Source: a virus. Taken from it: a stretch of DNA of 64,000 nt. The notes beneath the pieces are model-generated. The model ran no database searches and was not told the origin of the DNA. It saw only the letters and a list, made by a program, of their open reading frames with translations. This document shows positions 1 to 64,000 of this stretch, piece after piece. The position numbers and the translations under genes were made by a program. The first letter of the stretch is position 1; the number at the start of each line of letters is the position of its first letter. The stretch spans positions 17,196-81,195 of IMG/VR virus record IMGVR_UViG_3300012232_000011. One strand, given 5' to 3'.

Positions 1-1
1 T

Positions 2-154
2 TGGTTCTGTGGATCGGGTTCGACGCTGATCGCGTGTGAACAGACGGGGCGCGTCTGCTACTCAATGGAGATCGATCCCGGCTACTGTGACGTGGCGGTG
101 CGAAGGTGGGCTGCTTTCACGGGACAGGAGCCGGAACTCGAGCGGAGGAAATGA
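2..154 (+). CDS. C-terminal fragment of a phage DNA methyltransferase (N4-C/N6-A type), truncated by the window edge; not in the ORF track
   Basis: Frame 2 reads WFCGSGSTLIACEQTGRVCYSMEIDPGYCDVAVRRW...K*. This contains the SAM-binding FxGSGST motif and the typical ME(I/L)DPxYCDV..RW ending of beta-class phage methylases. Confidence 0.85.
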   Translation, partial: WFCGSGSTLIACEQTGRVCYSMEIDPGYCDVAVRRWAAFTGQEPELERRK

Positions 155-155
155 A

Positions 156-416
156 TTGAACGACGCGGAGTATCTCGAAACGCAGGAGCAGCTTCAGATG
201 GTGGCGTTGATCGTCCTGAACATGGATCTCGACGGCTTCTTTCAGCGTATCGGGACGACGGAGGCGGTCGCGCCGATCCTTGACCCAACAGCGTACATGC
301 GTGGCGCGGAATCACTGACGAAGGTACGGCGACACGCGGAAGCGTTGCGGGACTTCCAGCGCGTCGTGGCTCAGGACAAACAGGACACGCTCGGAGCAGC
401 CAATGCCTCCCGTTGA
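156..416 (+). CDS. hypothetical protein
   Basis: Part of ORF 36..416. TTG start at 156 follows GGAGG at 144-148, and codons are GC3-rich from there on. Confidence 0.6.
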   Translation: MNDAEYLETQEQLQMVALIVLNMDLDGFFQRIGTTEAVAPILDPTAYMRGAESLTKVRRHAEALRDFQRVVAQDKQDTLGAANASR

Positions 417-690
417 CCGTCCGGAGTTGGGGAAGTACGCGCTCTATGGCGGAGTATGCGGCGAACCGTGCGGCGCTCGCGTAACATGGTGGCGCGACGC
501 GGACTTCTCAACCTGGACCGTCCAGCACGGCGAACAGACGGCTGAGTTTCACCGCGACGCCTTCGACGGGCCGGACGTGTACGAAAGCTATCGCGATCAC
601 TTCCCGCGGTCGATGGTGGCACCAACGACCGGCGTCCCGGCGATCAAGGCTTGGATCGAAACCGTCTGTCCGTTGGGGGAAGTCCGATGA
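403..690 (+). CDS. hypothetical protein
   Basis: 95-aa ORF overlapping both neighbours in an operon-like arrangement. Confidence 0.6.
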   Translation: MPPVDRPELGKYALYGGVCGEPCGARVTWWRDADFSTWTVQHGEQTAEFHRDAFDGPDVYESYRDHFPRSMVAPTTGVPAIKAWIETVCPLGEVR

Positions 691-1046
691 TCTTCAAGCG
701 TGCGTGGGTGGAGGATCTGTTCAGGACAAAGCACGCCCGGGACGCACGCCCGACCGTACACAAGAACGGACACCCGATGCAGTACAAACTGGACGGCGTC
801 TATGCGGTTCAACCTGGACGCTTCCAGCCGCACGTCGGCCACGTCCGCGTCACGTCGCTCGAAGAGATGCCCGTCGCGGCGCTCCGCGCTGAAGGTGGGT
901 GGGAGCTGCCGGACGATTGGGCGGATTCGCTGATCGTCGCGGTGATGGACTTGCGGCTCGACTATTGGGCAGCGAAGTGTTGCGCTGCGATGCACACTGT
1001 AGCGGGAGCCGTCGCGCCGCCGCCGAAGGGAGCGCGACGTGGCTGA
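687..1046 (+). CDS. ASCH/PUA-like domain protein (divergent)
   Basis: ATGA overlap start at 687. MIFK...YKLDGVYAVQPGR..HVGHVRVTS..RAEG resembles the ASCH pattern. Confidence 0.55.
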   Translation: MIFKRAWVEDLFRTKHARDARPTVHKNGHPMQYKLDGVYAVQPGRFQPHVGHVRVTSLEEMPVAALRAEGGWELPDDWADSLIVAVMDLRLDYWAAKCCAAMHTVAGAVAPPPKGARRG

Positions 1047-1317
1047 CTTCGCGGTGATCGTACACCTACACGAACCGGGGCGATCCGCACTCACGCCGGA
1101 GGAAATGGAGATCAAGATCCTCGCGCTGTTCGTGGCGCACGTCGACGCCTCGGTGCGGGTCTCCATTCGCTCGGGGACGCCCGACGCCCTGATCGATGAG
1201 CTGAGCGACCGCGACGAAGACGACCCCGATCTTTGGTTCGACCTGGACCGCGAACCCGAGGAGGAAACAGTACCGGGTTCGGATCAGGCTGTAGATTCAC
1301 AGACTGATCCGAGTTAG
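1039..1317 (+). CDS. hypothetical acidic protein
   Basis: 92-aa ORF with GTG start overlapping the upstream stop. Confidence 0.6.
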   Translation: MADFAVIVHLHEPGRSALTPEEMEIKILALFVAHVDASVRVSIRSGTPDALIDELSDRDEDDPDLWFDLDREPEEETVPGSDQAVDSQTDPS

Positions 1318-1323
1318 TACCAA

Positions 1324-1959
1324 ATGGCACCCGTAAAGCACCCGCGCCGGACAGCACGCACGCAAGCGGAGAGCGAGGGATACTTCGCGGTGTTCTATGC
1401 GATGGGACCGGAGCGCACGCTCGAACGATTGGCGCGGGAGTCCGTCGGCTTCGGCCTGAAGCGCAAGCACCTATCGACGATCAAAGTTTGGTCGTCTCAG
1501 TACCAATGGCAGAACCGGATCCGGACGCTCGACGAACAGACAAGCCGCGCCAGTATGAGCGACCATATCCGCGAGGTTCAGGATATGAACCGGACGCACG
1601 CGGTTATCGGTTCGATGGGCGTACAGGCGGCGGCGCGGGGACTCGAACAACTGATCCGGCATATCGGCACAGAGAAACCCTGCGAGCATTGCGGTCTCGC
1701 GCCGCTCAAGCTGGACGCGAACGAGATCTCCCGTTTGATGGACACGTTCGCGACCTGGCAACGGAAGGCACTCGGGGAAGCGACGGACCGGACGGAGATC
1801 ACGATCACGATCTGGAACCTGTTGACCATCGAAGTTGTGCAGGCGTATCTGGCGACGGAAGTGTACGAAGATCCGGAACGGAGGAAGAGGGAATTTATGC
1901 TTGAGTACGACGCGATCAAGATGCGGCACTTCGGCGCCGTGCTGGAGGGTGCGGTATGA
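1324..1959 (+). CDS. terminase small subunit (putative)
   Basis: YFAVFYAMGPERTLERLA...IKVWSSQYQWQNR resembles the HTH-type TerS N-terminus; lies two genes upstream of TerL. Confidence 0.65.
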   Translation: MAPVKHPRRTARTQAESEGYFAVFYAMGPERTLERLARESVGFGLKRKHLSTIKVWSSQYQWQNRIRTLDEQTSRASMSDHIREVQDMNRTHAVIGSMGVQAAARGLEQLIRHIGTEKPCEHCGLAPLKLDANEISRLMDTFATWQRKALGEATDRTEITITIWNLLTIEVVQAYLATEVYEDPERRKREFMLEYDAIKMRHFGAVLEGAV

Positions 1960-2438
1960 GATGCAAAGTCACAGTCCCGGCGACGGATTCCAGCGGTTCG
2001 ACCATCTACGGTGCGTGCAATCAGGATGAGCCGTGCGCCGATCATCCGGACGGAATGCCGGCGGCGGCGGTTGTGGGAGCGCACGGACCGGAGACCATCA
2101 TTCCATTCGAGATCGCCGGGGATGCGCTCCGCGAGACCGCCGACATTCCGGCGGGTGAAGCGCGGGAGTTGCCCGTGTCGCCCGTCGGCGTCGGTGATCC
2201 CGTCGAGCGGTGCCGACGCTTTCAGCTCCGGCGGCTGGCCGACGTGTCGGGCGTGTCGGGAGTCGGCGTCGTGTCCGTCGGCGTCCAGTTCCCGACAGGG
2301 CGGTGCGTGCTGGAATGGTTGCCCTCGGAGTTCGCGAACGTCCGCTCCATCGGCGTGTACGCGAACCTGGACGAAGTGAACGCCGTCCACGGGCACGGCG
2401 GCGCGACCGTGATCGAGTGGCTCGACGCCGGGGAATAG
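1956..2438 (+). CDS. conserved phage hypothetical protein
   Basis: C-terminal RRFQLRRLADVSGVSGVGVV..GVQF..G..VLEW...VHGHGGATVIEWLD resembles a widespread small phage protein family. Confidence 0.7.
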   Translation: MRCKVTVPATDSSGSTIYGACNQDEPCADHPDGMPAAAVVGAHGPETIIPFEIAGDALRETADIPAGEARELPVSPVGVGDPVERCRRFQLRRLADVSGVSGVGVVSVGVQFPTGRCVLEWLPSEFANVRSIGVYANLDEVNAVHGHGGATVIEWLDAGE

Positions 2439-2450
2439 CAAACTCGACCG

Positions 2451-4313
2451 ATGAAACTGATCAATGCCGACGAGCAACCGCCGCGATTGAAAGTCATCCC
2501 TCGCGGTTGCTCGTCGCTGGACTTTCGCGCCGACCGACGACCAAAGGGACGGATCATTACCGTCCATTCCCGCACTGCGAGAAAGCGGAAGGCGGAGCGG
2601 CGGATGCTGTCCGCCTTCGAGATCGCCGGAGCCTCCGCCGCCGCGCCCGAACTTGAGGATGCCGGCGGCGCGCCGCCGACTATCGATCCGCTGGTCGCCG
2701 TCCGCGACCTGGACCCGTGCGACTGGATCGAGCGCAACTTCTACATCGTCAACCAACTGAACGCCGCGACGGAGTTGATCAAACTGTTCCTCCGCCAGAA
2801 GGCGATCCTTCGCTATTGCTTCACCCGCAACGAAGCCGGGCGGTTCCCCTTCCAGATGATCGTGATCAGCACGATCAAGAAATCCGGCAAGACCACGCTG
2901 ACCGCGACAATCGAGCGATGGCTCGCCGAAACACAAGTCCGCTACGGCGAGATCTACTGTCTCGGCAACGATAAGGATCAGGCGCGGGATCGTTCCTTCA
3001 AGTTCGTGAAGGAATCGATCGAGCTGACGCCCGGGTACGACCGCCGGCACGAGATCCTCCCGGGACGTTGGGATGTGTTCGCAAACTCGCTGCGGTGCCT
3101 ATCGTCGCAATCCATCATCAAGGCGGTCGCGGTCGATGCGAAGGGCGAAGCCGGAGGGCGTCCGTATTGCTCCGTCTGGACGGAGCTGTGGGGATTCGAG
3201 TCGGCGGAAGCCAAGAAACTCTGGACGGAAATGACACCCGTCCCGACGATCCCGGACTCAATGCGTATCATCGATTCCTACGCCGGCTTCGAGGGCGAGA
3301 GCGAGACGCTCCGGCGCATCTACGATCGCGGGATGGAGAACGGGCACCAGCTCACGAATCACGAACTCGCGCTCGCGGCCGCACGCGATGTCGACGGCGA
3401 GCGATACGAGGATTTCCTGCACGCCTTCGAGGAGTGCAACGGCGACCCGGACGCGCTCGTTCCCTGTTGGGTCGAAGGCCGCATGTTCATGTATTGGGAC
3501 AGCGGCGCGGCGGCGCGGCGGATCAAAGAGCTACAGACGCCGGAGTATTACGCCGAACAGTCGAAAGAGTTGCTCCCGCAAGAGTTCACGCGCATCCACG
3601 AGAACGTGTGGGGATCCGGCGTCTCGAACGCGATCCCGATTGCTTCGTTCGATGCCTGTTGGGATGCGACGCTGCCGCCGCTCATGCCCGGCGACCTTGC
3701 GCCGATGATCCTCGCGTGCGACGCCGGCACGTCAGGCGACGCCTTCGCGATTCTCTCGATTACGCGACACCCGCTCGACAACACCCGCGCCGCGCTCCGC
3801 GAGTTGCGCGTCTGGACGCCGGACGACTTCCGCGACGAGCCGGGCTTCGACGAAGGGCGGATCCAGTACGTCGAACCGGAGAAGTTCATCCGCTGGTGTA
3901 TCGACAACTTCAACGTGCTGAACATTTGCTACGACCCGTATCAGCTCGAAGATATGATGCAACGGATCCGGCGGGAGACCGGAGCCTTCGCCTCGCAATT
4001 CCTACAGGCGAAGGACCGCGACGTATCGGATCGCGGCTTCTACGATCAGGTCGTCCAGCGGACGCTCTCCTGGAACTTCCACGACACGTGCGAATGGGAC
4101 GGCTCCGCCCACGTGCGCTGCGTCGCGCCTGGCCGGGACCCGACGGAGGGCAAGAGCAAGGTCTTCCGCCAGCACCTAATGAACGCCGACAAAAAGATCC
4201 AAGCGAATCAGGAGTCGAAGATGCGGTTCGTAAAGAAGCCGAGCGGTCGCCCGATTGACCTTCTGATCGCGGCGTCAATGGGCGTCGAACGTGCGCTGTA
4301 CCTGATGATGTGA
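2451..4313 (+). CDS. terL: terminase large subunit (true start may be ATG 2604)
   Basis: Walker A IKKSGKT, Walker B-like VWTELWG, coupling motif IDSYAG, RNase H-type nuclease motifs ACDAG..D, YDPYQ and PIDLLIA. Confidence 0.92.
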   Translation: MKLINADEQPPRLKVIPRGCSSLDFRADRRPKGRIITVHSRTARKRKAERRMLSAFEIAGASAAAPELEDAGGAPPTIDPLVAVRDLDPCDWIERNFYIVNQLNAATELIKLFLRQKAILRYCFTRNEAGRFPFQMIVISTIKKSGKTTLTATIERWLAETQVRYGEIYCLGNDKDQARDRSFKFVKESIELTPGYDRRHEILPGRWDVFANSLRCLSSQSIIKAVAVDAKGEAGGRPYCSVWTELWGFESAEAKKLWTEMTPVPTIPDSMRIIDSYAGFEGESETLRRIYDRGMENGHQLTNHELALAAARDVDGERYEDFLHAFEECNGDPDALVPCWVEGRMFMYWDSGAAARRIKELQTPEYYAEQSKELLPQEFTRIHENVWGSGVSNAIPIASFDACWDATLPPLMPGDLAPMILACDAGTSGDAFAILSITRHPLDNTRAALRELRVWTPDDFRDEPGFDEGRIQYVEPEKFIRWCIDNFNVLNICYDPYQLEDMMQRIRRETGAFASQFLQAKDRDVSDRGFYDQVVQRTLSWNFHDTCEWDGSAHVRCVAPGRDPTEGKSKVFRQHLMNADKKIQANQESKMRFVKKPSGRPIDLLIAASMGVERALYLMM

Positions 4314-4317
4314 CGCG

Positions 4318-4500
4318 ATGAAAGCAAAGCGCGATCCTCGGGCGCACTGGTCAAACACGACCGAGGGCAAGGCGAAGAGTACGAAGTCGCTGCCCGATCA
4401 CAACCGGAAGGCTGGTGTCGCGAAGTCGAAGCGAGCCGCCGGGAACCGCCGCCGCCGTCGCATCGCGGCGCGGGAGTTGAAGGGCTGGCGCGTGATATAG
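4318..4500 (+). CDS. small very basic protein
   Basis: 60-aa Lys/Arg-rich ORF directly after terL. Confidence 0.55.
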   Translation: MKAKRDPRAHWSNTTEGKAKSTKSLPDHNRKAGVAKSKRAAGNRRRRRIAARELKGWRVI

Positions 4501-4501
4501 T
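4491..4501 (+). promoter_or_regulatory. extended -10 promoter candidate (TG-n-TATAGT)
   Basis: CGTGATATAGT; the identical 11-mer occurs at 4984-4994. Confidence 0.45.
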
Positions 4502-4516
4502 TCGCGACGTGAGGAG

Positions 4517-4978
4517 GTGCCAATGTTGGCAGAGCGGATCACTCTAGTCTCACTTGGAGAAGCCCCGCTGATTGTGGACGAACCGGAACTGTTCGGACAA
4601 CCGCTTCGGGTCGATCTCTCTGGTTACGTCATGGCTCGTGTCACTGCGATCATTCGGTGGGAGGAAGGCGCGGCGTGGGACACGGCTCCGGGACAGGTTG
4701 GTGTCCTATGTTTCCCCGCGCTCGCTTTCATCACCGATCCGCTCACTGGCGGTTTGCCGCGCCACGAGATCGGCGCGGATAGTGGCGACGCCTGGCTGCC
4801 CGTCGCTGTGAATCTCGCCCCGACTGGTGTCAACCAGGACTCGTTTACGCCAGCGACGAGCGAATGGTTCTATCTGTCCAGCGAAGCGAAGGCGGATGTT
4901 CTTCTACAGGCCGCGACACGCGGCGGAGCCGGGGAGGAACCGACGATCTCACAACTCGCGCTGGAAGTGCAACGGTAG
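4517..4978 (+). CDS. hypothetical (possible virion) protein
   Basis: 153-aa ORF with strong RBS (GAGGAGG) between terL and portal. Confidence 0.7.
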   Translation: MPMLAERITLVSLGEAPLIVDEPELFGQPLRVDLSGYVMARVTAIIRWEEGAAWDTAPGQVGVLCFPALAFITDPLTGGLPRHEIGADSGDAWLPVAVNLAPTGVNQDSFTPATSEWFYLSSEAKADVLLQAATRGGAGEEPTISQLALEVQR

Positions 4979-4983
4979 GAAGC

Positions 4984-4994
4984 CGTGATATAGT
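4984..4994 (+). promoter_or_regulatory. extended -10 promoter candidate upstream of portal
   Basis: CGTGATATAGT in the intergenic gap, 20 nt before the portal ATG. Confidence 0.45.
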
Positions 4995-5014
4995 GGCGGC
5001 GCGAGGCTCGGTGT

Positions 5015-6994
5015 ATGGTCGCGATTCATCACAACGGAATCGGCGCAGGCGCGAAGGCACTCGACGCGGAGGCCCTCGAAGCGTCCGTCGTCGCAACTCC
5101 TGAAGGCACACGCGCACAGTTCGCCGACCTGTCCGGTCTCCTGTTCACCGCCGGGATCGCCGATGCGATCTTCCCGTGGGGCACCGCGCCGAAAGCGCGA
5201 GACCGCCAGCTCCGCGACTTCTACCCGTTGGAGTCCTACCTGCTCGGCGCACTCGGGATCGTCACCGGGCGCAACGTCGGTTTCTCCTGGACCCTCGAAG
5301 GCGGGACGCGCACCGCCGCCGCAACTCAGGACATGCTCCTGAACGCGAATTACGGGAAGGGTTGGGATTCATATATCAAGCAACTGAGCATGGATCTCTA
5401 TACGCAGGACTGCGGCGGGTTCAGCGAACTGATCCGCGCCGGCGGGCCGGAGGCGTCGGAGAATCAACCCGTGATCGGGATCGGACACCTGGACTCGGCG
5501 CGATGCTTCCAGACGGGCAACCCGCAAGAGCCGATCTACTACCGTGACATCAAAAACCAATGGCACGCGATGAAGTGGTATCAGGTGCAGCCGCACTATG
5601 AGATCGAGAGCGGGGAGGAACGCGCCATCGGCGGGATCTTCTATTCGCTCCAATACTCCGCCGTGACACGTGCGCTCAAGAACGCGCAGGTAATCCGGAA
5701 CGTCACACAGTACGAGGACGAAAAAACCGGCGGCAACTTCCTGCGCGGGATGCACCTCGTTTCCGGATTCTCACAGAAACAGATCGACGGCGCGATCAAG
5801 TCGCAATCGATACAGGTCGACAATCAAGGGCTGATGCGCTATCAGCAGCCGCCCGTGATCTCGTCGCCCGACCCGAACGCGAAGGTCGCGCACGCGCTCC
5901 TCGAAATGGCGACGCTCCCCGATCACTTCGACAAAGAGAGCGTCATGAAGTGGCATATCGCCGCGCTCGCGATGGCGTTCCTTACCGACTATCAGGAGTT
6001 CGCGCCGCTCCCGGGCGGCGGACTCGGCACGTCGGCGCAATCGGCGATCCTTCACGCGAAGAGCCGCGGTAAGTCGCCGATGCTGTTCCAGAAGATGATC
6101 ACGCACCTGATGAACTTTCAGGGTGCGCTTCCGGCGAACGTGTCGTTCCGCTACACCGAACAGGACATCGCGGCGGAGGCGGAACGCGAGGCACTCAAGG
6201 CCGAACGCGCCGCGACCCACCAGATTTACATCACGAGCGGCGTTCTGGATAAGATCGCCGTCCGCCAGAACCTGCTCGACGAGGGCGACATCTCGCAGGA
6301 AACCTTCGACGAACTGGCGAAGCGCGACGCGGAGATGGAGGAAACGCGAGCGGCGGCGCAACAGGACGCGACCCTTCAGGGCGACCTGAAGCCCGGCGCC
6401 GGGAACATCACCCGGGGCGAGAACGTCCTGAACGATTCGACCGCCGCACAGTCGAAGGCGTTGGCGGTGTTGCTCACCGCCGGGATCAAGTCCGCGCCGG
6501 GCAACGAGATCCGGGCGTTCCTTCAGACGCGCATCCACCGGGCCTTCACCGACTCCGCCGACGATCTCGCCGCGCTCGGCTATCTCGACACCGAGGGGCG
6601 GATCATGCTGTCCGGCCTGATCGGGGACACGCTGCGCCACTTCTCCGACCTGATGGACGAGGAAGCGTGGGAGATCGTGGCCCGCAACATCGACGGCGAC
6701 GATGTTCGCCTCCTGATCGGGAAGATGGAGAAGTCCTACGGCTCCAAAGAGATCCCGAAGGGGCGGCGCGAACTCGAGGGCGAAACCACGGACGAAATGA
6801 AGGAGCTGCTCGACGAGATTCAGAAGGAATTGGCGCGGGAGTTGCGGAAGCGTAGGAAGACGGCGGGAGAGAAGGCCATCGAAACCCGCGAGCCGCGCCC
6901 CGCGAGCGTCACAATTGAGGAGCGGGTCGTCCGCGACGACGACGGACTGATCACCGGGAAGGTTGCACACGAGCGGGTCGATTCATGGGAGTAG
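5015..6994 (+). CDS. portal protein with C-terminal extension
   Basis: 659 aa, position after terL, portal-like helical composition; terminal VRDDDGLITG motif resembles that at the end of many portal proteins. Confidence 0.8.
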   Translation: MVAIHHNGIGAGAKALDAEALEASVVATPEGTRAQFADLSGLLFTAGIADAIFPWGTAPKARDRQLRDFYPLESYLLGALGIVTGRNVGFSWTLEGGTRTAAATQDMLLNANYGKGWDSYIKQLSMDLYTQDCGGFSELIRAGGPEASENQPVIGIGHLDSARCFQTGNPQEPIYYRDIKNQWHAMKWYQVQPHYEIESGEERAIGGIFYSLQYSAVTRALKNAQVIRNVTQYEDEKTGGNFLRGMHLVSGFSQKQIDGAIKSQSIQVDNQGLMRYQQPPVISSPDPNAKVAHALLEMATLPDHFDKESVMKWHIAALAMAFLTDYQEFAPLPGGGLGTSAQSAILHAKSRGKSPMLFQKMITHLMNFQGALPANVSFRYTEQDIAAEAEREALKAERAATHQIYITSGVLDKIAVRQNLLDEGDISQETFDELAKRDAEMEETRAAAQQDATLQGDLKPGAGNITRGENVLNDSTAAQSKALAVLLTAGIKSAPGNEIRAFLQTRIHRAFTDSADDLAALGYLDTEGRIMLSGLIGDTLRHFSDLMDEEAWEIVARNIDGDDVRLLIGKMEKSYGSKEIPKGRRELEGETTDEMKELLDEIQKELARELRKRRKTAGEKAIETREPRPASVTIEERVVRDDDGLITGKVAHERVDSWE

Positions 6995-7136
6995 CGACGA
7001 TCCCCGAGCTGGAGCCGTGGCGGTCGACCGCCTGGTGAAGTGCATGGCAACCTCCTCTGCGGCGAACGGTTCAGTTGCGTCTCCGCGCCTGAGAATTTCG
7101 TGGCGATGCGCCTGGTAATCCTGAAGGGACGGGTCG

Positions 7137-7541
7137 ATGCCTGAAGGACAAATGACCGCTGCGTTCAAAACCCGCGCCCTCCGCCTGTTCAGTGGCGGAA
7201 TGTGGCTCGGCCTTGCGACGAAGATCACGACCGAGCCGGGCGGGACGCGCCTCGTCGAAGAGCCCGACCCGGCATACACCCGCGCCCCTGTCATGTTCAC
7301 GGACCCGGAGCGCGTCGGCGCCCTCGGGATGTCGTGTGAGAACGCGGAAGTCGTGCGCTTCCCGGCGTACCGCGTCGACGCCTCCGCCCCTGTCCGCTAT
7401 TGGTTCGTGGCGACAGCTCCGACCGCCGGGGAGATCCTCGCAGCGGGTGAATTGGAACAGCGCGACGGCGCATGGCCGCAACTCCTGGAAGGCGACGAGT
7501 TTGTCTTCCGCCGTGGGCAGCTTGTGTTGGAGATGCCGTAA
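7137..7541 (+). CDS. small virion structural protein (Gp80-like, divergent paralog of 7545..7946)
   Basis: WLGLAT..YTRAPVMF...VRFP...VRYWFVATAPTAGEILAAGEL...GDEFVF..GQL parallels the next gene. Confidence 0.6.
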   Translation: MPEGQMTAAFKTRALRLFSGGMWLGLATKITTEPGGTRLVEEPDPAYTRAPVMFTDPERVGALGMSCENAEVVRFPAYRVDASAPVRYWFVATAPTAGEILAAGELEQRDGAWPQLLEGDEFVFRRGQLVLEMP

Positions 7542-7544
7542 GCC

Positions 7545-7946
7545 GTGCCGAACAACCTGACCAACTTCCTAGAAAATGCGCTGCTCGATCACTCGCTCGG
7601 GCGCACGTCCTACACAATGCCGGCGGTTGTCCGGCTCGTGTTGTTCACCGCGGACCCGGGCGAAGCGGGATCGTTCGCGGACGAAGTCGGCGCGGGCCTC
7701 GGGTACGCTCGGCAACCGTTGACCATTGATGCCGCCGCCGCCGGCGCAACGCAGAACGATACGCTGATCACCTTCGGCCCGGCGAGCAGTCCGTGGGGCA
7801 CCGTGACGCACGTCGGCGTCGCCGACAGCGCGTCCATCGGTGCCGGGAACCTCTTATGGTATGGGCCTCTGAACATCGCGAAGACCGTCGGTACGGGCGA
7901 AGATATCGAGTTCGATCCGGGCGATCTGGACTTCGCGATGTTCTGA
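7545..7946 (+). CDS. small virion structural protein (Gp80-like / tail-fibre-associated family)
   Basis: TNFLENALLDH..LFTADPG..GYARQ..ITF..WGTVTH..GNLLWYG.L..KTV..G..IEF..GDL is a very widespread phage protein pattern. Confidence 0.8.
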   Translation: MPNNLTNFLENALLDHSLGRTSYTMPAVVRLVLFTADPGEAGSFADEVGAGLGYARQPLTIDAAAAGATQNDTLITFGPASSPWGTVTHVGVADSASIGAGNLLWYGPLNIAKTVGTGEDIEFDPGDLDFAMF

Positions 7947-7978
7947 GGAATCGAGTCCCGAATCTGAAAAAAAGGGCA

Positions 7979-8008
7979 TTGTGTAGGCGGCACGGTTGGG
8001 CGTATGAT
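7979..8008 (+). promoter_or_regulatory. sigma70-like promoter candidate
   Basis: TTGTGT-18 nt-TATGAT in an AT-richer intergenic gap preceded by an A7 tract. Confidence 0.35.
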
Positions 8009-8044
8009 TGGCGCGGAGCCGTTCCGTAACAAGGAGGATCGCAA

Positions 8045-8524
8045 ATGTCCGCAGGACAAAGGTACAACGGGTTCACGAACCAAAGCCTGGGCGCGAGCGC
8101 AACCAACCCCATGTTCTCTGTGATCGCTCCGCTCACGCGGCGCGTTCACATTTATGAGTTCAACGCGGGATCGGATGCGACGCCGGCGGATCAGGCTCAG
8201 AAGTTCTCGTGGCAGCGAGGCACCGCGAACTTCGGCACACCGTCCGCCGTCGCTCCGGTATCACTCGATCCGGCGGACGGTGTCTCCGGCTCGCTGTTCA
8301 GCGCGCCGGGCGGTACAGCTCCGACCCTCACCGCCGTCGCTTTCATGTACCAGTGGGCACAGAACGCCCGGGCAAACTTCCGATGGGTTGCTGCGCCGGA
8401 TTCCGAGCTGGTGATCCCGCAGAGCGTCACCAACCAAACGACAACCTGCAATGGCGCGTTCCTGATGAACCTCGTGTCGACCGCCACGCAGAACTGGGCG
8501 TGGTCCGTTCTCTGGTCGGAATAA
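8045..8524 (+). CDS. putative virion decoration/structural protein
   Basis: 159 aa, strong RBS AAGGAGG, beta-rich, ends RWVAAPDSELVIP...W.E. Confidence 0.7.
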   Translation: MSAGQRYNGFTNQSLGASATNPMFSVIAPLTRRVHIYEFNAGSDATPADQAQKFSWQRGTANFGTPSAVAPVSLDPADGVSGSLFSAPGGTAPTLTAVAFMYQWAQNARANFRWVAAPDSELVIPQSVTNQTTTCNGAFLMNLVSTATQNWAWSVLWSE

Positions 8525-8537
8525 GTCGGAGGGCGAC

Positions 8538-8825
8538 ATGACGAGGCGGCTCGAACGGATCGCGGGTGCCGCGATCCTCGATGGTCAACAGATCGCGGAC
8601 ACGCTTCAGTGTTGCCATTGCGGCAGGCATTGGAACCGCAAGCCCGGATCGGGTACGGTTCGCGGCTTTTGTCTGAAGTGCTACGGCGTCACGTGCGGCG
8701 ATGAAGCCTGCTCGATCGAATGTAAACCGTTCGAGAAGTGGCTCGACGAAGTCGAAGCAAAGAACCGCATCCTCCTGGACCGGATGGAGCAAACCGCCGA
8801 GGGCATCTACATCGCGAGGCGGTAA
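8538..8825 (+). CDS. Cys-rich zinc-finger protein
   Basis: CCHC..FCLKC..TCG..C..C pattern. Confidence 0.7.
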   Translation: MTRRLERIAGAAILDGQQIADTLQCCHCGRHWNRKPGSGTVRGFCLKCYGVTCGDEACSIECKPFEKWLDEVEAKNRILLDRMEQTAEGIYIARR

Positions 8826-8831
8826 ACACCC

Positions 8832-9374
8832 GTGGCTCTTACGCTGAACGTGCGCGAGGCGGACCCGGCGAGCGAAGATGATATGATCTTCTTTGTCCGG
8901 ATGGCGGCGTTGTCCGGTCTCGGGTGGGATATCGACAGCGCGATCCGGTACGCAACCAATCCCAACGTATTGCTTGACCTAGTCGAAGGCACATGGCCCG
9001 AGCGCGGGTTCACTGAGACGACGCGGATACTTGCGTGGTGCGGCGTGTGGCCGACCAACGGCGGCAGGGAGATCCGCGCAATGTTGCTCGCCATCGACCC
9101 GGAGGTTCTCGACGACGCCGACGTATCGCTTCAGACGGTGCGCCATCGGGTGATCGATGAGCATGGGCGCCAATACCTTCGCGCCGTGCAGCAGCGGCTC
9201 GGCTCCGGCGCGAAGGTGCTGATCGGCCCGATACCGACGGGCGGAACCTTCGCTCGCCTCATGGGTTATCTCGACACTGTCCCGCAGGACTCGGCGGTTG
9301 TGGGAGCGGACGGGCGCAAGTCGTTGACGCTCGATGTCGATGCGTTGCTCACGACGTTCGACGCTCGCGCTTAG
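8832..9374 (+). CDS. hypothetical protein
   Basis: 180-aa GTG-start ORF in operon. Confidence 0.65.
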   Translation: MALTLNVREADPASEDDMIFFVRMAALSGLGWDIDSAIRYATNPNVLLDLVEGTWPERGFTETTRILAWCGVWPTNGGREIRAMLLAIDPEVLDDADVSLQTVRHRVIDEHGRQYLRAVQQRLGSGAKVLIGPIPTGGTFARLMGYLDTVPQDSAVVGADGRKSLTLDVDALLTTFDARA

Positions 9375-9383
9375 GGGGGCCGC

Positions 9384-10637
9384 ATGCCCCTTGCTACCGT
9401 CGCGGGTTTTGTTGGCTTTCAACCGCACCAGAACGCTTTGTCCATCACAGTCTTTACGCGCTCGACTGTATCACTGTCTCCGCGAGGAGGCGGCGTCTCC
9501 ATTGCCTCGGGACTGATCTCCGGCGCGGGTATGGCGGATTCGCGTATTGCGGTCGGCGCGTCGAACACCCCGAGCGATGGAACAACCCATGCCTACGCCT
9601 ATGACTTCCGCCTATCGGCCGCAGCCGCCGATGGGCTGTTGCACCATGCCGACTTCAACGGAGGGACGGCGCAATCGCTGAAGCTGTATTACGACACCGC
9701 GACAGGTGTACTCGGGTGGTACAGGCAGGCGGGCTTCGGTACGTCGGGAAAGGGATCGCTCGTTGGTACGGCGGGAACTTTCACCGTCGCCGGCGCGACG
9801 TGGGAACGCTTGTGGGTATCCTGTTCCTTCAACGCTTCGACCGGAGATATCCGTCTCGAAGCGCGGATCGCGCTCGCCTCCACGGATCCAACTGGGCCAA
9901 CGACAATCGACGCGGTGTTCACTGACAACAGCGGGAACACCGAAATCTCATGGGGCATGGGCGGACAGCATGGCGGCGTCGGTATCGCGGGTCAAACACT
10001 GTTAGTCGCGAACGCGATCCGGTTCACGGATGTCGCCTATGGCGACGAGCGTTACGGCGTCTGTGTCCCCGTCACGATTCTCGGCGACGGCGCGGATCGG
10101 GATATGACCTGGGTAAACGGCGGAGCGGACACGGACGCATGGCAGGCGGTCGACGAAGCGACGCCGAACGGAAGCGGCACAACGGACGTCGACTACATCC
10201 GGGCGAACGCGATCACGACAGGGTTCGCTCGAACCTTCCAGACAACGCACCCGAAGCCGATCGGCTACCTGCGACCGGAGTTCCTCCGCGTCGGGATCTG
10301 GCATCGAAACGCGAACCTCGGCAAGTTCACCGACGGCGACGTGCGGCTCCGCACCTATAGCAACACCGTCGTCGCGGATGTTGGATCCATCTCCGATCCC
10401 GCGACGGATAGCTACATCGGCGGACAGATCGTCGCCAACGTCGCCCTGGACCACAACCGCGCCCAACTCGATGGCCTCCAGTTCGGGGTGGTCAAGGCGG
10501 CAAGCGGCGCGGAGGCTGCGGACTGGAGGATCAGTACCTTCGGGGCGGAGTTGTTGTTCACTCGGGAGGAACCTCCGCCGCTCCCCGCGTCGGGTTCGGA
10601 TATTATCCTGGTACGGCAACGCGCCGTCGGTTACTGA
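9384..10637 (+). CDS. putative virion fibre/receptor-binding protein (beta-sandwich, ConA-like by composition)
   Basis: 417 aa, Gly/Thr/Asp-rich beta composition, located in the structural block. Confidence 0.55.
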   Translation: MPLATVAGFVGFQPHQNALSITVFTRSTVSLSPRGGGVSIASGLISGAGMADSRIAVGASNTPSDGTTHAYAYDFRLSAAAADGLLHHADFNGGTAQSLKLYYDTATGVLGWYRQAGFGTSGKGSLVGTAGTFTVAGATWERLWVSCSFNASTGDIRLEARIALASTDPTGPTTIDAVFTDNSGNTEISWGMGGQHGGVGIAGQTLLVANAIRFTDVAYGDERYGVCVPVTILGDGADRDMTWVNGGADTDAWQAVDEATPNGSGTTDVDYIRANAITTGFARTFQTTHPKPIGYLRPEFLRVGIWHRNANLGKFTDGDVRLRTYSNTVVADVGSISDPATDSYIGGQIVANVALDHNRAQLDGLQFGVVKAASGAEAADWRISTFGAELLFTREEPPPLPASGSDIILVRQRAVGY

Positions 10638-10652
10638 AGGGGAAAACAACCA

Positions 10653-11726
10653 ATGACTCCCAAACTATGGACCCCGCCCGTCGGTCGCCGCGTGAACAAG
10701 CATCGATTCGCTTCGGACTCGCGCCTGGACCGATGGTTCGGCGCGGAGATGCTCGAACAACTCCGCGACGCATCGCGCCAGCTCATGATCCCTACACCGA
10801 TCGCGTGTACGCCGAAGGGCGATGCGATCTATGCCGTGCAGGGGCATTTCCTCGGAGCGATGCGCGGCGGCGCGTTCTCTTCGCTGTCCGACTTGATCGC
10901 CGAAGCGTCCGGCGGCAAGCGGCAAGATCGGATGGTGTTCAAGGTCGGGGTGACGGGCGTCGTCGCCAACTCTAGCTCGCTGTGGCGCGTCGGGTCGCTG
11001 CCTAACGTACCCGCCGCACCGTCCGCGCTCGCCGGCGGGAACCTGCTGGACAACACGACCGACGGCGGGATCGAACAAGAGGATCCGGCCGGCGGTGATA
11101 CGCTCCATCTCATATCGGCGACGTTCCAACCCACATCCGGCGGGAACCTGCTGCTCATGTACGACCGCCTCTGGCATGGGCTGATCGCGTCGGGCACCGG
11201 AACCCAAACCTGTACGCTCACCGGGTATCCCAACGGCGCGGGTCGATACTCTGGCGCACCTGGCGAAGCGACGGGCAACTTCGTGTTTATCTGCAACGAA
11301 TCAGGCAGCGGCGGCGCGGCCTTCAGCGCGGTCGGGCACAACTGGACGCTCGTCTACACCGACGACGCCGGGAACACCGCACAGAGCGCGGCGGCACTCG
11401 CTGGCTTCTCCGGTTGCATCGCGCAGCGCGTTGACCATGCCGGGTTCTGTATCCCGCTGCTCGCGGGAGACTACGGCGTCGCCGACGTTGAATCGATCCA
11501 AAGCTCGGGAAGCATCGCCGCCGGGACGCCCGTGATCGCGCTCGGGCACCCGCTCGCGCTGATCCCCCAACCGATCACGGCGGTGCCCTGGGTACACGAC
11601 GGACTGAACACCGCGTTCAACCTGGTCGAAATCAAGACCGACGCGTGTATCGCGTTTATGGAAGTGACGAAGGGAACGACGACCGCAACGAGCTACGCGG
11701 GTCAGATCGTCATGGTCTCGGGATGA
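10653..11726 (+). CDS. virion protein, paralog family member 1
   Basis: Shares LLYDRLW, YTDDAGN and PLLxGDYGVADxESIQ with 11723..12763 and, more distantly, with 49119..50321. Confidence 0.8.
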   Translation: MTPKLWTPPVGRRVNKHRFASDSRLDRWFGAEMLEQLRDASRQLMIPTPIACTPKGDAIYAVQGHFLGAMRGGAFSSLSDLIAEASGGKRQDRMVFKVGVTGVVANSSSLWRVGSLPNVPAAPSALAGGNLLDNTTDGGIEQEDPAGGDTLHLISATFQPTSGGNLLLMYDRLWHGLIASGTGTQTCTLTGYPNGAGRYSGAPGEATGNFVFICNESGSGGAAFSAVGHNWTLVYTDDAGNTAQSAAALAGFSGCIAQRVDHAGFCIPLLAGDYGVADVESIQSSGSIAAGTPVIALGHPLALIPQPITAVPWVHDGLNTAFNLVEIKTDACIAFMEVTKGTTTATSYAGQIVMVSG

Positions 11727-12763
11727 ACCTGAACCGTCACACCTTCACGCAGGAATCACGGCTCGCCCGTTGGTTCGGCGAAAGTACGCTCGACGTGCTG
11801 AAGGAAACATCGCGCCAACTCCTAGTGCCAACGCCGATAATGTTCACGCCCGACGGGGACGCGATCTATGCGGTGCAGGGGCATTTCCTCGGAGCGATGC
11901 GCGGCGGCGCGTTCGTGTCGCTCGCGGATCTCCGACAGGCGGGAGCGATGGGTGCTTCCGTTACGGGACAGCGGCACAGCATCGACAAGGTCGGAACAAC
12001 GCGAGTCGCCGACTTCTGTAACTCGGTCTGGCGAGCCGGGAACATGCCGCCAGCCGCCGCCGCCGCCGCCGCGCTCGCCGCCGGTACGCACAATAACAAC
12101 ACGACCTCCGGTGCAATCCCGATCCGCGCCGCCGCCGGCGGTCAGAAGCTTCACTTCATCGGGTCGGAGTTCCAGTCGAGCGCGTCGGAGCAATCGCTCC
12201 TCTTGTACGACCGACTCTGGAACGGATTGATCGCGCTCAGCTCGCTCGCGGTGCAGACCTGCACCCTAACCGGATATCCCAACAGTACGGGGCGATACTC
12301 CGCCGCGCCGGGCGAGTCGACGGGAAACTTCGCGTTCGTCGCCAACGAAGCCGGCGCAACGCTCTCCGCGGTCGCGCACACTTGGTCGATGATCTACACC
12401 GACGACGCAGGCAACGCGGCGCAGGCTGCCGCCGCGCTCGCCGGGATCTCCGGCGCCATCACGAACCGGATCGACCACGCCGGCTTCGCGATCCCGCTCC
12501 TAGTCGGCGACTACGGCGTCGCCGATATCGAATCGATCCAGTGCAGCGTAAACACGGTCGCGGCGGGTGCGCCGACTATCGTGCTGGCGCATCCGATCGC
12601 GATCCTTCCATGCGGACTTCCGCAGCAGTACATCGACGGCGTGAACGCCGCGTTCAATCTGTGCGAGGTTAAGGACAACGCCGCGCTCGCCTTCATCGAA
12701 CTCATGGCGGGAGCGACGGCGTCGCAGCGAACGGCGGGTCTCGTCACCATCGTCGAGGGGTAA
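11723..12763 (+). CDS. virion protein, paralog family member 2
   Basis: ATGA overlap start (MNLNRH...); tandem paralog of the upstream gene, with visible DNA-level identity. Confidence 0.8.
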   Translation: MNLNRHTFTQESRLARWFGESTLDVLKETSRQLLVPTPIMFTPDGDAIYAVQGHFLGAMRGGAFVSLADLRQAGAMGASVTGQRHSIDKVGTTRVADFCNSVWRAGNMPPAAAAAAALAAGTHNNNTTSGAIPIRAAAGGQKLHFIGSEFQSSASEQSLLLYDRLWNGLIALSSLAVQTCTLTGYPNSTGRYSAAPGESTGNFAFVANEAGATLSAVAHTWSMIYTDDAGNAAQAAAALAGISGAITNRIDHAGFAIPLLVGDYGVADIESIQCSVNTVAAGAPTIVLAHPIAILPCGLPQQYIDGVNAAFNLCEVKDNAALAFIELMAGATASQRTAGLVTIVEG

Positions 12764-12766
12764 ATC

Positions 12767-15700
12767 GTGGCAATCCCAACGAGATCCCTCGGAAAAGCCG
12801 CGTGGCAGTGGCAACCGCTGATCGACGCGCACGACCCGAACCCGCCGATCACGATCGAGTCGGCAAGCCTTCCGTTCGTCGAAACGCAACCAACACAACC
12901 CGTCCGCCCGAAGGCGCGAGCGCAGCAGCCTCCGCCGCTGTCCGCTCCTGTTCACCCTGTTGCCGTCCAGCTTGTGACGAATCAATCGGACGCGACGCTC
13001 GTCTGGCAGCGGACCGTCCAGTATCCCGCGCTTCAGGCTCCGGTGTTCGTCGACGCGGCTCCCGCTGTCACGACGATGGGATGGGACGCGCAAACCGCTC
13101 AGGTGTTCCCGCGCCTCGTTGTGCAACAACCTCCGCCAGTCGCCGAGCCTGTCTATGTCCCGTTCACTGTGATCAAGCTGAACGATTGGGATACGCCGCC
13201 CGTCGTCGTGCGTCCGCAGTTGAAGTTGGTTCCAGCGCAGCCGCCGTCACGCGCCGGGCCTGATCTCCCGTTCGCCACGCTCGCCGATGTCGAGTTCCCC
13301 GATTTCCACTCGCACGTCGGCCCCTGGAAGAGCGGCTCGAAATACTACGCCGCCTTCCGCCTCGTCGCTGATCCTTCCCAACTTGTCATCCTCCGCTCCG
13401 TAGGCGACCCGACCGACCAATCGACCTGGTCGTCCGTGTCGGACTTCATCGATCTCCCGAACACAATCGGTGCGCTCTGGACGTACCAGACGGCGGCGGG
13501 GATTCACGTCGCGGTTCAGGAAGCGGTGACGGGGCGGTTGTCCTATCACCTACTCTCGACAACGTCGGACTCCTGGACCCATCGCAACGTCGAAGTCGAC
13601 GTCCCCGCCGCGCCGAACCAATCCGGCGTATTGCTCGGCGTCAACGGTGCCGGGGATCTCTACTTCGGCTATCACGATCTGAACGTCGCATGGGACCGCC
13701 TGAATTATTCGACGCTCAACGGCGGAGTCGGCGGAGGACAGGACTTCGGCGTCGTGTTCGATCCGCTGAGCGGAGACAGCGTCGTCGCGGGTGCGCTCGT
13801 TGTCGATGCGAGCGACACCGCCCACTTCCTCTACTCCGTTCCGGATGATGGACTGATCGGCCATCGGTCGCTCGACACGGCGGACGCACTCGGCACGGCG
13901 CAAACCATCACGAACACCGCAGGCGGGACGGTTGGTAACGCGGTCATTTATGACAGCGGGGCGCCGCTCTTTATCAAGGTCGTCTATGACGACGCCGACG
14001 GGCGAATGTCGCAGGCGACCGGGATCGCGGCGGTCGATCCGACCTGGTCGATACAGACGGGCATCGGCGATCACCCGATGCTTCCGGGGATCTCCGATAT
14101 CGCCATCGACGTAAGCGGCTCGGAGCAAACGGTCCACCAGCTCTACATCCGCAATTCGGATCAGATGCTCTGGTCGGACTTCCAACCGCACGCCGAAGGC
14201 TTCGGGATCGACGTGTTCCGCGATCAGGGATCGACGATCTCGCGGTTGTCCGCGAATAGCTACATCCGGGCGACGCTGAAGGTCGCGTTCTTCTGGCAAC
14301 TGAACGGCGTCGTCGAGCCGACGTATGCGGAGTATGAGGCTCCGACTCCGCCGCACGCCGTGTTCCTCGAACACTGGAACCTGCCATCGGTACAGGTGCG
14401 ACGGCGGGTATGGGCGCAACAGCCTCCGGCGGAAGCGTCCCCGGTCTTCACTCCGGCTCCCGCGTTCGCCCCTGGACTGATCGACGTACAGCAGGCACAG
14501 ACGCGACTGCCGCGCCGGCCGCAACAGCCGCCGAGCGAGTCGCGCCCGGTTGCCACGATCCCCTCCACCTTCTTTGAAGTCTGGCGGAGCGTGATCGACC
14601 GCGTGTTCCCGAAGCGGATCGCACAACAGCCGCCGAGCCTGACAGCTCCGCCATTCATGCCGACGATCGATCAATGGTTCGCGCCTTCGGTTCAGGTGCG
14701 CCCGACCGTGCGCCGACAACAGCCGCCGAGCCTCACGGCTCCGGTCTTCACCGAGCATCCGCCGGAGACCTTTTTCGAGGATTGGCAACAGCCGATTGAT
14801 CGCCTGTTCCCGAAGCGGGTCGCCCAACAACCTCCCGCCGAAGCCGCTCCTCCACGGCAGCCGACCGTCGCGGAAACGCTCGCCTGGTTCGCTCCGTCCG
14901 TTCAGGTGCGACCGAAGGCACGACCGCAACAGCCGGCGAGCGAAGCGAAGCCCGAGGCGACGCTTCCCTCGACGTTCTTTGAGGCGTGGCGCGAGCCGAT
15001 TGATCGCCTGTTCCCAAAGAAGATCCCGCAACAGCCGCCGAGCGAGTCGGCGCCGCCGCGCCAGCCGACGGTCGCCGAAACGCTGGCATGGTTCGCGCCC
15101 ACGGTTCAGGTACGGGCGAAGATCCGGGCGCAACAGCCGGAAGCGACGCCGGGGATCGTGTTCACGCCGGCGGCGGCGCCGAGATGGTTCGAGACCCTCG
15201 TCGCGCAAGTGTTCCGCCGTCGGCACGTCCAGCAGCCGCCTGCCGAAACTGCGCCGCCGCGCCAGCCGACGGTCGCGGAGACCCTCGCGTGGCAAGCAGC
15301 GACGCAACAGGTACGCCCGAAAGCGCGAGCGCAGCAGCCTCCACCGCTGTCCGCTCCACCGCGCCAACCCAACGCGGCGGAGTCGATGGCATGGTTCGCC
15401 GCGACCGTACAGGAACGGCGAACGCCTGGACCGCAACAGCCGCCGAGCGAATCGGCGCCGGTGTTCACAGCTCGCGCCGCGCCGACGTGGTTTGAAACGC
15501 CTGCCGCCCTTCAGGTTGTGCGCCGTCCTGTTGTGCAACAGCCTCCTGCGGAGTCCGCGCCGCTCCGAGTGCGTCACAAGGGATCCGCGTCGCTATCCGG
15601 GCATGGCGATATGGAAGCCCGATGCCGGGTGGAGGAAGAGGAAGGCGGCGAAGATGGCGACGGCGACGGCGGCACACGGTTCCCGATCCCGCCGCCGCCC

Positions 15701-16609
15701 TTCCGACCGCGCCGGCGCGTCGGACGCCCGTATCCGCTCACGGGACGCGCCAGCACCCGCACACGTGCGCGAGCCTGTCCGAACATCGCCCTCGCGTCCT
15801 GCGGTGAAGCCCGGCTCGAGGGCCGCGCTCGCGCCGCGCTCGCCCCGCCCGTCGAACTCCGGGCGCGGGCCTCAGCTCCAACGCTCGCCAGCGCGTCGCC
15901 TTCGTTCGCGCTCGGCGCGGGGACGCGCACGACGTTCGCCCTCGAGTTCCGCGCCCGGGCGAGCTGGGAGCGGTACAGCGAGGAAGAGGCACTCGGGATC
16001 CTCGGGTTCGACTTCCGGACGGCGGTCAAGGCAATCGAGGATGTGCGCGATCCTAAGTTGTGGGAGCGGTTGGAGCTGATCGCGACCGCTCGGGCGATTC
16101 CGCTCTTCACCGACCTATACTATGGCGGCGTCGAATACGCGCAACGAGCGATCCCGATAGCATCTCAGACAAAAGCCATCGGCGACGACCTGGACTTCGA
16201 CGAGCGGGCTTCAATGGAGATCGTGACGCTAACCAACGATTGGTGGAAGGGACTCTCGACCCGCTTGCGTCCGCGCCTGTTCGAGATCATCGCGACCTCA
16301 CGGGAGGAAGGGCGGAGCGTCGAATGGGTGATCCGGGAAATCGAAAAGCGCGGCCTGTTCGCGGGACTCCGGGCGTCACAGATCGGGGTGACGGAAACGA
16401 CGCGCCTGTTCGGAGCTGGAGCGCAAGCCTGGATGCGGCACGTAGAGATCCCGCAATGGGCGTGGCGCACGGCGGAGGACGAGCGGGTCGATCAAGTGTG
16501 CGACTCGATGGCGGCGGGATCGCCGTATCCGATCACGCAGGAGTTTCTACCCGCCCACGTATCGTGCCGCTGTTGGCCTGTTCCGATAGTGCCGGGACCG
16601 GGAGCCTGA
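12767..16609 (+). CDS. 1280-aa protein: Pro/Gln repeats + globular beta domain + repeats + C-terminal Mu gpF/SPP1 gp7-like head morphogenesis domain
   Basis: The C-terminus RASQIGVTETTR..WAWRTAEDERV..C..P.HVSCRCW matches Mu F family motifs; QQPP repeats occur throughout the rest. Confidence 0.8.
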   Translation: MAIPTRSLGKAAWQWQPLIDAHDPNPPITIESASLPFVETQPTQPVRPKARAQQPPPLSAPVHPVAVQLVTNQSDATLVWQRTVQYPALQAPVFVDAAPAVTTMGWDAQTAQVFPRLVVQQPPPVAEPVYVPFTVIKLNDWDTPPVVVRPQLKLVPAQPPSRAGPDLPFATLADVEFPDFHSHVGPWKSGSKYYAAFRLVADPSQLVILRSVGDPTDQSTWSSVSDFIDLPNTIGALWTYQTAAGIHVAVQEAVTGRLSYHLLSTTSDSWTHRNVEVDVPAAPNQSGVLLGVNGAGDLYFGYHDLNVAWDRLNYSTLNGGVGGGQDFGVVFDPLSGDSVVAGALVVDASDTAHFLYSVPDDGLIGHRSLDTADALGTAQTITNTAGGTVGNAVIYDSGAPLFIKVVYDDADGRMSQATGIAAVDPTWSIQTGIGDHPMLPGISDIAIDVSGSEQTVHQLYIRNSDQMLWSDFQPHAEGFGIDVFRDQGSTISRLSANSYIRATLKVAFFWQLNGVVEPTYAEYEAPTPPHAVFLEHWNLPSVQVRRRVWAQQPPAEASPVFTPAPAFAPGLIDVQQAQTRLPRRPQQPPSESRPVATIPSTFFEVWRSVIDRVFPKRIAQQPPSLTAPPFMPTIDQWFAPSVQVRPTVRRQQPPSLTAPVFTEHPPETFFEDWQQPIDRLFPKRVAQQPPAEAAPPRQPTVAETLAWFAPSVQVRPKARPQQPASEAKPEATLPSTFFEAWREPIDRLFPKKIPQQPPSESAPPRQPTVAETLAWFAPTVQVRAKIRAQQPEATPGIVFTPAAAPRWFETLVAQVFRRRHVQQPPAETAPPRQPTVAETLAWQAATQQVRPKARAQQPPPLSAPPRQPNAAESMAWFAATVQERRTPGPQQPPSESAPVFTARAAPTWFETPAALQVVRRPVVQQPPAESAPLRVRHKGSASLSGHGDMEARCRVEEEEGGEDGDGDGGTRFPIPPPPFRPRRRVGRPYPLTGRASTRTRARACPNIALASCGEARLEGRARAALAPPVELRARASAPTLASASPSFALGAGTRTTFALEFRARASWERYSEEEALGILGFDFRTAVKAIEDVRDPKLWERLELIATARAIPLFTDLYYGGVEYAQRAIPIASQTKAIGDDLDFDERASMEIVTLTNDWWKGLSTRLRPRLFEIIATSREEGRSVEWVIREIEKRGLFAGLRASQIGVTETTRLFGAGAQAWMRHVEIPQWAWRTAEDERVDQVCDSMAAGSPYPITQEFLPAHVSCRCWPVPIVPGPGA
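14345..15570 (+). repeat. intragenic array of ~30-35-aa Pro/Gln repeats (W/F...QV.P/R...QQPP.E.AP)
   Basis: About a dozen imperfect units, e.g. WFAPSVQVRP and PPRQPTVAETLAW three times; related units occur at 12800-13255. Confidence 0.85.
15587..15623 (+). repeat. 37-bp exact dispersed repeat, copy 1
   Basis: GCGTCGCTATCCGGGCATGGCGATATGGAAGCCCGAT, identical at 50579-50615. Confidence 0.9.
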
Positions 16610-16615
16610 GGGCCG

Positions 16616-17053
16616 ATGCCGCTACGCATCATCGCGATCGTGCCGAAGTCGACGAAGGTGGTCAATACCCAACTGCAGGGCCTCGCGATCTCGCGCGAAA
16701 TGATCGCAATAGGCGCGGACCTTCATCAGTCGATGGCGAAGTATCCGCCGGCGCGTCCCTGGAAATCGAGACCGCCGCCCCGCGGACCGCGCCGGGGCGG
16801 ACGGCGTACCGGGTTCCTCGGGCGCAACTGGCAAGTCAAGGTGCGGCGCGAGGGCGCGGTCGTCGTCGAGGTGGAAGTGTCGAACAAAACGCCTTACGCC
16901 GTCTACGTTCAGGGACCGCGCAGGGGCGGCAAGGGCGAGCGACAGACAAAGGTCATGCGGGATCGGGGTTGGCAGAACATCACGACGATCACGCAAGTCG
17001 TATGGCGGAAGCATCGCGCCGGACTGAGCCGCGCTATTCGGGTTGGCAAATGA
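16616..17053 (+). CDS. HK97 gp10-like neck/tail-completion protein
   Basis: RRTGFLGRNW...VSNKTPYAVYVQG...Q...RGW pattern. Confidence 0.65.
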   Translation: MPLRIIAIVPKSTKVVNTQLQGLAISREMIAIGADLHQSMAKYPPARPWKSRPPPRGPRRGGRRTGFLGRNWQVKVRREGAVVVEVEVSNKTPYAVYVQGPRRGGKGERQTKVMRDRGWQNITTITQVVWRKHRAGLSRAIRVGK

Positions 17054-17262
17054 GCGACGACAAACGCGAGGCGCGAAAGCAAGAGATCCAGAACAAGGTG
17101 ATCGCGAAGTTACTCGCTCGCCTCGATGAGATCCTAGACGACCCGGAGATCCATTCCTTCACACTCCGGGCGACGTTTGGGCGTCGCGTTCCGGGAAGAG
17201 GTGAAAAGCACCCGCCTTTTGAACGGGTGCTGTTCACGAAGGAATGTGGAGACGATCACTAG
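17050..17262 (+). CDS. hypothetical protein
   Basis: MSDDKREARKQ..., ATGA-coupled; the 3' end of track ORF 16060..17262. Confidence 0.6.
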   Translation: MSDDKREARKQEIQNKVIAKLLARLDEILDDPEIHSFTLRATFGRRVPGRGEKHPPFERVLFTKECGDDH

Positions 17263-17909
17263 GCGTCGTCTTCGTCGGGCGGATCCTCGAATCCCAACGC
17301 CTTCAGCGTCGCCGGGAAGTCGAGGCGAGCCGCGAACCGCTGAATATCGAGGCGGAGATTCTCGGCGACTTCCTCGATCTTCATGGCGGCGTCGTCCGTG
17401 TTGACCGCGTCGTCGAGCGCACCCTCGATAAACTCCTGAACGATGGCGGACGTAAGCGGGGAGTCCGGATCGTGCAGTCCGTTGACTGTGTTCCAAATCT
17501 TCGCGAGCGCGTCTCGCCGCCTTCGCTGTTCGCCCTGAAAGTTGATCGCCATCGCGATCAACTTCGCGACCGCCGCCGCCGCCGCTTCCATCGTGTCATA
17601 CGTCGGCACGTCCACGCCCTCGTCGCCTTCGGAGCGGTACAGTCCGACAATGTAGGTGGGCTGCTCGTCGCCTTCGCCCTCGTTCGTGATGCACACGTTC
17701 GGGAAGGTGTCGCCGTCGCGCAGGTAGATGGTCGCGACCATCACGAACCCGCCCGTCTGCTCCACTTCGACGATGTACCCGACCTCGCGGCGGAGGTACT
17801 CGACGATCCCGTCGAGACCCTGAAGGGTCGCGGCGGAGGCGCAAGCCTCCGCCACTGGATCATACGCCGCCGCCCGGGAACCTTCCGCCGCTGGATCGTT
17901 CGTTGTCAT
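17259..17909 (-). CDS. hypothetical protein (antisense island 1)
   Basis: MTTNDPAAEG... with GGAGA RBS; GC3-rich. Confidence 0.75.
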   Translation of the reverse strand: MTTNDPAAEGSRAAAYDPVAEACASAATLQGLDGIVEYLRREVGYIVEVEQTGGFVMVATIYLRDGDTFPNVCITNEGEGDEQPTYIVGLYRSEGDEGVDVPTYDTMEAAAAAVAKLIAMAINFQGEQRRRRDALAKIWNTVNGLHDPDSPLTSAIVQEFIEGALDDAVNTDDAAMKIEEVAENLRLDIQRFAARLDFPATLKALGFEDPPDEDDA

Positions 17910-18046
17910 GCCGTCTCCTCCTCGTTGTGCTGTTCCTCGTTGTGCGCTTCCAAACATGCGGACGTGCAACAGGGCTGCTCGCACGACCCGCAATCGTTCG
18001 CGTCGGTGTAGGTGTTCTCTCCGCAATGTAAGCAGGGGAATGTCAT
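17906..18046 (-). CDS. small Cys/His-rich zinc-binding protein (island 1)
   Basis: MTFPCLHC..CGSC..CC..C..H; first gene after the promoter at 18059-18103. Confidence 0.7.
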   Translation of the reverse strand: MTFPCLHCGENTYTDANDCGSCEQPCCTSACLEAHNEEQHNEEETA

Positions 18047-18058
18047 GGCTTGTTCCTT

Positions 18059-18103
18059 CCTTCCTTCAGTTACAAATGTAACATCCGGCGGGGCGACTGT
18101 CAA
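18059..18103 (-). promoter_or_regulatory. conserved promoter-operator-RBS unit, copy A
   Basis: TTGACA-17-TACATT, palindrome GTTAC-N4-GTAAC at 18069-18082, then ACTGAAGGAAGG. Confidence 0.85.
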
Positions 18104-18107
18104 CCCC

Positions 18108-18136
18108 TTGCGCCGTCAAGTTTCGCAGGATAGTCT
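18108..18136 (+). promoter_or_regulatory. divergent sigma70-like promoter candidate
   Basis: TTGCGC-17-TAGTCT, upstream of 18205..18504. Confidence 0.35.
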
Positions 18137-18204
18137 GCGGCTGCCCTCATACACCGCACGACGCCCCGGCTTGCCCTCCGGGGCGTCGTGCTACCCTCCG
18201 CCCT

Positions 18205-18504
18205 ATGGAACCCGACGAGGCGGACATCCTCCGTCTGGAAGCCGAGATCGATCAGGTTCGCGCCGCCATCGACGACCCGGACACGCCGACGGATGCCGAC
18301 CGGCACTTGCTGATCCATTGGCTTCACGAACAGACGGACCTCGGGCGGCTCCCGGATGGCCCGATCCCGGCTCGCCGCTGGTGGCTGCTTTCCGGTCGGG
18401 CGCACCTGATCGAGCGGATCCGCGTGGAATGGGCGGCGGAGGATCAGGGTTACGGAGCCGTCTGGATTCACGATGCCGCCTGTCCCGGGTGCCTGAACCC
18501 TTGA
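18205..18504 (+). CDS. hypothetical protein
   Basis: 99-aa GC3-rich ORF ending CPGC. Confidence 0.6.
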   Translation: MEPDEADILRLEAEIDQVRAAIDDPDTPTDADRHLLIHWLHEQTDLGRLPDGPIPARRWWLLSGRAHLIERIRVEWAAEDQGYGAVWIHDAACPGCLNP

Positions 18505-18530
18505 CAGATTGAAGCCGTCGGGAATACGCT
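18501..18530 (+). promoter_or_regulatory. sigma70-like promoter of leader element 1
   Basis: TTGACA-18-TACGCT, 12 nt upstream of the conserved leader. Confidence 0.65.
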
Positions 18531-18542
18531 AACCGGGACAAG

Positions 18543-18606
18543 CGAATAGGCTCTAGCACGCCGGAGATGCAGGGGCGGCGACCGATAAGGTCGCCGCCCC
18601 TTTTTC
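18543..18606 (+). ncRNA. conserved leader + intrinsic terminator (attenuator/small RNA candidate), copy 1
   Basis: 39 nt identical to 37062-37100; 12-bp GC stem 18572-18600 followed by a U5 tract. Confidence 0.8.
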
Positions 18607-18634
18607 ATTCGCCCGGCGATGGCGGGAACGCTTC

Positions 18635-20329
18635 ATGGAAACCGACGACACCGCCAACGGAACCGCGACGATCACGCCGCCGCCCGAGGCCCGCCGCCGA
18701 CCTGGACCCGTGACGCTCGAACAGGGCGTCAAAGGTATGCGCGACGCAATCGGCACGGTCGAGAGCGCGATGAAGGCCGGCGGGATCGACGACGCGAAGA
18801 TCGCGACGATGCTCGCGCCCTCGCTGGCGGTTGCGGAGAAGTGCGAGGCGGAGGCGGTTGCCTGGCGACCGTTCGGCGGCGCGACTTCGTTCGACGGGAT
18901 CGATTCGTTCCTCGAAGCGAACAAGCGACAGAGCGAGATCAACGAGCTGGCATACCAGTTCAACGAGATCGTTTACAACATCATGGCGGCGAACCCGGAG
19001 GAAGTAAGCCTCGAAGAGAAGGCGTCGCTCGTCGCGACCGCCGCCGGCGAATTGCGGACTCGGGTCGGACAGATCGATGCGTCGGCGAAATCCGCCGGCG
19101 GATTGCTCTCGAAGGTTGGCAACGCTGTCCGCCAATTCATCGCGCCGAAGGATGAGCCGGACACGCTCGGGTTCGATTACCTGAACGGCGATGGAACGAT
19201 TCGAGCGTTCAAGGACGACAGCGGCGCGTGGCGTTGGGTCGGGATCTGGTCGAACGCCTACAAGGACGACGAGGACGAAGTCTTTCCCCTCGAAGCTCAC
19301 AAAGAGTTCATCGGCTGGTGTGACAAGTCGGGACACATGCCGGAGTTGTGGGTCTGGCACATGCCGGGATCTCGCATGGGGATCGCGGACATGCTCGATA
19401 TCCACGAGGGCTTCACCGTCGCGACCGGAACCTTTGACAAGGGGATGGAGTCGGCGGCGGAGAAGTTCACGCCGGACGACCGCATGTCGCACGGGTTCCT
19501 GTACCGCATCGCTGATAAGGCGTCGGGCAAGTACCCGATCTACCGGACGTATGAACTCAGCGTCCTGCCCGGCGCGAGGGCGGGAAACAAACTCACGGGA
19601 TTCGCACCGCTAAGGGAGGCACTCACGATGGACGCGACGAAGGAAAAGTACGCACGCGAAAAGCTCGGGGACACCTTCGTGGACAACATGAAGGCCAACC
19701 TCGAAGGCGCACGCAAGGAACTCGAGACGAAGGGAGTCGCGATGTCGATCAAAGAGATCGCCGACTCCATCGTTGCGGATGGCGCGAAGCACGACGCCGC
19801 AGCTCCGGCTCCCGCGCAAGCGGCGGCGGCTGCGTCGTCGGCGGCTCCGCCGAACACCGACGCGGCAACGGCGGCGGCGGCGGCGGGAACCCAGGCTTCC
19901 TTGTCGGCGCCGCCGCCTGAGTCGGCTCCCGAAGCTGGCGGCGATAAGGCGATGGCCGACACGTTCGTCGCCGCGCTCGGCGCGAAGTTGACCGAGGCGG
20001 TCTCGCTGGCAACAAAGGACATCACCGACGGGATCGCGGAGATCAAGTCGACGATGGCGCAACACGGCGAGCAGTTGCTCGCGCTGAAGGAATCCGACGA
20101 CACGAAGATCGCGGCGGCGTTCGCTCCGCGGACCGCGCCCGTTGCGTCGGCGGTGAAGGGACAGGAGAAGGGCACCGAACCGCCGAAGTCGGTCGCCGAC
20201 GCCGCAAAGGAAGCCGACACCGCGACGCTCGGTGCCCTGACTGGCGTCGTGAAGGAGGGACCGCTCGGAGCCGTTGCCGGGTACATGGAGCAGGCTTTCG
20301 GCGGAAGGGTTCAGATCCCGAGCGCGTAG
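18635..20329 (+). CDS. prohead protease / scaffold fusion protein
   Basis: Lies directly before the major capsid gene. The central RWVGIWSNAYKD..EVF...PELWVWH...ELSVLP segment is HK97-protease-like, followed by an Ala/Pro-rich linker and a helical C-terminus. Confidence 0.75.
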   Translation: METDDTANGTATITPPPEARRRPGPVTLEQGVKGMRDAIGTVESAMKAGGIDDAKIATMLAPSLAVAEKCEAEAVAWRPFGGATSFDGIDSFLEANKRQSEINELAYQFNEIVYNIMAANPEEVSLEEKASLVATAAGELRTRVGQIDASAKSAGGLLSKVGNAVRQFIAPKDEPDTLGFDYLNGDGTIRAFKDDSGAWRWVGIWSNAYKDDEDEVFPLEAHKEFIGWCDKSGHMPELWVWHMPGSRMGIADMLDIHEGFTVATGTFDKGMESAAEKFTPDDRMSHGFLYRIADKASGKYPIYRTYELSVLPGARAGNKLTGFAPLREALTMDATKEKYAREKLGDTFVDNMKANLEGARKELETKGVAMSIKEIADSIVADGAKHDAAAPAPAQAAAAASSAAPPNTDAATAAAAAGTQASLSAPPPESAPEAGGDKAMADTFVAALGAKLTEAVSLATKDITDGIAEIKSTMAQHGEQLLALKESDDTKIAAAFAPRTAPVASAVKGQEKGTEPPKSVADAAKEADTATLGALTGVVKEGPLGAVAGYMEQAFGGRVQIPSA

Positions 20330-20371
20330 AACAACACGCCGCAACAGGCAAATCGAGGAAGGGGAGTCGTC

Positions 20372-21853
20372 ATGGTTCAGGAAGCAGAAGTGCTTGAGAA
20401 GTTCGCGGAGCTGTTGCTCCCCGCGCTCCGACAGGCGGGACGGAAACAGTACGGATACGCCGAAGGCATCGGTCTCGGTGCAAAGCACGACACCGGAGGC
20501 TCGCCGATTTCGGAGGGGTACATTCACGGACCCGGCGGCTCTCTCAGCTACCCGGGCGTCGACCCGCTCGTGTTCTCGGCGGAAGTCGGGAACATGGGGA
20601 TCATTGGCGAGCTGCCGACAAAGGCGTCGGTCGAGTCCAATCCGATCTTTGAAATCCTCACGGGTTTCCGCGACCGGAACGGGACGGAAAAGAACGGCGT
20701 CTGCGACGACGCGCCGACCGCCGGCTTCGCGAAGTTCGGCAAGATCACGAGCGTGTTCGGTCGGTACGAAAACGCAACGCCCGAGTTGGAGCTGAACCGG
20801 ATCGGTCTCCGCGTCAACCGTGGCGACCCGATGGATCTCCGCCTGTTCAATTCGCCGATCGCAACGAGCGGCCTGTTCGCGCAGGGACCGGGCGACCCGA
20901 CGAGCGTCGCCGCGATCCTCCAATCGGAGATCGCGATGAAGTTCAAGGAGCTGGGGACGGCGTTCCATCGCCAGTTGTCCGATCAGGTATGGACGGGCAA
21001 CCCGGGGAACAACACGGGCGGCGGCGGGTACAAGGAATTGACCTCGTTCCCGCTTCTGGTCAACGACGGATACATCGACGCCGAGACGGGCGTCCCGCTT
21101 CCGTCCGTCGATTCGACCATCGTGAATTACAACAGCGGACGGATCGACCTGGACGGGACGCGCATCGTTCACTTTATGACGTACCTCTACCACGTCAAAA
21201 AGGATCGGGCGATGCGAGCCGGCATGCCGACGGTTCGATGGGTGTACGCGATGCGCCCCGAGCTGTTTTGGGAAATGACGAACGTCTGGCCGTGCGCGTA
21301 CCTGACTTACCAATGTCAGGTCACGGGCAATCAGCGCGTGAACATCAACGCCGCCGATCAGATCGCGCTGCGCGATGCGATGCGAGCCGGCTCGTATCTC
21401 CTGGTCAACGGCGACCGCGTCGAAGTGATTCAGGACGACGGGATCCCGTTCGACTCGAACACGACGGCGCAGGGAGTCACGCCCGGCTGCTTCCGGTCGA
21501 ACATCTACCTGATCCCGATGAGCGCGGGGACGCAAGCCGTCACGTTCCTGGAGTACATGGACTACCAGAACGGGGACATCCAGCGCGCTCTGGAAGGGAC
21601 GAACCTGATCCTCGCTAAGGTCGAGGGCGCGTTCCTCACGTGGCCGCGCCAGACCAATCAGTGCGTACAGTGGCAATCGAAGATCGAGCCGCGCCTCGTC
21701 ATGCGAACCCCGTGGCTCGCGGGGCGGATCGACAACATCCAGTACTGCCCGGCGATCAACCCGGCGCAGCCGTTCCCGAACGACCCGTACCACGTCAACG
21801 GCGGCGGGTCGAGCCGACAGGGTCCCTCGCTGTTCAATCAGTGGGCGGCGTAA
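20372..21853 (+). CDS. major capsid protein
   Basis: 493 aa with strong RBS, after protease/scaffold, followed by a strong terminator; GNP.NN..GGYKE motif region. Confidence 0.8.
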   Translation: MVQEAEVLEKFAELLLPALRQAGRKQYGYAEGIGLGAKHDTGGSPISEGYIHGPGGSLSYPGVDPLVFSAEVGNMGIIGELPTKASVESNPIFEILTGFRDRNGTEKNGVCDDAPTAGFAKFGKITSVFGRYENATPELELNRIGLRVNRGDPMDLRLFNSPIATSGLFAQGPGDPTSVAAILQSEIAMKFKELGTAFHRQLSDQVWTGNPGNNTGGGGYKELTSFPLLVNDGYIDAETGVPLPSVDSTIVNYNSGRIDLDGTRIVHFMTYLYHVKKDRAMRAGMPTVRWVYAMRPELFWEMTNVWPCAYLTYQCQVTGNQRVNINAADQIALRDAMRAGSYLLVNGDRVEVIQDDGIPFDSNTTAQGVTPGCFRSNIYLIPMSAGTQAVTFLEYMDYQNGDIQRALEGTNLILAKVEGAFLTWPRQTNQCVQWQSKIEPRLVMRTPWLAGRIDNIQYCPAINPAQPFPNDPYHVNGGGSSRQGPSLFNQWAA

Positions 21854-21874
21854 CACCGAAAACCCTAACAGCGG

Positions 21875-21910
21875 GAAAGGGGCGGATCACTCGATCCGCC
21901 CCTTTCGTTT
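21875..21910. terminator. bidirectional intrinsic terminator
   Basis: Perfect 14-bp stem GAAAGGGGCGGATC-ACTC-GATCCGCCCCTTTC between the convergent capsid gene and island 2. Confidence 0.85.
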
Positions 21911-21927
21911 GTGTCCGTCGCGCTCGG

Positions 21928-22299
21928 TTAGCGTGTACGCAGCGCGGTCTCCCAATCCTCCCGGGTGTAGATGCGGAGCGTTCGACCGTCCGGGTTGGCG
22001 GCGGTCGCCTGCGTGTCATTCACGCACACGTACCAACCGCGATCATCGCGGGACAGTCCGTGGGCGTCGTATGCATCGTTGCGCCCGTCCGTGTCGATCA
22101 TATTCGCGAGGGCGGTCGCGTCGTCGCGGGTGATCTCGTTGTCTTCCTCAATCTGGAATCGCACCTTGTACCGCTTGCCCTCGTACACGGCGGCGAAGTC
22201 GCAATCGACCTCCGCCGTCTCGATCAGGGATTCGTCGGCTGCGTCGATCACGTTCAGCAGCCACTCGGTGATTTCCTTTTTCGTCGTCGCTTCTATCAT
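21928..22299 (-). CDS. hypothetical protein (island 2)
   Basis: 123-aa ORF with GGAGG RBS. Confidence 0.7.
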   Translation of the reverse strand: MIEATTKKEITEWLLNVIDAADESLIETAEVDCDFAAVYEGKRYKVRFQIEEDNEITRDDATALANMIDTDGRNDAYDAHGLSRDDRGWYVCVNDTQATAANPDGRTLRIYTREDWETALRTR

Positions 22300-22346
22300 G
22301 GGTTACGCCTCCGGTGTTCATCGTTCGCCGCAATAACGTTCACGGT

Positions 22347-22517
22347 TCAGGCTTCGTCGTTCGTCGTCACCGCCTTTCCGTTCACGCGGAACACCTGACA
22401 GGGGCACCGCCGCTCGTCCAGCGGGTCGGCGTTCAGGTAGGCGTTGCACACGTAGCGGAGATCGTGATCGGCGCATCGGTGGCCGCAATCGCAGAGCGTG
22501 TCCGGTGTTGGTCGCAT
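22347..22517 (-). CDS. small Cys/His-rich protein (island 2), not in the ORF track
   Basis: MRPTPDTLCDCGHRCADHDLRYVC...RCPCQVF..., 56 aa, RBS GGAGGCGTAACC. Confidence 0.65.
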   Translation of the reverse strand: MRPTPDTLCDCGHRCADHDLRYVCNAYLNADPLDERRCPCQVFRVNGKAVTTNDEA

Positions 22518-22520
22518 CGG

Positions 22521-23036
22521 TTACGCCTCCGTCCGGTGTAGGTGGATCCAGTCCGCCCCGAGGCGCACGACCCGCGCACCCTCGGGCACGTCGTTCACGA
22601 TACGACCGACCGCGCCCTCGCGTGTCATGTAGTGACGCCGCAACGTCTTCAAGTCCTGCATGCCGTCAAAGTCCGCGCCCTGAAAGCGAGCGGCGAGCGG
22701 CGCGACTGCGACCGTCGGAGGATCGCCGATCCAGCGAACGTCGATGCTCGCGCCCATGCTGTACGTGCGCGAGCGGACGCTGAACCGAACGTCGGGAAAC
22801 TCGCGCCGCAATTCATCGCGAAGCAGAGCGGCGACGACGGAACACTTCAGGTGCTGCGCCGTCTGAGGCTCGCCATATCCGCAGGCGTTCTCTTGTTTGC
22901 GGTCGAACGCCCATGCGTTGTCGCCGACGCTGTTCAGGTGGTTCCAGTTGTGCGACGACGCGCTCCGCCCGATCACCCGTCCGCATTTCGAGCATAGGGT
23001 GACGCTGCCCGGGATGATATCGATCAAGTCGTTCAT
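22521..23036 (-). CDS. LPD29-like (large polyvalent protein-associated domain) protein with an N-terminal CxxC
   Basis: LRREFPDVRFSVRSRTYSMGASIDVRW..GADFDGMQD resembles the LPD29 pattern. Confidence 0.75.
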   Translation of the reverse strand: MNDLIDIIPGSVTLCSKCGRVIGRSASSHNWNHLNSVGDNAWAFDRKQENACGYGEPQTAQHLKCSVVAALLRDELRREFPDVRFSVRSRTYSMGASIDVRWIGDPPTVAVAPLAARFQGADFDGMQDLKTLRRHYMTREGAVGRIVNDVPEGARVVRLGADWIHLHRTEA

Positions 23037-23039
23037 TTG

Positions 23040-23341
23040 TTAGATCGCTCCAAACTGAGGAAGCCGTCCCTCGTTAGCCGCATCGCGCTCGGTGCGACCG
23101 CTGAAGCGGATCGCCGCGACGGGTTCGCCGTTGCCATCTTCGATCACGAAGCCGTCGGCTGCTCGCTTCGCGTAGGAAACCTCGCGACCGCCGAACGCCC
23201 TCATGATCGCTGCCGCTGTCTCGCCCCGGACGAAATCGCGGAGCCGTGCCGGGAGTTGCGCTCGATGAACCCGACAGCCTTGCGGGTGCATCCGTCCGCG
23301 CTCTCTACTATCACTTCGTACCGGGTTGGTTCGGTCGTCAT
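23040..23341 (-). pseudogene. 100-aa hypothetical gene split by a 1-nt deletion (mutation, assembly error or recoding)
   Basis: MTTEPTRY...ERNSRHG continues as LRDFVRGETA... in another frame; adding one G near 23243 gives 303 nt = 101 codons. Confidence 0.6.
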
Positions 23342-23350
23342 GGTTTGTGT

Positions 23351-23398
23351 CTCCCTTCCTTCAGTTACAAATGTAACATAGCGGGCGGAGGAAGTCAA
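23351..23398 (-). promoter_or_regulatory. conserved promoter-operator-RBS unit, copy B
   Basis: TTGACT-17-TACATT, palindrome at 23364-23377, then ACTGAAGGAAGGGAG. Confidence 0.85.
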
Positions 23399-23436
23399 GA
23401 GGTATCTTGACGCCCGGAAGCGACCCGGCGAACGTG

Positions 23437-23615
23437 GCCGACTGAGTCGGCGGACAAGGGAGCGCGGGGCGTTTCTCCTCCGGCGGCGGCGGGACGCGGA
23501 TGATCACCCGCCGCCGCCACTCCCGATAGACTGGCAAACAGGCGGGGCCTTGCGGACTTCAACCCGCCAGCGGTTTTCGGATGGACGCCGGGCGGGGAGC
23601 CCGGCGTTTGTCTTT
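23437..23615 (+). ncRNA. structured intergenic RNA candidate ending in a terminator-like hairpin
   Basis: Hairpins at 23437-23451, 23482-23518 (12-bp stem), 23541-23568 and 23584-23608, followed by TTTGTCTTT. Confidence 0.45.
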
Positions 23616-23711
23616 GGAATTGGCATAACGCCGCGCCACAACCGCGATCCGTGTGATATCGTTTGACCGCGTCGCCGCGGGAGCCTGGACCGCGTCGGGC
23701 TTCTATTCACC

Positions 23712-24707
23712 ATGCTCAAAGGTCGAATCCTGATCACGGGCGGCGCCGGGTTCCTCGGTCGCGCCATCCTCCGTCGCATCGAACGCGAGGGCTGGCCAGC
23801 CGAAGTTACGATCTACTCCCGCGACGAACACAAGCAGGATGAGATCCGGAAGCGTTGGCCCGGCGTGCGTCGCATCCTAGGAGACGTGCAAAACTTCGAC
23901 CGCCTGCACGGTGTTCTGTCCGAGCATCGATACGATCTGGTCATTCACACCGCCGCGCTCAAGTTCATCCCCGAGGGCGAACTGAACGTGAACGAGTGCG
24001 TCGACGTGAACATCATCGGATCCCGCGCCGTCGCGCTCGCCGCCATCGCCAGCGAAGTGCCGACGGTTGTCGGGCTTTCGACGGACAAAGCGGCGGCGCC
24101 GCTGAACACTTACGGAATGACGAAGGCGATCATGGAGCGGGTGTTCGCGGAGCTGAACCGACAGAGCGCGACGCGCCTTGTCTGTGTCCGGTATGGCAAC
24201 GTCTGCTCTTCCTCCGGCTCGGTTGTGCCGCTGTTCCGGGAACAGTACGCACGGACCGGCAAGGTCTCGATCACGTCGCCGGAAATGACGCGGTTCTGGC
24301 TCACGAATGACGATGCGATCGATATGATCACGACAGCGGCGGACAACGCGCAACGCTACCCGGGCGGCGTGTTCGTGCCGCGCTGCGGTGCGATGCATAT
24401 CGGCGCGGTCGCGGTCGCCGCTGTCCCCGAGTTGGACGCGACCGGCATCGAAGTTGTCGGCTTGCGTCCTGGCGAAAAGCTGCACGAGGTGCTGTTGCTT
24501 GCGGCGGAAACTCCGCGAGCGACGCCCGTGTTCCCGAAGCGTTCACAGTACGCGGTCTCGGTGATCGCGCCGCCGAACCTTCCCGAACACTTCGGCGCAA
24601 TTCAGGGCGAGGCGTCTGAATACCGGAGCGACAACCCGGCATCGTGGATCAGCGTCGAACAGTTCCGCGAGTGGATCGCGGATGCGGAGGAGGTGCTGCA
24701 TGGCTGA
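23712..24707 (+). CDS. UDP-GlcNAc 4,6-dehydratase/epimerase (CapD/FlaA1/PseB/WbjB family)
   Basis: ITGGAGFLG, YSRDEHKQ, HTAALK, LSTDKA, YGMTK, VRYGNV..S.GSVVPLF, MTRFW and RPGEKLHE motifs. Confidence 0.93.
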   Translation: MLKGRILITGGAGFLGRAILRRIEREGWPAEVTIYSRDEHKQDEIRKRWPGVRRILGDVQNFDRLHGVLSEHRYDLVIHTAALKFIPEGELNVNECVDVNIIGSRAVALAAIASEVPTVVGLSTDKAAAPLNTYGMTKAIMERVFAELNRQSATRLVCVRYGNVCSSSGSVVPLFREQYARTGKVSITSPEMTRFWLTNDDAIDMITTAADNAQRYPGGVFVPRCGAMHIGAVAVAAVPELDATGIEVVGLRPGEKLHEVLLLAAETPRATPVFPKRSQYAVSVIAPPNLPEHFGAIQGEASEYRSDNPASWISVEQFREWIADAEEVLHG

Positions 24708-24954
24708 GAAGGGCGACGGGCGAAAGGTACAGGCGGACGCGGACGACGCTGCCGCGACCGCGGAGGATCAGGCGAAGGCGGCGCTGGAAGAGGCGAACTT
24801 CCAGAAGTCACTCGTCAACGCCGAACGCCTGGGCGCAATCGACGGGAAGCGCATCGGCGTGCTGATCAACACGATCAACGCCCAATCGAAGACCGCGCTC
24901 ACGCCGGATGAACTAACGCAGATCGTCTGTTCCTATCTGAGTGCAACGAAATGA
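24700..24954 (+). CDS. hypothetical helical protein
   Basis: MAEKGDG..., 84 aa, overlaps both neighbours. Confidence 0.65.
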   Translation: MAEKGDGRKVQADADDAAATAEDQAKAALEEANFQKSLVNAERLGAIDGKRIGVLINTINAQSKTALTPDELTQIVCSYLSATK

Positions 24955-25784
24955 ACATCACCGTAGTCGGCGCGGAAGGGATGCTCGGGCGAGCGGTCGC
25001 GGACGAAGCGACCAACGCCGGGCACGCCGTATCGCGCATCGGCCACGACTCCTTCGACATTGCCGACGGTCACCCGTGGTCGCGCGGGACCGTCGATGTT
25101 GCGATCAACTGTGCGGGGATGCGCCCGGGCACGGGCGAGTGGGGATCGGAGATGATCCGGACGAACGCGCTCGGCCCGCACCGACTCGCCGAAGACCTCG
25201 GGCTTGTCGGGATCAAACTGATCCACGTGTCAACGGATTGCGTTTTCAACGGCTCGCGCTCCGATTGGTCGGGCGGGTACGAAGTCGAGCGAGCCGCCGA
25301 CGCCATCGACCTGTACGGTCGCTCGAAATCCGCCGGCGAACTGATAGGCGTCGAAGGTTGCCGCACGATCCGGACTTCGTTCATTGGCCCGAACCACGGG
25401 CTGCTCGGTTGGCTGCTCACTGAGGCGCGGAAGGGAACACCCGAAGTTCGCGGATATTGGGCGTCGCTGTGGGGCGGTTCAACCGTGTGGGAAGTCGCTC
25501 GCGGCATCGTGAAGGAAGCGGAGTGGTTCGCGAAGGATCATGCCGCCCGGCACGTGATCAACGGGATCGTACATCTGGCGACGGAGGAACCGCAGCGCAA
25601 GTACGACGTCGTCGCCGCGCTCGTCGATGCGCTCGATCTCCCGCTCCGCGTGCGAGCTGTTCCGGAGCCGAAGATCAACCGGGCCCTCGAGCCGACTGAA
25701 GGGCGGGTGCTCCGCCCCGTGATTGGGATCCTGCCGGAACTGGTCGAGCGAGTGCGAGCGTATGATGGCAAATCCCGCCCATAG
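24951..25784 (+). CDS. RmlD-like NDP-4-keto-6-deoxysugar reductase
   Basis: VVGAEGMLG, INCAG, LIHVSTDCVF, YGRSKSAGE and IRTSFIG motifs. Confidence 0.9.
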   Translation: MNITVVGAEGMLGRAVADEATNAGHAVSRIGHDSFDIADGHPWSRGTVDVAINCAGMRPGTGEWGSEMIRTNALGPHRLAEDLGLVGIKLIHVSTDCVFNGSRSDWSGGYEVERAADAIDLYGRSKSAGELIGVEGCRTIRTSFIGPNHGLLGWLLTEARKGTPEVRGYWASLWGGSTVWEVARGIVKEAEWFAKDHAARHVINGIVHLATEEPQRKYDVVAALVDALDLPLRVRAVPEPKINRALEPTEGRVLRPVIGILPELVERVRAYDGKSRP

Positions 25785-26118
25785 CCACCCCGTGTTTCAG
25801 ATGATGCCCTCGGGCGCAATCGCCCGGGCCTGGTGGCCGGAGTTGTGCGCCGCGTGCGCCGCTAGCGAGACCGCGCCGACGGACACGTACCCGCGACCGC
25901 TCACTCACTACCACGACGGACCCTACGGCTTGACCTTCGCGCCCGTCGCCGGATGCAACGGCTGCGAGCATGAAAAGCGCAACGAGGACGGAACCGTGGG
26001 ACCGTTTGACGCTTACGAAGGCGGCAGCGCGGACTGCCCGATCCGGGTCTTCCCGATGGTTACCTGGTTCGACTATTTGGAGTGGCGCACCGCCCGCGCC
26101 GGAAAGGTTGCACGATGA
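25762..26118 (+). CDS. hypothetical Cys-containing protein
   Basis: MMANPAH...; CxxC pairs. Confidence 0.55.
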   Translation: MMANPAHSHPVFQMMPSGAIARAWWPELCAACAASETAPTDTYPRPLTHYHDGPYGLTFAPVAGCNGCEHEKRNEDGTVGPFDAYEGGSADCPIRVFPMVTWFDYLEWRTARAGKVAR

Positions 26119-26837
26119 AGGATCCGATTATGAACGAGGCGAGCGCGAGCGCGATGATCTGTCCGGAGTGCCCGGTTTCAATGTCCGTCGTGATCGCGCC
26201 GACGAATGACCGCACCTATCGGCATGGCGATCACCAGATCACGTTCACAGCTCGCGACCTGGCCGAGCAACATGATCCGATCACCTATATGCGGGACACG
26301 TTCAACGAGTGGCACGCGAAGGTGCTGCCGACGCTTCCGAAGGATGTCGGAATCATCGCCGACTTCGCCGAGTTGCGCTCCGCTCCGGATCCGAACGCCA
26401 TCGACGTGATCGAAGTGGCGGAGGCGGGAGCGAAGCGAGCGAACAAACTGCTCGCCGCCGGCTGGAAGCTGTTGAACGTCGGCGTCACGACAACCGACCG
26501 GACGCGACCGGACGGGCAACCGACGATGGCGCGGCGCACGACCTACGCGCTCGGTCGACCGCCCGGCGTCCTGCCTGAAGTGTTCGAGGAAGAGCGCACT
26601 TCGCCGCCGTCCATCGCGAACCAACACGCGGCCCGGCCGCGCATGATGCTGGTGGGCGTCGAGGGCGATATCTTCCATATCCACCAGTGGCGCGAGGATT
26701 GCGACGTGCGCGGGTGCATCGTGGCAACGGAGGAAATGATCAACGACGAACACGCGAGGCTCGACGCGCTCCGCTCGACGACCGCGCCGGAGCGCGTCGA
26801 GCCGGAGCGTCCGAAGGATGGAAGGATGCACGAATGA
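26115..26837 (+). CDS. hypothetical protein
   Basis: ATGA-coupled; CPEC near the N-terminus. Confidence 0.6.
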   Translation: MKDPIMNEASASAMICPECPVSMSVVIAPTNDRTYRHGDHQITFTARDLAEQHDPITYMRDTFNEWHAKVLPTLPKDVGIIADFAELRSAPDPNAIDVIEVAEAGAKRANKLLAAGWKLLNVGVTTTDRTRPDGQPTMARRTTYALGRPPGVLPEVFEEERTSPPSIANQHAARPRMMLVGVEGDIFHIHQWREDCDVRGCIVATEEMINDEHARLDALRSTTAPERVEPERPKDGRMHE

Positions 26838-27628
26838 AGATCACCGTCGCGATCCCCGTCGGTCCGTTCCCGGCGAACAAGCAATGGTTGCCCGAGTGCC
26901 TCGCGAGCGTCGCCGCACAGACGCGACAGGCGGACGAGGTTCTGCTGATCGACGATATGGCGGGCCTCGGAATGACCGACCTCAAGCCGCTCCGGATCGA
27001 CGGCGACCGCTGCACGGAAGGACCCGCCTTCATGGGGCACTCGGGATCGTTGTGCGTCACGCACCTTGAGCGCGTCGCCGCCGACAGGGACGAGGAATCC
27101 GCCGGAACGTGGTGGCGAACCTTCGCCCGGATCTGGCGGTCGCCGTGGCGGTTGGGCGTCGGCGCGGCCTTTAACGCCGGCGTGGGCCTCGCCTTCGGCG
27201 ATTGTGTGTTCATGCTCGGGAGCGACGACACGCTCGAACCTCAATGCCTGGCAATGTGCGAGGAGGAGTTTCACGCGATGCGCGGTGCCGACGCCTACTA
27301 CTACGTCGATCTGCGCTACAGCGACGGACGCCCGGATCAGTCCGTCCCGTGCAACGCGGCGATGGTTACGAAGGGCTTCTGGCGAAAGTCCGGCGGGTTC
27401 GCTCCGGAGTCCGGGTCGGGTGCGCCGGACGCCGCTCTGATCTCCGCGATGATGGTCAACGATCCGGACTCGCTCGTCCGCGTCCAATCGCCGTCGCCGC
27501 TGTACGTGTACCGGGTACACGAGGGCACCGACACGGCGGGGCGCGAGCGATGGCAGGGGATCATCCTCGAAACCCGGGACATACTCACCGAGACCTGGAC
27601 CGCGCCGAAGTGGGGGAGGGTGGTATGA
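26834..27628 (+). CDS. GT-A fold (GT2-like) glycosyltransferase
   Basis: ITVAIPVG..LPECLASVAAQT..EVLLIDD; LGSDD DxD-like motif. Confidence 0.8.
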   Translation: MKITVAIPVGPFPANKQWLPECLASVAAQTRQADEVLLIDDMAGLGMTDLKPLRIDGDRCTEGPAFMGHSGSLCVTHLERVAADRDEESAGTWWRTFARIWRSPWRLGVGAAFNAGVGLAFGDCVFMLGSDDTLEPQCLAMCEEEFHAMRGADAYYYVDLRYSDGRPDQSVPCNAAMVTKGFWRKSGGFAPESGSGAPDAALISAMMVNDPDSLVRVQSPSPLYVYRVHEGTDTAGRERWQGIILETRDILTETWTAPKWGRVV

Positions 27629-27825
27629 ACGTGAAGATGGCGGAGGCGTTGATCGAAGCGATAGACGCGCTGCGTTGGGATATCCGCGGCGTCGCCGCTT
27701 TGAGCGATCCCGGAACGGTCTTCAGCGACAACCCTCGCATCGCGGCGCGGGAGGCGTTCGCCAATTCGGACGCGAGCATGAAGCGTGCGCGACATCTGTT
27801 GAAATTGTTCGAGGCGAAGCAATGA
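27625..27825 (+). CDS. hypothetical protein
   Basis: MNVKMAEAL..., ATGA-coupled on both sides. Confidence 0.55.
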   Translation: MNVKMAEALIEAIDALRWDIRGVAALSDPGTVFSDNPRIAAREAFANSDASMKRARHLLKLFEAKQ

Positions 27826-28184
27826 TCATCGTTGGCGCGATCCTCGGGTTGATAGGAGCGGTCGGAATCGCCGCCCTGTTCGGGTACATCATCGGATGGC
27901 AGCTAGGGCGAGTCGAAGAGCGGGAGCGGATCGTCGCCTATGTGCAGTTGCGCTACCGGGTGCGCTTCCAGAAGTCGATGGGTCGCCCGGACAATATGGA
28001 GCAGGGATATCAGGACGCGCTCGGAGCGGTCGCCGATCAGATCGAAAGCGGACACGCCTCGCTGCATCGCGCTCGCTGGTACGAGTCCGCGCCGCCCGGC
28101 GGTGCGAAGGTGCTTCATCACGTCGACGACTCCTACGGCTCCGGCGTCGGGACGCCTCCGCCTAGCGAGCGACCGCCCCTATGA
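27822..28184 (+). CDS. membrane-anchored hypothetical protein
   Basis: N-terminal hydrophobic segment MIIVGAILGLIGAVGIAALFGYIIGW. Confidence 0.6.
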   Translation: MIIVGAILGLIGAVGIAALFGYIIGWQLGRVEERERIVAYVQLRYRVRFQKSMGRPDNMEQGYQDALGAVADQIESGHASLHRARWYESAPPGGAKVLHHVDDSYGSGVGTPPPSERPPL

Positions 28185-28783
28185 GTTGTCCAGCGCACGA
28201 CCTTGCGGACTCGCGCCGCCTGTTGACCCGCGAGGATGTCGATTGCCTGCAACGCCTCGCGCTCCGGCTCCCCGGGCGCGGCGTTGTGTTGGAGTTGGGC
28301 GCGGGTTCCGGGACGAGCGCACTCGCGATCCTCTGCGTGCGCCCCGACCTCATGATCGTGTCCGTCGATATCAGCGAAGAGGCGATCCATTCGACGGCGG
28401 AACTTTTGAGCAACGCCGCCGATCAACGCTTCATCATGCGCCCGGACACGTGCTGGCGCGGCGTGATCGCCGATTCGTGCGACGTCGTCGCCATCGCCGA
28501 TCCGATGGCCGATATCAAGTCGGGTACGCCGGACGCGCTGCTGATCGATTCCTCGCACGAACTCGAGGCAACCCGGCGCGAGCTGGACACGTGGCTCCCG
28601 GCGCTCCGCTCGCACGGGCACGTGTGGGCGCATGATTACGACGCGGCGGCGGCGGTAGCGCAGGGCATCGACGCGTATCCCGGCGTCGGCACCGCGATCG
28701 ATGAAGCGGTCGCTCTCGGGCGGCTCGTGACGGGCGGCGTCGAGGGCCTCGGCTGGTGGGGATGGACGCCGAAGCGACGATGA
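28181..28783 (+). CDS. class I SAM-dependent methyltransferase (Methyltransf_24-like)
   Basis: VLELGAGSG, VSVD, LLIDSSH and HDY motifs. Confidence 0.85.
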   Translation: MSCPAHDLADSRRLLTREDVDCLQRLALRLPGRGVVLELGAGSGTSALAILCVRPDLMIVSVDISEEAIHSTAELLSNAADQRFIMRPDTCWRGVIADSCDVVAIADPMADIKSGTPDALLIDSSHELEATRRELDTWLPALRSHGHVWAHDYDAAAAVAQGIDAYPGVGTAIDEAVALGRLVTGGVEGLGWWGWTPKRR

Positions 28784-28989
28784 ACAAACGCGAACCGCGC
28801 CCCGTGCTGAAGATCATCCTGACCGTGTTCGAGACGGGGGACTATGCGGAGGAACAAATCCGGCGCGACGTGCGACGCCTCGTTGGAGCGCGTGGCGCGA
28901 TCACCCGGTTGCTCGGGCACACGTACCTGCTCGACGTGGCGCCGCCGGGCGGTCGGTTGCAAGGCGACACGCAGACGGAGGCGCGATGA
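28780..28989 (+). CDS. hypothetical protein
   Basis: MNKREPRP..., ATGA-coupled. Confidence 0.5.
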   Translation: MNKREPRPVLKIILTVFETGDYAEEQIRRDVRRLVGARGAITRLLGHTYLLDVAPPGGRLQGDTQTEAR

Positions 28990-29705
28990 ACAACGAGCGA
29001 CCGCCGATCACTATCGTGGTCACGACCTATTTCCCGGACGGAGCGGAGGCACGGATCGCGACCGCGCTCCGCACGTTGGCGAGTTGGCGCGAGCATCTCC
29101 GGTACGAGGGCGAGATCAAGATCGAGATTTGCGACGATGATTCGCCCGAGGATATGTCGCTGCTCTTCCGTCGCGGTCTCGAAAGCGATCCGCCTGGCTA
29201 CTGGCGCGAATGGCGATGCTCGGGATCGACGCACCTTCGCGCCGGCGTCGGCTCGTCGCTGAACTCCGGCATCGCAACGTGCAAGGCGTCCGGCTCGCTC
29301 ATGCTGTACGCCGTCGACGACTGGCGGATCGATGCGCCCTTCGACCTCACGCCCTGGGCGGACGTGCTGATCGAAAACAGCACCGTCGGCTGCGTGCGCT
29401 TTTTCCCGCATCCGCACCTGCGCGGCGGTCGCATCCTGAACTTCCGAACAGGTTGGGCGGTTGAGTTCGAGCGCGTCGGATTCTATTGGGCGCAACGCCC
29501 CGCCCTGTACCACATGCGGTTTTTTGACTACTACGGCGGCTTTCCTGAGAACGTATCCGCGCTCGACGTGGACGAGATTTACAACGCGAACATATGCCAC
29601 GCGCACCCAATGTCCCCGAAGGTGATCCTCGCGCTCCCGCAAGCCTGGACGCCCGACGAATCCGATACGGTTCCCCTCGGACATCTCGTCCCGGAGCGAC
29701 GATGA
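28986..29705 (+). CDS. GT-A fold glycosyltransferase
   Basis: ITIVVTTY, ICDDDS, SLNSG and YAVDDW motifs; paralog of 30952..31656. Confidence 0.75.
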   Translation: MNNERPPITIVVTTYFPDGAEARIATALRTLASWREHLRYEGEIKIEICDDDSPEDMSLLFRRGLESDPPGYWREWRCSGSTHLRAGVGSSLNSGIATCKASGSLMLYAVDDWRIDAPFDLTPWADVLIENSTVGCVRFFPHPHLRGGRILNFRTGWAVEFERVGFYWAQRPALYHMRFFDYYGGFPENVSALDVDEIYNANICHAHPMSPKVILALPQAWTPDESDTVPLGHLVPERR

Positions 29706-30616
29706 AGCGCGGATACTCTGAGAAGATGGTCTACGCCGTGCGCGAATCCGAGAGCGAAAAACTCGGCCCGGTCGCGGCGACCTATGTGTCGCAAACATCG
29801 TGCCCCTCGTCCTGTCCCTTCCTGAACGGCGGCGGATGCTATGCGGAGAACGGACCCGTCGCCCTGGTAGCGACGAAACGCCTCAACGCTGCGACGCCGG
29901 AGGGTACTACGGCGGGGCAACTGGCCCGGATCGAGGCAAGAGCCATCGACGGGCTGCGGGGCGACCTGGACCTTCGGCTGCACGTTGTAGGGGACAGCAC
30001 GACGGAATGGGGGACGGTTCAGCTCGCGACCGCGTCGGAGGCGTACATGCGCCGGGGCGGTCGCCGCGTTTGGACATACACACACTCGTGGCGCACGGTT
30101 CCCCGCGTCGCATGGGGCGACGTGTCGGTACTGGCGAGTTGTGAGACGCCGGAGGAAGTCCGCGAGGCGGAGGCACTCGGGTACGCGACCGCCATCGTTG
30201 TCGACGCCCACGGAACCGACCGCGTACAGCTCATGGACGGACACAAGACCCTGCCCTGTCCGCAACAGACGCGGGGCGTCACGTGCGCCGAGTGCCGGAT
30301 CTGTACGGACGACCGCCGTCTACACGCCGCAGGGATTACGGTCGCGTTCGCGGCGCACGGCGGCACGACCTCCCGGAAGCGGGCCCTCGAGACCGTCGCT
30401 CGCCGCCGGGATGCGGAGGGAACCCGCGAGCGGCGCACGAACAAGGGCTGCTCGATCATCTGGTGCGACGAACAGCGCGAACGATTCTGCGGGACCTGCG
30501 CCCGTGGTTACTGTCTCGCGCACGTGTGCGATCAACACGAGATCCAGAACAAGGCGTACCGCGCAACGAACGGCGCGGCGGGAGTGACGCAGTACCGTCA
30601 CGAGATCACCCGATGA
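29702..30616 (+). CDS. Cys-rich putative Fe-S protein (phage Gp88-like/DUF7227-like)
   Basis: SCPSSCPF..GCYAE, LRLHVVGD, WTYTH, VLASCE and PCP..TCAECRIC motifs. Confidence 0.65.
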   Translation: MKRGYSEKMVYAVRESESEKLGPVAATYVSQTSCPSSCPFLNGGGCYAENGPVALVATKRLNAATPEGTTAGQLARIEARAIDGLRGDLDLRLHVVGDSTTEWGTVQLATASEAYMRRGGRRVWTYTHSWRTVPRVAWGDVSVLASCETPEEVREAEALGYATAIVVDAHGTDRVQLMDGHKTLPCPQQTRGVTCAECRICTDDRRLHAAGITVAFAAHGGTTSRKRALETVARRRDAEGTRERRTNKGCSIIWCDEQRERFCGTCARGYCLAHVCDQHEIQNKAYRATNGAAGVTQYRHEITR

Positions 30617-30921
30617 CGATTCCGCGCCTGGTGCGCGAGGAAGTGTTCGAGCGGGACCAATGGACGTGCCAATACTGTCTGAACAAACCGGCGAAGGTGA
30701 TCGATCACCTGGTACCGGGTGCGCTCCGCCGCTATCACCGACTGAACCACGACCGCGCTCCGGATTTCCTCACGGCATCCTGCGTCGATTGCAACCTCCG
30801 CAAACTCACACACCGACTCGTCCCGGCGAGCCGGGCGCATATGATCCCCCAACTCCCCGGCGCGAAGCCGTGGCGCGTATGGGACGGGACGCTCGCACAG
30901 TTTCGGCTGCTTGTCGCTTAG
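30613..30921 (+). CDS. HNH endonuclease
   Basis: REEVFERDQWTCQYC..IDHLVP..SCVDCNLRK. Confidence 0.85.
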   Translation: MTIPRLVREEVFERDQWTCQYCLNKPAKVIDHLVPGALRRYHRLNHDRAPDFLTASCVDCNLRKLTHRLVPASRAHMIPQLPGAKPWRVWDGTLAQFRLLVA

Positions 30922-30924
30922 TCG

Positions 30925-30933
30925 TGTTAGAAT
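30925..30933 (+). promoter_or_regulatory. extended -10 promoter candidate
   Basis: TG-T-TAGAAT in the gap after the HNH gene. Confidence 0.45.
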
Positions 30934-30951
30934 CTGGACGCGGAGGATAGC

Positions 30952-31656
30952 CTGGAACCGCTGGCGATCATGCTGTTGACGTGGGGAGGGATCCCCGAGC
31001 GCACCCTATACGCGGTGCGGACTCTCGATCATGTTCTCGCGAATCTCAAGCACGACGGCGATCTCCATCTGGTGATCGCCGACGATGGATCCCCGCCGGC
31101 GCACCTTCAGCGGTTGCTCGACGTGTCGGATCAGTATCGCGACAAACTGGCGAAGGTTCACCTGAGCAACTCGCACGGCGAAGGCTACGGGCGCAACTTC
31201 AACAATGCGACGGGCGTCGCGCACGAACACGCGGAATACATCCTGCCGCTAGAGGATGATTGGGAATTGAGCCGCGGACTCGATACCGCGCCCCTGATCG
31301 GTGCGCTTCAGGACGAGCGGATCGATTGCATCCGGCTCGGCTATCTCGGCTTCACCGCCGGGTTCCACGGCGACACGATCCACGCCGCCGATCAGACGTA
31401 TCTGCTCCTCGATCCCGAGTCGCCTGATCCGCACGTGTTCAGCGGACACCCGCGCCTGGAAACGCGCACCTGGGAACGGAAGGTTGGGCTGTGGCCCCTC
31501 GAACTGAACCCGGGCGCGACCGAATGGGAAGTGGCGCACCGCAAAGAAGCGCGACGCGGCGTCGTATGGCCGCTCGACCTGATACCCGCGAAGCCGGGCG
31601 CGGGATCTCTGTTTTCACACATTGGCACTGTGCAAGCTCGGAAGGATCAGCGATGA
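30952..31656 (+). CDS. GT-A fold glycosyltransferase (CTG start at 30952 or ATG at 30970)
   Basis: LVIADDGS, GRNFN and LEDDWEL motifs; GGAGG sits 5 nt before the CTG. Confidence 0.8.
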   Translation: MEPLAIMLLTWGGIPERTLYAVRTLDHVLANLKHDGDLHLVIADDGSPPAHLQRLLDVSDQYRDKLAKVHLSNSHGEGYGRNFNNATGVAHEHAEYILPLEDDWELSRGLDTAPLIGALQDERIDCIRLGYLGFTAGFHGDTIHAADQTYLLLDPESPDPHVFSGHPRLETRTWERKVGLWPLELNPGATEWEVAHRKEARRGVVWPLDLIPAKPGAGSLFSHIGTVQARKDQR

Positions 31657-31862
31657 AGGCCACGGAGCGAGCATGGGCAGCGGGATTCATCGACGGCGAA
31701 GGCTGCGTGAGAATCTCTCGCCGCCGCGCCAAAACGCGAGGATACGGCAACGTCGTCCATATGGCGGAAGTATCGGTGGCTCAGGTCGATCCGTCGCCCC
31801 TGATCAAACTGCAAGTACTCTACGGCGGACGGCTGCTACGGTCGAGAAAGGCGAGCGCGTGA
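31653..31862 (+). pseudogene. truncated LAGLIDADG homing endonuclease
   Basis: AWAAGFIDGEGCVRI..VSVAQ..L..LYGG, but only 69 aa, about half of a single-motif enzyme. Confidence 0.7.
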
Positions 31863-34800
31863 AAATTCATATGTTCCCGAAGTTTGGCGACCCGGACGAC
31901 GGCGACGGAGGGGTGCGCCGGGTTGTCGAAGGGCAACAGGAATCCCTGCTCGCGCTCGGGTACGAGTTCGTCGCGATGCCCGACGACGCCGACGTGATCG
32001 CGTCGCATATCGTGATCCCCGAGCCTTACGTCCGCCGCTTCCCCGACGCGCCGATGGTCGCCCACTGTCATGGGCTGTACTGGCACGAGTATTCGACCGA
32101 GCAGGGGAGCATGTGGCCCGCGTGGGCGTTGAAGGCGAACGAGGACGTCATGGAGGCGATCCGGATCGCCGATATCGTCACGGCACCGAGCGAATGGGTC
32201 GCGCAGTCCATCCGACGGGCGACCGCTCGCGACGTGCGCGTCGTCCCGCACGGCGTCAACGCGCACGAATGGACACACCGCACGGACCACGGCGGCTACG
32301 TGCTGTGGAACAAGAACCGCGCCGATCCCGTGTGCGACCCGGCGCCCGTCGCCGAAGTCGCCGCGTTGCTTCCGGACGTCTACTTCCGCTCGACGTTCGG
32401 GCAGGGCGCGGCGAACGTGCTGGTCACCGGGAAGCAACCATTCACCGAGGCGCGTGAGTCCGTCGAACGCGCCGCCGTGTACCTCGCGACAACTAGGGAG
32501 ACCTTCGGCGTCGGAACCCTCGAAGCCTTCGCCGCCGGCGTCCCCGTCGTGGGATGGTGGTGGGGAACCAATGCCGATCTGATCGATCACGGCGTCGACG
32601 GTTGGTTGTGTGCGCCCGGCGATTACGAGGGACTTGCGGAAGGAATCCGATGGGCCATCGCGAACCGCGAACAGCTCGCGCCAGCGTGCCGGGCGAAGGC
32701 GGAACAGTACCCGTGGAGCCGCGCTGCGTCGATGTACGCCGCGATCTACGAGGAAGCCTTCGCGATGCGCCACGCGGATCGCCCGAAGGTGTCGCTCGTC
32801 ATGCCGGCCTTCAACATGAAGGATTACATCGGCGACGCAATCCGTTCGGTGTTCGCGCAGACGCTCACCGATTGGGAGCTGGTGATCGTCGACGATGGAA
32901 GCACGGATGGAACTCGAGGCGTCGCCGTGCAAATCGCGGACGGCGACCCTCGGGTTCGGATCATGGCGAAAGAGAACGGCGGCGTCTCGCTCGCTCGCAA
33001 CTTCGGGATCGAAGCGTCGATGGGTCGATACGTGATCCAACTGGACGCCGACGATCAACTTCCGCCCGGTGCGCTTCAGGCGTTGTCGAGCGAGCTGGAC
33101 GCGAACCGAACGATCCACGGGGCGTATGGCAATGTGCTGTTCGTCAACGAGGACGGGCGCACGCCGACGGAATACCGGGTACAGGGCGAGACGCCAGGAC
33201 ACTCGGGATGGCCTCCGGAGTTTCGCTTTGATTGGCAACTCCGACCGCCGAGCGACGAAACGGGCGACCGTCCGCCCAACCTCGTGCCCTACGCCTGCAT
33301 GGTGCGCCGCGAGGCACTCGAAGCCGTCGGCATGTACCGCACGCGGCTCCAGACGGCGGAGGATCCGGATCTCTGGTGCAGGCTCGCGTCCTACGGCTTC
33401 CGGCTCCGGCGCGTCACGAACGCCGACTGCCTGATCTACCGCAACCGCGAGGGCAGCCTGTCCCGGACAACGCCGCCCGTCGATTGGTCGCTCTGGTATC
33501 CGTGGGCGCGGAACCCCGCCCTCGCGCCGGCGGGAGCCGACACCGAGCAGCAGCTTCCGGTGCTTTCCCTGGACCCGCCGCTGATCGCCGTCGTGATCCC
33601 CGTCGGCCCGGGCCACGCTCGATACCTGATGGACGCGATCGACTCCGTCGAAGCGCAAACGCTCCGCCAGTTCGAGGTGATCGTCGTCGCCGATCTTGCG
33701 GAGGAGGAATGGTTGCCGCCGCTCCCTTCATGGGTTCGCCTGTACCGGACGGAGAAGCGCGGCTCCGGCCCGGCGCACGCCCGGAACCTCGGGATCGCGC
33801 ACGCCCGGGCGCGGTTGTACCTACCGCTCGACGCGGACGATATGCTTCAGTCGGACGCGCTCGCCGCGCTGTATGCCGCGCACGTCGAAAGCGACGGCGC
33901 GATCATCTATTGCGACTGGTGGGAAGACCCGCACGCGCCCGGGGAATATCAGATATGGGAAACGAAGGAATGGCACCCGCCCGACCTGATCGGCAACGGC
34001 TCGATCCATTCCGTCACCGCGCTCACGCCCGTGTCCGTCTGGCAGCGGCTCGGCGGGTACGACGAGACGCTTTCAGGTTGGGAGGATTGGGCGTTTCAGA
34101 TCGCCTGCGCCGCTGAGTGCATCTGCTCGCAGCGGCTCGCGCTCCCGCTGTTCCTGTATCGCAAGCACACGGGATCCCGGCGGGAAGAGAACACCGCCAA
34201 CTTCGATCAGTCGGCGGCGGATATCCGGGCCAAGTTCGGCCAATACTGGACAGGAGGAAAGATCATGGGAGGCTGCGCGGGTTGTCAGAAGAGGGCGGCG
34301 CAATCGCCGCCGCAACAGGCGCAACAGATCGCGGAGGGTATGACGCTGTTGCGCTTCGTCGGATCGCGCTCTGGCTCCGTGCCCTGGAAAGGGAAGGCGA
34401 CGGGCGCGATCTACTTTTTCGGATCGGGCGAGGAGAAGTACGTCGCCAACGCGGATCTCGAAGCGACGCCGGCGTTTCAGACGCCGAACTTCGTGCGTGT
34501 GCAGGCTGGCGGGATGCCGAACGTAGACACGAACGCGCCGACGATCTCGACACCGCAACCGCAAGCGGCGGCGGTCGCCGCGATGCCCTCCGCCGCGTCG
34601 CGGGTCTTCGAGCGCGAGTTGCCGATGCTGGACACGAACGATCCGGCGTTGCGCTATGAGCCGCCGCCGTCGACCATGCCGCCGCCAATGCCGCCGCCGG
34701 ATCTCCCGCCAGCGGAAACGACAGCGGCGGATCCGCCAGCGATGATGCCGCCGAACACCGCGACACCGAACCCGAACAGCGGGCCTCCGCCGGGCTTCGC

Positions 34801-34981
34801 CGGATTCGATGCCGCGAAGACCGAGGAACCGCAGGGCGGCGACGCCGCCGCGTTCGACCAACTCGGGAGCGCGGGAGCGGGTGCCATCGAACAGGCGGTG
34901 GAGGGCGAGCTGCAGGACGAGGTTGTCGAGCGACCCGGGAAGGCTCCGTCGGCGCGGAAGACCGCGAAGCGGAGCCATTAG
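31859..34981 (+). CDS. tri-domain glycosyltransferase (GT-B/GT4 + two GT-A/GT2) with a Pro-rich C-terminal domain
   Basis: GTG start. ETFGVGTLEAFAAGVP (GT4); VSLVMPAFN..IVDDGS..LDADD (GT2); IAVVIPVG..LPLDADD..GWEDW (second GT2). Confidence 0.9.
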   Translation: MKIHMFPKFGDPDDGDGGVRRVVEGQQESLLALGYEFVAMPDDADVIASHIVIPEPYVRRFPDAPMVAHCHGLYWHEYSTEQGSMWPAWALKANEDVMEAIRIADIVTAPSEWVAQSIRRATARDVRVVPHGVNAHEWTHRTDHGGYVLWNKNRADPVCDPAPVAEVAALLPDVYFRSTFGQGAANVLVTGKQPFTEARESVERAAVYLATTRETFGVGTLEAFAAGVPVVGWWWGTNADLIDHGVDGWLCAPGDYEGLAEGIRWAIANREQLAPACRAKAEQYPWSRAASMYAAIYEEAFAMRHADRPKVSLVMPAFNMKDYIGDAIRSVFAQTLTDWELVIVDDGSTDGTRGVAVQIADGDPRVRIMAKENGGVSLARNFGIEASMGRYVIQLDADDQLPPGALQALSSELDANRTIHGAYGNVLFVNEDGRTPTEYRVQGETPGHSGWPPEFRFDWQLRPPSDETGDRPPNLVPYACMVRREALEAVGMYRTRLQTAEDPDLWCRLASYGFRLRRVTNADCLIYRNREGSLSRTTPPVDWSLWYPWARNPALAPAGADTEQQLPVLSLDPPLIAVVIPVGPGHARYLMDAIDSVEAQTLRQFEVIVVADLAEEEWLPPLPSWVRLYRTEKRGSGPAHARNLGIAHARARLYLPLDADDMLQSDALAALYAAHVESDGAIIYCDWWEDPHAPGEYQIWETKEWHPPDLIGNGSIHSVTALTPVSVWQRLGGYDETLSGWEDWAFQIACAAECICSQRLALPLFLYRKHTGSRREENTANFDQSAADIRAKFGQYWTGGKIMGGCAGCQKRAAQSPPQQAQQIAEGMTLLRFVGSRSGSVPWKGKATGAIYFFGSGEEKYVANADLEATPAFQTPNFVRVQAGGMPNVDTNAPTISTPQPQAAAVAAMPSAASRVFERELPMLDTNDPALRYEPPPSTMPPPMPPPDLPPAETTAADPPAMMPPNTATPNPNSGPPPGFAGFDAAKTEEPQGGDAAAFDQLGSAGAGAIEQAVEGELQDEVVERPGKAPSARKTAKRSH

Positions 34982-34983
34982 CG

Positions 34984-35292
34984 ATGGACGAAGCCTTCCG
35001 CGCCCTCGTGTGCGGCCTTGCCGCCTGGCGGCTCGGCTCGTTGCTCGCCTTCGAGAATGGCCCGTGGAACCTACTGGAATACGTCCGCCGCTATATGTTC
35101 GGGTTCCCGGACTCGGGCGAAATTACGGGCGTCCGTGCGCTGCTGATAACATGCCTCTGGTGTTCGACCGTTTGGTTCGCTCCGTTGTTCTGGATCGCGT
35201 GGGAGTGGCATCCCTGGATCCCCGGAGTGTTCGCAGCGATGGCGATCGCCGTCGCGTGTGAGACCTTCATCACCGGACGTGGCCGACACTAG
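34984..35292 (+). CDS. DUF1360-like membrane protein
   Basis: LAAWRL..LL..E.GP....VR...LLITCLWCSTVW pattern. Confidence 0.75.
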   Translation: MDEAFRALVCGLAAWRLGSLLAFENGPWNLLEYVRRYMFGFPDSGEITGVRALLITCLWCSTVWFAPLFWIAWEWHPWIPGVFAAMAIAVACETFITGRGRH

Positions 35293-35304
35293 GAGGGATC
35301 CGCG

Positions 35305-36570
35305 ATGGCTCGCGCCGGCATCCGCACGAAACTCCCGCTCGACACGTGGGCGAAACTCATGGGCGTTCACCCGTTGCACTTCAATCAGATCACGCTCGCC
35401 GGCGTCACCGACTCGCCGATGTGCGACAAGGCGTGGCTTCAACACGAGTGGCAAGGAATCGACCGCACCGGACGCGAGGCGGTTGCTTACTCGATCCAGA
35501 ACGCCGAGGCGATGCTTGAGGACTATCTCGGGTACTCACTGATCCCGACGTGGGAGATCGACGAGTGGCAAAAGATGCCGCGAGCGCGGCGCCCTGAATG
35601 GTTCAACCTCTCGGGCACGAACGTCCGCGGACAGCGGACGGCGGTACAGGCGGAGCGCGGCTATTTCATCATGCCCGGCGTTGAAGCGAAGGACCTGATC
35701 GAAGCGACCGCGCCGATCACTTACGACAATGACACCCTCGAGTTCGAGGACACCGGATACAGCGAGACCGCGACCGTCGGCGTCACCGTCGCCGAGGGCA
35801 CGCCGCCGTGCGAGCTGGCGGTCTACTACCCGGGACACGACGGCGACGACGCGTGGGAGATCCGCCCCGTGTCCGTCGAGATCGTCGGAACCGCCGCGAC
35901 GATCACCTTCCCGCGCTACATGGCGGTCGAAGAGGAATTGCTAGAAGCGATACACCCGGGCGACGTTGAAGGAACCGACGACGACAACTTCCTCGAAGCC
36001 GTCGACGTGTATCGTCACTTCAACGATCCGCGCACGCAGGGGATCCTCATGTGGGAGGGCGGCGTGTGCGGGTGCCTGTCCGGTACGTGTTCGGCGTGCA
36101 ACTTCTCCGTGCAGACCGCGTGTCTGTTCTCACGCGACGAGCCGCGCAACTCGTTCGTCGTCTGGAATCCCGCGGAATGGAACGAGGACGATCTCGCGTT
36201 CCGCTCGTCCGGGATGGATATCGGACGGCAACCCGACGTGATCCGCCTGAACTATCTCGCCGGCTGGCGCGACCGCCGCGCCGCGTGTCCCGATCAAATG
36301 GACAACCTCATGGCGCGAGCTGTTGCCAACCTCGCGGCGGGTCTCCTGGACCGACCGCCGTGCGGGTGCGCCGCCCTGGAAGAGCGGATCAATCGCTGGC
36401 GGCGCGACTTCGCTTTCGACAACGGAGCAGAGGAACTCTCGAAGTTTCAGATCGCGCCCCGCGATCTAGAGAACCCGTTCGGCACGACCGCCGGGGCGAT
36501 CTACGCATGGCGATGGGCCAACGGGCGGACGGTCGCTCCGCCAATCGTGAAAGCGGCGATGCATGCCTAG
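35305..36570 (+). CDS. putative head-tail connector/neck protein
   Basis: 421 aa, upstream of the tail genes; IRLNYLAG motif typical of adaptor proteins. Confidence 0.5.
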   Translation: MARAGIRTKLPLDTWAKLMGVHPLHFNQITLAGVTDSPMCDKAWLQHEWQGIDRTGREAVAYSIQNAEAMLEDYLGYSLIPTWEIDEWQKMPRARRPEWFNLSGTNVRGQRTAVQAERGYFIMPGVEAKDLIEATAPITYDNDTLEFEDTGYSETATVGVTVAEGTPPCELAVYYPGHDGDDAWEIRPVSVEIVGTAATITFPRYMAVEEELLEAIHPGDVEGTDDDNFLEAVDVYRHFNDPRTQGILMWEGGVCGCLSGTCSACNFSVQTACLFSRDEPRNSFVVWNPAEWNEDDLAFRSSGMDIGRQPDVIRLNYLAGWRDRRAACPDQMDNLMARAVANLAAGLLDRPPCGCAALEERINRWRRDFAFDNGAEELSKFQIAPRDLENPFGTTAGAIYAWRWANGRTVAPPIVKAAMHA

Positions 36571-37039
36571 TGCGCGACGCGGCGCCGCCGCGCCCCGGAC
36601 GAACCGGAGGCGACCCGGGCGACCGGAGGAGCCAACTCCCGCAATCGAGCGTGCCTCCGTCCCCGTCCGACAGGCGCAACCCGACCGCCGCCAGCGGCGC
36701 CCGACCGGGCTTCGGGACAGGGACATCCGCGCCGCCGGGATGCGGAAGGCGGAGCGGACGGACGGGCACGGGCGGAAGCAATACGTCCTGCTCCCCGCTT
36801 CTGAACCTGATACACCCGCCGCCATCGAACGCGGAGCTTTGTTGGGACCGCCGCCCCTCGTGTCGCTCGGGCTTCCCCTGAGCCTCGAAGTCGCCCTCAA
36901 CAACGAATTGTTCAACCGGGGCATCATTACGGAGGCGGACGCCCGTGCCCGGTTCCGGGAAATCGTCGGTGCCTGGCAAGCCGTCCTAGCTACGGGCGCG
37001 GCGAAGATCCACGCCGTGTACGTTGACGCCGGAACCTGA
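36563..37039 (+). CDS. hypothetical protein
   Basis: 158 aa; Arg-rich N-terminus and helical C-terminus. Confidence 0.55.
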   Translation: MPSARRGAAAPRTNRRRPGRPEEPTPAIERASVPVRQAQPDRRQRRPTGLRDRDIRAAGMRKAERTDGHGRKQYVLLPASEPDTPAAIERGALLGPPPLVSLGLPLSLEVALNNELFNRGIITEADARARFREIVGAWQAVLATGAAKIHAVYVDAGT

Positions 37040-37052
37040 TTCAGCGTAACCT
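37023..37052 (+). promoter_or_regulatory. sigma70-like promoter of leader element 2
   Basis: TTGACG-18-TAACCT, 9 nt upstream of the conserved leader. Confidence 0.6.
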
Positions 37053-37061
37053 GACCCGAAC

Positions 37062-37124
37062 CGAATAGGCTCTAGCACGCCGGAGATGCAGGGGCGGCGA
37101 TCCATCTGATCGCCGCCCCTTTTC
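37062..37124 (+). ncRNA. conserved leader + intrinsic terminator, copy 2
   Basis: First 39 nt identical to copy 1; stem GGGGCGGCGATC/GATCGCCGCCCC followed by a U4 tract. Confidence 0.8.
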
Positions 37125-37154
37125 GCGTGTTCCGGTCTCGGAAGGGGAGATGTC

Positions 37155-38660
37155 ATGGCCAGCACCCGTAAGATCCTCCGAACGCCGTTCAGCCGGCTCT
37201 TCCTGATCGAAGATGGAGCCGGACCCGGCAACGCGCCCATCTATCAGACGCTCGGTCGTGCGCTCGGGTTGTCGGAGGAAGCGGGAACGATCACCCGCAT
37301 CGAAGCGCCGGATCCCGCCAACTACGGCGAGTTCATCACGGTCGACAAATCGCGAGGGCAGCGCGGCTTGCCGCAGATCAGCATCGAAGCGCGGATGACG
37401 CGGGAGCTTTCGACGCTCCGCCGAGCCTTTGAAAAGGGCTGCGCCATCGACCTCCACGTTCACGCCGGACTCTGTCAGGATCCGCAGGACTTCGACCTCG
37501 GGTGGGAGACCGGGTGGATTCTCGAAAACGCGGACGTTCAGAGCTACAGCACCGGCGAACTCGGCGCGCTCGATTCGTCCGCCGACGCGCCCGTCAACGA
37601 AACCCTGCCGCTCGTCGGCGACCGCTGGTATCAATTCGTCCCCGTCGCCGTCGGCGAGATCGGCGAAGGTCCCATCGTTCAGGAGATCGTCGCGGTCGCC
37701 ATCATCGACCGGAAGACCTGCGGTGTGTGCGGCATCGCCTCGAACGGCTGCGACAAACTGTTCGCCGTGACGAAGTCGCACGGCGCGTCGCCTGGACTTC
37801 CCGCCGAGCTTATCTTCAGCGAAGACGGCGGCGGCACTGTGCAGGACACGCCGATCACCACGCTCGCCGCGAACCAAGATCCGACCGACCTGTTCGGCTC
37901 CGGCCAATTCGTCGTCGTGCTGTCCGCCGAGTCGCTCTCGCACCACTACGCATTGATCGCCGACACCCTCGAAGGCACCGAGGCGTGGGGCGAAGTCGAC
38001 GGCGGATACGTCGCGACGCACGGACCCCGCGCCGGCTTCAGCCTCGGGCGGACGTTCAACTGGATCGTCGGCAACCTCGGGTACATCTACTTCACGGAAG
38101 ACCCGACCTCCGCCGTTCAGGTGCAGGACGCGGGGAACGTCACGGCGGAGCATTACCGCGACGTACACGGCGTCGACGAGTTGAACCTGATCGCGGTCGC
38201 TGAGAACAACTCCGGCGCCGTCACGCAGGACGGCGAGAACTGGGCGGCGTTCGTTGGCCCGTCCCCGGGCGACGACCTGCTTACGTGCTGGATGCGCTCC
38301 GAACAGGAATGGCTCGTGGGCACCGACGCCGGCGAGTTGTGGTACACCCGGAACGCCGGGCGCACGTGGACACAAAAGCGATTCGCCGGCGACGCCGACG
38401 GATCGGTCAAGAAGATCTCGTTCGGCTCGCGGAACATCGGCTACATGATCCACCAACCGTCGGTCGGCGCGGCGCGGATCTTCCGCACGCTAAACGGCGG
38501 CTTCTCCTGGTACGTGATCCCGGAGGGGACCGGGTCGATTCCCGACAACGACACGCTCAACGACATCGCCGCGTGCGTTGACAACGTGAACTTCGGCATC
38601 ACTGGTGGGCTTGCTGGCGACGCCGTCGACGGGATCTTCCTCCGCATCTCTGGCGCGTAA
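37155..38660 (+). CDS. major tail (tube) protein with a C-terminal beta-propeller-like domain
   Basis: First gene of the tail operon, upstream of the chaperone and tape measure; BNR-like SEDGG, TQDGENW, TRNAGRTW and TLNGGFSW repeats. Confidence 0.65.
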   Translation: MASTRKILRTPFSRLFLIEDGAGPGNAPIYQTLGRALGLSEEAGTITRIEAPDPANYGEFITVDKSRGQRGLPQISIEARMTRELSTLRRAFEKGCAIDLHVHAGLCQDPQDFDLGWETGWILENADVQSYSTGELGALDSSADAPVNETLPLVGDRWYQFVPVAVGEIGEGPIVQEIVAVAIIDRKTCGVCGIASNGCDKLFAVTKSHGASPGLPAELIFSEDGGGTVQDTPITTLAANQDPTDLFGSGQFVVVLSAESLSHHYALIADTLEGTEAWGEVDGGYVATHGPRAGFSLGRTFNWIVGNLGYIYFTEDPTSAVQVQDAGNVTAEHYRDVHGVDELNLIAVAENNSGAVTQDGENWAAFVGPSPGDDLLTCWMRSEQEWLVGTDAGELWYTRNAGRTWTQKRFAGDADGSVKKISFGSRNIGYMIHQPSVGAARIFRTLNGGFSWYVIPEGTGSIPDNDTLNDIAACVDNVNFGITGGLAGDAVDGIFLRISGA

Positions 38661-38706
38661 ACGGTCGCGGGACCGTGGCGAAAGTAGAAAGCCTGGGTAT
38701 AACGTC

Positions 38707-39486
38707 ATGGCACGACAAAATGGGAAGGCGCCGCCGGGCGCACGGCAGCGAAAAGGCAACACTACGACGGCGGCTGCAGTAGCAGCCGCCGAAGTTGTCG
38801 AACGCGGAGGCGCACGCGAGGCACTCGAATGGACGCTCTCGACGGGCGTGAAGGTCGCGATCACGGCGGCTCCCGCCAACGCCTTACAGGAAGCGGCGCG
38901 GCGGATCCCCAAGCCCGACCCGCCGATGATTATGAACGAGGCGAAACAGCGCGAGGAACCCAACGCGGATCACCCGTCGCACAAACTGGCCCTCGAGCAA
39001 TGGGAATACGATCAGGCGATTGCGGCCGCACAGATCGCCGTGCTGCTCGGGGTGAAGATTCTCGAAGTCCCCGAGGGATTCGCGAGGCACGATGGCGGCG
39101 ACGACGAGTGGATTGACGATCTCGAATACCTCATGCCGGAGATCAAGGTCGACCGGGACAACGAGCGGTCGAGGCGTATCCATTGGCTCCGCTATCACGC
39201 GGCGCGGTCGAACAGCGACATCGCGATCGTGAACTCCGGGCCGATGATGCTCGCCGGCGTGAGTGAGGAGGACGTGGCGAAATCGATCGCCTCGTTTCGG
39301 CGTCTTGAGACACGACACACCGATCTTGGAGTACCCGCTGACACGGCGGGGGGACACGGAGACGGGGATCGCGTATCAGTCGATGATCCCGGGACTGATA
39401 CCGGAGATCGAGGAGCGGGAAGCGGCGCAATTCCTCCATCACACGTGGGCGGAGTGGACGGAGAAGGATCGCCAGTATCGGACTAA
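38707..39486 (+). CDS. tail assembly chaperone (G-like product)
   Basis: Sits between tail tube and tape measure; codon bias collapses after TCG TTT CGG at 39292-39300. Confidence 0.7.
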   Translation: MARQNGKAPPGARQRKGNTTTAAAVAAAEVVERGGAREALEWTLSTGVKVAITAAPANALQEAARRIPKPDPPMIMNEAKQREEPNADHPSHKLALEQWEYDQAIAAAQIAVLLGVKILEVPEGFARHDGGDDEWIDDLEYLMPEIKVDRDNERSRRIHWLRYHAARSNSDIAIVNSGPMMLAGVSEEDVAKSIASFRRLETRHTDLGVPADTAGGHGDGDRVSVDDPGTDTGDRGAGSGAIPPSHVGGVDGEGSPVSD

Positions 39487-39568
39487 CGGTATCGCGCACT
39501 TCCGCCTGCATCATCTGATGGAAGCGCACATGCGGGACGCGGCGATGGAGAAGAGCAGCGATGTTTGA
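39296..39568 (+). CDS. tail assembly chaperone frameshift extension (GT-like product, 38707..39568 via +1 shift)
   Basis: Frame +1 from TTC at 39296 is GC3-rich (FGVLRHDTPILEY...) and ends overlapping the tape measure ATG. Confidence 0.7.
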   Translation, partial: FGVLRHDTPILEYPLTRRGDTETGIAYQSMIPGLIPEIEEREAAQFLHHTWAEWTEKDRQYRTNGIAHFRLHHLMEAHMRDAAMEKSSDV

Positions 39569-42500
39569 GACGCTCGGCGCCCGTGTTGTGCTGGAGGGAC
39601 ATACTCAATACGTCGCCTCCGCCAACCGGGTCAACGCCGCGACCAACAGCATGGTCGGAACCGTGCGCCGCGCACAGACGCAAACCTCCGGCTTCTCTTC
39701 CGGTCTCCGCCAGATTGCCGGCACGAACGCCGCGCTCGCCCTCGGGATGGGTGGGCTTACGCTCGCCCTGTTCGGCGTCGCCGGCGGACTCACCGCCAGC
39801 GGTCGCGCCGCCATCGACTTCGAGAGTTCGTTCGCCGGGATCCGCAAAACGGTCGACGCGACGGAGCAGGAGTTCGACGCGCTCGCTCAAGCGAACCGCG
39901 ATCTCGCAAAGGACATCCCGACCTCGGTTAACGAGCTGAATCGGATCGGCGAGTTGGCGGGGCAACTCGGCGTCACCGGCTCCGCGAACATCCTGAAGTT
40001 TGAACGCACAATCGCGGACCTCACGAACACGACCAACCTGAGTGCGGAGGAAGGCGCGACGGCGTTCGCGCAGATCGCGAACATCCTAGAGTTGCCAATC
40101 GACAACGTCGACCGCCTGGCGTCGTCGGTTGTCGAACTGGGAAACAAGGGCGAATCGACAGAGACCGAGATCACCAACTTTGCCCTGCGGATCGCCGGCG
40201 CGGGGAAGCTCGCCGGACTCACCGCCGATGAGATCACCGGAGTCGGTGCGGCGTTCGCGAACGTCGGCGTACAGGCGGAAGCCGGAGGCACGGCGATCCA
40301 GCGGATCCTGATCTCGATGATTCAGGCAGTCGCGCAGGGCGGGGAGGAACTCGAGACCTTCGCGGAGACCGCCGGGCTGTCCATCGATGCGTTCCGGGAG
40401 CTGGCAAAGAATGATCCCGCCGAAGCCTTCATCCGGTTCTTTGAGGGACTCGGCGAGTCCGGGACCGAAGCGATCCTCATTCTGGACGAACTCGGTCTCG
40501 CCGACGCCCGTGTCATTCGCTCCGCGCTCGGCGTCGCTCAAGCTGGCGACGAACTCCGCTCGTCCATCGACCAAAGCACCCGGGCGTTCGCTGAGAACAC
40601 CGCGCTCACGATTGAGGCGGAGAAGCGATACGCGACGACGGCGGCGCGGCTCGGAGTGCTGCGGAACAACTTCAACGACGTCGCGATCGACGTTGGCAAC
40701 AAACTTCTCCCCGCCCTGGTCGATGCGAGCAACGCGAGCGTGTCGCTCCTGAACGCGCTCCGCCCGTTGGAAGGCATCCTGCCGTCCATCGCGACCGCCA
40801 TCGGCGCGGCGGCGGTCGCCTTCGGTGCCTTCCTCGCGCTCCGGGCGGCGGCGTCCATCATCGCGACGACGGCGGCGTTCGCACAGTTGGCGGTGCAAGT
40901 CCGCACGACCTCGCAAGCCTTCACCCTACTGCAAGCGGCGGGAGGAAGCGTCGCCGGGCCGCTCCTCGCGATCACCGTCGCGATCACCGCCGCGGACCTA
41001 GCGATGCGTGCGTTCACGGGGGAGGGACTCGTCGGCTTCTTTACCGGGGCGGAGCGAGCGAAGCGGCGAGCGGCGGAGCTGGCAGCGGAACTCGGGCGGC
41101 TCCGCGAGATCATCACCGCCTCCGACGATCCGAATCAGGGAATCGCGACCGTCGTGTCCGTTCAGGTCGCGAAACTGGAAGAGGCGGTCAACCGCCTGAA
41201 TCGCCTCGAAGGATTGAAGGCGGGACCGCTTCAGCGGGAGGGCGGCTTCAAAGCCATCGTCGACGCGAAGCGCGACGTCGAAGCCGTCCGCAAGGAACTC
41301 GAGAAGTTGTTCGAGGAATTGGGGCCGGCGGAGCGGCGCGAGTTGGCGATCCAACTCCGCGTCTCCGGAGCTGGCGAGCTGGACGACGACATCGCGAAGA
41401 TCATCCGCGAACAGGAATTGGCGGCGACGCTTGCACAGCCGGCGTTCGCCGACCTCTCGAAGGATATGTTCGAGTTTGGCTCGGCGAACGAAGAGGCGGC
41501 GGTCTCCGGCAAGGAATTGGGCGACGTGCTGGCGGACGACACGGAGTTGGCGCAGACCTTCGCCGATGCCATCGACGCCGCGCTTGCGGGGATCGAGGAC
41601 AACCTGGACCCCGTAACGGAGGGGTTGAAACTTCAGAAGGCGGCACTCGAACAACAGCGGCGGGTGGTGCAGGCGGCGGGTGGCGATACGGCGGTTCTCG
41701 ATGCGCGTATCGAATCGCTGAACAACCGGATCGAGCAATCGACCGCCGTTCTCACACAGAACCAACAGGTGATCCGCCTTGCCGCCGCCGCGCTACAGGA
41801 CGCAGGCGTAAGCGCGGGACGTTCGCAGCTTATCCTTCAGGATTTCGCGGCGTCGCTCGATGCGCTCCCCGACGAACAACAGGTACAGATCCGCGCCCTG
41901 ATCGATCAGGGTTCGCTGGATCAGGTGTTCTCCGTGTTGACGTTGCTGCGACAGGGCGTCGAAGTCCCGGTCGCGTTCGCCATCGCTGGACAGTTTCAGA
42001 GCAAGGTCAACATTCCGCCGTTGCTCCGGAACGTACAGGTGCAAAACGAGTTGGACTTTATCGGACTCGGCGGCGATGAGTTGTTCGACCTCGCCCAAGG
42101 CGCGAAGGCGATGAACACCGAAGTCGCGAAGGCGGAGGACACGTTCGGCAACTTCACAAGCACCGCCGACGGCGCCGCGTCCGCCCTAGACGTTGTGAAG
42201 GATCGGCTCACGCTGGTCATGGAAGCGATTGGCGACGGGATCATCTCCCTGTCCGAAGCCGTCGCGCTCGGCATCGACGAACAGTCGGCGGCACTGTTGG
42301 AGCTGGAGATCACCCGGCAACGGGCGATGGACTCCGCCTTCCGCGAGCGCGTCGAATTGATCAAAACGGCGGAGGCGTTCCGAGGCCTCACGCCGGAGCA
42401 GGTAAAGTTCCGGCTCGCGCTGAAGGCCATCGCCGACAACCTCCGGGAGACCAACCGGACAGCGGCTCAATTCACGCTCGACTCGCTAACCGACGCCTTG

Positions 42501-43217
42501 GAAAACTTCCGGTCGGAACTGGATCGCGTGCTGAACCGCCCGACGAAGGAAACGCTACTGCTTCAGCTTCGGCTCCTCGAACTCCAGCGGCGGCGGGCGC
42601 AACGTCGCGCCGGCGGTGCCTCCGATGAGGAACTTGAGGGCATCGACGAAGAGATCGAACAGCTTCAGAACCTGCTGGAGCTGCGCCGGATCGAATTGGA
42701 CATCGAGCGCACGAAGATCGAATTGGGCGACGCGACGGTGTTGTCCGACCGCGAGCAACTCGATCAGGCGCGGCTGCTCGGGATCGCCATTGGCACGACC
42801 TCACGCGAGGTTCAAAAAATGGGCGGCGTTGTCTTCAACGAAACCCTCGCGATGATCCTGTTGACCGACCGCGTCCTGATTGCCGCCGACGCTATCGGCG
42901 GGATGGCGATCCGGGCGGCGCAAGCCGGAGGGATGGCGCAAGCGCAGCACGGACTCGTTGGCGACTTCGGCTCGGGAACCCCGGTTATGTTGCACGGAGT
43001 GGAAGCGGTTGTGCCCCTAGACCGGGGCTTCGTATCCTTGCCTCAGTTTGCGGGTTCCGCCGCTGGCGGGTCGGTGTTCGCGCCGACGCTTCAACAGATG
43101 GGATTCGACCGCCAGTCGGCGCGGCGGCAATTCAAACAGTGGGTGGACGAGTGGTTGATCGGAGCGGAGTCGCGGAGCAACCGCGCCGGGGCGCCGCTGA
43201 GTCAAGGGATCGGATAG
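39561..43217 (+). CDS. tape measure protein (TP901-like)
   Basis: 1218 aa, Ala-rich helical; FESSFAGIRKTV..ELNRIGELAGQLG..AGGTAIQR motifs. Confidence 0.92.
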   Translation: MFETLGARVVLEGHTQYVASANRVNAATNSMVGTVRRAQTQTSGFSSGLRQIAGTNAALALGMGGLTLALFGVAGGLTASGRAAIDFESSFAGIRKTVDATEQEFDALAQANRDLAKDIPTSVNELNRIGELAGQLGVTGSANILKFERTIADLTNTTNLSAEEGATAFAQIANILELPIDNVDRLASSVVELGNKGESTETEITNFALRIAGAGKLAGLTADEITGVGAAFANVGVQAEAGGTAIQRILISMIQAVAQGGEELETFAETAGLSIDAFRELAKNDPAEAFIRFFEGLGESGTEAILILDELGLADARVIRSALGVAQAGDELRSSIDQSTRAFAENTALTIEAEKRYATTAARLGVLRNNFNDVAIDVGNKLLPALVDASNASVSLLNALRPLEGILPSIATAIGAAAVAFGAFLALRAAASIIATTAAFAQLAVQVRTTSQAFTLLQAAGGSVAGPLLAITVAITAADLAMRAFTGEGLVGFFTGAERAKRRAAELAAELGRLREIITASDDPNQGIATVVSVQVAKLEEAVNRLNRLEGLKAGPLQREGGFKAIVDAKRDVEAVRKELEKLFEELGPAERRELAIQLRVSGAGELDDDIAKIIREQELAATLAQPAFADLSKDMFEFGSANEEAAVSGKELGDVLADDTELAQTFADAIDAALAGIEDNLDPVTEGLKLQKAALEQQRRVVQAAGGDTAVLDARIESLNNRIEQSTAVLTQNQQVIRLAAAALQDAGVSAGRSQLILQDFAASLDALPDEQQVQIRALIDQGSLDQVFSVLTLLRQGVEVPVAFAIAGQFQSKVNIPPLLRNVQVQNELDFIGLGGDELFDLAQGAKAMNTEVAKAEDTFGNFTSTADGAASALDVVKDRLTLVMEAIGDGIISLSEAVALGIDEQSAALLELEITRQRAMDSAFRERVELIKTAEAFRGLTPEQVKFRLALKAIADNLRETNRTAAQFTLDSLTDALENFRSELDRVLNRPTKETLLLQLRLLELQRRRAQRRAGGASDEELEGIDEEIEQLQNLLELRRIELDIERTKIELGDATVLSDREQLDQARLLGIAIGTTSREVQKMGGVVFNETLAMILLTDRVLIAADAIGGMAIRAAQAGGMAQAQHGLVGDFGSGTPVMLHGVEAVVPLDRGFVSLPQFAGSAAGGSVFAPTLQQMGFDRQSARRQFKQWVDEWLIGAESRSNRAGAPLSQGIG

Positions 43218-43601
43218 ATGGCGTACCCGTGGGCGTCCTATGGCAACGTGAAGTGGCTGCGGTCGGAGATCCCGATCCGCGGAACCGATACCAGATGGTC
43301 GCGGCGCAACGTGTCACGCGACGTCGTCGGCAACCTCGGATCAACGAAGGACTCGATTGTGACGCTTGCGCTCCGCTCCGCCGTGCGGACGTGGGAGGCG
43401 TGGTACGACGTGGATCGCTTCAGCCTGATGGAGTCGCTCGTCGGCACGATCGCAACGCTCACCGATTGGGATCAACCCGTGCCGCAGGAACGCGCCGCCT
43501 ACCTCGAACGGGTAGAGTTCATCGAACAGGAATACTTCCGCTGCGCTCCCGGGGAGACTCGCCTGCGCTACCGCGCTCGCCTGGACTGGATCAGCCAATA
43601 G
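43218..43601 (+). CDS. distal tail protein (putative)
   Basis: Small beta-rich gene directly after the tape measure gene. Confidence 0.55.
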   Translation: MAYPWASYGNVKWLRSEIPIRGTDTRWSRRNVSRDVVGNLGSTKDSIVTLALRSAVRTWEAWYDVDRFSLMESLVGTIATLTDWDQPVPQERAAYLERVEFIEQEYFRCAPGETRLRYRARLDWISQ

Positions 43602-43610
43602 GAGCGCACC

Positions 43611-46600
43611 GTGCCCGGTAGTATCTCCCGACCGTTCGCCGACACGTCGATCTGGAACACGCGCATCGGAACGGGTGCGGCTCCTGTTCATGCACAGATC
43701 CCCGCGCCCGTGTTCATCAATCCCGAGCGCGACATCATCGTGCTTACTCCGGCTGAACCCGCCCGGCAAGTTTGGGAGAACGGCGTCTTCGGGTGCGCGG
43801 GGCCCGGCGATCTGTGCGACGAGGTTTCGTACACGGGGCTGGATGTCCCTGTCCCCGACGACTTCGTCGTCCCGAACGAGTGCCCCTTCGTCCTGAACAA
43901 CTCCGCCGCGTTCCTCCTAGCGGACGGCGTCACGGTCAAAGAGTTTCAGCCGGCGCACCGCTGTACCGCCGCCGGGCGCGTCACCTGTTTCGAGGGCGAC
44001 TTCATCTCGACGGGCGATATCGTCGACGGCGATGGCATCTTCGGGTCGCACGGCGGATCGTCAATGTCCGCGCTCGGCGGTTGCATCCGCCCGGGCGAGT
44101 TGGTGCCCGGCGCGGACATTGAACACGCGCTCAAGATCCTGCTGGACGGGCGGTCGCTATCTTCGACGCACGACGGCTTCAGATGGCCCGCCGCCCACGC
44201 CGATTCCGGATTCGAGGATCTTTATACGGGGATCGTTCCGGCATGCCGGATGGGTGCGCTGCTTCACCTGTTGCCGACGTTCGACGTTGACGCGCTGAAC
44301 ACGGAACCCGCGCAGATCATCGCCCGAACGCTTCAGCAATATGGCTGCTACGTCGTGGATCTCCGCGCCGACGAAACGAACGTCGGCATGGCGATCTCAC
44401 GCGAGCCGAACTCGATGGGCGGCGACGCGTACCTCGAGTTCGCGGATACCTGGGGCTTCGACTTCTCCGCAGACACCGGCCCGTGGTTCGACGATATGGT
44501 CGCCATCTTCACCGCGCTGCACGTTGTAGATAACAACAGCGAAAGCAACATCGGCGGCGGCGGCGGAACCGTCGCGAGCGTGTTCCAGTTTGAAGCCGGC
44601 AAGGTCGCGACGCAGCAGGTAATCGTCGGTACGGGGACGGTGCTGAACCGGGTCAAGTCGATCTCGTATTCGTTCCGCGTCGCGACGGTTCCGACGGCGA
44701 CGATTGTGTTGAACGAACTCCCGCCCGGCGCCGTCGCGTTCAATCAGGACATCCGGGTCTATCTCGGGTTCAACGGGTTGAACCTCCTACAGTTCACCGG
44801 GCGGATCATTCACGTAAACACGAACGAACACAACACGGTCGTCGAATGTTCCGGGCGTGCGTTCTGGCTCGATGTTCCCTATCGAGATGTCCTGTTGACG
44901 ATCCAGAACATCTCGAACAGCTCCGCGATCACGACGCTGCTACAGGGAGCCGGAATCCCTGACTTCACCCTGATCGGGATCCCCGCCTGGCAAATGGGGA
45001 CGGTTGACCTCGCGCCTCAGAGCGACGACGTCGAGGATAAGTTTGTCACGCTCGAGTTCGAGACCACGGGCGAAGCGATCATGAAGATCGGCGAGCCGGA
45101 CGGAATCCGATGGATGGAGACCGCGACGGGAACGATCATCGTCACGCCGCTCCGCCATATCCCCGCCGTGTCGCCGTGGCGCACGTACTTCTCGATGCAC
45201 CTGAACGGCGACGCGGAGGAATACCCGACGGGCGTCACCGTGGGGAGGCCTCAGATCCGCAATGTCGGCAAGCAGCAACGCATCCGCGACGTTAAGAACC
45301 GGGTGATCGTGTCGGGCGCGACGATCCAACAGGTAAACGACGACGGAACCGCGGACCCGATCCCGATCACGGGAGTGGCGCAGGCGAACTCGCCATGGAT
45401 CAAGAACTTCGACGGCTCCGCCGCGTACAACACGCTGGACTTCCAGCACGAATTGATCGACACGCTGGCGAAGGCGTCGGAGACCGCGTTTAACGAAGTG
45501 CTGGCGAACAACCGCCTCTTCGAGGATGTGTCGCTCAATATCAACGGCGATCCCGAGTTGGCATTGGCGCGGACGGTGCGCGTCCTGGACCCGGACTATT
45601 CGCGGATCGATGCTCGCTACTTTATCGAGGGCTACACGACAACGCTCGACGTTGAATCGGGCACGTTCGAGTCGTCGCTCGAATTGATCGGGGGACCGGA
45701 CGCCGGCTCCGCCATCGACGTGCTACCGTTCGCCCTCTTCCAGCGAACCATCGACCGCGAGGTTATCGGCGACCGCGTGTGGGCGATCATCACGGTGGAT
45801 TGCACCGGCTCTTATGACTTCGACGGGGAAGTCGTGTCCTACCATCTGGAGGATTCGGAGGGTTACGACGTAACGCAGACGAGTCCGGTCTTCTACCTCC
45901 GGGTCGACCCGGACGCCGCCACGCTTCCCTACCAGATCACGCTCGAAGTTGAAGACGACGACGGGAATGTGTCGCTGCCCTTGACTCTTACGGTCGGGCT
46001 TACACCGGCGGACACCTTCGTCGTCGTCCCCGCGGAGTTCGTCGCGAACGATGCGTGGTTCAGCGCGTCGCCGGACGGCGGGATCACCTGGAACGATCAA
46101 CCCGGCCCGGGCGGCGATTCCGTGATCAGCACGGGCACGAAGCCGCCGAACGGGATCGACTTTGGGATCGGCATCTTCGGGACGGAGCTGGGCGCGATCT
46201 ATCGGACGGATGATTTCTGCGCGACGCCGCCGACGCAAACGCTCGCGCCCGTCGGCTCCCCGATGGTTCACACGTGGCCGGATCTCAATCACCTCGGAAC
46301 CTTTTGGGGCCTCACCCGGGACGGGCGCGTGTTCCGCTCCGATAACGACGGCGTCGATTGGGCGTTGCACGACGATCTCCGGATCGTCTTCAACCGCCCC
46401 AACCTGATCGCCAACCGCATCGCGACACCCGCGCCCGACGGCGTGTGGGTCTTCGGAGGCGAAGGCAACGGGCAACCGCTGATCTGTCACGACTTCGACA
46501 GGGCGCATCACTGGAACAAAGTGCCGATCGATGGCGAGCTGTTGGCCGCGTGCAACGCCGCCGCCGACCCGTCGCTGTATGTCGCCGACGCTGGAAACTC

Positions 46601-48239
46601 CGCGCTGAACGATCTCGCGGTCATCCTCAATTCGGCGAGCCTGAACGCCGCCGTTTACTACACGCTCAACTCGCTCAACGCGACACCCGCATGGAAAGCG
46701 GCGCAGGGCGCGGTTCCGGCGAAGTCCCGTGGCACCTGGCTTATGCCGAACCTCGGTGCCGCCGGAGCTGGAGCCTTTCAGTTCGGATACAACGACGCCG
46801 ATATCTACCTCGGGGACGACCTGACAGGCTCGGGGATCCTTCAGGTTGCGGTCGCGCCGACGACGCTCGACGTGGGCGACACGGCGAATCACGGGCTGGC
46901 CATCGGCGCGTTCATCGGCGGGATCGGCGGCGCCCATATGGTCGCGGCGGAAGGTGCGGCGGACGGGACGCTCTACAAAACGTGGGATCGGTTCGGACAG
47001 ATCGGCAAGCATCGCCCTGCCGCCGGGTTCCCGGCTGCTCCCGCTGGCGCGAACTCGAAGATGATCAATATCTCCGCCGCCGGATTCGTGCAACCGCAGG
47101 GGCTGCTGTATTTCGTCGGTGGTGAAGGCGTTCTCTGTAGGTGGGATGACGACGCGGGACTGTGGGTCGCGCTCGGCGCCGGCGGACTGGATCCAGCCAA
47201 CTCCGCGCGACGGTTGATCGTGTTGCCCGGCGGCTTCCTGATGATGTACGGCGGCAACGCCGTCGGCGGCGGTTCCCTGTATTGGTCCCTCGACGGGAGT
47301 CAATGGGATCAGAAGATCGCGCCACGAGATCCGGGCACGTTCGGACGCAACGCCGGAGTCATCGATGTCGATGTCGATCTGAACGGGCGCGTGTGGGCGT
47401 GCGATGGCGACGACGATTCGCTGCTCTCCGCTGCAACCGAACAGGACAGCAACGACGATGAGTGGTTGCGAATCTGGTACAGCGACGACGACGGGTTCAG
47501 TTGGAACCTCGCGTATGAGGATCTTGGGTGGACGGATGGCGCGTTCATCAATGTCCGCACCGGGATCGACGGCTTCTGTTGCGACCTCGAAACCGGCGCG
47601 GTCCTCGCGTTCGCGAACACGGAACACGCCGGACACCCGCGCTTGATTTACTCCAACGATCAGATCGCGTGGGTGCGACGCACCGCCGTCGGCGAGTTGC
47701 CGAACAGCGGCGGCGCGAACAACTCGAACGAGTATCGCTCCGGGACGGGTGGCAGAGTGCTGGTCTCGCGCCGGGGCGCGGTGTCCGATACGTTCCTCGG
47801 CGCGATTCAATACACGGACGACCGCGCCGCTACCAACTGGTCATATGGATCGCCGTTCAGCTCCGCGACACGCGGAAACGGATGGACCATCGGGCCGACA
47901 CGCACGATTAACGGCGAGCGGCGGGTGGCAATCTGTCACGTCGGGCGCGATCTCCCGAACGACTGGCACGGCCTATACAAGAGCGACGACAACGGCGACA
48001 CGTGGACGCTCGTGCATGAGTTCGACGCCGACGACGGGGACGCCTTCGCCTCGGTGGAGTATGATCCGTACACCGACACCGCCTACTGTCACAGTCGAAA
48101 TACGAATGGCGTCGAGCCTGGACTCTGGAAGGTGGTCGGCGTGTTCGACGCTTCGCCCGTTGTCACGGACATCCGCTCTAACATCGCGTCACTCGTCACC
48201 GACAATGACAGCTGGCTCGCGTTGGCTCTGAGGTTCTAA
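43611..48239 (+). CDS. tail tip/hub protein: N-terminal unknown domain + hub + PKD-like + beta-propellers
   Basis: 1542 aa; hub-like core, GSYDFDGEVVSY..ITLEVEDDDG (PKD-like) and Asp-box repeats SPDGGITW, SDNDGVDW, SDDDGFSW, SDDNGDTW. Confidence 0.8.
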   Translation: MPGSISRPFADTSIWNTRIGTGAAPVHAQIPAPVFINPERDIIVLTPAEPARQVWENGVFGCAGPGDLCDEVSYTGLDVPVPDDFVVPNECPFVLNNSAAFLLADGVTVKEFQPAHRCTAAGRVTCFEGDFISTGDIVDGDGIFGSHGGSSMSALGGCIRPGELVPGADIEHALKILLDGRSLSSTHDGFRWPAAHADSGFEDLYTGIVPACRMGALLHLLPTFDVDALNTEPAQIIARTLQQYGCYVVDLRADETNVGMAISREPNSMGGDAYLEFADTWGFDFSADTGPWFDDMVAIFTALHVVDNNSESNIGGGGGTVASVFQFEAGKVATQQVIVGTGTVLNRVKSISYSFRVATVPTATIVLNELPPGAVAFNQDIRVYLGFNGLNLLQFTGRIIHVNTNEHNTVVECSGRAFWLDVPYRDVLLTIQNISNSSAITTLLQGAGIPDFTLIGIPAWQMGTVDLAPQSDDVEDKFVTLEFETTGEAIMKIGEPDGIRWMETATGTIIVTPLRHIPAVSPWRTYFSMHLNGDAEEYPTGVTVGRPQIRNVGKQQRIRDVKNRVIVSGATIQQVNDDGTADPIPITGVAQANSPWIKNFDGSAAYNTLDFQHELIDTLAKASETAFNEVLANNRLFEDVSLNINGDPELALARTVRVLDPDYSRIDARYFIEGYTTTLDVESGTFESSLELIGGPDAGSAIDVLPFALFQRTIDREVIGDRVWAIITVDCTGSYDFDGEVVSYHLEDSEGYDVTQTSPVFYLRVDPDAATLPYQITLEVEDDDGNVSLPLTLTVGLTPADTFVVVPAEFVANDAWFSASPDGGITWNDQPGPGGDSVISTGTKPPNGIDFGIGIFGTELGAIYRTDDFCATPPTQTLAPVGSPMVHTWPDLNHLGTFWGLTRDGRVFRSDNDGVDWALHDDLRIVFNRPNLIANRIATPAPDGVWVFGGEGNGQPLICHDFDRAHHWNKVPIDGELLAACNAAADPSLYVADAGNSALNDLAVILNSASLNAAVYYTLNSLNATPAWKAAQGAVPAKSRGTWLMPNLGAAGAGAFQFGYNDADIYLGDDLTGSGILQVAVAPTTLDVGDTANHGLAIGAFIGGIGGAHMVAAEGAADGTLYKTWDRFGQIGKHRPAAGFPAAPAGANSKMINISAAGFVQPQGLLYFVGGEGVLCRWDDDAGLWVALGAGGLDPANSARRLIVLPGGFLMMYGGNAVGGGSLYWSLDGSQWDQKIAPRDPGTFGRNAGVIDVDVDLNGRVWACDGDDDSLLSAATEQDSNDDEWLRIWYSDDDGFSWNLAYEDLGWTDGAFINVRTGIDGFCCDLETGAVLAFANTEHAGHPRLIYSNDQIAWVRRTAVGELPNSGGANNSNEYRSGTGGRVLVSRRGAVSDTFLGAIQYTDDRAATNWSYGSPFSSATRGNGWTIGPTRTINGERRVAICHVGRDLPNDWHGLYKSDDNGDTWTLVHEFDADDGDAFASVEYDPYTDTAYCHSRNTNGVEPGLWKVVGVFDASPVVTDIRSNIASLVTDNDSWLALALRF

Positions 48240-49108
48240 TGAGCCTAGACCGCATCACGCGCAAACAGACGGAGCAGGATCGCGAGATCCGCCGCCTCCG
48301 CAAGCAACAGGGGCGCGGGATCGTTTCCGTGGCCCGGCTTCAGGGCCCCATCCCTGCCTCACAGACACCGCAGAACGGGGCGGTTTCCAACTGGGTCAAC
48401 GATTCGGGCGCAACCCGCGCTGCCGGGACGGTAGTGATAGCCTCAGGCGACCGCCTGTTCGACGTGACGGCGACCGAGGCGCATCTCGCCGTTATCGGCG
48501 CGGTCGAGTCGGACAGCATCGACGACGGCGCGGAGGGGCGGATCCGTCACGTCGGATACCAACCGACCCTGCTCGTACAGGACGGCGTCGCCTCCGGCGA
48601 CTTCCTCGCACAGTCGCCGACGCTCGGGCGTGCCTTTTCGATCGGCAACGGGTTCTCGAACTATTGGGGCACCTTCGCCCGGGCGTTGACCGCCTTCGCG
48701 GGACCTGGACCGGGCACCGTCGCCGCGTACCTGTTCCCGCCCACGCTCAATCCGCCGTTCGCCGCGCTCGAGTTCCCGATGGGCGGCGACGAAATCACAG
48801 CGGGGATCGCGCTGGACTTCCGCGTCCCGTATAACTTGGAGATCCTCGCGTGGTCATTACTTGCGGATCAGACGGGCGACATTCTGCTCGACCTCTGGAA
48901 GGACACCTTCGCAAACTATCCGCCGACCATTGCGGACACCGTCGTGGGGACGGAGCCGCCGGAGATCATCGCGGGGATCAAGGCGGAGCTGTCGCCCGTC
49001 ACCGATTGGGAGGCGATTTGGTTGAAGGGCGAGTGCGTGCGCGTGAACGTGGACAGCGTTACCGACATCGCCCGGGTTACGCTGTGCCTCGATGTAATCA
49101 TGCTGTAA
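48239..49108 (+). CDS. minor tail / fibre protein
   Basis: 289 aa with an N-terminal coiled segment; TAATG coupling to the tail tip gene. Confidence 0.6.
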   Translation: MSLDRITRKQTEQDREIRRLRKQQGRGIVSVARLQGPIPASQTPQNGAVSNWVNDSGATRAAGTVVIASGDRLFDVTATEAHLAVIGAVESDSIDDGAEGRIRHVGYQPTLLVQDGVASGDFLAQSPTLGRAFSIGNGFSNYWGTFARALTAFAGPGPGTVAAYLFPPTLNPPFAALEFPMGGDEITAGIALDFRVPYNLEILAWSLLADQTGDILLDLWKDTFANYPPTIADTVVGTEPPEIIAGIKAELSPVTDWEAIWLKGECVRVNVDSVTDIARVTLCLDVIML

Positions 49109-49118
49109 GGAGCCGACG

Positions 49119-50321
49119 ATGGACGCCCCGCTGATCGCTGTACGCCCGGACATAGACGTCGACGGAATCGGTCGCAAGCTGGCGCGGCTCGGGCGGATGG
49201 CCCGGGCGATGCCGCCTGCCTGGGACGGCGCGGCGATCTCACACCTCCTCGCGGGACCCGGCGGCGAATACCTCGGGCGCATGTTGCCGGGGCGCGGCGT
49301 GTACGTCCTACAGGATCCGGCGACGCTCGGGCTGCGGAAGTTGCCGCCCTTCGTGTTCCCCTCGTCGCCCGTGAAGCGGTTGATCAACATGATCGCCGAT
49401 CCGGACGCTGGCGATCACGATGCGGAGCGCGTCGCCCTCCGGTTGTTCGAGACGGTCGCCCGTATCGCCGGCGGAGCCGTCACAACCTACGATGACATTA
49501 TCGCGGGGCGTGCCGCTGGCAAGGCGAACGATATCGTCTTTGCGAAGGCAAGCGTCTCGACGTCGTCGGATCAGTGGGAGGCGTTGTTCCGCGCTGCTGG
49601 TCAACCGGGCGCAGGCTCGTACACCGGGATCCCCGGCGGCGCGGCGCACAAACGCACGGACAACGGCGCCCTGAGCCTCGGACTGTGGGACCCGACCGGC
49701 GGCGACGCGAAGTATCTGCTGACCTTCGGTTACGGATCATCGTCTGCGTTCGACATGATCATGTTGGCGGATCTCCTAGTCGCTTGCGGTGCGATCCTGG
49801 CGACGACGGCGGCGGATCAGACTGTCAACAGCACCGCGCTTACGCGCTACACGACGGGCGCCGGGGTCATGGCCTGTCTGGACGTGACGACCGCACTCTC
49901 GAACACGGCGCACACGATCCGGCTGAAGTCATACACCGATCAGGGTGGCACGGGCGGAGCGGATACGGGAGCTATCAACAGCGTGGCCGCCGCCGCCGAT
50001 GGTCGCGTGTTGCCGAACGTCGCCGGGCCGTTTTTTCATCTGGCGGCGGGAGATTACGGCTTGCGATCCGTCGAGACCTTCGCGTGCGGAACCGCGCTCG
50101 TCGCAGGCGCGTTCGCGCTCAACCTATACTTCCCGCTGTGTTACGTTCCCGGCGTCGCCGCCGATGCGTATGTGGAGCGCGACTCGACGATCCAGATCGA
50201 CGGGATCACGGAGTTGGTCATGACGGGTGGCGGCGAGTTGGGATGCCTCGTGTTGTACGGACTCCCGGGCGGCTCGGCGACGGGCGAACTCACGGGCTTT
50301 ATCCGAACGGTCGCCGGCTGA
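49119..50321 (+). CDS. virion protein, paralog family member 3
   Basis: YTDQGG, LAAGDYGLRSVE and YFPL..P align with YTDDAG, LLAGDYGVADVE and GHPL..P of 10653..12763. Confidence 0.7.
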   Translation: MDAPLIAVRPDIDVDGIGRKLARLGRMARAMPPAWDGAAISHLLAGPGGEYLGRMLPGRGVYVLQDPATLGLRKLPPFVFPSSPVKRLINMIADPDAGDHDAERVALRLFETVARIAGGAVTTYDDIIAGRAAGKANDIVFAKASVSTSSDQWEALFRAAGQPGAGSYTGIPGGAAHKRTDNGALSLGLWDPTGGDAKYLLTFGYGSSSAFDMIMLADLLVACGAILATTAADQTVNSTALTRYTTGAGVMACLDVTTALSNTAHTIRLKSYTDQGGTGGADTGAINSVAAAADGRVLPNVAGPFFHLAAGDYGLRSVETFACGTALVAGAFALNLYFPLCYVPGVAADAYVERDSTIQIDGITELVMTGGGELGCLVLYGLPGGSATGELTGFIRTVAG

Positions 50322-50656
50322 TGGCTCTTACCGTGATCATCGGCGGGAATCCGATGCAGTACGCGGTGCAATCCGGTTGCTCCGCCGTTCATGGTGAAGC
50401 GTTTCCGACGCCCGGCACCCTTGCCTGGCTCCCGGCGGAGCGGACCCCGCGCCACAACCTGAAGCGGCGGTCGCCTGGAACCATCGGCGTTGCCTGGACG
50501 GGATACCAAACCAACTCGGAGAGCGAGCAGAATCGCCCCTTCAGGTTCAAGGCGTTCGACGGTACACACGAGGCCGCTGCGTCGCTATCCGGGCATGGCG
50601 ATATGGAAGCCCGATACGCTCGCCAGCGGCAGCGAGCGCGGTTCTTTATCTCCTAG
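50321..50656 (+). CDS. hypothetical protein carrying the 37-bp repeat (ASLSGHGDMEAR)
   Basis: TGATG-coupled start MALTVIIGG...; the 3' part of track ORF 49574..50656. Confidence 0.6.
   Translation: MALTVIIGGNPMQYAVQSGCSAVHGEAFPTPGTLAWLPAERTPRHNLKRRSPGTIGVAWTGYQTNSESEQNRPFRFKAFDGTHEAAASLSGHGDMEARYARQRQRARFFIS
50579..50615 (+). repeat. 37-bp exact dispersed repeat, copy 2
   Basis: Identical to 15587-15623. Confidence 0.9.
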
Positions 50657-50701
50657 CGAACCCTTCGCCCCATCCCGTACCCTTCAGGGGGCAGACAACC
50701 T

Positions 50702-50762
50702 CATAGGCTCCATACCGCCGGAGATGTAGGGGCGGCGATCATCTGATCGCCGCCTGTTTTTC
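50702..50762 (+). ncRNA. conserved leader + intrinsic terminator, copy 3 (diverged)
   Basis: ATAGGCTC-CATAC-CGCCGGAGATGTAGGGGCGGCGATCA/TGATCGCCGCC followed by TGTTTTT. Confidence 0.75.
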
Positions 50763-50780
50763 GTTGACTAGGGGGAGACG

Positions 50781-51056
50781 TTGACGGACGGGGAACGGGA
50801 CACAATGCTCGAACGTCACGATCAGACGCTCCAGCACTTTGATCAGATGTTGCGCGGCAACGGCGGGCCCGGTCTCGGCGAGCAAGTGCGGACGTTATCG
50901 GTAACGGTCTCGACGCTCGCGAACGCCGTCCCCGCGCTCCAACGCTCCGACGTCTTCCAAAGTGCGCTCGCGGATGGAATGTTCCGCCTGTTCGGAACCG
51001 CGATCACCGTGGCGATCACCGTGGCGATGGTCAAACTTATGGAGGGGATGTTTTGA
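50781..51056 (+). CDS. membrane protein (lysis cassette)
   Basis: TTG start after GGGGGAG; coiled N-terminus and C-terminal TM segment. Confidence 0.65.
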   Translation: MTDGERDTMLERHDQTLQHFDQMLRGNGGPGLGEQVRTLSVTVSTLANAVPALQRSDVFQSALADGMFRLFGTAITVAITVAMVKLMEGMF

Positions 51057-51379
51057 CGGCGTTCGACGTGGTCGAATTGATCGGGGCTTTATTCATGCTC
51101 GGGATCGTCACAATGTGGAGCCGTGTAATCTTCGGTCACTGGTGGTGTAGGTACGGGCGTGAGGCGGGGCTTGCCTGGATCGTGATCGGTGCGAACATCG
51201 CGGTGCAGCGGCTGTTGAACCAGCTCGGGATCGTATCCGGCGACATGCGCTCCGCGCTGAACACGCTCGTCTACATCGTCGCGTTCTGTTATCTGATCGA
51301 GGTAACGATGATCCACTTCCGCTGGCATCAAGTGCTAAATCGGCACGGGCGAAACGAACGAAAGGAGATCGCACAATGA
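51053..51379 (+). CDS. multi-pass membrane protein (holin candidate)
   Basis: About three hydrophobic segments and a basic C-terminal tail. Confidence 0.6.
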   Translation: MTAFDVVELIGALFMLGIVTMWSRVIFGHWWCRYGREAGLAWIVIGANIAVQRLLNQLGIVSGDMRSALNTLVYIVAFCYLIEVTMIHFRWHQVLNRHGRNERKEIAQ

Positions 51380-51876
51380 GCAGGTTCCTCACACTAGGAG
51401 GCGCACCGCCGTTTATCGTTGCCGGATTCCGCGGAGCTGTGGAAGTCGGACTCCTCGCGATCATCGGGTACGTGATCGACGCGACTCGCGGGATCGACTT
51501 CCGCCAGTACGTCGAGATCGCCCCGTTGATCTTCGGAGGGCTTCGCGCCGGCGAAGGCTTCGTCGATGAACTGATCGATCCGGGACAGAACCGCACGGGC
51601 ATCCCCTCCGGTGCGGTCGCCAATTACTTCAAGGGGATCGGATACGTCGGGCCTGCCGCCGTCGGCTTCCTCCGATCGTTTGTGGAAGTCGGCGTCCTGT
51701 CCGCCATCGGCTTCGGCCTTCACACGGCGGACTCAGTCGATTGGGGACAGTACACGCTCTTCGCGCCGGCCGCGTTCTTTGGGCTTCGCTGGCTCGAAGG
51801 ATTCGCCGATCAGTTCATCGACCCGAAGCAGAACCGTCGCGCCGCGCTCCCGCTCGCTGCGACGGTTGCGGCTTAG
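51376..51876 (+). CDS. membrane protein with internal duplication (holin candidate)
   Basis: Two ~81-aa-spaced units F..xVEVG...GLR..EGF.D..IDP.QNR. Confidence 0.65.
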   Translation: MSRFLTLGGAPPFIVAGFRGAVEVGLLAIIGYVIDATRGIDFRQYVEIAPLIFGGLRAGEGFVDELIDPGQNRTGIPSGAVANYFKGIGYVGPAAVGFLRSFVEVGVLSAIGFGLHTADSVDWGQYTLFAPAAFFGLRWLEGFADQFIDPKQNRRAALPLAATVAA

Positions 51877-51885
51877 GCGGACAAC

Positions 51886-53697
51886 ATGAAGACCGCAAGG
51901 ATGCGTCTCGCGTTGATTCCCCTGTTCGCGCTCGCGCTCGCGCTCGCGTGTGGCGCAGGATTCCAGCTCGGCAACTCCGGAGGCGCGACAGGCGTCGCCG
52001 GAGTGCCCGGTGTCGATTGTGTTGCCTTCGGCGGGGACCTGGCACCGCTCGATCCCGTGACGGGTGCGCCCATCGGGGACTGTGTCCTGCAATCGGCGGA
52101 TCAGGGTGCGCTCGGCGTCTGTATGATCCGCTACGGGCCGCAACTCCCAACGCCCGGCGGGCCTCCGATGGATTGCCGCCCAAACACACAGACACCGACG
52201 CCCACGGTCACAAACACACCGACGGCGACCGTCACACCGCCGCCAACCGCAACCTTCACACCGACCAGCACGCCTACGGCCACCCGGACGGCGACGCCCT
52301 CGAACACGCCGGGCACGGGCGTCACCTTCGCTGTCACGGGCAACCCGCCGAGCGCGTTCACGCTCGAAGCCTTCACGACGATCTCGGGCGATGTCCGCCT
52401 CGAGTTCCGCGTCGACGGAGGCGCGTCGCCGTGGCCCGTTGAAAACGTCGCGCCCTATTCCCTCTGCGGCGATGAGTACAACGCGCAAGGTGTTCGGGTT
52501 CTCAATACCTGCACGCTCGCCGCCGGCTCGCACACGATCACCGCGAATGTCTACGCCCAAAGCGGCTCGGTGATCCTTCAGTCCGGCTCCATCGTGATTG
52601 GTGGCCCGGCGCCCACGCCGACGAACACACCCGTACCAACAGCGACCAACACGGCGGGACCTTCGCCGACACCGACGAACACGCCGACGCCCGGCGCGGG
52701 TCGCGATAAGTTTCTCTGGCCCTTCGATTCCGTGTCGCCCTGGAACATGCCGATCGGAAGCGGTGCGATCCTCGCGCCCTCGAACTTCGGGACGCCGGCG
52801 TGCTATGAGCCGTCGTGTCGATACTTCACGGAGGCGGAGTACATCTTCCTTACGCCGACGGCGCCGCTCGTGAATATCGGCGGCGGAGGCGGCTGTACCG
52901 GGTCGGGCAGCGGACAGGTGCGCCTCCCGAACGGCGTCACCTTCGGCGGTCCAGGCGGATCTAACGACACGGGCGGCGCACTCCGCACGAACACCGACCG
53001 CGTTCAGGAGTGGTACAACGGGTGCCGCAGCACCGCGTCGAATTGCGCTGTCGCGAATTGCAGCATGGGTGTGGCGAACGTGCTGTGTGAACACTCGATC
53101 AGCGGGTACGGCGTCTCGACACCGTCGATCTTCTGTTACGGCGGACACGGCGGCTCCGGACTGTCCGCCGTCGGCGGAAGCATCCGCGTGTGGGAGCTGG
53201 CGGCGGGTACGCCGCTGCGTCACGCGCTGAAGTTGACGATGCCTGCGAACCGCTTGAACAACGACGGCGACTCGCCCGAATGTAACGATGGTTACCGCTG
53301 GCCCGCGATCATCGCCGACGGCGGGTGGGACTCGCCCGGCGGCGCGTCGGAGTACAGCGGGGTGGTTAAGTCGCTCTGCATGGGCGCGTTGCTCGCGCTC
53401 CCGCAATCGACCAACTGCACCGCCCTAGTTCCGAACGAGCTGAGTCGGCGCGTCTGTGCCGCGCTCCGGGACTATGGAGCCTACGTCGTCGATATTCATC
53501 CTCTCGATATGGATTGTCCGGCGACGTGCTGGCAACCGTTCACCCTGAACGGCGAAGCCGCAGTCGAGGGCTTTCTGATCGACAACGATATGATCGCGCT
53601 GATCTCCGCGCTGCAAGTCGTAACGAACAACGGGCCTGCGTCCGTTGGCGGCGGCGGGACGCCGTTGGTACCATTGGCTCCGCCTATCAGTAATTGA
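51886..53697 (+). CDS. secreted/lipoprotein: PT linker + Ig-like domain + PT linker + domain shared with the tail tip N-terminus
   Basis: Signal peptide ending LALACG; TPT repeats; FRVDG..E..APY..HTITA (Ig-like); C-terminal domain from 52705. Confidence 0.8.
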   Translation: MKTARMRLALIPLFALALALACGAGFQLGNSGGATGVAGVPGVDCVAFGGDLAPLDPVTGAPIGDCVLQSADQGALGVCMIRYGPQLPTPGGPPMDCRPNTQTPTPTVTNTPTATVTPPPTATFTPTSTPTATRTATPSNTPGTGVTFAVTGNPPSAFTLEAFTTISGDVRLEFRVDGGASPWPVENVAPYSLCGDEYNAQGVRVLNTCTLAAGSHTITANVYAQSGSVILQSGSIVIGGPAPTPTNTPVPTATNTAGPSPTPTNTPTPGAGRDKFLWPFDSVSPWNMPIGSGAILAPSNFGTPACYEPSCRYFTEAEYIFLTPTAPLVNIGGGGGCTGSGSGQVRLPNGVTFGGPGGSNDTGGALRTNTDRVQEWYNGCRSTASNCAVANCSMGVANVLCEHSISGYGVSTPSIFCYGGHGGSGLSAVGGSIRVWELAAGTPLRHALKLTMPANRLNNDGDSPECNDGYRWPAIIADGGWDSPGGASEYSGVVKSLCMGALLALPQSTNCTALVPNELSRRVCAALRDYGAYVVDIHPLDMDCPATCWQPFTLNGEAAVEGFLIDNDMIALISALQVVTNNGPASVGGGGTPLVPLAPPISN

Positions 53698-54155
53698 GCA
53701 AGGGGGACCCATTGAAAGCCGCCGCCCTGATCTCCGCAGCGATCTTCGTCGCAGTTGGATTCCTTGCCGCCGTGCAGTTTGCTCCGGAAGTAAACGCGCA
53801 CGGCGGCGGGTGTTCGTACCAGTGCAAAACGCCGACGAAACCCGCGAAGACGCCGACGAAGCCGGCGTACACGAAGACCGCCAGCGCGACCGCGACACGG
53901 ACAGCAACATGGACACCGACCGCAACCCTCACTTCGACGCCGACACCGGAACCGAGCGACACACCCACGAACACGTTCACACCGACGGCAAGCAACACGC
54001 CCACGGACACGCCCACGCCGACCTTCACACCTTCCTCAACGATTACGCCGTCGCCGCCCACGAACACGCCCATCCCGACACAAACGCCGGGCGAGGGACT
54101 CACGCCGCCGTTGACGATCAACCCGCCGGACACCGGGAGCAGTGGTTCTAAGTAG
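53694..54155 (+). CDS. secreted Pro/Thr-rich (mucin-like) protein
   Basis: Signal peptide, TP repeats, ends INPPDTGSSGSK. Confidence 0.75.
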   Translation: MSKGDPLKAAALISAAIFVAVGFLAAVQFAPEVNAHGGGCSYQCKTPTKPAKTPTKPAYTKTASATATRTATWTPTATLTSTPTPEPSDTPTNTFTPTASNTPTDTPTPTFTPSSTITPSPPTNTPIPTQTPGEGLTPPLTINPPDTGSSGSK

Positions 54156-54214
54156 TAGATGAACGACGATCCGTTTCCTAGCAGCGCCATCTTCAGTGAT
54201 CGCCGCGCTCACGA

Positions 54215-55321
54215 GTGCGACTGGATCTGTATCGACCCGCTCCGGAATATCTGGCGGTGCCCGGGTTGCGGGACGGAGGCGAAGGGTTGAGCTACGAAGA
54301 CGGCTGGTGCGATCTCCCGTTCGTTGTCCAGCACCGCGGACCGCCGCGCCCTGGACCGAACGGCTTCCGGATCGGCGAGGGTCCCTTCGGGTATCCGCTC
54401 GGCGCCCGGGGACAGAACCGCCCGAGCGTGATCGTCAATCACATTATGAGCGGCCACAAACGGACGCTCGACAACTTTGACTGGCGATACGAAGCGTGGG
54501 TCGGCGTCACCTTCGGCCTTGACGATCTCGGCGTGTCGCAATATTGCTCGTTGTGGGACGCGCATTGGGGGAACGGGATCGCCGGTTCCGTGCCGCTGTT
54601 TAATCGCAACAACCCGCGCCTCCGCAAGATGGAAACTCGCGGGATCTGGATCCCGCGTCCGCTCTACTCCCGGAACGCACACTCGCTCGACGGCGGCGGC
54701 GTGAACATCATCAACGCAACGAGCGTCGCGAAGGAACACGCCGGCTTCAGCGGGAATGCATGGGGCGCGAGGATGTGGGAGTACAGCATCGAGATCGACC
54801 GCTGGTCAATCGAAGCCTGCCGGCGCAAAGGGTACGAGCTGGGCGTCGTCGATCCTTCGATGCTGGCGGGGCATATGGAGATCGACGCGGTCAACCGTTC
54901 GATGTGTCCGGGAACAGCGTGGAGCCGCACCCGTGAATACGCCGGGATCGTCGCTGGCGGAGGAGGAGCCGAAATGTTCATCGCATGGCCGAAGAGCGCG
55001 AAGTGGGGAAACGTAGCGGACGGTTGGGTCGGGAAGGTGTATCAACCCGGCGCATACGGGATGAACGTCCGCGCCGACCTCGGGCTTCCTGAGAACGCTC
55101 GAATGGTTCGGCTCCTGAGCGAAATCGATACGCCGAGGGCGGATGCGCGTCTCGTGTACGGGCACGGAGGCGGTAAGGGGACGGACGACATTCTGTCCGC
55201 CGTCAACCGCATCTCTTCGCCGGAGCTGCTGATCTCGCCCGAGGGGTTCGTCGACTTCGCGATCACCGGAGGGCCGATCACGTTTCGCCGTGTTCTCTCT
55301 TCGGGCTTCTGGACGTGGTAG
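54215..55321 (+). CDS. endolysin, N-acetylmuramoyl-L-alanine amidase (Amidase_2-like)
   Basis: VIVNH, AHWGNG, SVAKEHAG and GHMEID..RSMCPG Zn-amidase-type motifs. Confidence 0.75.
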   Translation: MRLDLYRPAPEYLAVPGLRDGGEGLSYEDGWCDLPFVVQHRGPPRPGPNGFRIGEGPFGYPLGARGQNRPSVIVNHIMSGHKRTLDNFDWRYEAWVGVTFGLDDLGVSQYCSLWDAHWGNGIAGSVPLFNRNNPRLRKMETRGIWIPRPLYSRNAHSLDGGGVNIINATSVAKEHAGFSGNAWGARMWEYSIEIDRWSIEACRRKGYELGVVDPSMLAGHMEIDAVNRSMCPGTAWSRTREYAGIVAGGGGAEMFIAWPKSAKWGNVADGWVGKVYQPGAYGMNVRADLGLPENARMVRLLSEIDTPRADARLVYGHGGGKGTDDILSAVNRISSPELLISPEGFVDFAITGGPITFRRVLSSGFWTW

Positions 55322-55528
55322 CTAGATGCCGCGCCGCACTGGACGGCGCGGCTCACTGAACGCCGGGCGGACGCGCAGGAGATCCCGCTGCTCCGCGTTC
55401 CTACAGGCGTCGCAAATCTCGAAGGGATCGCCGGAGTGAGTGCGGCGAACGTCCGGGAGCCACTTGCCGCCCGGACGTTCGCAGATCGCACACTCGGCCA
55501 ATAGATTAGGGCGTAGGTCGAACGTCAT
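55322..55528 (-). CDS. small CxxC zinc-finger protein (island 3)
   Basis: MTFDLRP..ECAIC..ICDAC. Confidence 0.6.
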   Translation of the reverse strand: MTFDLRPNLLAECAICERPGGKWLPDVRRTHSGDPFEICDACRNAEQRDLLRVRPAFSEPRRPVRRGI

Positions 55529-56000
55529 CCCACTCGGCTCCCGCCGCATGCATCTCTTCCAGTTTGGCGCGATCCAGTTTCCCGAACCGCACGGCGCCGG
55601 ACGGCCACGACTGCAGCGACTTCGGGTCGTATTCGTACTTCGTCGCGATGAAGACGCCGTAGTTGCCGGAGTCGACCGCATAGGTTCCGTGCTGATCCTC
55701 TATCGGCTCGCGCACCCGCTCGCCCTTCAGGAAGGGACATGAGAGGAACGCCCGAGCCGCGCAGCGCGGATGGTTGGGCGGATCGTTGAACCTTGTCGAT
55801 TCCTCACCGCCGACGAAGACGACGGGCGACCCGAGGCGTTGGCCGCATATGCCGCAGAGGTTCTTTTCGAGGCACTTGCGGATCCGCTTTGGGTCGATGG
55901 CTTTGAAGTCCGGGACGCCGTCGCGGTCGCGGCTCAAGGTGTACGGGACTTCCTTGCCCTTGTATGCGTTGTGCCCTTCAACGAGGCGGAGCGTTGCCAT
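55506..56000 (-). CDS. conserved Cys-containing phage protein (island 3)
   Basis: PDFKAID..LCGICGQRL..VFVGG..DPPNH..CA..A..SCPFL resembles a known hypothetical phage family. Confidence 0.7.
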   Translation of the reverse strand: MATLRLVEGHNAYKGKEVPYTLSRDRDGVPDFKAIDPKRIRKCLEKNLCGICGQRLGSPVVFVGGEESTRFNDPPNHPRCAARAFLSCPFLKGERVREPIEDQHGTYAVDSGNYGVFIATKYEYDPKSLQSWPSGAVRFGKLDRAKLEEMHAAGAEWDDVRPTP

Positions 56001-56497
56001 TACCAATCCCCCACGGGCTTTTCGCCGTCAACCTGGACCATCCGATCCGGTCGGTACATCGACAGGAGATCCCGCTTCGCATCGTCCAACTTGCGCTGCG
56101 CGACGCGGAGATCGACTTCCCGGAGGGCGACGATCCCGCGCATCGTCGCGGCGGCGGCTTCGCGTTCGGCATCGTAGAACCCGACCGCGCCCGATAGCGG
56201 ATCGTTGCCCCAACCGGGGACGCCGACCTCGTTGCCGTACCACGCCCCGATCCGAAGGTGCCCGTTCTTTTTGAATTGCTCGGGCTTCCAGTAGTGAGGC
56301 GACGCCTCGGGGTTGTCGCCCTCGACGAGCCGCGTCGCCGCGTCCATCGCTATCGCCCTCGCGTCGACGGGTTCGCCCGTCCCGACGTAGACGAGGCGTG
56401 TTCTGTCTAACGCCGGAGGCGATGCCTCGCAGTCGTGCGTCCCGCCGCACCCGGCATCGTGGATCCGGTGATCCTTCCTGTGCATTGGCTTTCCCAT
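56000..56497 (-). CDS. hypothetical protein (island 3; start may be 56485)
   Basis: GC3-rich ORF coupled to the next gene. Confidence 0.65.
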   Translation of the reverse strand: MGKPMHRKDHRIHDAGCGGTHDCEASPPALDRTRLVYVGTGEPVDARAIAMDAATRLVEGDNPEASPHYWKPEQFKKNGHLRIGAWYGNEVGVPGWGNDPLSGAVGFYDAEREAAAATMRGIVALREVDLRVAQRKLDDAKRDLLSMYRPDRMVQVDGEKPVGDW

Positions 56498-56524
56498 CCT
56501 TCCGGGGAAGTCCCGGAGCGTTGC

Positions 56525-57181
56525 CTAAGCAACGCTCCAGAACGCCCGACCGTTGACCGCGCCGCCCGTGATCTTCGACCCGGCAGCGGACAGCGACTTG
56601 AACGTCTCGCCGTCGAACCGGATCCCTACGCCGTCGCCGTTGGCGACCACGCTCGCGTGGTAATCCGTGCCCTTGTGCCGGGCGGTCAACTTCATGCCCG
56701 GCTTCAGCGTCGCCGGGTCGATCTTCTCTCCCGCAACCTTCGCTGCGCGAGGCTTCGCCGCCGCCTTCGCCGGGCGGCTCGGCTCGACTCGGGTCGGCGC
56801 AGCCTTCCGCTTACGCGCTCCCTTCGTCGCCTTCTTACCCTTCGCCTTCGCCATGTCGTCTGTCTCCTCCTCTTCCTCGTCGCCAACGTCGGCGGCGGCT
56901 TTGACCAACGACGCGGTCGTCGCTGGATACATCCTGTGAAAGAGTGCCTCGCACTCGTCGGAGCAACTCCGCATCCGACCGGATCGCCCCTTGTTCTGCA
57001 CGTTCTCACCGGAGGCGCAGCATGTGTAGCACAGATCCTGCGTGATATCGAACGCCCGGGTCGCGAACACGTCGCGCACGGTCATGAAGTGCTGGCGCAG
57101 GACGTCGTCCGGTGCGTCGATGGCGGGACGGTCGAGCGGTAGTTTAACCGCTGCGCTGTTCGTTTTGGTTCCACTTGTCAT
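56525..57181 (-). CDS. protein with Zn-finger-like N-terminus, Lys/Ala histone-like linker and C-terminal RAMA/DUF2924-like domain
   Basis: FDGETFKSLSAAGSKITGGAVNGRAFW matches the RAMA/DUF2924 pattern. Confidence 0.7.
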   Translation of the reverse strand: MTSGTKTNSAAVKLPLDRPAIDAPDDVLRQHFMTVRDVFATRAFDITQDLCYTCCASGENVQNKGRSGRMRSCSDECEALFHRMYPATTASLVKAAADVGDEEEEETDDMAKAKGKKATKGARKRKAAPTRVEPSRPAKAAAKPRAAKVAGEKIDPATLKPGMKLTARHKGTDYHASVVANGDGVGIRFDGETFKSLSAAGSKITGGAVNGRAFWSVA

Positions 57182-57375
57182 GATGCCCTCCGCGCTTCCG
57201 GCTTGCGCCGCTCTTGGATCTGATTGCCGCGCTTTTCCAGAACCATCCCGACGGGAAACGTCTGGAATGTCGCGACCCATTCGGGATCGTCGCCTTCGCC
57301 GCCGTCATGCCGGGTCAACCATCCGCCCTCGCGATAGTGCCCGAGAATCAGGGCGCGGTATTGCGCCTCGTCCAT
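57178..57375 (-). CDS. hypothetical protein (possibly the 3' half of a frameshifted gene starting at 57805)
   Basis: GC3-rich frame extends upstream of the ATG to about 57406. Confidence 0.5.
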   Translation of the reverse strand: MDEAQYRALILGHYREGGWLTRHDGGEGDDPEWVATFQTFPVGMVLEKRGNQIQERRKPEARRAS

Positions 57376-57805
57376 TTCGCCAACGTCTGCGACCTTGAAC
57401 GTCGTGGGCGGCGGCAGCCGCAGCCGCCGTCGATGATGCCGCCTGCACGATTCGGCGCACTTCCTGCGCCATCGCTTCGACCGTGTCGGGCGTCGAGTCG
57501 CGAATCCCGCTCCAGTCGAAGCCTTGCGCGGGAGTGAACCCCGCGACGCCGTAGCCGTCCTGCAACGCCCAAACAGCGTCGACGACGGCGTCCTGTTGCT
57601 TGCGCGTCCCGCGCTTGCCCATCACGTAGTCATAGATCAGGCGCATGTTCGAGCGGCGCACTTGCTCCGCCATGCACTGATCCATGTGCGCGTCGACGGT
57701 CGCAACCTTCGCCGACGTCTTCAGGTTGCCGCGCTCGTCGTCGTCGAACGTGACGCCGAACCCGCACCCGCTGTTGCACTCGTAGCCGTTCTCTGTGTAT
57801 GCCAT
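57305..57805 (-). CDS. hypothetical protein, first gene of island 3
   Basis: Follows promoter copy C; the last ~30 codons look out of frame. Confidence 0.65.
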   Translation of the reverse strand: MAYTENGYECNSGCGFGVTFDDDERGNLKTSAKVATVDAHMDQCMAEQVRRSNMRLIYDYVMGKRGTRKQQDAVVDAVWALQDGYGVAGFTPAQGFDWSGIRDSTPDTVEAMAQEVRRIVQAASSTAAAAAAAHDVQGRRRWRNGRGAIPRPDSRALSRGRMVDPA

Positions 57806-57811
57806 CGTTGC

Positions 57812-57860
57812 TCTCCCTTCCTTCAGTTACAAAGGTAACATCCGCCGCTGCGTCCGTCAA
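57812..57860 (-). promoter_or_regulatory. conserved promoter-operator-RBS unit, copy C
   Basis: TTGACG-17-TACCTT, palindrome at 57826-57839, then ACTGAAGGAAGGGAG. Confidence 0.85.
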
Positions 57861-58062
57861 CCCCTGCGGCGGCAATTTGACAGGAAAAGCAGGGCGATTT
57901 ATCGACGCCGACGCGGCGCGGAGCCAACGGAAAAAGCCGGGGACAAGTCACCCGGCTTCATCCTGAAGGATGGAGAAAACAAACCGATCCCGGGCTTACG
58001 CGCCGGGCGCGGGTGTTTCAACCGATCCGATGATAAGGCACGGATAAACCCTCCGGCAAGGG

Positions 58063-58110
58063 TTGACAGTCAAGCGGGGCGATGTTACATTCTTAACTGA
58101 AGGAAGGGAG
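58063..58110 (+). promoter_or_regulatory. conserved promoter-operator-RBS unit, copy D
   Basis: TTGACA-17-TACATT, GTTAC-ATTC-TTAAC at 58084-58097, then GAAGGAAGGGAG. Confidence 0.85.
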
Positions 58111-58119
58111 TAACAAACC

Positions 58120-58287
58120 ATGAACCCAACAGAAGCACCGGAGCGCATCGAAGTCCCCGACGGAATGGACGTGTGCAATAACTGCGGCGAGTTGTTCCGC
58201 GTCCTGATTTGGGACGGGAGCATCGAGGGCACGACGGATCGCCCTCAGTACGATCCGATGGATCCGCGCTGCGGGTGTTGCCGATGA
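58120..58287 (+). CDS. small Cys-rich protein, not in the ORF track
   Basis: MNPTEAPERIEV..CNNC..RCGCCR*, 55 aa, directly after promoter D and its RBS. Confidence 0.7.
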   Translation: MNPTEAPERIEVPDGMDVCNNCGELFRVLIWDGSIEGTTDRPQYDPMDPRCGCCR

Positions 58288-58391
58288 TCCTTGCCTTCAC
58301 TTCGCTGCAAGTGGGGATCGCGAGCGTGTTCCTGATAGCGTTCGCGATCCTCGTTGCGGTTCAGATGGTACGCGGAGGACCGGGCGAGTGA
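58284..58391 (+). CDS. 35-aa single-TM peptide
   Basis: ATGA-coupled hydrophobic MILAFTSLQVGIASVFLIAFAILVAV... Confidence 0.55.
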   Translation: MILAFTSLQVGIASVFLIAFAILVAVQMVRGGPGE

Positions 58392-58750
58392 TTCAGATCG
58401 AGACGTTCGAGGGAGCGACGCTCGACGAAGTCCGCGACGCAATCAACGAGCGGCTCGCCGGGACGCATCGCGCCGTACAGACGGCGTCGATCCATATCGC
58501 GACCGCTCGTGTCCTGATGAGCGTACAGACGCCCGGCGCATCCGTCGGCGTCAATCACTTTGAACAGGTGCAGCGATGGTACGGTTGGATCGAGATTTCG
58601 TCGTTCCGGCGCGACCTCGCGACCGAACACACGAAGGGGGAACAACATGCCGATCAGGGGACTCAGCGACACCCGCCGGCTTCCGCGCCTCGGGAAGATC
58701 CGCCTCGGGATTCAAGTTCCGAACGCGAACGGATCGGGGACGCATCCTGA
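58388..58750 (+). CDS. hypothetical protein
   Basis: GTGA-coupled; its 3' end overlaps the next gene by ~100 nt. Confidence 0.55.
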   Translation: MIQIETFEGATLDEVRDAINERLAGTHRAVQTASIHIATARVLMSVQTPGASVGVNHFEQVQRWYGWIEISSFRRDLATEHTKGEQHADQGTQRHPPASAPREDPPRDSSSERERIGDAS

Positions 58751-59807
58751 GAAGACCGATCACTTCGTTTGCCCTCCGGAGCTGTTGGAAGCGTTGGAAG
58801 GCAAAGTGCGGATGTGTTCGTGCGCGAAGCCTGGACCCGTCGAATTGCCGATCATGTTCGTGTCGAATGACATCGACGCGACCGCGCCTCAGTGGTACAA
58901 GATGTACCGAGGCAAGAGCGGCCTCGGGTGTATCGGCGACGGCTTCACCGCAACCGCGCAACTCGATCCGTCGCTGAAGCTCGTCCCGGGTGCCCGTGGC
59001 GAATATGCGAACCCGGCGCAAGCGTCCGCCTGGTCGGGCGAAGGCGCGAAAGTCGAACGCAAGATCGACTGCTTGGGCGAAGGCTTCGATGGCGCGCCGC
59101 CGTGTCCGGTGTATGCGGCCAACCGCTGCAAGCGGACGCTCTCGCTCATGTTCGCGATCCCGGACGCGCCCGGGTTGGGCGTCTACCAACTCGATACCGG
59201 GTCGGTGTACTCAATCCTGAACGTCAACGGTTTTCTCGCGTTCCTGAAGGGGATCACGAACGAACGGATCGCCGGGATCCCGCTCATGCTGTACGCGGAG
59301 CAGCAGGAAGTGACGCACGACAAAAAGCCGACGAAGGTTACGCTGATCCGTCTCGATGCGAAGTTGACGATGGGGCAGCTACAGGAGGCGGTCGGGCGCC
59401 CATACATCGCGGCGGAGTTGCTCCCCGCGCCGGCGGAAGATCCGCCCGACGATGAGAACGTGATCGAGGCGGAGTCCCGCGAGCTTCACGACGCGCTGCC
59501 AGCAATCGACGTCGCCGCCGAGCGGCAGCGTTGCCGGGAGATCCTCACGTGGGCGCACGAGAATTGGAGCGCGGAGGATTTCGCCAACCTCATGGGCGCG
59601 TTGCACGGTAATCTCCAACGTCCGGACGCCTGGACCGAAAAAGGCAACCTCAAGGTGTCACAGCTCGCGCCGGACGTTGCGAAGATGGCGGCGGACTTCC
59701 TACAGGAGCGCAAGGAAGCGGACATCGGGAAGGGACCGCCGCCCGACGAAGGGATTACGTCCGCCTCGGGGACGGGTGCCGCGGAACCCGCCGCCGCTCC
59801 GGGCTGA
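58647..59807 (+). CDS. Gp3-like (recombination directionality factor-like) protein
   Basis: MPIRGLS..RRLPRLGKIRLG..TDHF..CIGDG..C..C...GVYQLDTGS..SI is the family pattern. Confidence 0.75.
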   Translation: MPIRGLSDTRRLPRLGKIRLGIQVPNANGSGTHPEKTDHFVCPPELLEALEGKVRMCSCAKPGPVELPIMFVSNDIDATAPQWYKMYRGKSGLGCIGDGFTATAQLDPSLKLVPGARGEYANPAQASAWSGEGAKVERKIDCLGEGFDGAPPCPVYAANRCKRTLSLMFAIPDAPGLGVYQLDTGSVYSILNVNGFLAFLKGITNERIAGIPLMLYAEQQEVTHDKKPTKVTLIRLDAKLTMGQLQEAVGRPYIAAELLPAPAEDPPDDENVIEAESRELHDALPAIDVAAERQRCREILTWAHENWSAEDFANLMGALHGNLQRPDAWTEKGNLKVSQLAPDVAKMAADFLQERKEADIGKGPPPDEGITSASGTGAAEPAAAPG

Positions 59808-59824
59808 TCCGGTGTTCTAATGGC

Positions 59825-59956
59825 GGAGGCGTTCGCGCCTTCGTCGCTCGCCGTGATTCACGCTCCGGGCAGATCGCCTGGAACCCTATGCGACAAGCTC
59901 CCCCGTCGTATTGGGTAGGATCTACCGGAGATCCCACGGGTCGCGGCGAGCGACGA
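59825..59956 (+). ncRNA. multi-branch structured RNA candidate (UUCG hairpin + four-way junction)
   Basis: 16-bp closing stem 59841-59856/59941-59956 with three internal hairpins; all non-canonical pairs except one U-U are G-U on the + strand. Confidence 0.65.
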
Positions 59957-59988
59957 GAGCGCGGGACACAGCAGAAAGGACTCCGACC

Positions 59989-60489
59989 GTGGCCGACGAT
60001 GCTGAAGATATCGAGTTACTCCCGACGCCGATTGAGAACCATCACGCCGGGATCGACAACGTCCGATTCAAGAAGGGGCCGGGCGCGTCGGTTCTCTCGT
60101 TCACCGTCGAGATGATCTACACCGCGAGGACGCGATCCTTTTTCGACTTCCTCGCCGGCGTCGCTCAGGCTGGCGCGGTTGTGACGATCCGCCCGGCGAC
60201 TGGGATGTTATGGCCGGACGCGACGGAGGAACCCGCCGCCGACAACGCGAGCGACTCTGACAAGGAAGGCGGCTCGTCGCCGCTGCCCGGTGCCTTCGAC
60301 GCTTGGCCGAAGTCGTGCGGACTCAAAGTGAAGACGCACGGGATGAACACGATCTGCGACGACGGGCACGTGACGAACACACCCGCCGGGGAACCGTGCA
60401 ATCGGATGGACAACGAGGCGGGATCACCGGACGACGAACCGCCGGAGAAGCCGAAGCGTCGGCGCGGCGGGAAGGGACAGGCGGGATGA
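59989..60489 (+). CDS. hypothetical protein
   Basis: GTG start after AAAGGA; acidic tail and terminal basic patch. Confidence 0.65.
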   Translation: MADDAEDIELLPTPIENHHAGIDNVRFKKGPGASVLSFTVEMIYTARTRSFFDFLAGVAQAGAVVTIRPATGMLWPDATEEPAADNASDSDKEGGSSPLPGAFDAWPKSCGLKVKTHGMNTICDDGHVTNTPAGEPCNRMDNEAGSPDDEPPEKPKRRRGGKGQAG

Positions 60490-60644
60490 GCGCGATCCGC
60501 GAGTGCCGCAAGTGTCACGGGAACATCGTGCGTCCAGCGTATCCGGGCGATGGGGCGTGGCCTGTTGGGATGATGTGCCGATGTCCTGAGAACCAACCGA
60601 ACCCGGGAACAGAGCCGGAGGATAGGGAGCCGCAACCCGCATGA
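60486..60644 (+). CDS. small Cys-containing protein
   Basis: MSAIRECRKC..MMCRC, ATGA-coupled. Confidence 0.5.
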   Translation: MSAIRECRKCHGNIVRPAYPGDGAWPVGMMCRCPENQPNPGTEPEDREPQPA

Positions 60645-61336
60645 ATTGTTGCCCGACTCCGCTGGCCGTCGACGGCTGTTGCGCTTCATGCGGCGCCGGA
60701 ACCCGCGATGTTCAACCGCGCCGGGGCGGACGCCGCCGGACACCCGTCGCAACACCGCCGCCAGCTCCGGCGCCGCAAGTGCGCCCCGCGCTCGCGAACC
60801 TCGAACTTATCCAACTCGAACCCGCCGACCTGAAATACATCGGGCGCGTCGCCGGCGCGAGGTTGTCGGCGAAGATGCCGGGAACGAACAAACTCGACAG
60901 CGTGACGCGGACGCACTCCGAGGCGCAACTTCACCGGATGGGCGTCACCGTGAAGTACGCGTTCTCGAAAGCCTTCGGCCTCGAGTTCGACACGTCGGTC
61001 GGAGTCCGCGGAGATAGCGGGTACGACACGACGCTGCCCGACGGTCGCACCGTGCGGATCAAATCGAGGGACCGCGTCGAAGCCGACCTCATTGCGACGG
61101 CGACGGAGATCGTCGCCGACCTCGTTGTGCTGGCGATCATCATCACGCCCGACGTCGTCCGGCTCGCCGGCTTCATCGAACGTGAGGCGTTCTACGCCGC
61201 CGCCTGGCGAAAGGACTTCGGCCACGGCGAGCGGTTGATCGTGCGACAGAAGAAGTTACGCCCGATGTTGGAGCTAATGCGACCGCCCACGAAGGAGGTT
61301 GTCGCGCCGGCGGACAAACAAGGGAGGCTGATATGA
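60641..61336 (+). CDS. PD-(D/E)XK-like nuclease-fold protein with apparently degenerate active site
   Basis: G..VKYAFSKAFG..GDSGYDT..GRTVRIKS..ADLVVLA..VRLAGFI pattern. Confidence 0.5.
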   Translation: MNCCPTPLAVDGCCASCGAGTRDVQPRRGGRRRTPVATPPPAPAPQVRPALANLELIQLEPADLKYIGRVAGARLSAKMPGTNKLDSVTRTHSEAQLHRMGVTVKYAFSKAFGLEFDTSVGVRGDSGYDTTLPDGRTVRIKSRDRVEADLIATATEIVADLVVLAIIITPDVVRLAGFIEREAFYAAAWRKDFGHGERLIVRQKKLRPMLELMRPPTKEVVAPADKQGRLI

Positions 61337-61383
61337 ACAACGAAGCGCACTCGGACGGGCGGAGTCCCGTCACGATCTGGTGA
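61333..61383 (+). CDS. 16-codon coupling mini-ORF
   Basis: GGAGG RBS; ATGA and GTGA overlaps with both neighbours. Confidence 0.35.
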   Translation: MNNEAHSDGRSPVTIW

Positions 61384-62087
61384 TACTTCGGCGCACCGCC
61401 GCGCTACTACTGATCGCGGCGTTGCTTGTTTGGTTTGGGAGCCTGGACCATGATCGATTCAATCCTTCATCTCGGAGCGTTAGCCATGATGTGTCTGATC
61501 ATGCTCGCGTTGACGATCAAGTTCTGGATCGCGTTCAGTACGACGGACGCGACACCGCCGGATGGGACGCCGGAGAAGGAACCCTCGCGGGACTCTGGCT
61601 CTTGGGAGCGCACTTCGGACGGTCGCTGGCAATGGACGACGCCTACGCCCGAGCAGTCGGCGACCCGACCGTCGTCGCTCGATCATCGGGAGATCCCGTC
61701 GTTCGTTCGCCTTCAGCCGTCCCTTCGCCGCCCGTGGCAGGAACAGGTGGCGGAGCTGTTGGAGTTGGAGGAACAGCGAGCGGGGCGACCCTTATAGCGG
61801 GAAGCGCGACGCATTACGGGCTGGCGTATCAGGGAAAGGGCATGGCCTGCGGTGGCATCTATGACACGGCGAACCCGTTGATCGTTGCGGTTGGCCCGGC
61901 GTACTACTCCGCGTGGCCCTGCGGCACTCCGCTCCGCGTCTGTGGCGCAGGCGGTTGCGTCGACGCCTTCCGATCCGATTCATGCCCGGGTTGCGGCCCG
62001 TACCTGTTCGATATGAGCGAGAGCGGACTCGCCGCCGTGTGCGGCGCGGTTGTGAATTGCGCCGTCACCGTCGAAGTCTTACGATAG
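61380..62087 (+). CDS. secreted RlpA-like/double-psi beta-barrel (lytic transglycosylase- or expansin-like) protein
   Basis: Signal peptide; ATHYG..MACG..IVAV..CGTPLRVC..SDSCPGC..FDMSE motifs. Confidence 0.75.
   Translation: MILRRTAALLLIAALLVWFGSLDHDRFNPSSRSVSHDVSDHARVDDQVLDRVQYDGRDTAGWDAGEGTLAGLWLLGAHFGRSLAMDDAYARAVGDPTVVARSSGDPVVRSPSAVPSPPVAGTGGGAVGVGGTASGATLIAGSATHYGLAYQGKGMACGGIYDTANPLIVAVGPAYYSAWPCGTPLRVCGAGGCVDAFRSDSCPGCGPYLFDMSESGLAAVCGAVVNCAVTVEVLR
61450..61797 (+). CDS. overprinted single-TM protein nested in the RlpA-like gene (+1 frame)
   Basis: GGGAG RBS, N-terminal TM segment, high GC3 over 115 codons. Confidence 0.6.
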   Translation: MIDSILHLGALAMMCLIMLALTIKFWIAFSTTDATPPDGTPEKEPSRDSGSWERTSDGRWQWTTPTPEQSATRPSSLDHREIPSFVRLQPSLRRPWQEQVAELLELEEQRAGRPL

Positions 62088-62113
62088 GTGCAATTTGCCG
62101 GGAGCCTGGACCG

Positions 62114-63937
62114 ATGACAAAGAAGATCACGATTGGGGACCTCGCGGACGGACGCCCGGTATCCCTTGACCTCGGAATCCTCGCGGAGCAGCGGCTGCTC
62201 GTACAGGGCACGAGCGGCTCGGGGAAGTCCGGACTCTTGCGCCGCCTCCTGGAACAAACGCACGGGCTGATCCCGCAAGTCGTGATCGACGTGGAGGGCG
62301 AGTTCGCGACGCTCCGCCGAGAGTTTCCCGATTACGTGCTGGCGGCGGCGGAAGGCGGCGACGTGCTGGCGGCGCCGTACACCGCGAAGAAGTTGGCGAC
62401 CTGGGTCAACGCGCACCGGGCGAACGCGATCCTCGATGTGTCGGAGATGGACACCCGCGAGCGGATCGAGTTCGTCCGCATTTATCTGGACACGCTGGTC
62501 AACTTGCCGCGGAAGTTGTGGAAGCCCGTCCTGCTCGTGCTGGACGAAGCGCAAGAGTTCGCGCCCGAGGGTTCGGCGTCGGCTTCGCTGCTCGCGGTCG
62601 AACGTGCCGCGCTCCGTGGTCGCAAGCGCGGGATCATCCTAGTGGCGGCGACGCCCCGGATCTCCGACCTCTCGAAGTCCGTCACGTCGATGCTAACGAA
62701 CAAGCTGATCGGCAAAACGCAACAGGACATCGACGTGCGCCGGGCGGCGAACGAGTTGGGGATCTCGTCGCGGGACGCAACGAACATCCTGCGCGACCTG
62801 AAGAGCCGCAACTTCGTCGGGTACGGCGGCGCGTTTCGCATCCGGAACGAGCCGCTCGCCGGCAACCTTGAGATCGTCTACATCGCCGACACGAAGACGC
62901 ACCCGCCGAAATCCGGCGAGCTGGTGAAGCCGCGGACCCCTACGCCGAAAATGAAGGCTGCGCTCGCGACGCTGAACGAGTTGCCGAAGGAAGCGCAGCA
63001 GGAAGTGCGCGACCTCGCAGACGCGAAAAAGAAGATCGCCGAACTCGAGCGCGAGTTGAAGGCGAAGCCAAAGCCCGAGGTTGAAGTCAAGCGGATCGTG
63101 GTGGAGCCGCCGCCCTGCGGGCACGACAAAGAGATCGCCGGGCTAATCAAGCGGTGCGAAGTGTCGGAGATTCGAGCGGCTTCACTACAGACGGAGGCGG
63201 ACTCGCTCGCCTCGATCATCGAGACAGGCAACGCGAACATTCGCGAGACCGTTGGGAGTCTGCTCAATGTCGCTGCCGGATACCGCCGGCGTGTGCGACA
63301 AATCCCCGCGCTTCCGCCAGCACCGACGCCCACGGCGACGGTAAGCGTCCCGCGCAATGCGGCGCGTCTCCTATCACCGAAGGCGAGCGATCCTTCCCCG
63401 CCCCCGCCGTTTGCACCCGTTGTGCGGGACACGTCCGCGCCGTCGAACGTGGCCGATGGACTCACGAAACAGGAACAGCGGCTGCTCGACGCGCTCGCGA
63501 CGCTGAAGGCGTTCGGACTCGATCCCGCGCCACAATTCACGCTCTGCGCGGTCGCCGGGATGTCGCTGAACGGGCCGACTTACGCGAAGATGAAGATGTT
63601 GGCGGAGTACGGATACCTCGTGAAGAGCGGCACTGATATCAAGATCACCGCCGCCGGCGACGCCGCCGCTAACCACGACAACGCGCTCACGAGCCGCGAG
63701 GAATTGCACGACGCCTGGTGCCGACGCCTGAAGCCGAAGGAACAGGAAGTGCTGCGCTACATGATCGGCCTGTACCCGGACACGATCTCAAAGCCGGACC
63801 TCGCGGCGGCGTTGGGTTGGTCGCTCAATGGCCCCGTGTACGCGAAGATCGCACGTGTCCGGGACATTGGCGCAATCAATGAGAACGGCAAGCTGCTGAT
63901 GGCTTCGCCCCTGTTATTCCCGGAGGCACTCGCATGA
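62114..63937 (+). CDS. HerA/FtsK-superfamily (DUF87-like) ATPase with C-terminal winged-helix-like domains
   Basis: GTSGSGKS (Walker A), VIDVEGEF, LVLDEAQEFAP (Walker B) and RGRKRG motifs. Confidence 0.85.
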   Translation: MTKKITIGDLADGRPVSLDLGILAEQRLLVQGTSGSGKSGLLRRLLEQTHGLIPQVVIDVEGEFATLRREFPDYVLAAAEGGDVLAAPYTAKKLATWVNAHRANAILDVSEMDTRERIEFVRIYLDTLVNLPRKLWKPVLLVLDEAQEFAPEGSASASLLAVERAALRGRKRGIILVAATPRISDLSKSVTSMLTNKLIGKTQQDIDVRRAANELGISSRDATNILRDLKSRNFVGYGGAFRIRNEPLAGNLEIVYIADTKTHPPKSGELVKPRTPTPKMKAALATLNELPKEAQQEVRDLADAKKKIAELERELKAKPKPEVEVKRIVVEPPPCGHDKEIAGLIKRCEVSEIRAASLQTEADSLASIIETGNANIRETVGSLLNVAAGYRRRVRQIPALPPAPTPTATVSVPRNAARLLSPKASDPSPPPPFAPVVRDTSAPSNVADGLTKQEQRLLDALATLKAFGLDPAPQFTLCAVAGMSLNGPTYAKMKMLAEYGYLVKSGTDIKITAAGDAAANHDNALTSREELHDAWCRRLKPKEQEVLRYMIGLYPDTISKPDLAAALGWSLNGPVYAKIARVRDIGAINENGKLLMASPLLFPEALA

Positions 63938-64000
63938 CAACCGACACGCAAACGGAACAGATCGAATGGGTCGCCGTTGCCCGCGCACAGAAGGGCGGGG
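63934..64000 (+). CDS. start of a hypothetical protein (runs off the window)
   Basis: ATGA-coupled MTTDTQTEQIEW... Confidence 0.5.
   Translation, partial: MTTDTQTEQIEWVAVARAQKGG

Follow-up and report, generated by a model that had tools for sequence, protein, structure and literature searches.

A Leader Motif Repeated in Three Promoter-Terminator Units Ahead of Late Gene Modules of a Sediment Phage: A Candidate Antitermination Gate

Introduction

How can RNA polymerase reach the late genes of a phage when a strong intrinsic terminator stands directly before them, only a short leader away from the promoter? The question is raised by a phage genome from a freshwater sediment metagenome, in which three compact promoter-motif-terminator units precede three late modules and which has neither a cultured relative nor a recognisable antiterminator. 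Antitermination of late genes is a textbook subject, yet to our knowledge the understood cases are limited to some Q proteins of lambdoid phages, N, AlpA and a handful of others, nearly all of them from Proteobacteria. If the gate considered here is real, its motif of 24–26 nt, read as DNA or RNA, would be a short, defined bait for a new family of factors. Control by several gates, one per module, would then be an alternative to a single processive switch, and the unit could serve as a portable, tight off-switch in GC-rich hosts. Even without regulation, the units would be a clear example of how a phage insulates and doses its capsid and tail genes.

Genome Organization and the Late Modules

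The phage genome, deposited in IMG/VR, is complete, with a length of 81,526 bp, direct terminal repeats of 123 bp and a GC content of 64%. The window, that is, the whole stretch of 64,000 nt that was analysed, corresponds to bases 17196–81195 of this genome, and coordinates are given in window numbering. Nearly all genes of the phage are held by the + strand, on which the gene order starts with the small terminase, the large terminase and a 1280-aa protein that carries a MuF/SPP1 gp7-like domain at its end. These are followed by the genes for a prohead protease/scaffold-like protein and for an HK97-fold capsid protein, a glycosylation block, and then the gene for a 501-aa β-propeller protein, chaperone-like genes, the tape measure and large tail proteins; the order ends with four genes for membrane proteins or lipoproteins. 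Strong early promoters of the form TTGACA-17-TGTTACATT are located in minus-strand islands, and neither a phage RNA polymerase nor a sigma factor was seen among the ~70 ORFs scanned.

A preliminary description of this DNA had placed the repeated element before the capsid, tail and lysis operons, and the first two of these assignments hold. Unit 1 is followed on the + strand (18635–21853) by genes for a 564-aa prohead protease/scaffold-like protein (18635–20329, +), which has 2262 homologues, and for a 493-aa HK97-fold major capsid protein (20372–21853, +). Both were assigned by ESM Atlas features and structure, with TM values of up to 0.76 to capsid protein clusters. The first gene behind unit 2 (37155–38660, +) encodes the 501-aa protein, the C-terminal part of which is a BNR/Ycf48-like β-propeller; it occupies the position of a major tail protein, 5′ of the chaperone-like genes and the tape measure (39561–43217). 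The lysis assignment is plausible only. Behind unit 3 (50781–53697, +) lie genes for proteins of 91, 108 and 166 aa with hydrophobic segments and for a 603-aa protein with a lipoprotein-type signal, a set that is probably a lysis cassette; no lysin domain was recognised among these four genes. At 90% identity, each of the 10 proteins encoded around the elements is a singleton.

The Leader Motif

The three units share a bipartite motif, ATAGGCTC-N5-CGCCGGAGATG, which occurs three times without a mismatch in the whole 81,526-bp genome, always on the + strand, with starts at 18546, 37065 and 50703. No copy beyond these three was found in the full genome, and three matches were obtained in none of 100 shuffles (shuffle mean 0.02). 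Alignment of the three copies delimits a repeat unit of ~70 nt that consists of ACAA(G/C)C, box 1 (ATAGGCTC), a 5-nt spacer, box 2 (CGCCGGAGATG), two bases, a hairpin and a T-run, the hexamer 5′ of box 1 being semi-conserved. This is the arrangement noticed originally, a motif in two parts followed by a GC-rich terminator and a U-tract, and the predicted hairpins range from −22.4 to −30.9 kcal/mol. The distance between motif and terminator is fixed in all three copies, and the distance between promoter and motif varies by 7 nt.

The motif of unit 1 (18546–18569, +) and that of unit 2 (37065–37088, +) are identical, and they lie within a stretch of 39 nt in which, as described previously, copies 1 and 2 do not differ (18543–18581 and 37062–37100). 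The Logan unitigs of the source run have their breakpoints exactly at this repeat. The third motif (50703–50726, +) had been called diverged, and so it is outside the boxes: both boxes are intact, four of the five differences affect the spacer, so that 4 of its 5 bases are changed, and the fifth is located directly 3′ of box 2. When the units of copies 1 and 2 are compared over their length, 12 of 71 positions differ, and these are confined to the 5′ flank, the loop, the apical pair and the tail. The 26-nt motif contains none of the 12 (P = 0.002 for random placement), and the remaining stem is likewise free of differences. Because these differences spare the motif and yet hit the loop inside the identical stretch, selection is a better explanation than a simple conversion tract; we infer from the three copies alone that the motif is probably under selection.

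Promoters of the Units

Each copy is preceded by a promoter-like sequence. The promoter of unit 1 (18501–18530, +) reads TTGACA, 18 nt, TACGCT, and that of unit 2 (37023–37052, +) reads TTGACG, 18 nt, TAACCT, as had been proposed; the pattern TTGAC[AG]-18-TA[AC][CG]CT has only these two sites in the genome, both 5′ of a motif copy. The genome has 11 sites of the broader pattern TTGAC[AGT]-N16-19-TAnnnT, of which about six belong to the early cassette and two lie 12–15 nt 5′ of copies 1 and 2. The gap between promoter and copy, given originally as 9–12 nt, has to be corrected to 15 and 12 nt when counted from the −10 hexamer to ATAGG, the former count having been taken from a point 3 nt further upstream.

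At unit 3, a −10 hexamer of the same type, TACCCT (50678–50683, +), lies 19 nt 5′ of the motif. The −35 element of this unit is poor (TAGCGA, 50654–50659, at a spacing of 18 nt from TACCCT), an observation that counts against a Q-like gate at copy 3. Hexamers of the type TA[AC][CG]CT are rare: 41 sites were counted on the two strands together, and 0.009 would be expected in 35 nt. One of them nevertheless precedes every copy (3 of 3), which indicates that all three copies are promoter-associated. Judged by their sequence, the unit promoters are weak promoters of the σ70 type with a suboptimal spacer of 18 nt. Alignment of the promoter spacers revealed no shared sequence. Readings of the motif itself as a promoter were weighed by eye and dropped, both for T7-like and ECF promoters and for a σ54 promoter, the motif having GG-N9-GC in place of N10.

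Terminators of the Units

The intrinsic terminator of unit 1 (18571–18605, +) comprises a 13-bp hairpin (18571–18601, −30.9 kcal/mol) and TTTTT, that of unit 2 (37091–37123, +) a 12-bp hairpin (37091–37119, −25.8 kcal/mol) and TTTT, and that of unit 3 (50729–50761, +) an 11-bp hairpin (50729–50756, −22.4 kcal/mol) and TTTTT. Copy 1 has C-G as the apical pair of the stem where copies 2 and 3 have U-A, and this compensated change supports the hairpin. Between the T-run and the next start codon there remain about 30, 31 and 18 nt in units 1, 2 and 3, respectively, close to the 20–30 nt stated before. Since this leaves no room for a further promoter between terminator and gene, expression of the downstream genes requires read-through, and a gate operated by antitermination or attenuation is the natural reading.

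It must be asked whether such a gate would be regulated at all. The units might instead be a duplicated insulator or dosage cassette without any switch, in which a partly efficient terminator stops transcription from upstream, and a constitutive promoter together with a 5′ hairpin sets the mRNA for the abundant structural proteins; the hairpin would perhaps stabilise this mRNA, and the motif would owe its retention to gene conversion or to a role in processing or in enhancing translation. Termination may indeed be partial because the T-runs are short (4–5 T), the 39-nt identity of copies 1 and 2 could have arisen by gene conversion, and most relatives have no element before the tail gene. Repeated regulatory cassettes are also familiar from T4-type phages, where they mediate module shuffling (PeSLs). 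The differences between the copies, however, avoid the motif and reach the loop inside the identical stretch, and a promoter ahead of a terminator of −26 to −31 kcal/mol would be wasteful unless read-through is controlled. A further argument against the cassette comes from the strong terminator that closes the capsid unit (21875–21906, +). Its stem is related to those of the leader terminators and no motif lies 5′ of it (just 15.7 bits with the covariance model of the three units), so that the motif is not a mere passenger of the hairpin. An unregulated cassette is improbable in view of these observations.

A promoter, ~33 nt of unstructured and conserved 5′ region, a hairpin and a U-run also make up the standard architecture of a bacterial small RNA, and the PR′-tR′ units of lambdoid phages release a short RNA as well. 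The units could accordingly be imagined as three sibling small RNAs of the phage, each with a single-stranded 5′ seed, a hairpin and a U-tail, the downstream genes being expressed by leaky read-through. It would be unexpected for free-standing small-RNA genes, however, that 3 of 3 copies stand 18–31 nt before late genes of the same direction that have no other promoter. In addition, a perfect complement of box 2 is absent from the phage genome, and the best antisense matches, with one mismatch, are no more than those on the sense strand. We regard the small-RNA explanation as quite improbable.

Folding of the Leader and the Riboswitch Question

The preliminary description proposed that the late genes are gated by a ~65-nt RNA switch or by the target of a Q- or N-like antiterminator, and it named two pairings on which a switch might be based. 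Neither is borne out by folding. The leader hairpin CUC(U/C)/GGAG is a helix of 4 bp, and segments that contain only the leader reach −4.8 to −6.3 kcal/mol, which is no better than shuffles (z = −0.8 to +0.5). For the pairing of CGCC with GGCG, suggested as an anti-terminator or pseudoknot, the leader together with the 5′ arm of the terminator gives about −12 kcal/mol, again no better than shuffles (z about 0). Any GC-rich sequence offers pairings like these two. Folds of the full unit are dominated by the terminator hairpin.

The statement that the element matches no known riboswitch is confirmed: at the gathering score, Rfam 15 gave no match in the whole window. At E ≤ 10, the sole + strand match overlapping an element at the three loci was Chloroflexi-1, with 20.4 bits against 80. 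Because the motif is unstructured, its alternative pairing is at chance level and Rfam provides no match, a ligand-sensing riboswitch is unlikely, and the motif is better read as a recognition signal for a protein or for the polymerase, presented in DNA or in single-stranded RNA. The part of the former proposal that concerned an RNA switch thus falls away, and a Q-like target, the other part, is compatible with the sequence, which provides TAGGCT and a pyrimidine-G step.

A terminator that could act as an expression platform does exist, and box 2 contains AUG, so that a leader-peptide attenuator might be considered together with a riboswitch. The leader is too short and too unstructured (z about 0) for a riboswitch, and even at E = 10 Rfam yields chance-level matches only. 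In the case of a leader peptide, GGAG directly abuts the AUG with zero spacing, and the idea was rejected because the frames after the AUG differ between all copies, the frame of copy 1 being a long ORF and those of copies 2 and 3 having 7 codons and 1 codon, respectively. Control of the units by a sensed ligand or by a leader peptide is hardly credible.

A Q-like Gate as the Preferred Model

With the late genes reachable only via the terminators, the units appear to be gates, and we would put at about even chances the reading in which they are regulated antitermination gates of lambda-Q-like logic, opened by a candidate phage factor. According to this model, each copy would be a self-contained late unit with a weak promoter, a leader of ~65–70 nt and a strong intrinsic terminator. 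Without the factor, host RNA polymerase would initiate, produce a short RNA and stop, so that the capsid, tail and lysis-type genes would be off and would also be insulated from upstream transcription. A phage factor made earlier would recognise the leader motif and allow the polymerase to read through. In the Q-like version that is preferred here, TAGGCT in box 1 (~+8 to +15) would serve as the sigma-dependent pause element, with the pyrimidine-G pause step provided 10 nt beyond it by the beginning of box 2, and the factor would load onto the paused complex and suppress formation of the hairpin. The sequence itself shows the repeat, its pattern of conservation, and where the promoters and terminators lie; from these features we infer termination and read-through in vivo, a pause, and both that a factor exists and which protein it is.

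Each gate has a promoter of its own, which speaks for this version, and the sequence of the leader is consistent with it in several respects. TAGGCT is invariant in 3 of 3 copies and has A2 and T6 of a −10 element; it would lie at ~+11 to +16 in unit 1 and at ~+8 to +13 in unit 2, and it shares the form TAnnCT with the −10 hexamers of the promoters themselves. C-G steps follow TAGGCT at 7 and 10 nt in all three copies. At lambda PR′, initial capture and the scrunched pause occur at the same two distances (PMC9191641), and this agreement counts for the Q-like reading. The conserved-variable-conserved layout also counts for it, being compatible with a pause element and a pause site separated by a non-specific gap. 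No clear conserved Q-binding DNA element was found 5′ of TAGGCT, where there is just the semi-conserved ACAA(G/C)C. The 3′ half of box 2, GGAGATG, is left unexplained by the pause model. Both observations count against the Q-like version and in favour of an antiterminator that binds RNA locally.

A difficulty for the Q-like model is that antitermination of the processive kind would make a separate motif unnecessary at unit 3, which lies downstream of unit 2. This difficulty does not arise if a phage protein binds the motif as nascent single-stranded RNA and blocks only the adjacent terminator, following the logic of RAT/LicT, HutP or ANTAR. Each of the gated terminators has its own motif, even that of unit 3, which is located 3′ of unit 2 in the same orientation; the motif abuts the terminator at an invariant distance in 3 of 3 copies while the promoter distance varies by 7 nt, and, being unstructured, it would be accessible as RNA. 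Several small zinc-ribbon ORFs behind early promoters would also suit such a protein. The fixed spacing, however, may simply be inherited from a duplication, and the promoter-type −10 that is kept 5′ of all three copies would be superfluous for a site that acts purely at the RNA level. Nor does the phage provide the expected partners, as CAT_RBD and ANTAR are below cut-off, a Com-type ribbon is lacking and neither a RAT-like nor a dual-hexaloop hairpin is present. Local action at the RNA level is unlikely on balance.

The Search for a Factor

Candidates for the factor were sought among known domains. A six-frame search of the complete genome at E ≤ 1 detected neither of the Q-lambda/Q82 domains, PF03589 (Antiterm) and PF06530 (Phage_antitermQ); Q21 is outside both models. 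Six-frame searches also gave no match to the AlpA-family domain PF05930 or to the CAT RNA-binding domain PF03123, and the Com and Ogr zinc-ribbon domains were absent. The best score for ANTAR (PF03861) in six frames was 12.1 bits, against a cut-off of 27.3 bits, in a minus-strand frame.

The two adjacent orphan proteins have no homologues, and their models are of low confidence (pLDDT of ~55). An orphan gene for a 99-aa protein (P0271; 18205–18504, +), called by public pipelines, ends at unit 1, its stop codon overlapping the −35 element. The protein has no homologue and no match in Pfam or PHROG, and its AF2 model, with a pLDDT of 57, is unusable. By position only, P0271 is the sole positional candidate for the antitermination factor. 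More generally, the bipartite signal of 24–26 nt that abuts the terminator might be read, in the form of single-stranded RNA or of a sigma-pause module, by an orphan protein of the phage that has no relation to Q, N, AlpA, CAT and ANTAR proteins, and this protein would open the three gates for capsid, tail and lysis. That the phage has such an undescribed antitermination system is a tentative suggestion, which we consider possible rather than probable.

Comparison with Known Systems

As an architecture, the promoter-proximal terminator gate is already known in kind, and the sequence of the motif and the layout in three units would be a variant of it. The closest parallels are found in the Q/PR′/tR′ switch of lambdoid phages (Q-lambda, Q21 and Q82), in which the late genes are likewise immediately preceded by a σ70-type promoter and, within ~70 nt of it, an intrinsic terminator. 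There, too, the early transcribed region contains a −10-like hexamer and, ~10 nt beyond it, a pyrimidine-G step, and a short terminated RNA is expected without the factor. In the lambdoid switch a small gene ends at the promoter, as P0271 does here at the −35 element of unit 1; in lambda, it is the Q gene that ends at PR′ (bioRxiv 10.1101/651190). In contrast to the single unit of lambdoid phages, the present phage, a siphovirus from sediment with 64% GC, has three. It also differs from them in having no domain of the Q-lambda/Q82 family and no clear binding element 5′ of the pause-like hexamer, and its strongest conservation is located between this hexamer and the terminator, abutting the latter.

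Control of more than one locus, and of capsid genes in particular, is known from two other systems. AlpA of Pseudomonas aeruginosa is a small factor that allows bypass of terminators just downstream of its target promoters at two separate loci (PMC7969949, PMC9371919), and BrrG, a Q21-like small factor of the Bartonella gene transfer agent that allows bypass in the same way, controls a cluster of capsid genes and depends on a −10-like element (bioRxiv 10.1101/2024.11.20.624540). The binding element of AlpA lies between −35 and −10, whereas the promoter spacers of the present units have no common sequence and the phage lacks an AlpA-family domain. BrrG acts on a long leader, whereas only ~35 nt precede the hairpin here.

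The elements read by BglG/SacY/LicT (RAT), HutP and ANTAR proteins resemble the motif in being conserved RNA elements at the 5′ side of a terminator, repeated for each regulated unit. They are, however, defined hairpins or triplet repeats, whereas the motif is unstructured and the phage has no CAT or ANTAR domain. The nut sites of lambda N and the put RNAs of HK022 are likewise cis-acting sites in several copies, which are located in early transcribed RNA and lead to read-through of terminators. GCUCU occurs in box 1 and likewise in boxA. Neither the boxB hairpin of lambda nut nor the two-hairpin fold of HK022 put is present here, and both of these sites are set apart from the terminator, whereas the motif is fused to it.

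Occurrence in Relatives

As far as public data show, the motif appears to be lineage-specific. Megablast and blastn against GenBank phages gave no match, an exact scan for the motif in IMG/VR found none, and scans of IMG/VR with single proteins yielded no close relatives. The 5 matches returned by an exact scan of JGI metagenomes were attributed to chance, since all of them fall within coding regions and lack a terminator. When a profile of the tail protein was used for scanning, 46 loci of IMG/VR and 3 MAG contigs (Ardenticatenales, Methanothrix and one uncultured) were recovered, all ≤49% identical. The nearest homologues of the 501-aa protein are ≤55% identical, as are, in protein, the nearest homologous phages. 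At most of the related loci, the upstream gene reaches the ribosome-binding site of the tail gene, and there is no intergenic element. A covariance model made from the three copies was used to search 1.4 Mb of DNA from relatives (77 loci); no diverged copy of the motif was detected in this DNA, the model giving only matches at the level of the hairpin.

No RNA run was found to contain this phage, whereas sediment runs with related phages contain 12–33% of the k-mers. Among the contigs of four sediment runs, close relatives appear as small pieces of low coverage, and a contig of 268 nt from run X4 covers unit 2, from which it differs by 4 substitutions and 2 gaps. Units of promoter, leader and terminator, unrelated in sequence to those of this phage, stand at equivalent genes of two distant relatives, which counts for the gate reading. 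Before the ribosome-binding site of the protease/scaffold gene of one of them (G002) there is an extended −10 promoter, TGGTATAAT, followed by a leader of ~50 nt with a further −10-like hexamer inside and by a 16-bp terminator with T6. Before the tail gene of the other (G007), the consensus promoter TTTACA-17-TATAAT is followed by a short leader and a 15-bp terminator.

A separate early promoter class and small Cys-rich ORFs

A strong early promoter with an extended -10 element, TTGAC(A/T/G)-17-(T/A)TGTTAC(A/C)TT, is present six times in the phage genome. It constitutes a class separate from the TA[AC][CG]CT promoters that form part of the three proposed gates before the capsid, tail and probable lysis genes. 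Four copies are located in the window, at 18075-18103, 23370-23398 and 57832-57860 on the minus strand and at 58063-58091 on the plus strand, and two lie at positions 13251-13279 (plus) and 13165-13193 (minus) of the full genome record. Every copy serves as the promoter of a small gene island, and three of these islands are minus-strand islands within the late region.

The phage also encodes several small Cys-rich or zinc-ribbon ORFs of 55-95 aa (window 58120-58287, 22347-22517 on the minus strand and 8538-8825; genome 14166-14453), two of which are inside early-promoter gene islands. Possible nucleic-acid-binding regulators, they showed no match to the Com or Ogr family.

Hairpins outside the three proposed gates

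The orphan 99-aa gene, a candidate regulator by position, has no Shine-Dalgarno sequence. Immediately 5′ of its start codon lies a perfect 13-bp GC hairpin (window 18158-18192), by which translation of the gene could be controlled. The 14-bp terminator 3′ of the capsid gene (21875-21906), opposite the convergent minus-strand early genes, has a stem (GGGGCGG..ATC) related to those of the terminators adjoining the leader motif, and is itself not accompanied by that motif. A further hairpin with a weak T-run (23582-23610; -22.4 kcal/mol), within a 675-nt gap, may represent a fourth gate of another kind; the glycosylation operon starts approximately 100 nt further downstream, at 23712, and this hairpin also lacks the leader motif.

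Comparable cassettes and relatives

In two distant relatives, cassettes that run from a consensus promoter through a leader and a strong terminator to an RBS precede a protease/scaffold gene (G002, 24660-24900, minus strand, inside locus L069) and a tail gene (G007, 26230-26480, minus strand, inside L081); their sequences are unrelated to the three-copy leader motif. The more distant relative G006 has repeated cassettes, at about 24456-24488 and 28949-28984 (both minus strand, inside L089), in which a hairpin and T-run are followed by a common RBS-and-start sequence (AAGGAGAATGAA..ATG), 5′ of minus-strand genes.

Short low-coverage contigs 93-99% identical to the phage over window 18300-37300 are present in three further sediment metagenomes (runs X2-X4) from different studies; therefore, close relatives exist in nature, albeit unassembled. 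The 501-aa beta-propeller tail protein has homologues on MAG contigs L092, L093 and L094, the labels of which include Ardenticatenales (Chloroflexota) and Methanothrix. Because these may be binned phage contigs, the labels give a weak hint to the host range of the phage group.

Follow-up and report, generated by a model that had tools for sequence, protein, structure and literature searches.

The main and new result of this analysis is comparative: a gene encoding a GT4-GT2-GT2 fusion of three glycosyltransferase (GT) domains is a hallmark gene of an uncultured phage lineage, with a fixed position between the capsid and head-tail adaptor genes. The fusion lies in a plus-strand interval of sugar-making and sugar-attaching genes (23712-35292) of an uncultured 81.5-kb sediment phage, which we analysed in a window of 64,000 nucleotides. 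The initial annotation had placed a dehydratase, a reductase, three GT-A proteins, the fusion, a SAM methyltransferase and a DUF1360 protein between capsid and neck genes, and Pfam, PDB and profile comparisons confirmed all of them (8/8 on the plus strand). An HK97-fold major capsid gene flanks the interval upstream and a gp6-like head-tail adaptor gene downstream:

20372..21853, plus strand: major capsid protein, HK97 fold (Atlas structure match), upstream anchor of the cassette
21875..21906, no strand assigned: strong hairpin terminator (14-bp stem with 9 G-C pairs, followed by a T-rich tail)
21928..23398, minus strand: insertion with a 123-aa ORF, a 56-aa ORF and a 171-aa LPD29-domain ORF
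23712..24707, plus strand: UDP-GlcNAc 4,6-dehydratase, PseB/FlaA1 type (PF02719, 2.9e-72)
24682..24954, plus strand: 90-aa ORF unique to this phage, overlapping the genes on either side
24951..25784, plus strand: RmlD-like NAD(P)H 4-reductase (PF04321 RmlD_sub_bind, 1.5e-17)
25765..26837, plus strand: 117-aa (Cys-rich) and 240-aa ORFs, unique to this phage
26834..27628, plus strand: stand-alone GT-A (GT2) "a" (PF00535, 5.1e-12)
27625..28184, plus strand: 66-aa and 120-aa ORFs, unique to this phage
28181..28783, plus strand: class-I SAM-dependent methyltransferase, Methyltransf_24 (PF13578, 3.2e-10)
28756..28989, plus strand: 77-aa ORF
28986..29705, plus strand: stand-alone GT-A "b" (family profile; DDDS and VDDW motifs)
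29702..30921, plus strand: DUF7227/GP88-family protein and HNH endonuclease (PF23872, Atlas and HNH matches)
30970..31656, plus strand: stand-alone GT-A (GT2) "c" (PF00535, 5.8e-6)
31653..31862, plus strand: 69-aa LAGLIDADG half-domain (PF00961, 2.1e-4, profile positions 2-55 of 102)
31859..34981, plus strand: GT4-GT2-GT2 tri-domain glycosyltransferase (two PF00535 stretches, 1.6e-44; PF00534, 2.3e-14; PF13439, 1.3e-8)
34265..34981, plus strand: candidate nested in-frame gene, 238 aa (internal Met with Shine-Dalgarno; starts Met-Gly-Gly-Cys)
34984..35292, plus strand: small membrane protein, DUF1360 family (orthologues match PF07098)
35305..37039, plus strand: head-tail adaptor and 158-aa conserved partner, downstream anchor (structure, synteny, spacing)

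The capsid gene product matches Atlas structures of a "major capsid protein" (TM 0.74) and SU10_MCP (0.53/0.77), and its family comprises 768 representatives at 50% identity. The terminator closes the capsid transcription unit and faces a convergent minus-strand block of about 1.5 kb, which lies between the capsid gene and the cassette, has a sigma-70-like promoter at 23398-23370 and is absent from relatives. Because of this terminator and these separately promoted genes, the cassette is not simply in the capsid gene's late operon, as had been proposed; it forms a co-directional array with the neck genes, in which positions 23712-37039 are packed with 4-nt overlaps and a largest gap of 48 nt. 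The adaptor and partner genes are packed tightly against the cassette, and the adaptor (35305-36570, 421 aa) is gp6-like with an inserted beta domain; its model (pLDDT 85.5) gave a VIA Z of 8.0 to the GTA adaptor 6tba, followed by about 12 phage neck proteins including HK97 gp6. The cassette is tightly coupled to the neck genes and cut off from the capsid operon.

We compared 35 related loci reached via the fusion, which span GC contents of 41-70% and capsid identities as low as 33%, with loci sampled independently via the capsid protein. The shared order runs from a scaffold-like gene through capsid, sugar genes, GT fusion and DUF1360 to adaptor, 158-aa protein, tail, chaperone and tape measure, and it recurred in 2/2 informative loci drawn via the capsid protein. 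Across these approximately 37 loci (GC 41-70%), the fusion lies between the capsid and adaptor genes in every one, and the cassette keeps its place in the structural module throughout a deep phage lineage. The usual companions of the fusion at this site are a GT-A, a methyltransferase and the DUF1360 protein. We found 928 metagenomic homologues of the fusion, the best 120 of 928 having 43-52% identity over the full length, and no full-length copy in 50,697 GenBank phage records. Among 185,579 species genomes, a full-length or near-full-length fusion was found on four MAG contigs only: two measure about 83 kb and show phage synteny, a third (9.7 kb) has capsid-to-adaptor synteny, and the fourth is a 2.9-kb fragment with a partial copy. 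The fusion is restricted to phages.

Two enzymes would provide the tailored sugar. The dehydratase matches FlaA1/PseB in the PDB (2gn4, 2.1e-51) and NCBIfam PseB (9.7e-69, under the equivalog cut-off) and retains the STDK...YxxxK catalytic motif, including the YxxxK Tyr in contrast to CapE/FnlA; its ATG has no preceding Shine-Dalgarno sequence, and the gene was seen in 22 related loci. The reductase has a YGRSK motif and a PDB match to 3sc6 (6.6e-7) and is an accessory gene, with a counterpart in 8 related loci. The cassette of this phage has no aminotransferase, and rather than the deoxy-amino-sugar first suggested, the pair is likely to make a 6-deoxy-N-acetylhexosamine from UDP-GlcNAc. The O-glycosylation islands for flagellin and pilin, which follow the PseB-initiated pseudaminic acid route, likewise have an inverting dehydratase of the PseB/FlaA1 type that carries the catalytic Tyr motif and, as proposed here, glycosylate a self-assembling structural protein in the cytoplasm. 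Unlike those islands, the cassette has no PseC aminotransferase, PseH, PseG, PseI, PseF or Maf-type transferase, and since an RmlD-like reductase takes the place of the later Pse enzymes, the product would be a 6-deoxy-HexNAc, not a nonulosonic acid.

Mimivirus and Megavirus use a UDP-GlcNAc 4,6-dehydratase/epimerase and a reductase to make UDP-L-RhaNAc and carry GT clusters for fibril glycans. The phage resembles them in its virus-encoded dehydratase/reductase pair acting on UDP-GlcNAc and in its several GTs, which decorate the particle surface in giant viruses and are proposed to do so here; unlike them, it is a tailed phage with only two sugar-nucleotide enzymes. The system had been called self-contained, whereas UDP-GlcNAc, other NDP-sugars and SAM all have to be supplied by the host. 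Lacking a full de novo pathway, the phage is far from autonomous, and a glycosylation autonomy approaching that of giant viruses was an overstatement.

GT-A "a" is accessory (13 related loci) and "c" is near-core (about 21). GT-A "b" alone had no Pfam match; its family profile matches the GT-A domain of the chondroitin synthase K4CP (4.2e-11), as does the "c" profile (2.5e-7), and the two are paralogous (hhalign probability 100%, 5.9e-48; BLASTP 6e-8). The methyltransferase recurs across many relatives, minimal cassettes included; its PDB matches are restricted to the generic SAM-binding motif, and the suggested O-methylation of the glycan was a guess. About one third of the interval is unrelated or unknown (DUF7227, the HNH gene, the LAGLIDADG fragment and six small ORFs), the first three being lineage-unique insertions that do not belong to the system. 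The DUF7227 (29702-30616; PF23872, 3.5e-25) and HNH (30613-30921; 8.4e-4) genes were found in none of the related loci and are probably a mobile element outside the glycosylation core, while the LAGLIDADG half-domain has no counterpart in relatives and reads as a homing-endonuclease remnant. The 117-aa and 240-aa ORFs had no Pfam, PHROG or NCBIfam match and no orthologue among the related loci, and the 120-aa ORF has a single N-terminal hydrophobic helix.

On balance we lean towards a late-expressed cytoplasmic glycan-assembly module, within the virion morphogenesis block, that glycosylates a virion protein; gene content, conserved position and the lack of a hydroxymethylase and an integrase make virion glycosylation the best reading. 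The dehydratase would convert host UDP-GlcNAc to a 4-keto-6-deoxy intermediate and the reductase would convert this to UDP-6-deoxy-HexNAc. The stand-alone GT-As may add priming or side-chain sugars, and the fusion would build a conserved backbone, possibly repetitive because its GT2 domains are most like chondroitin and heparosan polymerases. The methyltransferase would modify or cap the chain; in some relatives, kinase and methyltransferase genes with the activities of WbdD (an O-antigen chain terminator) occupy the place of this step. The acceptor would be a virion component, a candidate being the conserved C-terminal tail of the capsid protein with its GG-x-(T/S) motif; the inserted domain of the adaptor or a small CxxC protein encoded in the 3'-terminal part of the fusion gene may also serve. 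Several points count against this reading: the capsid and tail proteins of this phage do not carry Ser/Thr-rich or poly-Thr tails of the kind found in other cases, the terminator and the minus-strand block stand between cassette and capsid gene, the proven Corndog enzymes are not homologous, and the argument from gene position is correlative.

The DUF1360 protein was unexpected and counts against purely cytoplasmic protein glycosylation. Its own PF07098 match is sub-threshold (E 0.12), but 18/18 orthologues match (best 2.8e-8); it is a conserved three-helix protein with, by alignment and motif scan, invariant W-R, E-x-G-P, R and CxxC residues, and its gene lies directly 3' of the fusion in about 22 loci. 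This position favours a polysaccharide built at the inner membrane face on a non-virion acceptor (a lipid, the DUF1360 protein or a host envelope precursor), as do the GT2 domains, closest to K4CP (1.9e-21) and also similar to UndP-sugar transferases, and the WbdD activities in relatives. The module also resembles bifunctional GT2 polymerases (K4CP, heparosan synthase) and ABC-transporter-dependent O-polysaccharide loci (WbdA/WbbB, WbdD), which share multi-domain GT fusions, a hypervariable tailoring set and, as in relatives, methyltransferase or kinase-methyltransferase genes in the same locus. Unlike those loci, it is embedded in head-neck genes, and Pfam scans of the cassette ORFs and of relatives' scanned ORFs revealed no initiating phosphoglycosyltransferase, flippase, ABC exporter or ligase. 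Several fusion-keeping clades lack the DUF1360 protein, and a non-virion polysaccharide leaves the invariant capsid-adaptor position unexplained. We consider it unlikely, and it is equally doubtful that such a polymer would alter the envelope of the infected cell (superinfection block, receptor masking on debris or a lysis aid). Phage Gtr seroconversion shares phage-encoded GT-A or GT-B enzymes, but in this phage the small membrane protein matches DUF1360 alone and a flippase of the GtrA family is absent, and since no integrase or recombinase was found in its genome, seroconversion during lysogeny is unlikely.

Distinctly unlikely, in our judgement, is a glycan placed on the small CxxC/Pro-rich protein or on the fusion's own tail, the major structural subunits not being directly glycosylated; that this glycoprotein would act as a soluble factor, or as a capsid decoration able to detach, is similarly improbable. 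C-terminal to its GT domains the fusion continues with a CxxC motif and a small beta domain and ends in a Pro-rich tail, the sole Ser/Thr/Pro-rich stretch within the module. The nested candidate would comprise the CxxC, a linker, a beta-rich core of about 55 residues (model pLDDT >90) and this tail; a Shine-Dalgarno match of at least 5 nt precedes its conserved internal Met in 18/24 loci, compared with 3.7% of 543 other internal Mets, and its fold recurs both at the C-terminal ends of other GTs and in small proteins that consist of it alone. Conservation does not extend to the Pro-rich tail, however, and many fusion homologues stop directly after the beta domain. Modification of phage DNA, by T4-like glucosylation or by the glycans that Pyle et al. 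2024 reportedly described on DNA, is highly improbable: the complete genome has no thymidylate-synthase-family (ThyA-like, dCMP/dUMP) hydroxymethylase, unlike T4-type systems, the cassette lies in the morphogenesis block away from DNA-metabolism genes, and six GT domains with 6-deoxy-HexNAc synthesis go far beyond known DNA-sugar systems. In its favour, phage GTs classically act on DNA (PMC12619734), and three N6/N4 DNA methylases represent a heavy genome investment in DNA protection.

Virion glycosylation has a precedent in mycobacteriophages, whose capsid and tail-tube subunits are C-terminally glycosylated by the phages' own GTs, whose genes adjoin structural genes, according to the accounts of Freeman 2023 in PMC12619734, PMC12363180 and PMC11600133. 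The cassettes reported include Corndog gp35-38 (an O-methyltransferase and three GTs), Che8 gp108-110 and Myrna (Freeman et al. 2023). Corndog's cassette lies between portal and protease/capsid genes, and the two systems share GTs and a methyltransferase in or beside the structural block, a cytoplasmic setting free of export machinery and the expected outcome that capsid and tail subunits become coated with glycan. The parallel drawn earlier holds for this location but not for descent: the best sequence matches to the Corndog enzymes (E 0.018-0.047) were not significant, which indicates analogy to gp35-38, not homology. Unlike Corndog, an actinobacteriophage with an experimentally proven system, this phage has six GT domains including the tri-domain fusion, encodes tailoring enzymes for nucleotide sugars itself, and adds the DUF1360 membrane protein and a candidate carrier protein from the nested gene; its cassette is a core feature of a large uncultured lineage (GC 41-70%).

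The nucleotide-sugar-tailoring genes around the fusion vary among phages, with C-methyltransferases, an aminotransferase, a deacetylase and kinases in relatives, a pattern expected for a surface-exposed glycan under diversifying selection. Since related uncultured phages, in their hundreds, keep the cassette core in the same place, it most likely serves to coat the virus particle with sugar.

The initial annotation had named a dehydratase, a reductase, three stand-alone GT-A proteins, a GT4-GT2-GT2 fusion, a methyltransferase and a DUF1360 protein within the interval 23712-35292, and domain and family matches recovered every one of these components. They are listed below with the structural and inserted genes that surround or interrupt them.

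Features of the glycosylation cassette and its neighbors (window positions, strand, description and basis)
20372-21853, +, major capsid protein, HK97 fold (structure)
23712-24707, +, Polysacc_synt_2 dehydratase (2.9e-72; H. pylori FlaA1/PseB 2gn4, 2.1e-51)
24951-25784, +, RmlD-like reductase (PF04321, 1.5e-17; YGRSK aligns with YGASK of 3sc6)
26834-27628, +, stand-alone GT-A protein a (GT2 model)
28181-28783, +, class-I methyltransferase, Methyltransf_24 (Pfam)
28986-29705, +, stand-alone GT-A protein b (family profile against the chondroitin synthase GT-A domain, 4.2e-11)
29702-30921, +, DUF7227/GP88 gene and adjacent HNH gene (Pfam and structure-atlas matches)
30970-31656, +, stand-alone GT-A protein c (GT2 model)
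31653-31862, +, LAGLIDADG half-domain (Pfam)
31859-34981, +, GT4-GT2-GT2 fusion (Pfam)
34984-35292, +, DUF1360-family protein of roughly 100 aa with three hydrophobic helices (orthologues match PF07098)
35305-36570, +, head-to-tail adaptor, 421 aa (predicted model, pLDDT 85.5)

The dehydratase keeps the catalytic Asp-Lys and Tyr-x-x-x-Lys residues (STDK...YGMTK, aligned to 2gn4 and 3vvb), the tyrosine occupying a position that is Met in CapE/FnlA-type enzymes, where CapE reads MGISK. Against the NCBIfam models it scored 231.8 bits for PseB (TIGR03589) and 180.6 bits for FnlA, below the equivalog cut-offs of 407.75 and 730, and the predicted protein is accordingly placed in the Polysacc_synt_2 superfamily, short of PseB or FnlA equivalog status. 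The reductase carries the Rossmann GxxGxxG motif, YxxxK pair and family-model match of an RmlD-type 4-ketoreductase, with 58.7 bits against TIGR01214, under the equivalog cut-off of 224. All three stand-alone GT-A proteins combine GT2-model matches with a DxD-type motif; protein b, whose sequence alone had no Pfam match, is a clear paralogue of protein c (hhalign 5.9e-48). The DUF1360 protein scored 12.8 bits against PF07098, under the gathering cut-off of 21 (E 0.12), and the same model matched 18 of its 18 orthologues at E <=1, the best at 2.8e-8. A predicted complex of this protein with the C-terminal CxxC domain of the fusion and zinc scored 0.05, which is below the mark and counts neither way. 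Both DUF1360 and DUF7227 are essentially without literature. The methyltransferase may methylate the glycan. The sugar made by the cassette is likely, by prediction, a 6-deoxy-N-acetylhexosamine rather than an amino sugar produced by a phage transaminase, so that the deoxy-amino-sugar proposed initially falls away; the description of the system as self-contained has also to be given up, since the host supplies every precursor.

In this phage the cassette forms a unit separate from the capsid gene, because a strong hairpin terminator (21875-21906) closes the capsid operon and is followed by a minus-strand block with its own promoter (21928-23398). It is packed together with the adaptor and a 158-aa partner, as all genes from 23712 to 37039 lie on the plus strand, ATGA overlaps of 4 nt form the majority of junctions and no gap exceeds 48 nt. 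This 13.3-kb overlapping-gene array begins with the dehydratase and ends at a leader/terminator element at 37063. The element is present as two exact 37-nt copies (18544-18580 and 37063-37099), where none is expected by chance, and a GC hairpin and T-tract come after each copy, immediately ahead of the first gene of the capsid module or the tail module, respectively. A further copy before the dehydratase was rejected, as exact copies are found only at 18544 and 37063 and the region upstream of the cassette could not be aligned to the element; the hairpin and T-tract lying ~100 nt before the dehydratase ATG (about 23586-23620) differ from the leader element. No recognizable Shine-Dalgarno sequence is present before this ATG (region 23700-23714), and translation of the dehydratase may involve a leaderless or non-SD start. 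The DUF7227/GP88, HNH and LAGLIDADG genes, together with six ORFs in the cassette interval that match nothing, have orthologues in none of the related phages and are therefore considered local insertions. The DUF7227/GP88 and HNH pair and the LAGLIDADG half-domain are wedged among the glycosyltransferase genes through 4-nt overlaps and look like homing-endonuclease-type invaders of the cassette.

About 37 loci share this placement of the cassette, with the capsid gene on one side and the adaptor gene on the other. The 35 loci collected by means of the fusion, with GC contents of 41-70%, share one invariant gene order, which runs from a gp10-like gene through a scaffold-like gene, the capsid, the sugar genes and the fusion to the DUF1360 gene, the adaptor, the 158-aa protein, a 500-aa tail protein, a chaperone and the tape measure. 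Independent sampling was based on the capsid, whose profile matched at least 768 representatives (clustered at 50% identity), 501 with E values under 1e-30, and the same arrangement was found in both of the two informative contexts, where the minimal cassette consists of a GT2, the methyltransferase and the fusion. The dehydratase is found in 22 loci, the reductase in 8 and GT-A protein a in 13, with the reductase and GT-A proteins a and b coming and going between loci, and in relatives this slot is filled by other tailoring genes, including NDP-sugar C-methyltransferases, a DegT aminotransferase, a PIG-L deacetylase, kinases and a kinase-methyltransferase fusion. Judged from gene content, a conserved, predicted polymerizing core accompanied by tailoring genes that are hypervariable is what marks a surface-glycan locus. 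The sites of such genes in relatives are L011:7246-8709, L020:5378-6475, L024:8955-9995, L010:8275-9426, L018:2430-3692 and L022:7864-9090; encoded there are an APH-kinase and methyltransferase fusion, lone kinases, NDP-sugar C-methyltransferases and a DegT aminotransferase. The APH-kinase and methyltransferase fusion combines the two activities found in WbdD, the terminator of O-antigen chains.

The phage record is a complete genome in IMG/VR of 81,526 bp (~64% GC) with 123-bp direct terminal repeats, of which the window covers positions 17196-81195, and near-identical DNA is found in freshwater and other sediment metagenomes. A near-identical search of GenBank phages (50,697 records) returned no similar DNA, and the full-length fusion is absent from these phages. 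Of the candidates scored, 928 proved to be significant homologues of the fusion; the best 120 share 43-52% identity with it along the entire protein, and many are encoded on contigs of 60-97 kb. Single-protein scans of IMG/VR with the fusion or the 564-aa scaffold-like protein retrieved nothing; a single-protein query was insufficient, and relatives in that database were recovered with an alignment query. In a set of 185,579 prokaryotic species, each represented by one genome, four MAG contigs are the only ones that carry the fusion in full or nearly full length. Two of these are phage genomes of about 83 kb in Proteobacteria and Gemmatimonadetes MAGs, the third (9.7 kb) preserves the capsid-to-adaptor synteny, and the fourth, a fragment of 2.9 kb, contains part of the gene. 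The two larger contigs, L048 (83,701 bp) and L049 (83,332 bp), are nearly identical and both contain the whole structural module. They probably represent mis-binned phage DNA, which makes their taxonomic labels unreliable as a clue to the host. Pfam and PHROGs gave almost no matches for the capsid, scaffold-like, adaptor, tail, tail-tip and lysis proteins, and the lysis genes consequently provided no host clue either.

Several proteins were considered as acceptors of the glycan. Mycobacteriophage glycans are reported to be located on the C-termini of capsid and tail-tube subunits (Freeman et al. 2023, as cited in PMC12619734, PMC12363180 and PMC11600133). In the phage studied here the extreme C-terminal tail of the capsid (21760-21853) contains a lineage-wide motif (L004-L130), in which an aromatic residue is separated by two to four positions from G-G-x-T/S and a P-S pair comes later; it is kept even at ~33% overall identity. 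This tail is a possible glycan acceptor or inter-capsomer contact, and as a putative glycan site it is only a lead. The C-terminus of the tail protein has no comparable GG-x-T/S tail, and poly-Thr tails were sought and not found at the capsid and tail C-termini of this phage. The putative major tail protein (37155-38660, roughly 500 aa) has a C-terminal region resembling a BNR/Sortilin-like beta-propeller (PF14870, 8e-5), which is conserved in relatives, is unusual for a tail-tube subunit and may bind carbohydrate. Apart from the tail of the fusion, the only strongly Ser/Thr/Pro-rich stretches within the window are the long Pro/Thr repeat linkers of a 606-aa protein (51877-53697) in the presumed lysis region.

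Family profiles of the capsid and adaptor had no match among PDB sequences, and a Foldseek search of the PDB with the adaptor model returned noise (TM about 0.13). Neck adaptors were then found by VIA-align, the best structural match being GTA 6tba (Z 8.0), followed by DT57C, 812, Mu, HK97 gp6, Douge, Bxb1 and others. The adaptor is 421 aa long, compared with about 100-200 aa in these structural relatives, and contains conserved Cys pairs and a beta-sandwich (roughly residues 82-320) inserted in its gp6-like helical core; in the predicted model this domain would stand out from the neck.

The 3' end of the fusion gene provides a second acceptor candidate. An in-frame Met (ATG 34265; site 34241-34270) preceding the invariant CxxC is conserved in L004-L049, and a Shine-Dalgarno match of at least 5 nt stands before it in 18 of 24 loci, whereas among the other internal Met codons (543 in all) the figure is 3.7%; in the window this match is composed of rare GGA GGA Gly codons. 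The pattern suggests that a small CxxC protein is encoded by a nested gene. The domain after the CxxC has a confident predicted fold resembling small stand-alone proteins and the C-termini of other glycosyltransferases, and against the PDB it gave nothing significant, with weak GINS-like rows.

Taken together, the evidence tips slightly towards the cassette glycosylating the virion. Gene content and position in the structural block speak for the virion-glycosylation system that the initial annotation had proposed, shorn of its self-containment and amino sugar, and the simplest reading would be that a component of the particle is glycosylated in the cytoplasm during assembly, as in mycobacteriophages. 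The cassette includes no lipid-carrier initiating enzyme, flippase, exporter or ligase. Glycosylation of DNA would be indicated by a gene for hydroxymethyl-pyrimidine synthesis, and the complete 81,526-bp genome contains no candidate for PF00303 (ThyA-type hydroxymethylase) in a search that gave matches in 10 control genomes. Upstream of the window lie genes (L002) for three N6/N4 DNA methyltransferases and for a DUF5131 protein (457-1512, 10019-11506, 16138-17349 and 3353-4285), and these methyltransferases point to methylation-based DNA protection that is independent of the glycosyltransferase cassette. A Gtr-type or lysogenic seroconversion system would be indicated by an integrase and a GtrA flippase; searches of the complete genome with PF00589 and PF07508 gave no match, and the small membrane protein fits DUF1360 but none of the GtrA-family models. 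A more elaborate scheme, which we regard as improbable, is that the fusion, the internal-start CxxC protein and the DUF1360 protein constitute an undescribed phage-specific system making a methyl-terminated, length-capped polysaccharide on a small carrier docked on the capsid or neck. If true, this system would provide a widespread lineage of environmental tailed phages with an exchangeable O-antigen-like coat, the bacterial-virus counterpart of giant-virus fibril glycans.

To our knowledge, virion glycosylation has been shown only in a few mycobacteriophages, in which it blunts antibody recognition. The cassette described here is a further, unusually complete example of a capsid-adjacent glycosyltransferase cassette. 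As in Corndog, the glycosyltransferase genes lie inside the virion structural gene block, but Corndog gp35-38 have no homology to any cassette protein (best BLASTP E values 0.018, for gp37 with the second GT2 domain of the fusion, and 0.047, for gp35 with the methyltransferase). The cassettes of Corndog, Che8 and Myrna would be working counterparts that are non-homologous to the present one; compared with them it is larger, has its own sugar-nucleotide enzymes and belongs to the core of an uncultured lineage.

These results indicate that the head-neck gene block of this lineage has a glycan-assembly module built firmly into its core, one that is much larger than the mycobacteriophage cassettes and not homologous to them, with a sugar chemistry that turns over from locus to locus in the manner of O-antigen loci. 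The phage-restricted GT4-GT2-GT2 fusion would be of use as a marker and would offer new glycosyltransferase specificities. If the particles are coated, a glycan coat would count among the common, diversifying traits of phages in the environment, with effects in sediments on adsorption, aggregation, grazing and resistance to enzymes, as well as on the choice of phages for therapy.

Follow-up and report, generated by a model that had tools for sequence, protein, structure and literature searches.

A gene at 38707-39568 in the genome of an uncultured phage very probably encodes a tail assembly chaperone that is made as two products with a common N-terminal domain, the longer of which would arise by a +1 slip of the ribosome on the tetranucleotide UUU_C. 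The assignment as a chaperone is based on the position and architecture of the gene, with modest evidence from its predicted fold. In the DNA the coding signature passes from frame 0 to the +1 frame at the codon pair TTT CGG, this architecture is conserved at the same codon among relatives in a large protein family, and the domains on both sides of the site are predicted to fold.

Locus and gene order

The phage sequence comes from a metagenome assembly; its IMG/VR virus record has 81,526 bp, carries direct terminal repeats and is rated 100% complete. The window, by which we mean the whole 64,000-nt stretch of DNA that was analysed, corresponds to bases 17196-81195 of that record, and the features of the locus are listed in Table 1. 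The ORF that directly follows the chaperone gene was identified as the tape measure by matches to PHROG families, the best of them with E = 2e-83, and to Pfam. The 501-aa protein encoded on the other side has no PHROG match, and its sole Pfam match, to a BNR/YCF48-like repeat, was sub-threshold (E = 8e-5). As this gene has no family assignment, the placement of the chaperone after a major tail gene is positional only.

The likely start of the chaperone gene is ATG 38707, though no clear SD lies ahead of it, and a further in-frame GTG upstream at 38605 overlaps the preceding gene. Over approximately the first 30 codons (38707-38800) the frame-0 GC3 is low (0.57-0.60) and that of the +1 frame is 0.73-0.83. 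[quoted passage not shown]

Table 1. Features of the chaperone locus, with coordinates given in the window.
Feature	Coordinates	Strand	Remarks
Frame-0 chaperone ORF ('G', 259 aa, P0002)	38707..39486	+	Residues 1-197, conserved N domain; residues 198-259, apparently unselected run-on tail
Putative shift cassette UCG_UUU_CGG (E-, P- and A-site codons)	39292..39300	+	Slip tetranucleotide TTTC at 39295-39298; C 39298 is the base that would be skipped in the long product
'T' segment, +1 frame	39299..39568	+	89 codons + TGA; conserved domain, predicted to be folded; stop overlaps tape-measure start ATGTTTGA
Frame-0 continuation past the shift site	39298..39486	+	62 codons + stop; non-coding GC pattern; predicted disordered; length not conserved in relatives
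Tail length tape measure protein gene, 1218 aa	39561..43217	+	18 PHROGs + PF10145
Upstream 501-aa gene, major-tail-protein position	37155..38660	+	No family assignment found

Reading frames at the site

In frame 0 the codons read ...AAA TCG ATC GCC TCG TTT CGG CGT..., with TCG at 39292, TTT at 39295-39297 and CGG at 39298, and the frame continues to a stop codon at 39484-39486. After a TGA at 39260-39262, the +1 frame is open from 39263 to the TGA at 39566-39568, overlapping the tape-measure ATG at 39561, and the two ORFs share 189 nt (39298-39486). An earlier note on this DNA, made from its letters alone, had described both the +1 frame ending over the tape-measure start and frame 0 running on to 39486, and its coordinates are exact.

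The GC content at the three codon positions changes frame at the same point. Frame 0 gives 0.68/0.42/0.80 over 38791-39297 and the +1 frame gives 0.63/0.42/0.80 over 39299-39565, while the tape-measure gene, at 0.69/0.45/0.80, has the same signature as frame 0 before the site and the +1 frame after it. Past the site frame 0 gives 0.81/0.60/0.44, a non-coding pattern that is the signature of coding DNA read out of frame. The switch is also seen in sliding windows, so the change of GC3 bias from frame 0 to +1 that had been claimed at TTT CGG is reproduced. Conceptual translation with a +1 step at this position yields P0001, a protein of 286 aa joined at SIASF|GVLR, and SIASFGVLR, the junction peptide proposed previously, matches this translation.

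Homologues of the chaperone

HMMER, run in full against 1.84 billion cluster representatives, returned 912 homologues with E <= 1e-3. The chaperone family is uncharacterised and very large, with at least 900 cluster representatives. Among the best 150 of the 912 homologues, nearly all alignments end at query residue 197-198, which is the proposed shift codon, and none covers residues 198-286. An alignment of 29 homologues shows F197 to be invariant, with similarity collapsing beyond it. The last N-domain position is F in all 145 representatives that reach it, and the residue that follows is R in 111, P in 16, Q in 7, L in 6, W in 3 and S in 2; since all six of these residues have pyrimidine-initial codons, the base after the F codon can be a pyrimidine in every one of the 145. 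The frame-0 tail of these representatives ranges in length from 2 to 92 residues.

Searches of Pfam and PHROGs gave no match for G or T, nor for 29 relatives of the former and 33 of the latter. GenBank phages gave no match by blastn with 3.8 kb or by tblastn with the N domain and with the relative P0012, and hence no cultured relative is known. A word-based protein search returned only the window's own ORF, and an alignment-based scan of genome contigs found no prophage relative. Loci reached through the tape-measure protein (L001-L006) were rejected, as their upstream genes are unrelated.

Conservation of the TTT_C site

For comparison at the nucleotide level, 46 IMG/VR loci were drawn using the conserved N-domain peptide E[EP]N[PL][NDS][DH]PxY, and because this peptide is far from the site the sample is not biased to any shift motif. 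The F codon was then located in each locus with the N-domain HMM. In the 36 loci that aligned to the HMM end this codon is always TTT, followed by C in 35 (CGG, CGC, CGA, CCA, CCG, CAA or CTG) and by A in the other. Among the ten loci with shorter alignments, nine carry TTT_C and one, L019, carries TAT_AAA_A. Overall, TTT_C is found in 44 of the 46 loci, with TTT_AAA_A and TAT_AAA_A in one each, and no locus has TTC at the shift codon. The share of TTT among Phe codons is 14% for the window and ranges over 9-79% in relatives; multiplying the codon-usage probabilities of TTT over 34 distinct loci gives 10^-16.8 (about 1e-17). The next base, C, is kept in 33 of these 34 loci, though it would be undecoded in the fusion and it opens a codon of the unconserved tail.

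The A-site codon is CGN in 25 of the 34 loci (CGG in the window), a frequency confounded by the +1-frame Gly/Ala codon, and R after F is likewise the commonest residue at the protein level (111/145). Conservation of TTT CG in homologues had been put forward as a check on the frameshift, which these counts for TTT_C and CGN now supply. About 40 independent contigs, from different samples and sharing 25-40% protein identity, break frame at this codon as the window does. Because the same frames and the same TTT_C recur in so many independent metagenomic phage contigs, the frame architecture is far beyond chance.

In the two loci without TTT_C, L019 (3471-3480, GCC TAT AAA AGT) and L030 (3496-3505, GCT TTT AAA AGT), the T domain starts KV.. 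in the +1 frame. The sole re-pairing site in L019 is AAA_A, which would be read by tRNA-Lys, and AAA_A thus appears to serve the family as a further +1 slip motif. A different departure is seen in L047 (2980-4261), where a frameshifted G/T gene with TTT_C at 3436 and a +1 stop at approximately 3733 is directly followed by a 175-aa N-domain paralogue (3734-4261), and the chaperone is therefore duplicated there. This paralogue has neither the F/TTT_C site nor a T part, and a long tape-measure-like ORF begins after it at 4311.

The T domain and the frame-0 tail

Past the site the +1 frame shows no stop codon for 250-298 nt in 35 of 36 loci, the remaining one being L018, where it runs off the contig. 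Frame 0 meets a stop after 9-228 nt, and the -1 frame does so within 2-83 nt, with a single exception (221 nt). The +1 translations align from the first or second residue and share the pattern xVxRxGEPI...G.VP..EEREAA...Y.W..W..L....RA..VAHYR...LI..H..DA, and nucleotide conservation past the site is concentrated on the first two positions of the +1 codons. An ORF of 325-1000 aa starting close to the +1 stop was found in 31 of the 35 loci examined, with the stop at -11 to +37 nt from its start.

In AF2 models the T segment of the window (about 90 aa) has a mean pLDDT of 90.6 and residues 40-185 of the N domain have pLDDT >90, while residues 200-259 of the frame-0 tail have pLDDT 45-51 and are predicted to be disordered. 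A fold search with the T domain found no PDB match. The frame-0 tail thus seems to be free of selection, though it would be translated in the predicted short product. The earlier note had spoken of about 190 nt of dual coding; the overlap of the two ORFs stands, at 189 nt, but the lengths of 2-92 aa in relatives and the disorder predicted by AF2 speak against selection on the frame-0 reading of it.

Probable identification as a tail assembly chaperone

The features that point to a tail assembly chaperone are the tape-measure gene directly following, a second ORF without a conserved start, and a conserved slippery tetranucleotide in the overlap. In a fold search against 48,161 representatives, the best PDB match of the N domain was B. 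subtilis YqbN (3KLU; Z 6.0, 105 of 119 residues, rmsd 4.7), ahead of a second chain with Z 4.8; YqbN is listed among phage tail assembly chaperones (PMC9603447). Foldseek against BFVD gave weak matches (E 0.01-0.1), many of them named tail assembly chaperone.

Proposed mechanism

From this architecture we infer that a ribosomal slip yields a fusion protein that functions in tail assembly. Most ribosomes would read frame 0 to its stop codon and produce G, consisting of the 197-aa N domain and a 62-aa tail that is probably unselected. In a minority, with the A site still vacant and UUU 39295-39297 occupied in the P site by peptidyl-tRNA-Phe (anticodon GAA), the tRNA would move one base on and pair with UUC, so that a G-C pair takes the place of a G-U wobble; C 39298 would be skipped and GGC 39299 read next. 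The long product, GT, would have 286 aa, its 89-aa T domain terminating over the tape-measure start codon. If the two proteins work as lambda gpG and gpGT do, the tape measure would acquire a coat of G and of the G portion of GT, with the T portion bringing in the major tail protein.

The junction is confined to TTT-C-GGN, between the invariant F codon and a conserved V/I codon two codons on, and re-pairing of tRNA-Phe(GAA) from UUU to UUC would be the only one that fits. The strict use of TTT, never TTC, and the retention of the next C support this step, as they are exactly what such re-pairing needs. Sites of the form UUU_Ynn are described as shift-prone to +1 in bacteria (PMC5009743), and UCC_UUU_CGU is described as the proven PA-X site, with the +1 re-pairing proven by mass spectrometry (PMC3498833). 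The central claim of the earlier note, a +1 programmed frameshift at UUU_C with re-pairing of tRNA-Phe, is accordingly upheld by the near-invariance of TTT and C, by a T domain that begins at the junction, by the lack of a conserved start and by the closed -1 frame.

A pause normally favours +1 shifting. The note had supposed that CGG is decoded slowly, and this part of its proposal is unsupported: CGG is common in the phage (24.5 per 1000), which led us to reject a rare A-site codon as the source of a pause, and among relatives the choice of A-site codon is dictated by the residue with which the T domain opens, which confounds any judgement of its rarity.

Stimulatory elements and the E-site codon

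In the window, the RNA of the 103 nt past the site folds no better than shuffled sequences (z = -1.36); across 34 loci the mean z is -0.28, and RNAalifold gave no consensus structure. No correctly placed SD stimulator was found at the site. The sole SD-like run, GAGGAGGA at 39265-39272, is perfect, ends 22 nt before TTT, and encodes a conserved E-E-D. A purine run is kept in relatives (GAGGAGGANGT), where it corresponds to the conserved residues E-E-D/E-V. GAGGAGGA was rejected as an SD stimulator, being too far upstream for known SD stimulation and explained by these conserved residues. ARAGORN found no tRNA gene in the whole 81.5-kb genome, and a phage tRNA or quadruplet decoding was rejected on that basis.

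Since no stimulator was found, the efficiency of the shift is probably low. A few per cent would be expected, and by comparison with lambda, which makes about 1 GT per 30 G according to PMC5009743, such a level would suit a chaperone.

Where the codon before TTT encodes Ser, it is TCC in 14 of 18 distinct loci, as against 3.4 expected from the Ser usage of each locus (P = 5.8e-8), and these loci thereby carry the longer PA-X motif, UCC_UUU_CGN. The E-site codon of the window is UCG, so the UCC feature holds for the family and not for this genome. At the PA-X site, mutation of UCC is reported to have cut frameshifting by 40-70% (PMC3498833). Elsewhere in the phage genome, in-frame TTT_CGG occurs 0 times in GC3-rich ORFs as against 8 occurrences of TTT_CGC, and the ratio of TTC_CGG to TTC_CGC is 25:44. 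This is suggestive at most of avoidance of the shift-prone TTT_CGG pair (p about 0.03), the ORF set being crude and including spurious ORFs.

Alternative explanations

The break between the frames could have been produced by a sequencing or assembly indel, or could mark a pseudogene, the true gene being one in-frame ORF; the record is an uncultured metagenome assembly, there is a short T run within the site, and an A run lies 13 nt upstream. Such an origin is scarcely credible given the same break at the same codon in the independent contigs described above, and given that none of the best 150 of the 912 homologues is an in-frame G-T fusion. It is also very unlikely that these are two separate genes, with no fusion made and the T ORF translated alone, through re-initiation or an internal start. 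Gene callers do annotate the frame-0 ORF alone, and the +1 frame of the window holds GTG 39263, TTG 39305, TTG 39326 and ATG 39383 as potential starts, but no SD lies ahead of these candidates and relatives have no start codon in common. In many of them the +1 frame has its first ATG, GTG or TTG at least 94 nt past the junction, even though T is conserved from the junction itself, and in several loci the +1 frame opens just 8 nt ahead of TTT. With starts so far downstream, or a frame that opens so close to the site, independent initiation would be unable to yield the T domain, and separate initiation would also leave the invariance of TTT_C unexplained.

If entry into the +1 frame is real, it might still come about in another way, by a -2 slip as in Mu, by out-of-frame binding of Gly-tRNA with the P-site tRNA keeping its pairing, as in Ty3, or by a special tRNA that reads UUUC as a quadruplet. 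A -2 shift reaches the same frame and is described for the Mu chaperone (PMC3498833), and no pause signal was found at the site. On a -2 move, however, tRNA-Phe would face CGU or CCU, or tRNA-Arg would face UUC, with no pairing in either case, and the 81.5-kb genome is without a tRNA gene. The strict TTT and the conserved C after it are instead the exact need of UUU to UUC re-pairing, and we regard these other routes as unlikely.

Significance

To our knowledge, well-supported natural +1 shifts in bacteria and phages are few, namely prfB, Listeria phage capsid and tail genes, and YopN-TyeA. The family described here supplies a defined motif, (UCC_)UUU_C(GN), in dozens of independent sequences, and with it an annotation rule for an uncharacterised chaperone family of at least 900 cluster representatives, a lineage in which gene callers systematically miss the long (predicted) chaperone product. 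The match of the motif to the PA-X/amalgavirus site links recoding in phages with that in eukaryotic viruses. Firth et al. 2012 reportedly raised the question of whether such motifs are in use elsewhere, and the phage family suggests that they are.

A broader proposal is that UCC_UUU_CGN is a universal stimulator-free +1 cassette, working on bacterial and eukaryotic ribosomes alike, which in these phages would set the G:GT ratio in place of a -1 heptamer. We offer it tentatively, with doubts that slightly outweigh our confidence. If it is true, the preference for UCC in the E site would reflect the conserved core of the ribosome, and the family would be the first natural prokaryotic system for studying the E-site effect.

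Comparison with known systems

The closest parallel in gene organization is lambda gpG/gpGT, together with the conserved tail chaperone frameshift of which it is part (Levin 1993; Xu, Hendrix & Duda 2004; both as cited in PMC5009743). In both cases the gene adjoins the tape measure and gives two products, here predicted, that are identical at the N-terminus, the second ORF lacks its own start and extends to where the tape measure begins, and the frameshift is conserved though the sequences are dissimilar. Where lambda shifts by -1 on an X_XXY_YYZ heptamer, the phage described here would shift by +1 on the tetranucleotide UUU_C. It also differs from the known chaperone families in having no sequence similarity to them, a larger N domain (about 197 aa), and a long frame-0 run-on (62 codons).

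The site itself most resembles those of eukaryotic viruses. UUU_CGN sites are described for influenza A PA-X (UCC_UUU_CGU), amalgaviruses, fijiviruses and chronic bee paralysis virus (PMC3498833, PMC5052127). As at these sites, the phage site would have UUU_C slipping to UUC in the P site, with CGN preferred in the A site and no detectable stimulatory structure, and the PA-X site also shares the synonymous UCC of the E site, which is a family-wide preference in the phages, the window itself having UCG. Unlike all of these, which are eukaryotic RNA virus cases read by 80S ribosomes, this is a prokaryotic DNA phage with an unrelated gene function, and its A-site codon is tied to the first T-domain residue.

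Among bacteria, +1-prone UUU_Ynn sites include that of the Yersinia YopN-TyeA fusion (cited in PMC5009743). Those sites are mostly error-level or a single cellular case, whereas conservation of the phage site spans a large family of viral proteins.

The shift in prfB (RF2) occurs at CUU_UGA with an SD 3 nt upstream, and those in Listeria phages PSA, A118 and A500 occur at CCC_UGA or at CCC with a pseudoknot. These share with the proposed mechanism a +1 slippage in the P site in bacteria or phages. They differ in that the A site here holds CGG and not a stop codon, with no correctly spaced SD and no pseudoknot.

Other departures from the -1 rule have been described for chaperone genes, in the -2 shift of Mu gpGT and in a likely +1 shift in the haloarchaeal virus HSTV-2 (PMC3498833, PMC5009743). 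The account of PRFect gives 350 forward chaperone cases annotated in SEA-PHAGES, and in its treatment of forward shifts it identifies no general motif (PMC10885494). The Mu, HSTV-2 and SEA-PHAGES cases are alike in that a gene of the same class is shifted into the +1 frame, but they concern other protein families and hosts, and here there is a defined, conserved motif. The -2 shift of Mu has no counterpart at this site, where the bases two upstream read CGT (window) or CCT and would be unpaired with tRNA-Phe. In the literature searched, no paper joining UUU_C to a phage tail chaperone was found. Frameshifts of the +1 type in tail assembly chaperones are therefore uncommon but not unprecedented, and the present case is a new and well-supported variant rather than a new principle.

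Follow-up and report, generated by a model that had tools for sequence, protein, structure and literature searches.

A covarying long helix between two early genes of an uncultured high-GC phage, a candidate intercistronic processing or stability element

Almost all that is known of RNA processing signals in phages comes from a handful of model coliphages. In T7, the classical sites, several to a genome, are simple hairpins that measure about 50 to 60 nt and contain an internal loop; they are not stems drawn around a branched interior of 80 nt. The R-sites of T7 and T3 and the lambda N-leader and sib sites lie between cistrons of a polycistronic early transcript, span at least about two helical turns with one or two conserved irregularities and no sequence consensus, and leave the Shine-Dalgarno (SD) sequence of the next gene free just downstream. 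In rRNA processing stalks, sequences flanking a structured RNA pair into a long covarying helix, and the helix is the substrate. RNase III cuts the transcripts of lambda, T7, and T3 between early genes, as well as rRNA stalks, and its minimum target is about 22 bp of double-stranded RNA (dsRNA) (PMC5371410). Stabiliser stem-loops of the ompA type form a stable helix directly 5' of the ribosome-binding site (RBS) and act at the primary 5' end of the message. U-less terminators, which are stable hairpins without poly-U, have been reported for the early region of the high-GC phage phiC31, where a Gp3-family gene lies (Ingham et al. 1995, as cited in PMC3993855).

Here, we describe an element from an uncultured phage that shares with the T7, T3, and lambda sites a location between cistrons of what is probably a polycistronic early transcript, a helix of at least two turns with few irregularities and no sequence consensus, and a free SD just downstream. 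Unlike T7-type sites, it occurs once per genome and encloses a variable interior of 14 to 90 nt that is sometimes branched, and its cleavage is predicted. Its long covarying helix resembles an rRNA stalk, but the RNA that it encloses is not conserved and shows no sign of being a product. Like the phiC31 terminators, it is a stable hairpin that lacks poly-U and belongs to a high-GC phage with a Gp3-family gene in the early region; however, its helix is far longer than termination needs and adjoins the next SD with no promoter between. Like the ompA-type stem-loops it places a stable helix directly 5' of an RBS, but it lies within an operon, so that processing would have to come first. The element adds a covariation-supported motif from uncultured high-GC phages, with relatives in Chloroflexota-type metagenomes, and its conserved core is most likely an ordinary kind of object, namely, a long processing or stability helix.

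Genomic setting and fold of the element

The window analysed comprises 64,000 nt (positions 17,196 to 81,195) of IMG/VR record IMGVR_UViG_3300012232_000011, a complete virus record of 81,526 bp with 64% GC whose ends are 123-bp direct terminal repeats. The phage genes have few known relatives, and the homologs of the Gp3-like protein with the clearest names come from Dehalococcoides, Dehalogenimonas, and subsurface metagenomes. The features considered below, in coordinates of the window, are as follows.

58063 to 58091, + strand: sigma-70-like promoter, TTGACA-17-(TG)TACATT, from a consensus scan (10/12 matches)
58560 to 59807, + strand: upstream Gp3-like gene (PF18897; Pfam E 2e-37), for which the database call begins at about 58854
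59808 to 59988, + strand: intergenic gap with the element, 181 nt, from the stop of the Gp3-like gene (59807) to GTG 59989
59825 to 59842, + strand: hairpin 1, GGAGGCG-UUCG-CGCCUUC, mutually exclusive with the bottom 8 pairs of the long helix
59831 to 59859, + strand: 5' arm of the extended P1, 28 pairs with 59938-59967, covarying in relatives
59841 to 59856 with 59941 to 59956, + strand: P1 as first described, 16 bp including one U:G
59864 to 59882, + strand: P2, 7 bp, a side hairpin specific to the focal locus
59883 to 59916, + strand: P3, the apical hairpin, 11 bp plus a U.U, with the C-rich loop AAGCUCCCCC
59918 to 59934, + strand: P4, 6 bp, a side hairpin specific to the focal locus and not conserved
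59938 to 59967, + strand: 3' arm of the extended P1, with the GCGCGGGAC tail, ending 7 nt before the SD
59974 to 59991, + strand: SD (GAAAGGA, 59974-59980) and start (GTG 59989) of the downstream open reading frame (ORF), read from the sequence
59989 to 60489, + strand: downstream 166-amino-acid (aa) ORF with a Cys/His cluster, with three full-length homologs and a truncated copy in contig L002

Both genes that flank the gap are on the + strand. The database call for the Gp3-like gene, P0001, is 317 aa long and 100% identical, and GTG 59989 is in frame with the open stretch 59911-60489, in agreement with the 166-aa database call (P0121). The promoter at 58063-58091 lies about 1.75 kb upstream of the element. 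Because the + strand over this distance contains no terminator-like site in the consensus scan, the element is likely co-transcribed from this promoter, which probably drives an operon that includes it. The same kind of scan found no promoter inside the interior of the element. A 32-aa frame opening at ATG 59820 was rejected as coding; both differences from L002 in the shared stretch are non-synonymous (2/2), and the two peptides diverge wholly beyond the conserved arm.

The Gp3 family takes its name from the actinophage phiC31. The Gp3-like gene, annotated as recombination directionality factor (RDF)-like, is present here in a complete genome without any integrase: a search of the 81.5-kb genome for Resolvase and Phage_integrase domains returned no serine or tyrosine integrase. 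The protein presumably has another role in this phage, e.g., in replication or recombination.

We folded the element without constraints and obtained a minimum free energy (MFE) of -78.6 kcal/mol for 59825-59956 (z -6.61), a stability that none of 200 dinucleotide shuffles reached. The MFE structure comprises a 5' hairpin and a four-way junction, exactly as the initial annotation had drawn them from the letters, with every helix in place and P3 made of 11 bp and a U.U. In a GC-corrected sliding scan of all 81,526 bp in 180-nt stretches, the element ranked 1st of 1356 + strand stretches genome-wide, with a z of -4.5 compared to -3.1 for the runner-up, and a genome scan found no second element of this kind. 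When the whole gap (59808-59988) was folded, the + strand gave -96.5 kcal/mol (z -5.6) and the - strand gave -88.6 kcal/mol (z -3.2). In this larger fold, P1 is extended to 28 pairs through pairing of GCGCGGGAC (59959-59967) with the 3' half of hairpin 1; the fold with the extended helix is at -96.5 kcal/mol, compared to -91.0 kcal/mol with hairpin 1 forced. The 28-pair helix is interrupted by a single C.A mismatch and a single bulged G; it also has five U:G pairs, each with its U on the 5' arm. Viewed as DNA, the 23-nt arms of the inverted repeat are 87% complementary.

A conserved closing helix around a variable interior

The closest relative of the Gp3-like protein (68% identity) is encoded on contig L002, where the same gap is present. 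Between the two loci, few differences are seen in hairpin 1, the two arms of the long helix, and the GCGCGGGAC tail, and none at all in the 3' arm and the tail. Hairpin 1 is retained in L002 with a G:U-to-A:U change, and a U-to-C change in its loop suits the extended helix too (U:G to C:G); this hairpin is not clearly present in L045. Among 1.84 billion representative proteins, the downstream ORF has just three full-length homologs (L045, L046, and L047; 37-40% identity), in addition to the truncated homolog in L002, and each of the three contigs carries a long near-perfect helix immediately 5' of the RBS. A helix of 23-30 bp thus precedes the RBS in all five loci with this ORF family. A covariance model (R1) built from the focal locus and L002 alone recovered L046 (E 5e-5), L047 (E 1e-4), and L045 (E 6e-4), with position and strand as expected in each case. 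We refer to the focal locus, L002, L045, L046, and L047 as the confirmed set.

In the model alignment of these five members, 93% of the helix cells are standard pairs, and compensatory double changes occur at 20 of the 27 helix positions. Such changes in homologous gaps were what the initial annotation had asked of a real RNA, stating that their lack would refute it. As controls, sliding the 3' partner by 1 to 3 columns left 24-45% of cells paired and 4 to 6 double-change positions, and 500 within-column shuffles averaged 7 such positions and never exceeded 14. Between lineages, 12-31 of about 50 arm residues are identical. The covariation alignment, which holds five to seven sequences from about four independent lineages, was fitted to the model, and for this reason alignment-free checks were made as well. 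Each locus folded singly gives a helix of 23-30 pairs. Furthermore, when 111 kb of these contigs were scanned for gapless helices (20 pairs or more, 2 mismatches or fewer), only four were returned, three of which are this element.

The enclosed RNA is far more variable. Its size ranges from 14 to about 90 nt while the helix stays at 23-30 bp, and the four-way junction is found in the focal locus alone. In its place, one long hairpin with irregularities is found in L002 and L045, that of L002 being 80 nt of different sequence and unbranched; L046 is branched, but differently from the focal locus; and L047 has a 30-bp helix with just a 14-nt loop. P2 is absent from L002, L045, and L047. The proposed alternative pairing of the P2 loop AGAUC with GAUCU in P4 is available in the focal sequence, but L002 lacks both P2 and P4. 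Hairpins equivalent to the apical one have the loops CCGCUCCCCC in L002 and AUGCUUCCCC in L045, on stems that differ from P3, and P3 compared to L002 shows one C:G-to-G:C swap. Constant across loci are a duplex of at least 23 bp and the adjoining free SD, which lies outside the helix, 2-20 nt downstream; the base of the helix reads CGCGC/GCGCG in four of five loci, including L045 and L046. The conserved core is the long closing helix, and the cloverleaf is a lineage-specific elaboration of it. The proposal that the four-way junction is the functional unit is not supported, given the unbranched interiors of L002 and L045 and the 14-nt loop of L047. The case illustrates that a striking single-sequence cloverleaf can be a lineage-specific addition within a simpler conserved helix.

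The apical loops contain a C-rich motif, GCU[CU]CCCC, common to the focal locus (59892-59901), L002 (about 3056-3067), and L045 (about 134-143). It reads GCUCCCCC in the focal locus and L002 and GCUUCCCC in L045. The motif is complementary to SD sequences of the GGGAG type, and the stems around it differ.

Further copies were sought by several routes. Exact-pattern scans with the helix arms over IMG/VR, JGI metagenomes, and GTDB genomes returned only chance matches in coding sequence, many of them from a recurring Ala-Pro-Ser-Ser-Leu-Ala-Val-type motif, and no further copies came from IMG/VR when the Gp3-like protein, the ORF, and an alignment of the ORF were used as protein queries. At the distant Gp3-like loci L003, L005 (at the Gp3 junction), L040, L042, and L044, there is no gap or no unusually stable fold after the gene. 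Helices like that of the element precede unrelated genes in the related phages L004, L005 (5506-5646), and L049; since they score weakly or not at all with model R1, we count these three as possible relatives only. Searches for known families were likewise negative. Rfam gave no match at gathering threshold over the whole window (twister-sister, hatchet, YrlA, and riboswitches included), consistent with the earlier view that the element is undescribed. A permissive Rfam scan of the gap (E up to 10) returned just spurious matches to plant miRNA precursors, the best with an E of 0.16 and 22 bits, where the gathering score is 196, which we attribute to the long hairpin shape of the element. ARAGORN predicted no tRNA or tmRNA gene in the window and the Rfam tRNA clan gave no match, bearing out the annotation's statement that this is not a tRNA. 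Altogether, the element is a genuine conserved RNA motif, absent from Rfam, that forms a very small family of five confirmed loci and three possible ones.

Some specific identities were considered and rejected. A Y RNA (YrlA) is at odds with the lack of a TROVE (Ro/Rsr) domain in the complete genome and with the unconserved interior; a retron msr/msd, with the lack of RVT_1 in the genome and with a downstream ORF that is not a reverse transcriptase; and an attP or other site for the Gp3-like RDF, with a genome that has no serine or tyrosine integrase.

The pairing pattern also bears on the level at which the element acts. Helices taken locus by locus contain 12 G.U pairs and 1 A.C-type mismatch (8 and 2 after collapsing the cells common to the focal locus and L002), and the + strand folds better than the - strand in five of six loci. 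Moreover, the orientation of the element and its spacing to the SD (2-20 nt) are fixed. The G.U excess, the + strand fold, and the fixed orientation and spacing speak for the sense transcript as the target of selection, rather than a symmetric DNA palindrome, with a folded single strand of + strand DNA as a less likely target, and they uphold the initial assignment of a structured RNA to the + strand.

Candidate roles of the helix

Our preferred reading is that the element is an RNase III-type intercistronic helix for processing or stability in an early polycistronic mRNA. We hold it tentatively, at a little less than an even chance. It is the best fit since a helix of two to three turns is kept whatever it encloses, the operon is early, there is no U-tract, and the SD is free. 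The helix has 28 pairs in the focal locus and 23-30 in the relatives, compared to the approximately 22 bp of continuous dsRNA of an RNase III site, and a length held at 23-30 bp around a free interior fits a dsRNA-length requirement. The phage genome was found to encode no RNase III of its own, so that the enzyme would be that of the host. We infer RNase III cleavage and an effect on expression along the following lines. The element would be a cis-acting structure in the rightward early polycistronic transcript, with the near-perfect duplex of 23-30 bp as its functional core and an evolutionarily free interior closed by it. Host RNase III would cut this two-to-three-turn duplex and separate the Gp3-like cistron from the downstream one. 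The upstream message would be left with a stable folded 3' end, and the downstream message would gain a new 5' end adjoining a free RBS; the stability and translation of the two cistrons could then be set independently.

Several observations count against this reading. There is one element in the genome, compared to several sites in T7; covariation alone would fit a hairpin-forming DNA element equally well; and the C-rich apical loop, conserved in three loci, is left unexplained by a pure processing role. To our knowledge, RNase III recognition is not predictable from sequence. If cleavage by RNase III takes place, T7-style cutting of an early polycistron would extend to a very distant phage lineage, and the helix would represent a portable, sequence-flexible insulator or processing module.

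The rivals are, in order of declining probability, a U-less terminator, a protein operator, a DNA element, and a free-standing noncoding RNA (ncRNA). As a U-less intrinsic terminator or attenuator, the hairpin would stop or pause RNA polymerase (RNAP) after the Gp3-like gene and throttle the genes downstream. A GC-rich, very stable structure immediately after a stop codon would suit this role, the phiC31 terminators (Ingham et al. 1995) and the hairpin clusters proposed as terminators in PMC8355165 offer parallels, and the 24-bp helix of L049 is followed by GGGUUUUC. Nonetheless, a U-tract is missing from all five confirmed members: their purine-rich tails run into the SD, and the consensus scan finds no site at the element, which is not the pattern of a canonical intrinsic terminator. 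The RNAP of mycobacteria, and hence of at least one high-GC lineage, was shown to need a U-tract (PMC3993855). In addition, about 8-12 bp would suffice for termination, leaving a helix held at 23-30 bp unexplained, and efficient termination would silence the downstream gene, given that the 20 nt ahead of its SD contain no separate promoter. We regard termination as unlikely. An mRNA operator, through which a dsRNA- or structure-binding protein, possibly the downstream Cys/His product, would control translation of the ORF autogenously, is a shade less probable. The helix and the rare ORF family always occur together, and the helix ends 2-20 nt from the SD. Invariant in the ORF family is the cluster W-P-x-x-C-G ... 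C-x-D-G-H-V ... G-E-P-C, whose residues resemble those of a zinc site, and its C...C.DGH...C core could be a zinc-binding module for nucleic acids. However, the arm sequences differ almost wholly between lineages, with no common asymmetric motif evident, and Pfam, PHROG, PDB profile, and ESM Atlas searches gave no lead for the ORF and no sign that it binds RNA; nor did its AlphaFold2 model, which at a mean pLDDT of 51 is too poor for a fold search. The presence of such helices before unrelated genes in L004, L005, and L049 favours generic intercistronic punctuation over an operator specific to the ORF.

A role at the DNA level, in which a hairpin, cruciform, or single-stranded fold would serve as an origin, priming, or recombination signal, would draw on the 87% complementarity of the 23-nt arms, on covariation that would preserve a DNA hairpin too, and on the replication and recombination genes in the neighbourhood of the relatives (Gp3-like, RusA, DUF3987, HTH_36, and Sipho_Gp157). 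We give it a small chance, because G.U (or G.T) greatly outnumbers A.C among the mismatches, in favour of the sense strand, and the element keeps a fixed orientation and distance to the SD. The sequence has neither iterons nor an AT-rich stretch, the GC skew has no inflection that would support an origin, and the genome has no integrase; thus, the origin and attP readings are without specific support, and this applies to the single-stranded DNA origin that the initial annotation had listed among its options. The lowest probability, a very small one, goes to a free-standing ncRNA in which the four-way junction itself would be a ribozyme, a riboswitch aptamer, or a mimic of tRNA or Y RNA. The compact, stable, branched fold and the C-rich apical loop in three of five members would speak for it; however, the junction is absent from every relative, there is no Rfam family, ARAGORN gene, Ro/TROVE partner, or reverse transcriptase, and the unconserved interior largely refutes it. 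In a ribozyme or riboswitch, core nucleotides and the junction would be expected to be kept and the peripheral stems to covary; here, the junction and interior vary and the closing helix alone is conserved, the reverse of that pattern, which weighs heavily against the ribozyme, riboswitch, and tRNA-mimic suggestions.

A different use of the same cut is that the helix is an excision stalk, the cleavage of which would free the enclosed RNA, structured and 80-100 nt long, as a stable small RNA (sRNA) of the phage. We consider this quite improbable, on a par with the DNA-level role. The C-rich loop of such an sRNA would pair with G-rich SDs, e.g., GGGAG in the phage's own early leaders (about 58100-58110) or SDs of the host, and would thereby reprogramme translation, much as in the UCCC-loop sRNAs of Gram-positive bacteria that it resembles. 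If it held, this would be a new class of phage trans-acting RNA made by an rRNA-like processing route.

Other structured sites in the genome and its relatives

The scans brought up further structured sites in the phage genome. A 55-nt inverted repeat (57813-57867 and 58056-58110; 76% complementary, 188 nt apart) carries in each arm a near-consensus promoter followed by the same strong SD, CTGAAGGAAGGGAG; the + arm promoter is TTGACA-17-TACATT at 58063-58091. The repeat forms a mirrored divergent promoter pair, for a leftward early operon from 57805 down and a rightward one from 58120 up. A hairpin at 55436-55491, with 27-nt arms that are 78% complementary and a 2-nt loop, lies between the convergent genes 54215-55321 (+) and 55506-56006 (-) and is a candidate bidirectional terminator. 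The sole other helix of at least 20 pairs within the window is an inverted repeat at 7866-7948 (21-nt arms, 90% complementary, 41-nt spacer), which overlaps the 3' end of gene 7545-7946.

Among the relatives, L005 has a 371-nt non-coding gap (5319-5689) upstream of an HTH_36 gene. This gap, which folds with a z of about -6 on both strands and includes an approximately 27-bp helix, is possibly an enlarged relative of the element or an origin-like region. In L049, a 341-nt gap (1574-1914; z -4.2) lies 3' of another Gp3-like gene. Its 24-bp helix is followed by GGGUUUUC, a short U-run, and then by an SD and ATG, an architecture like that of the focal locus.
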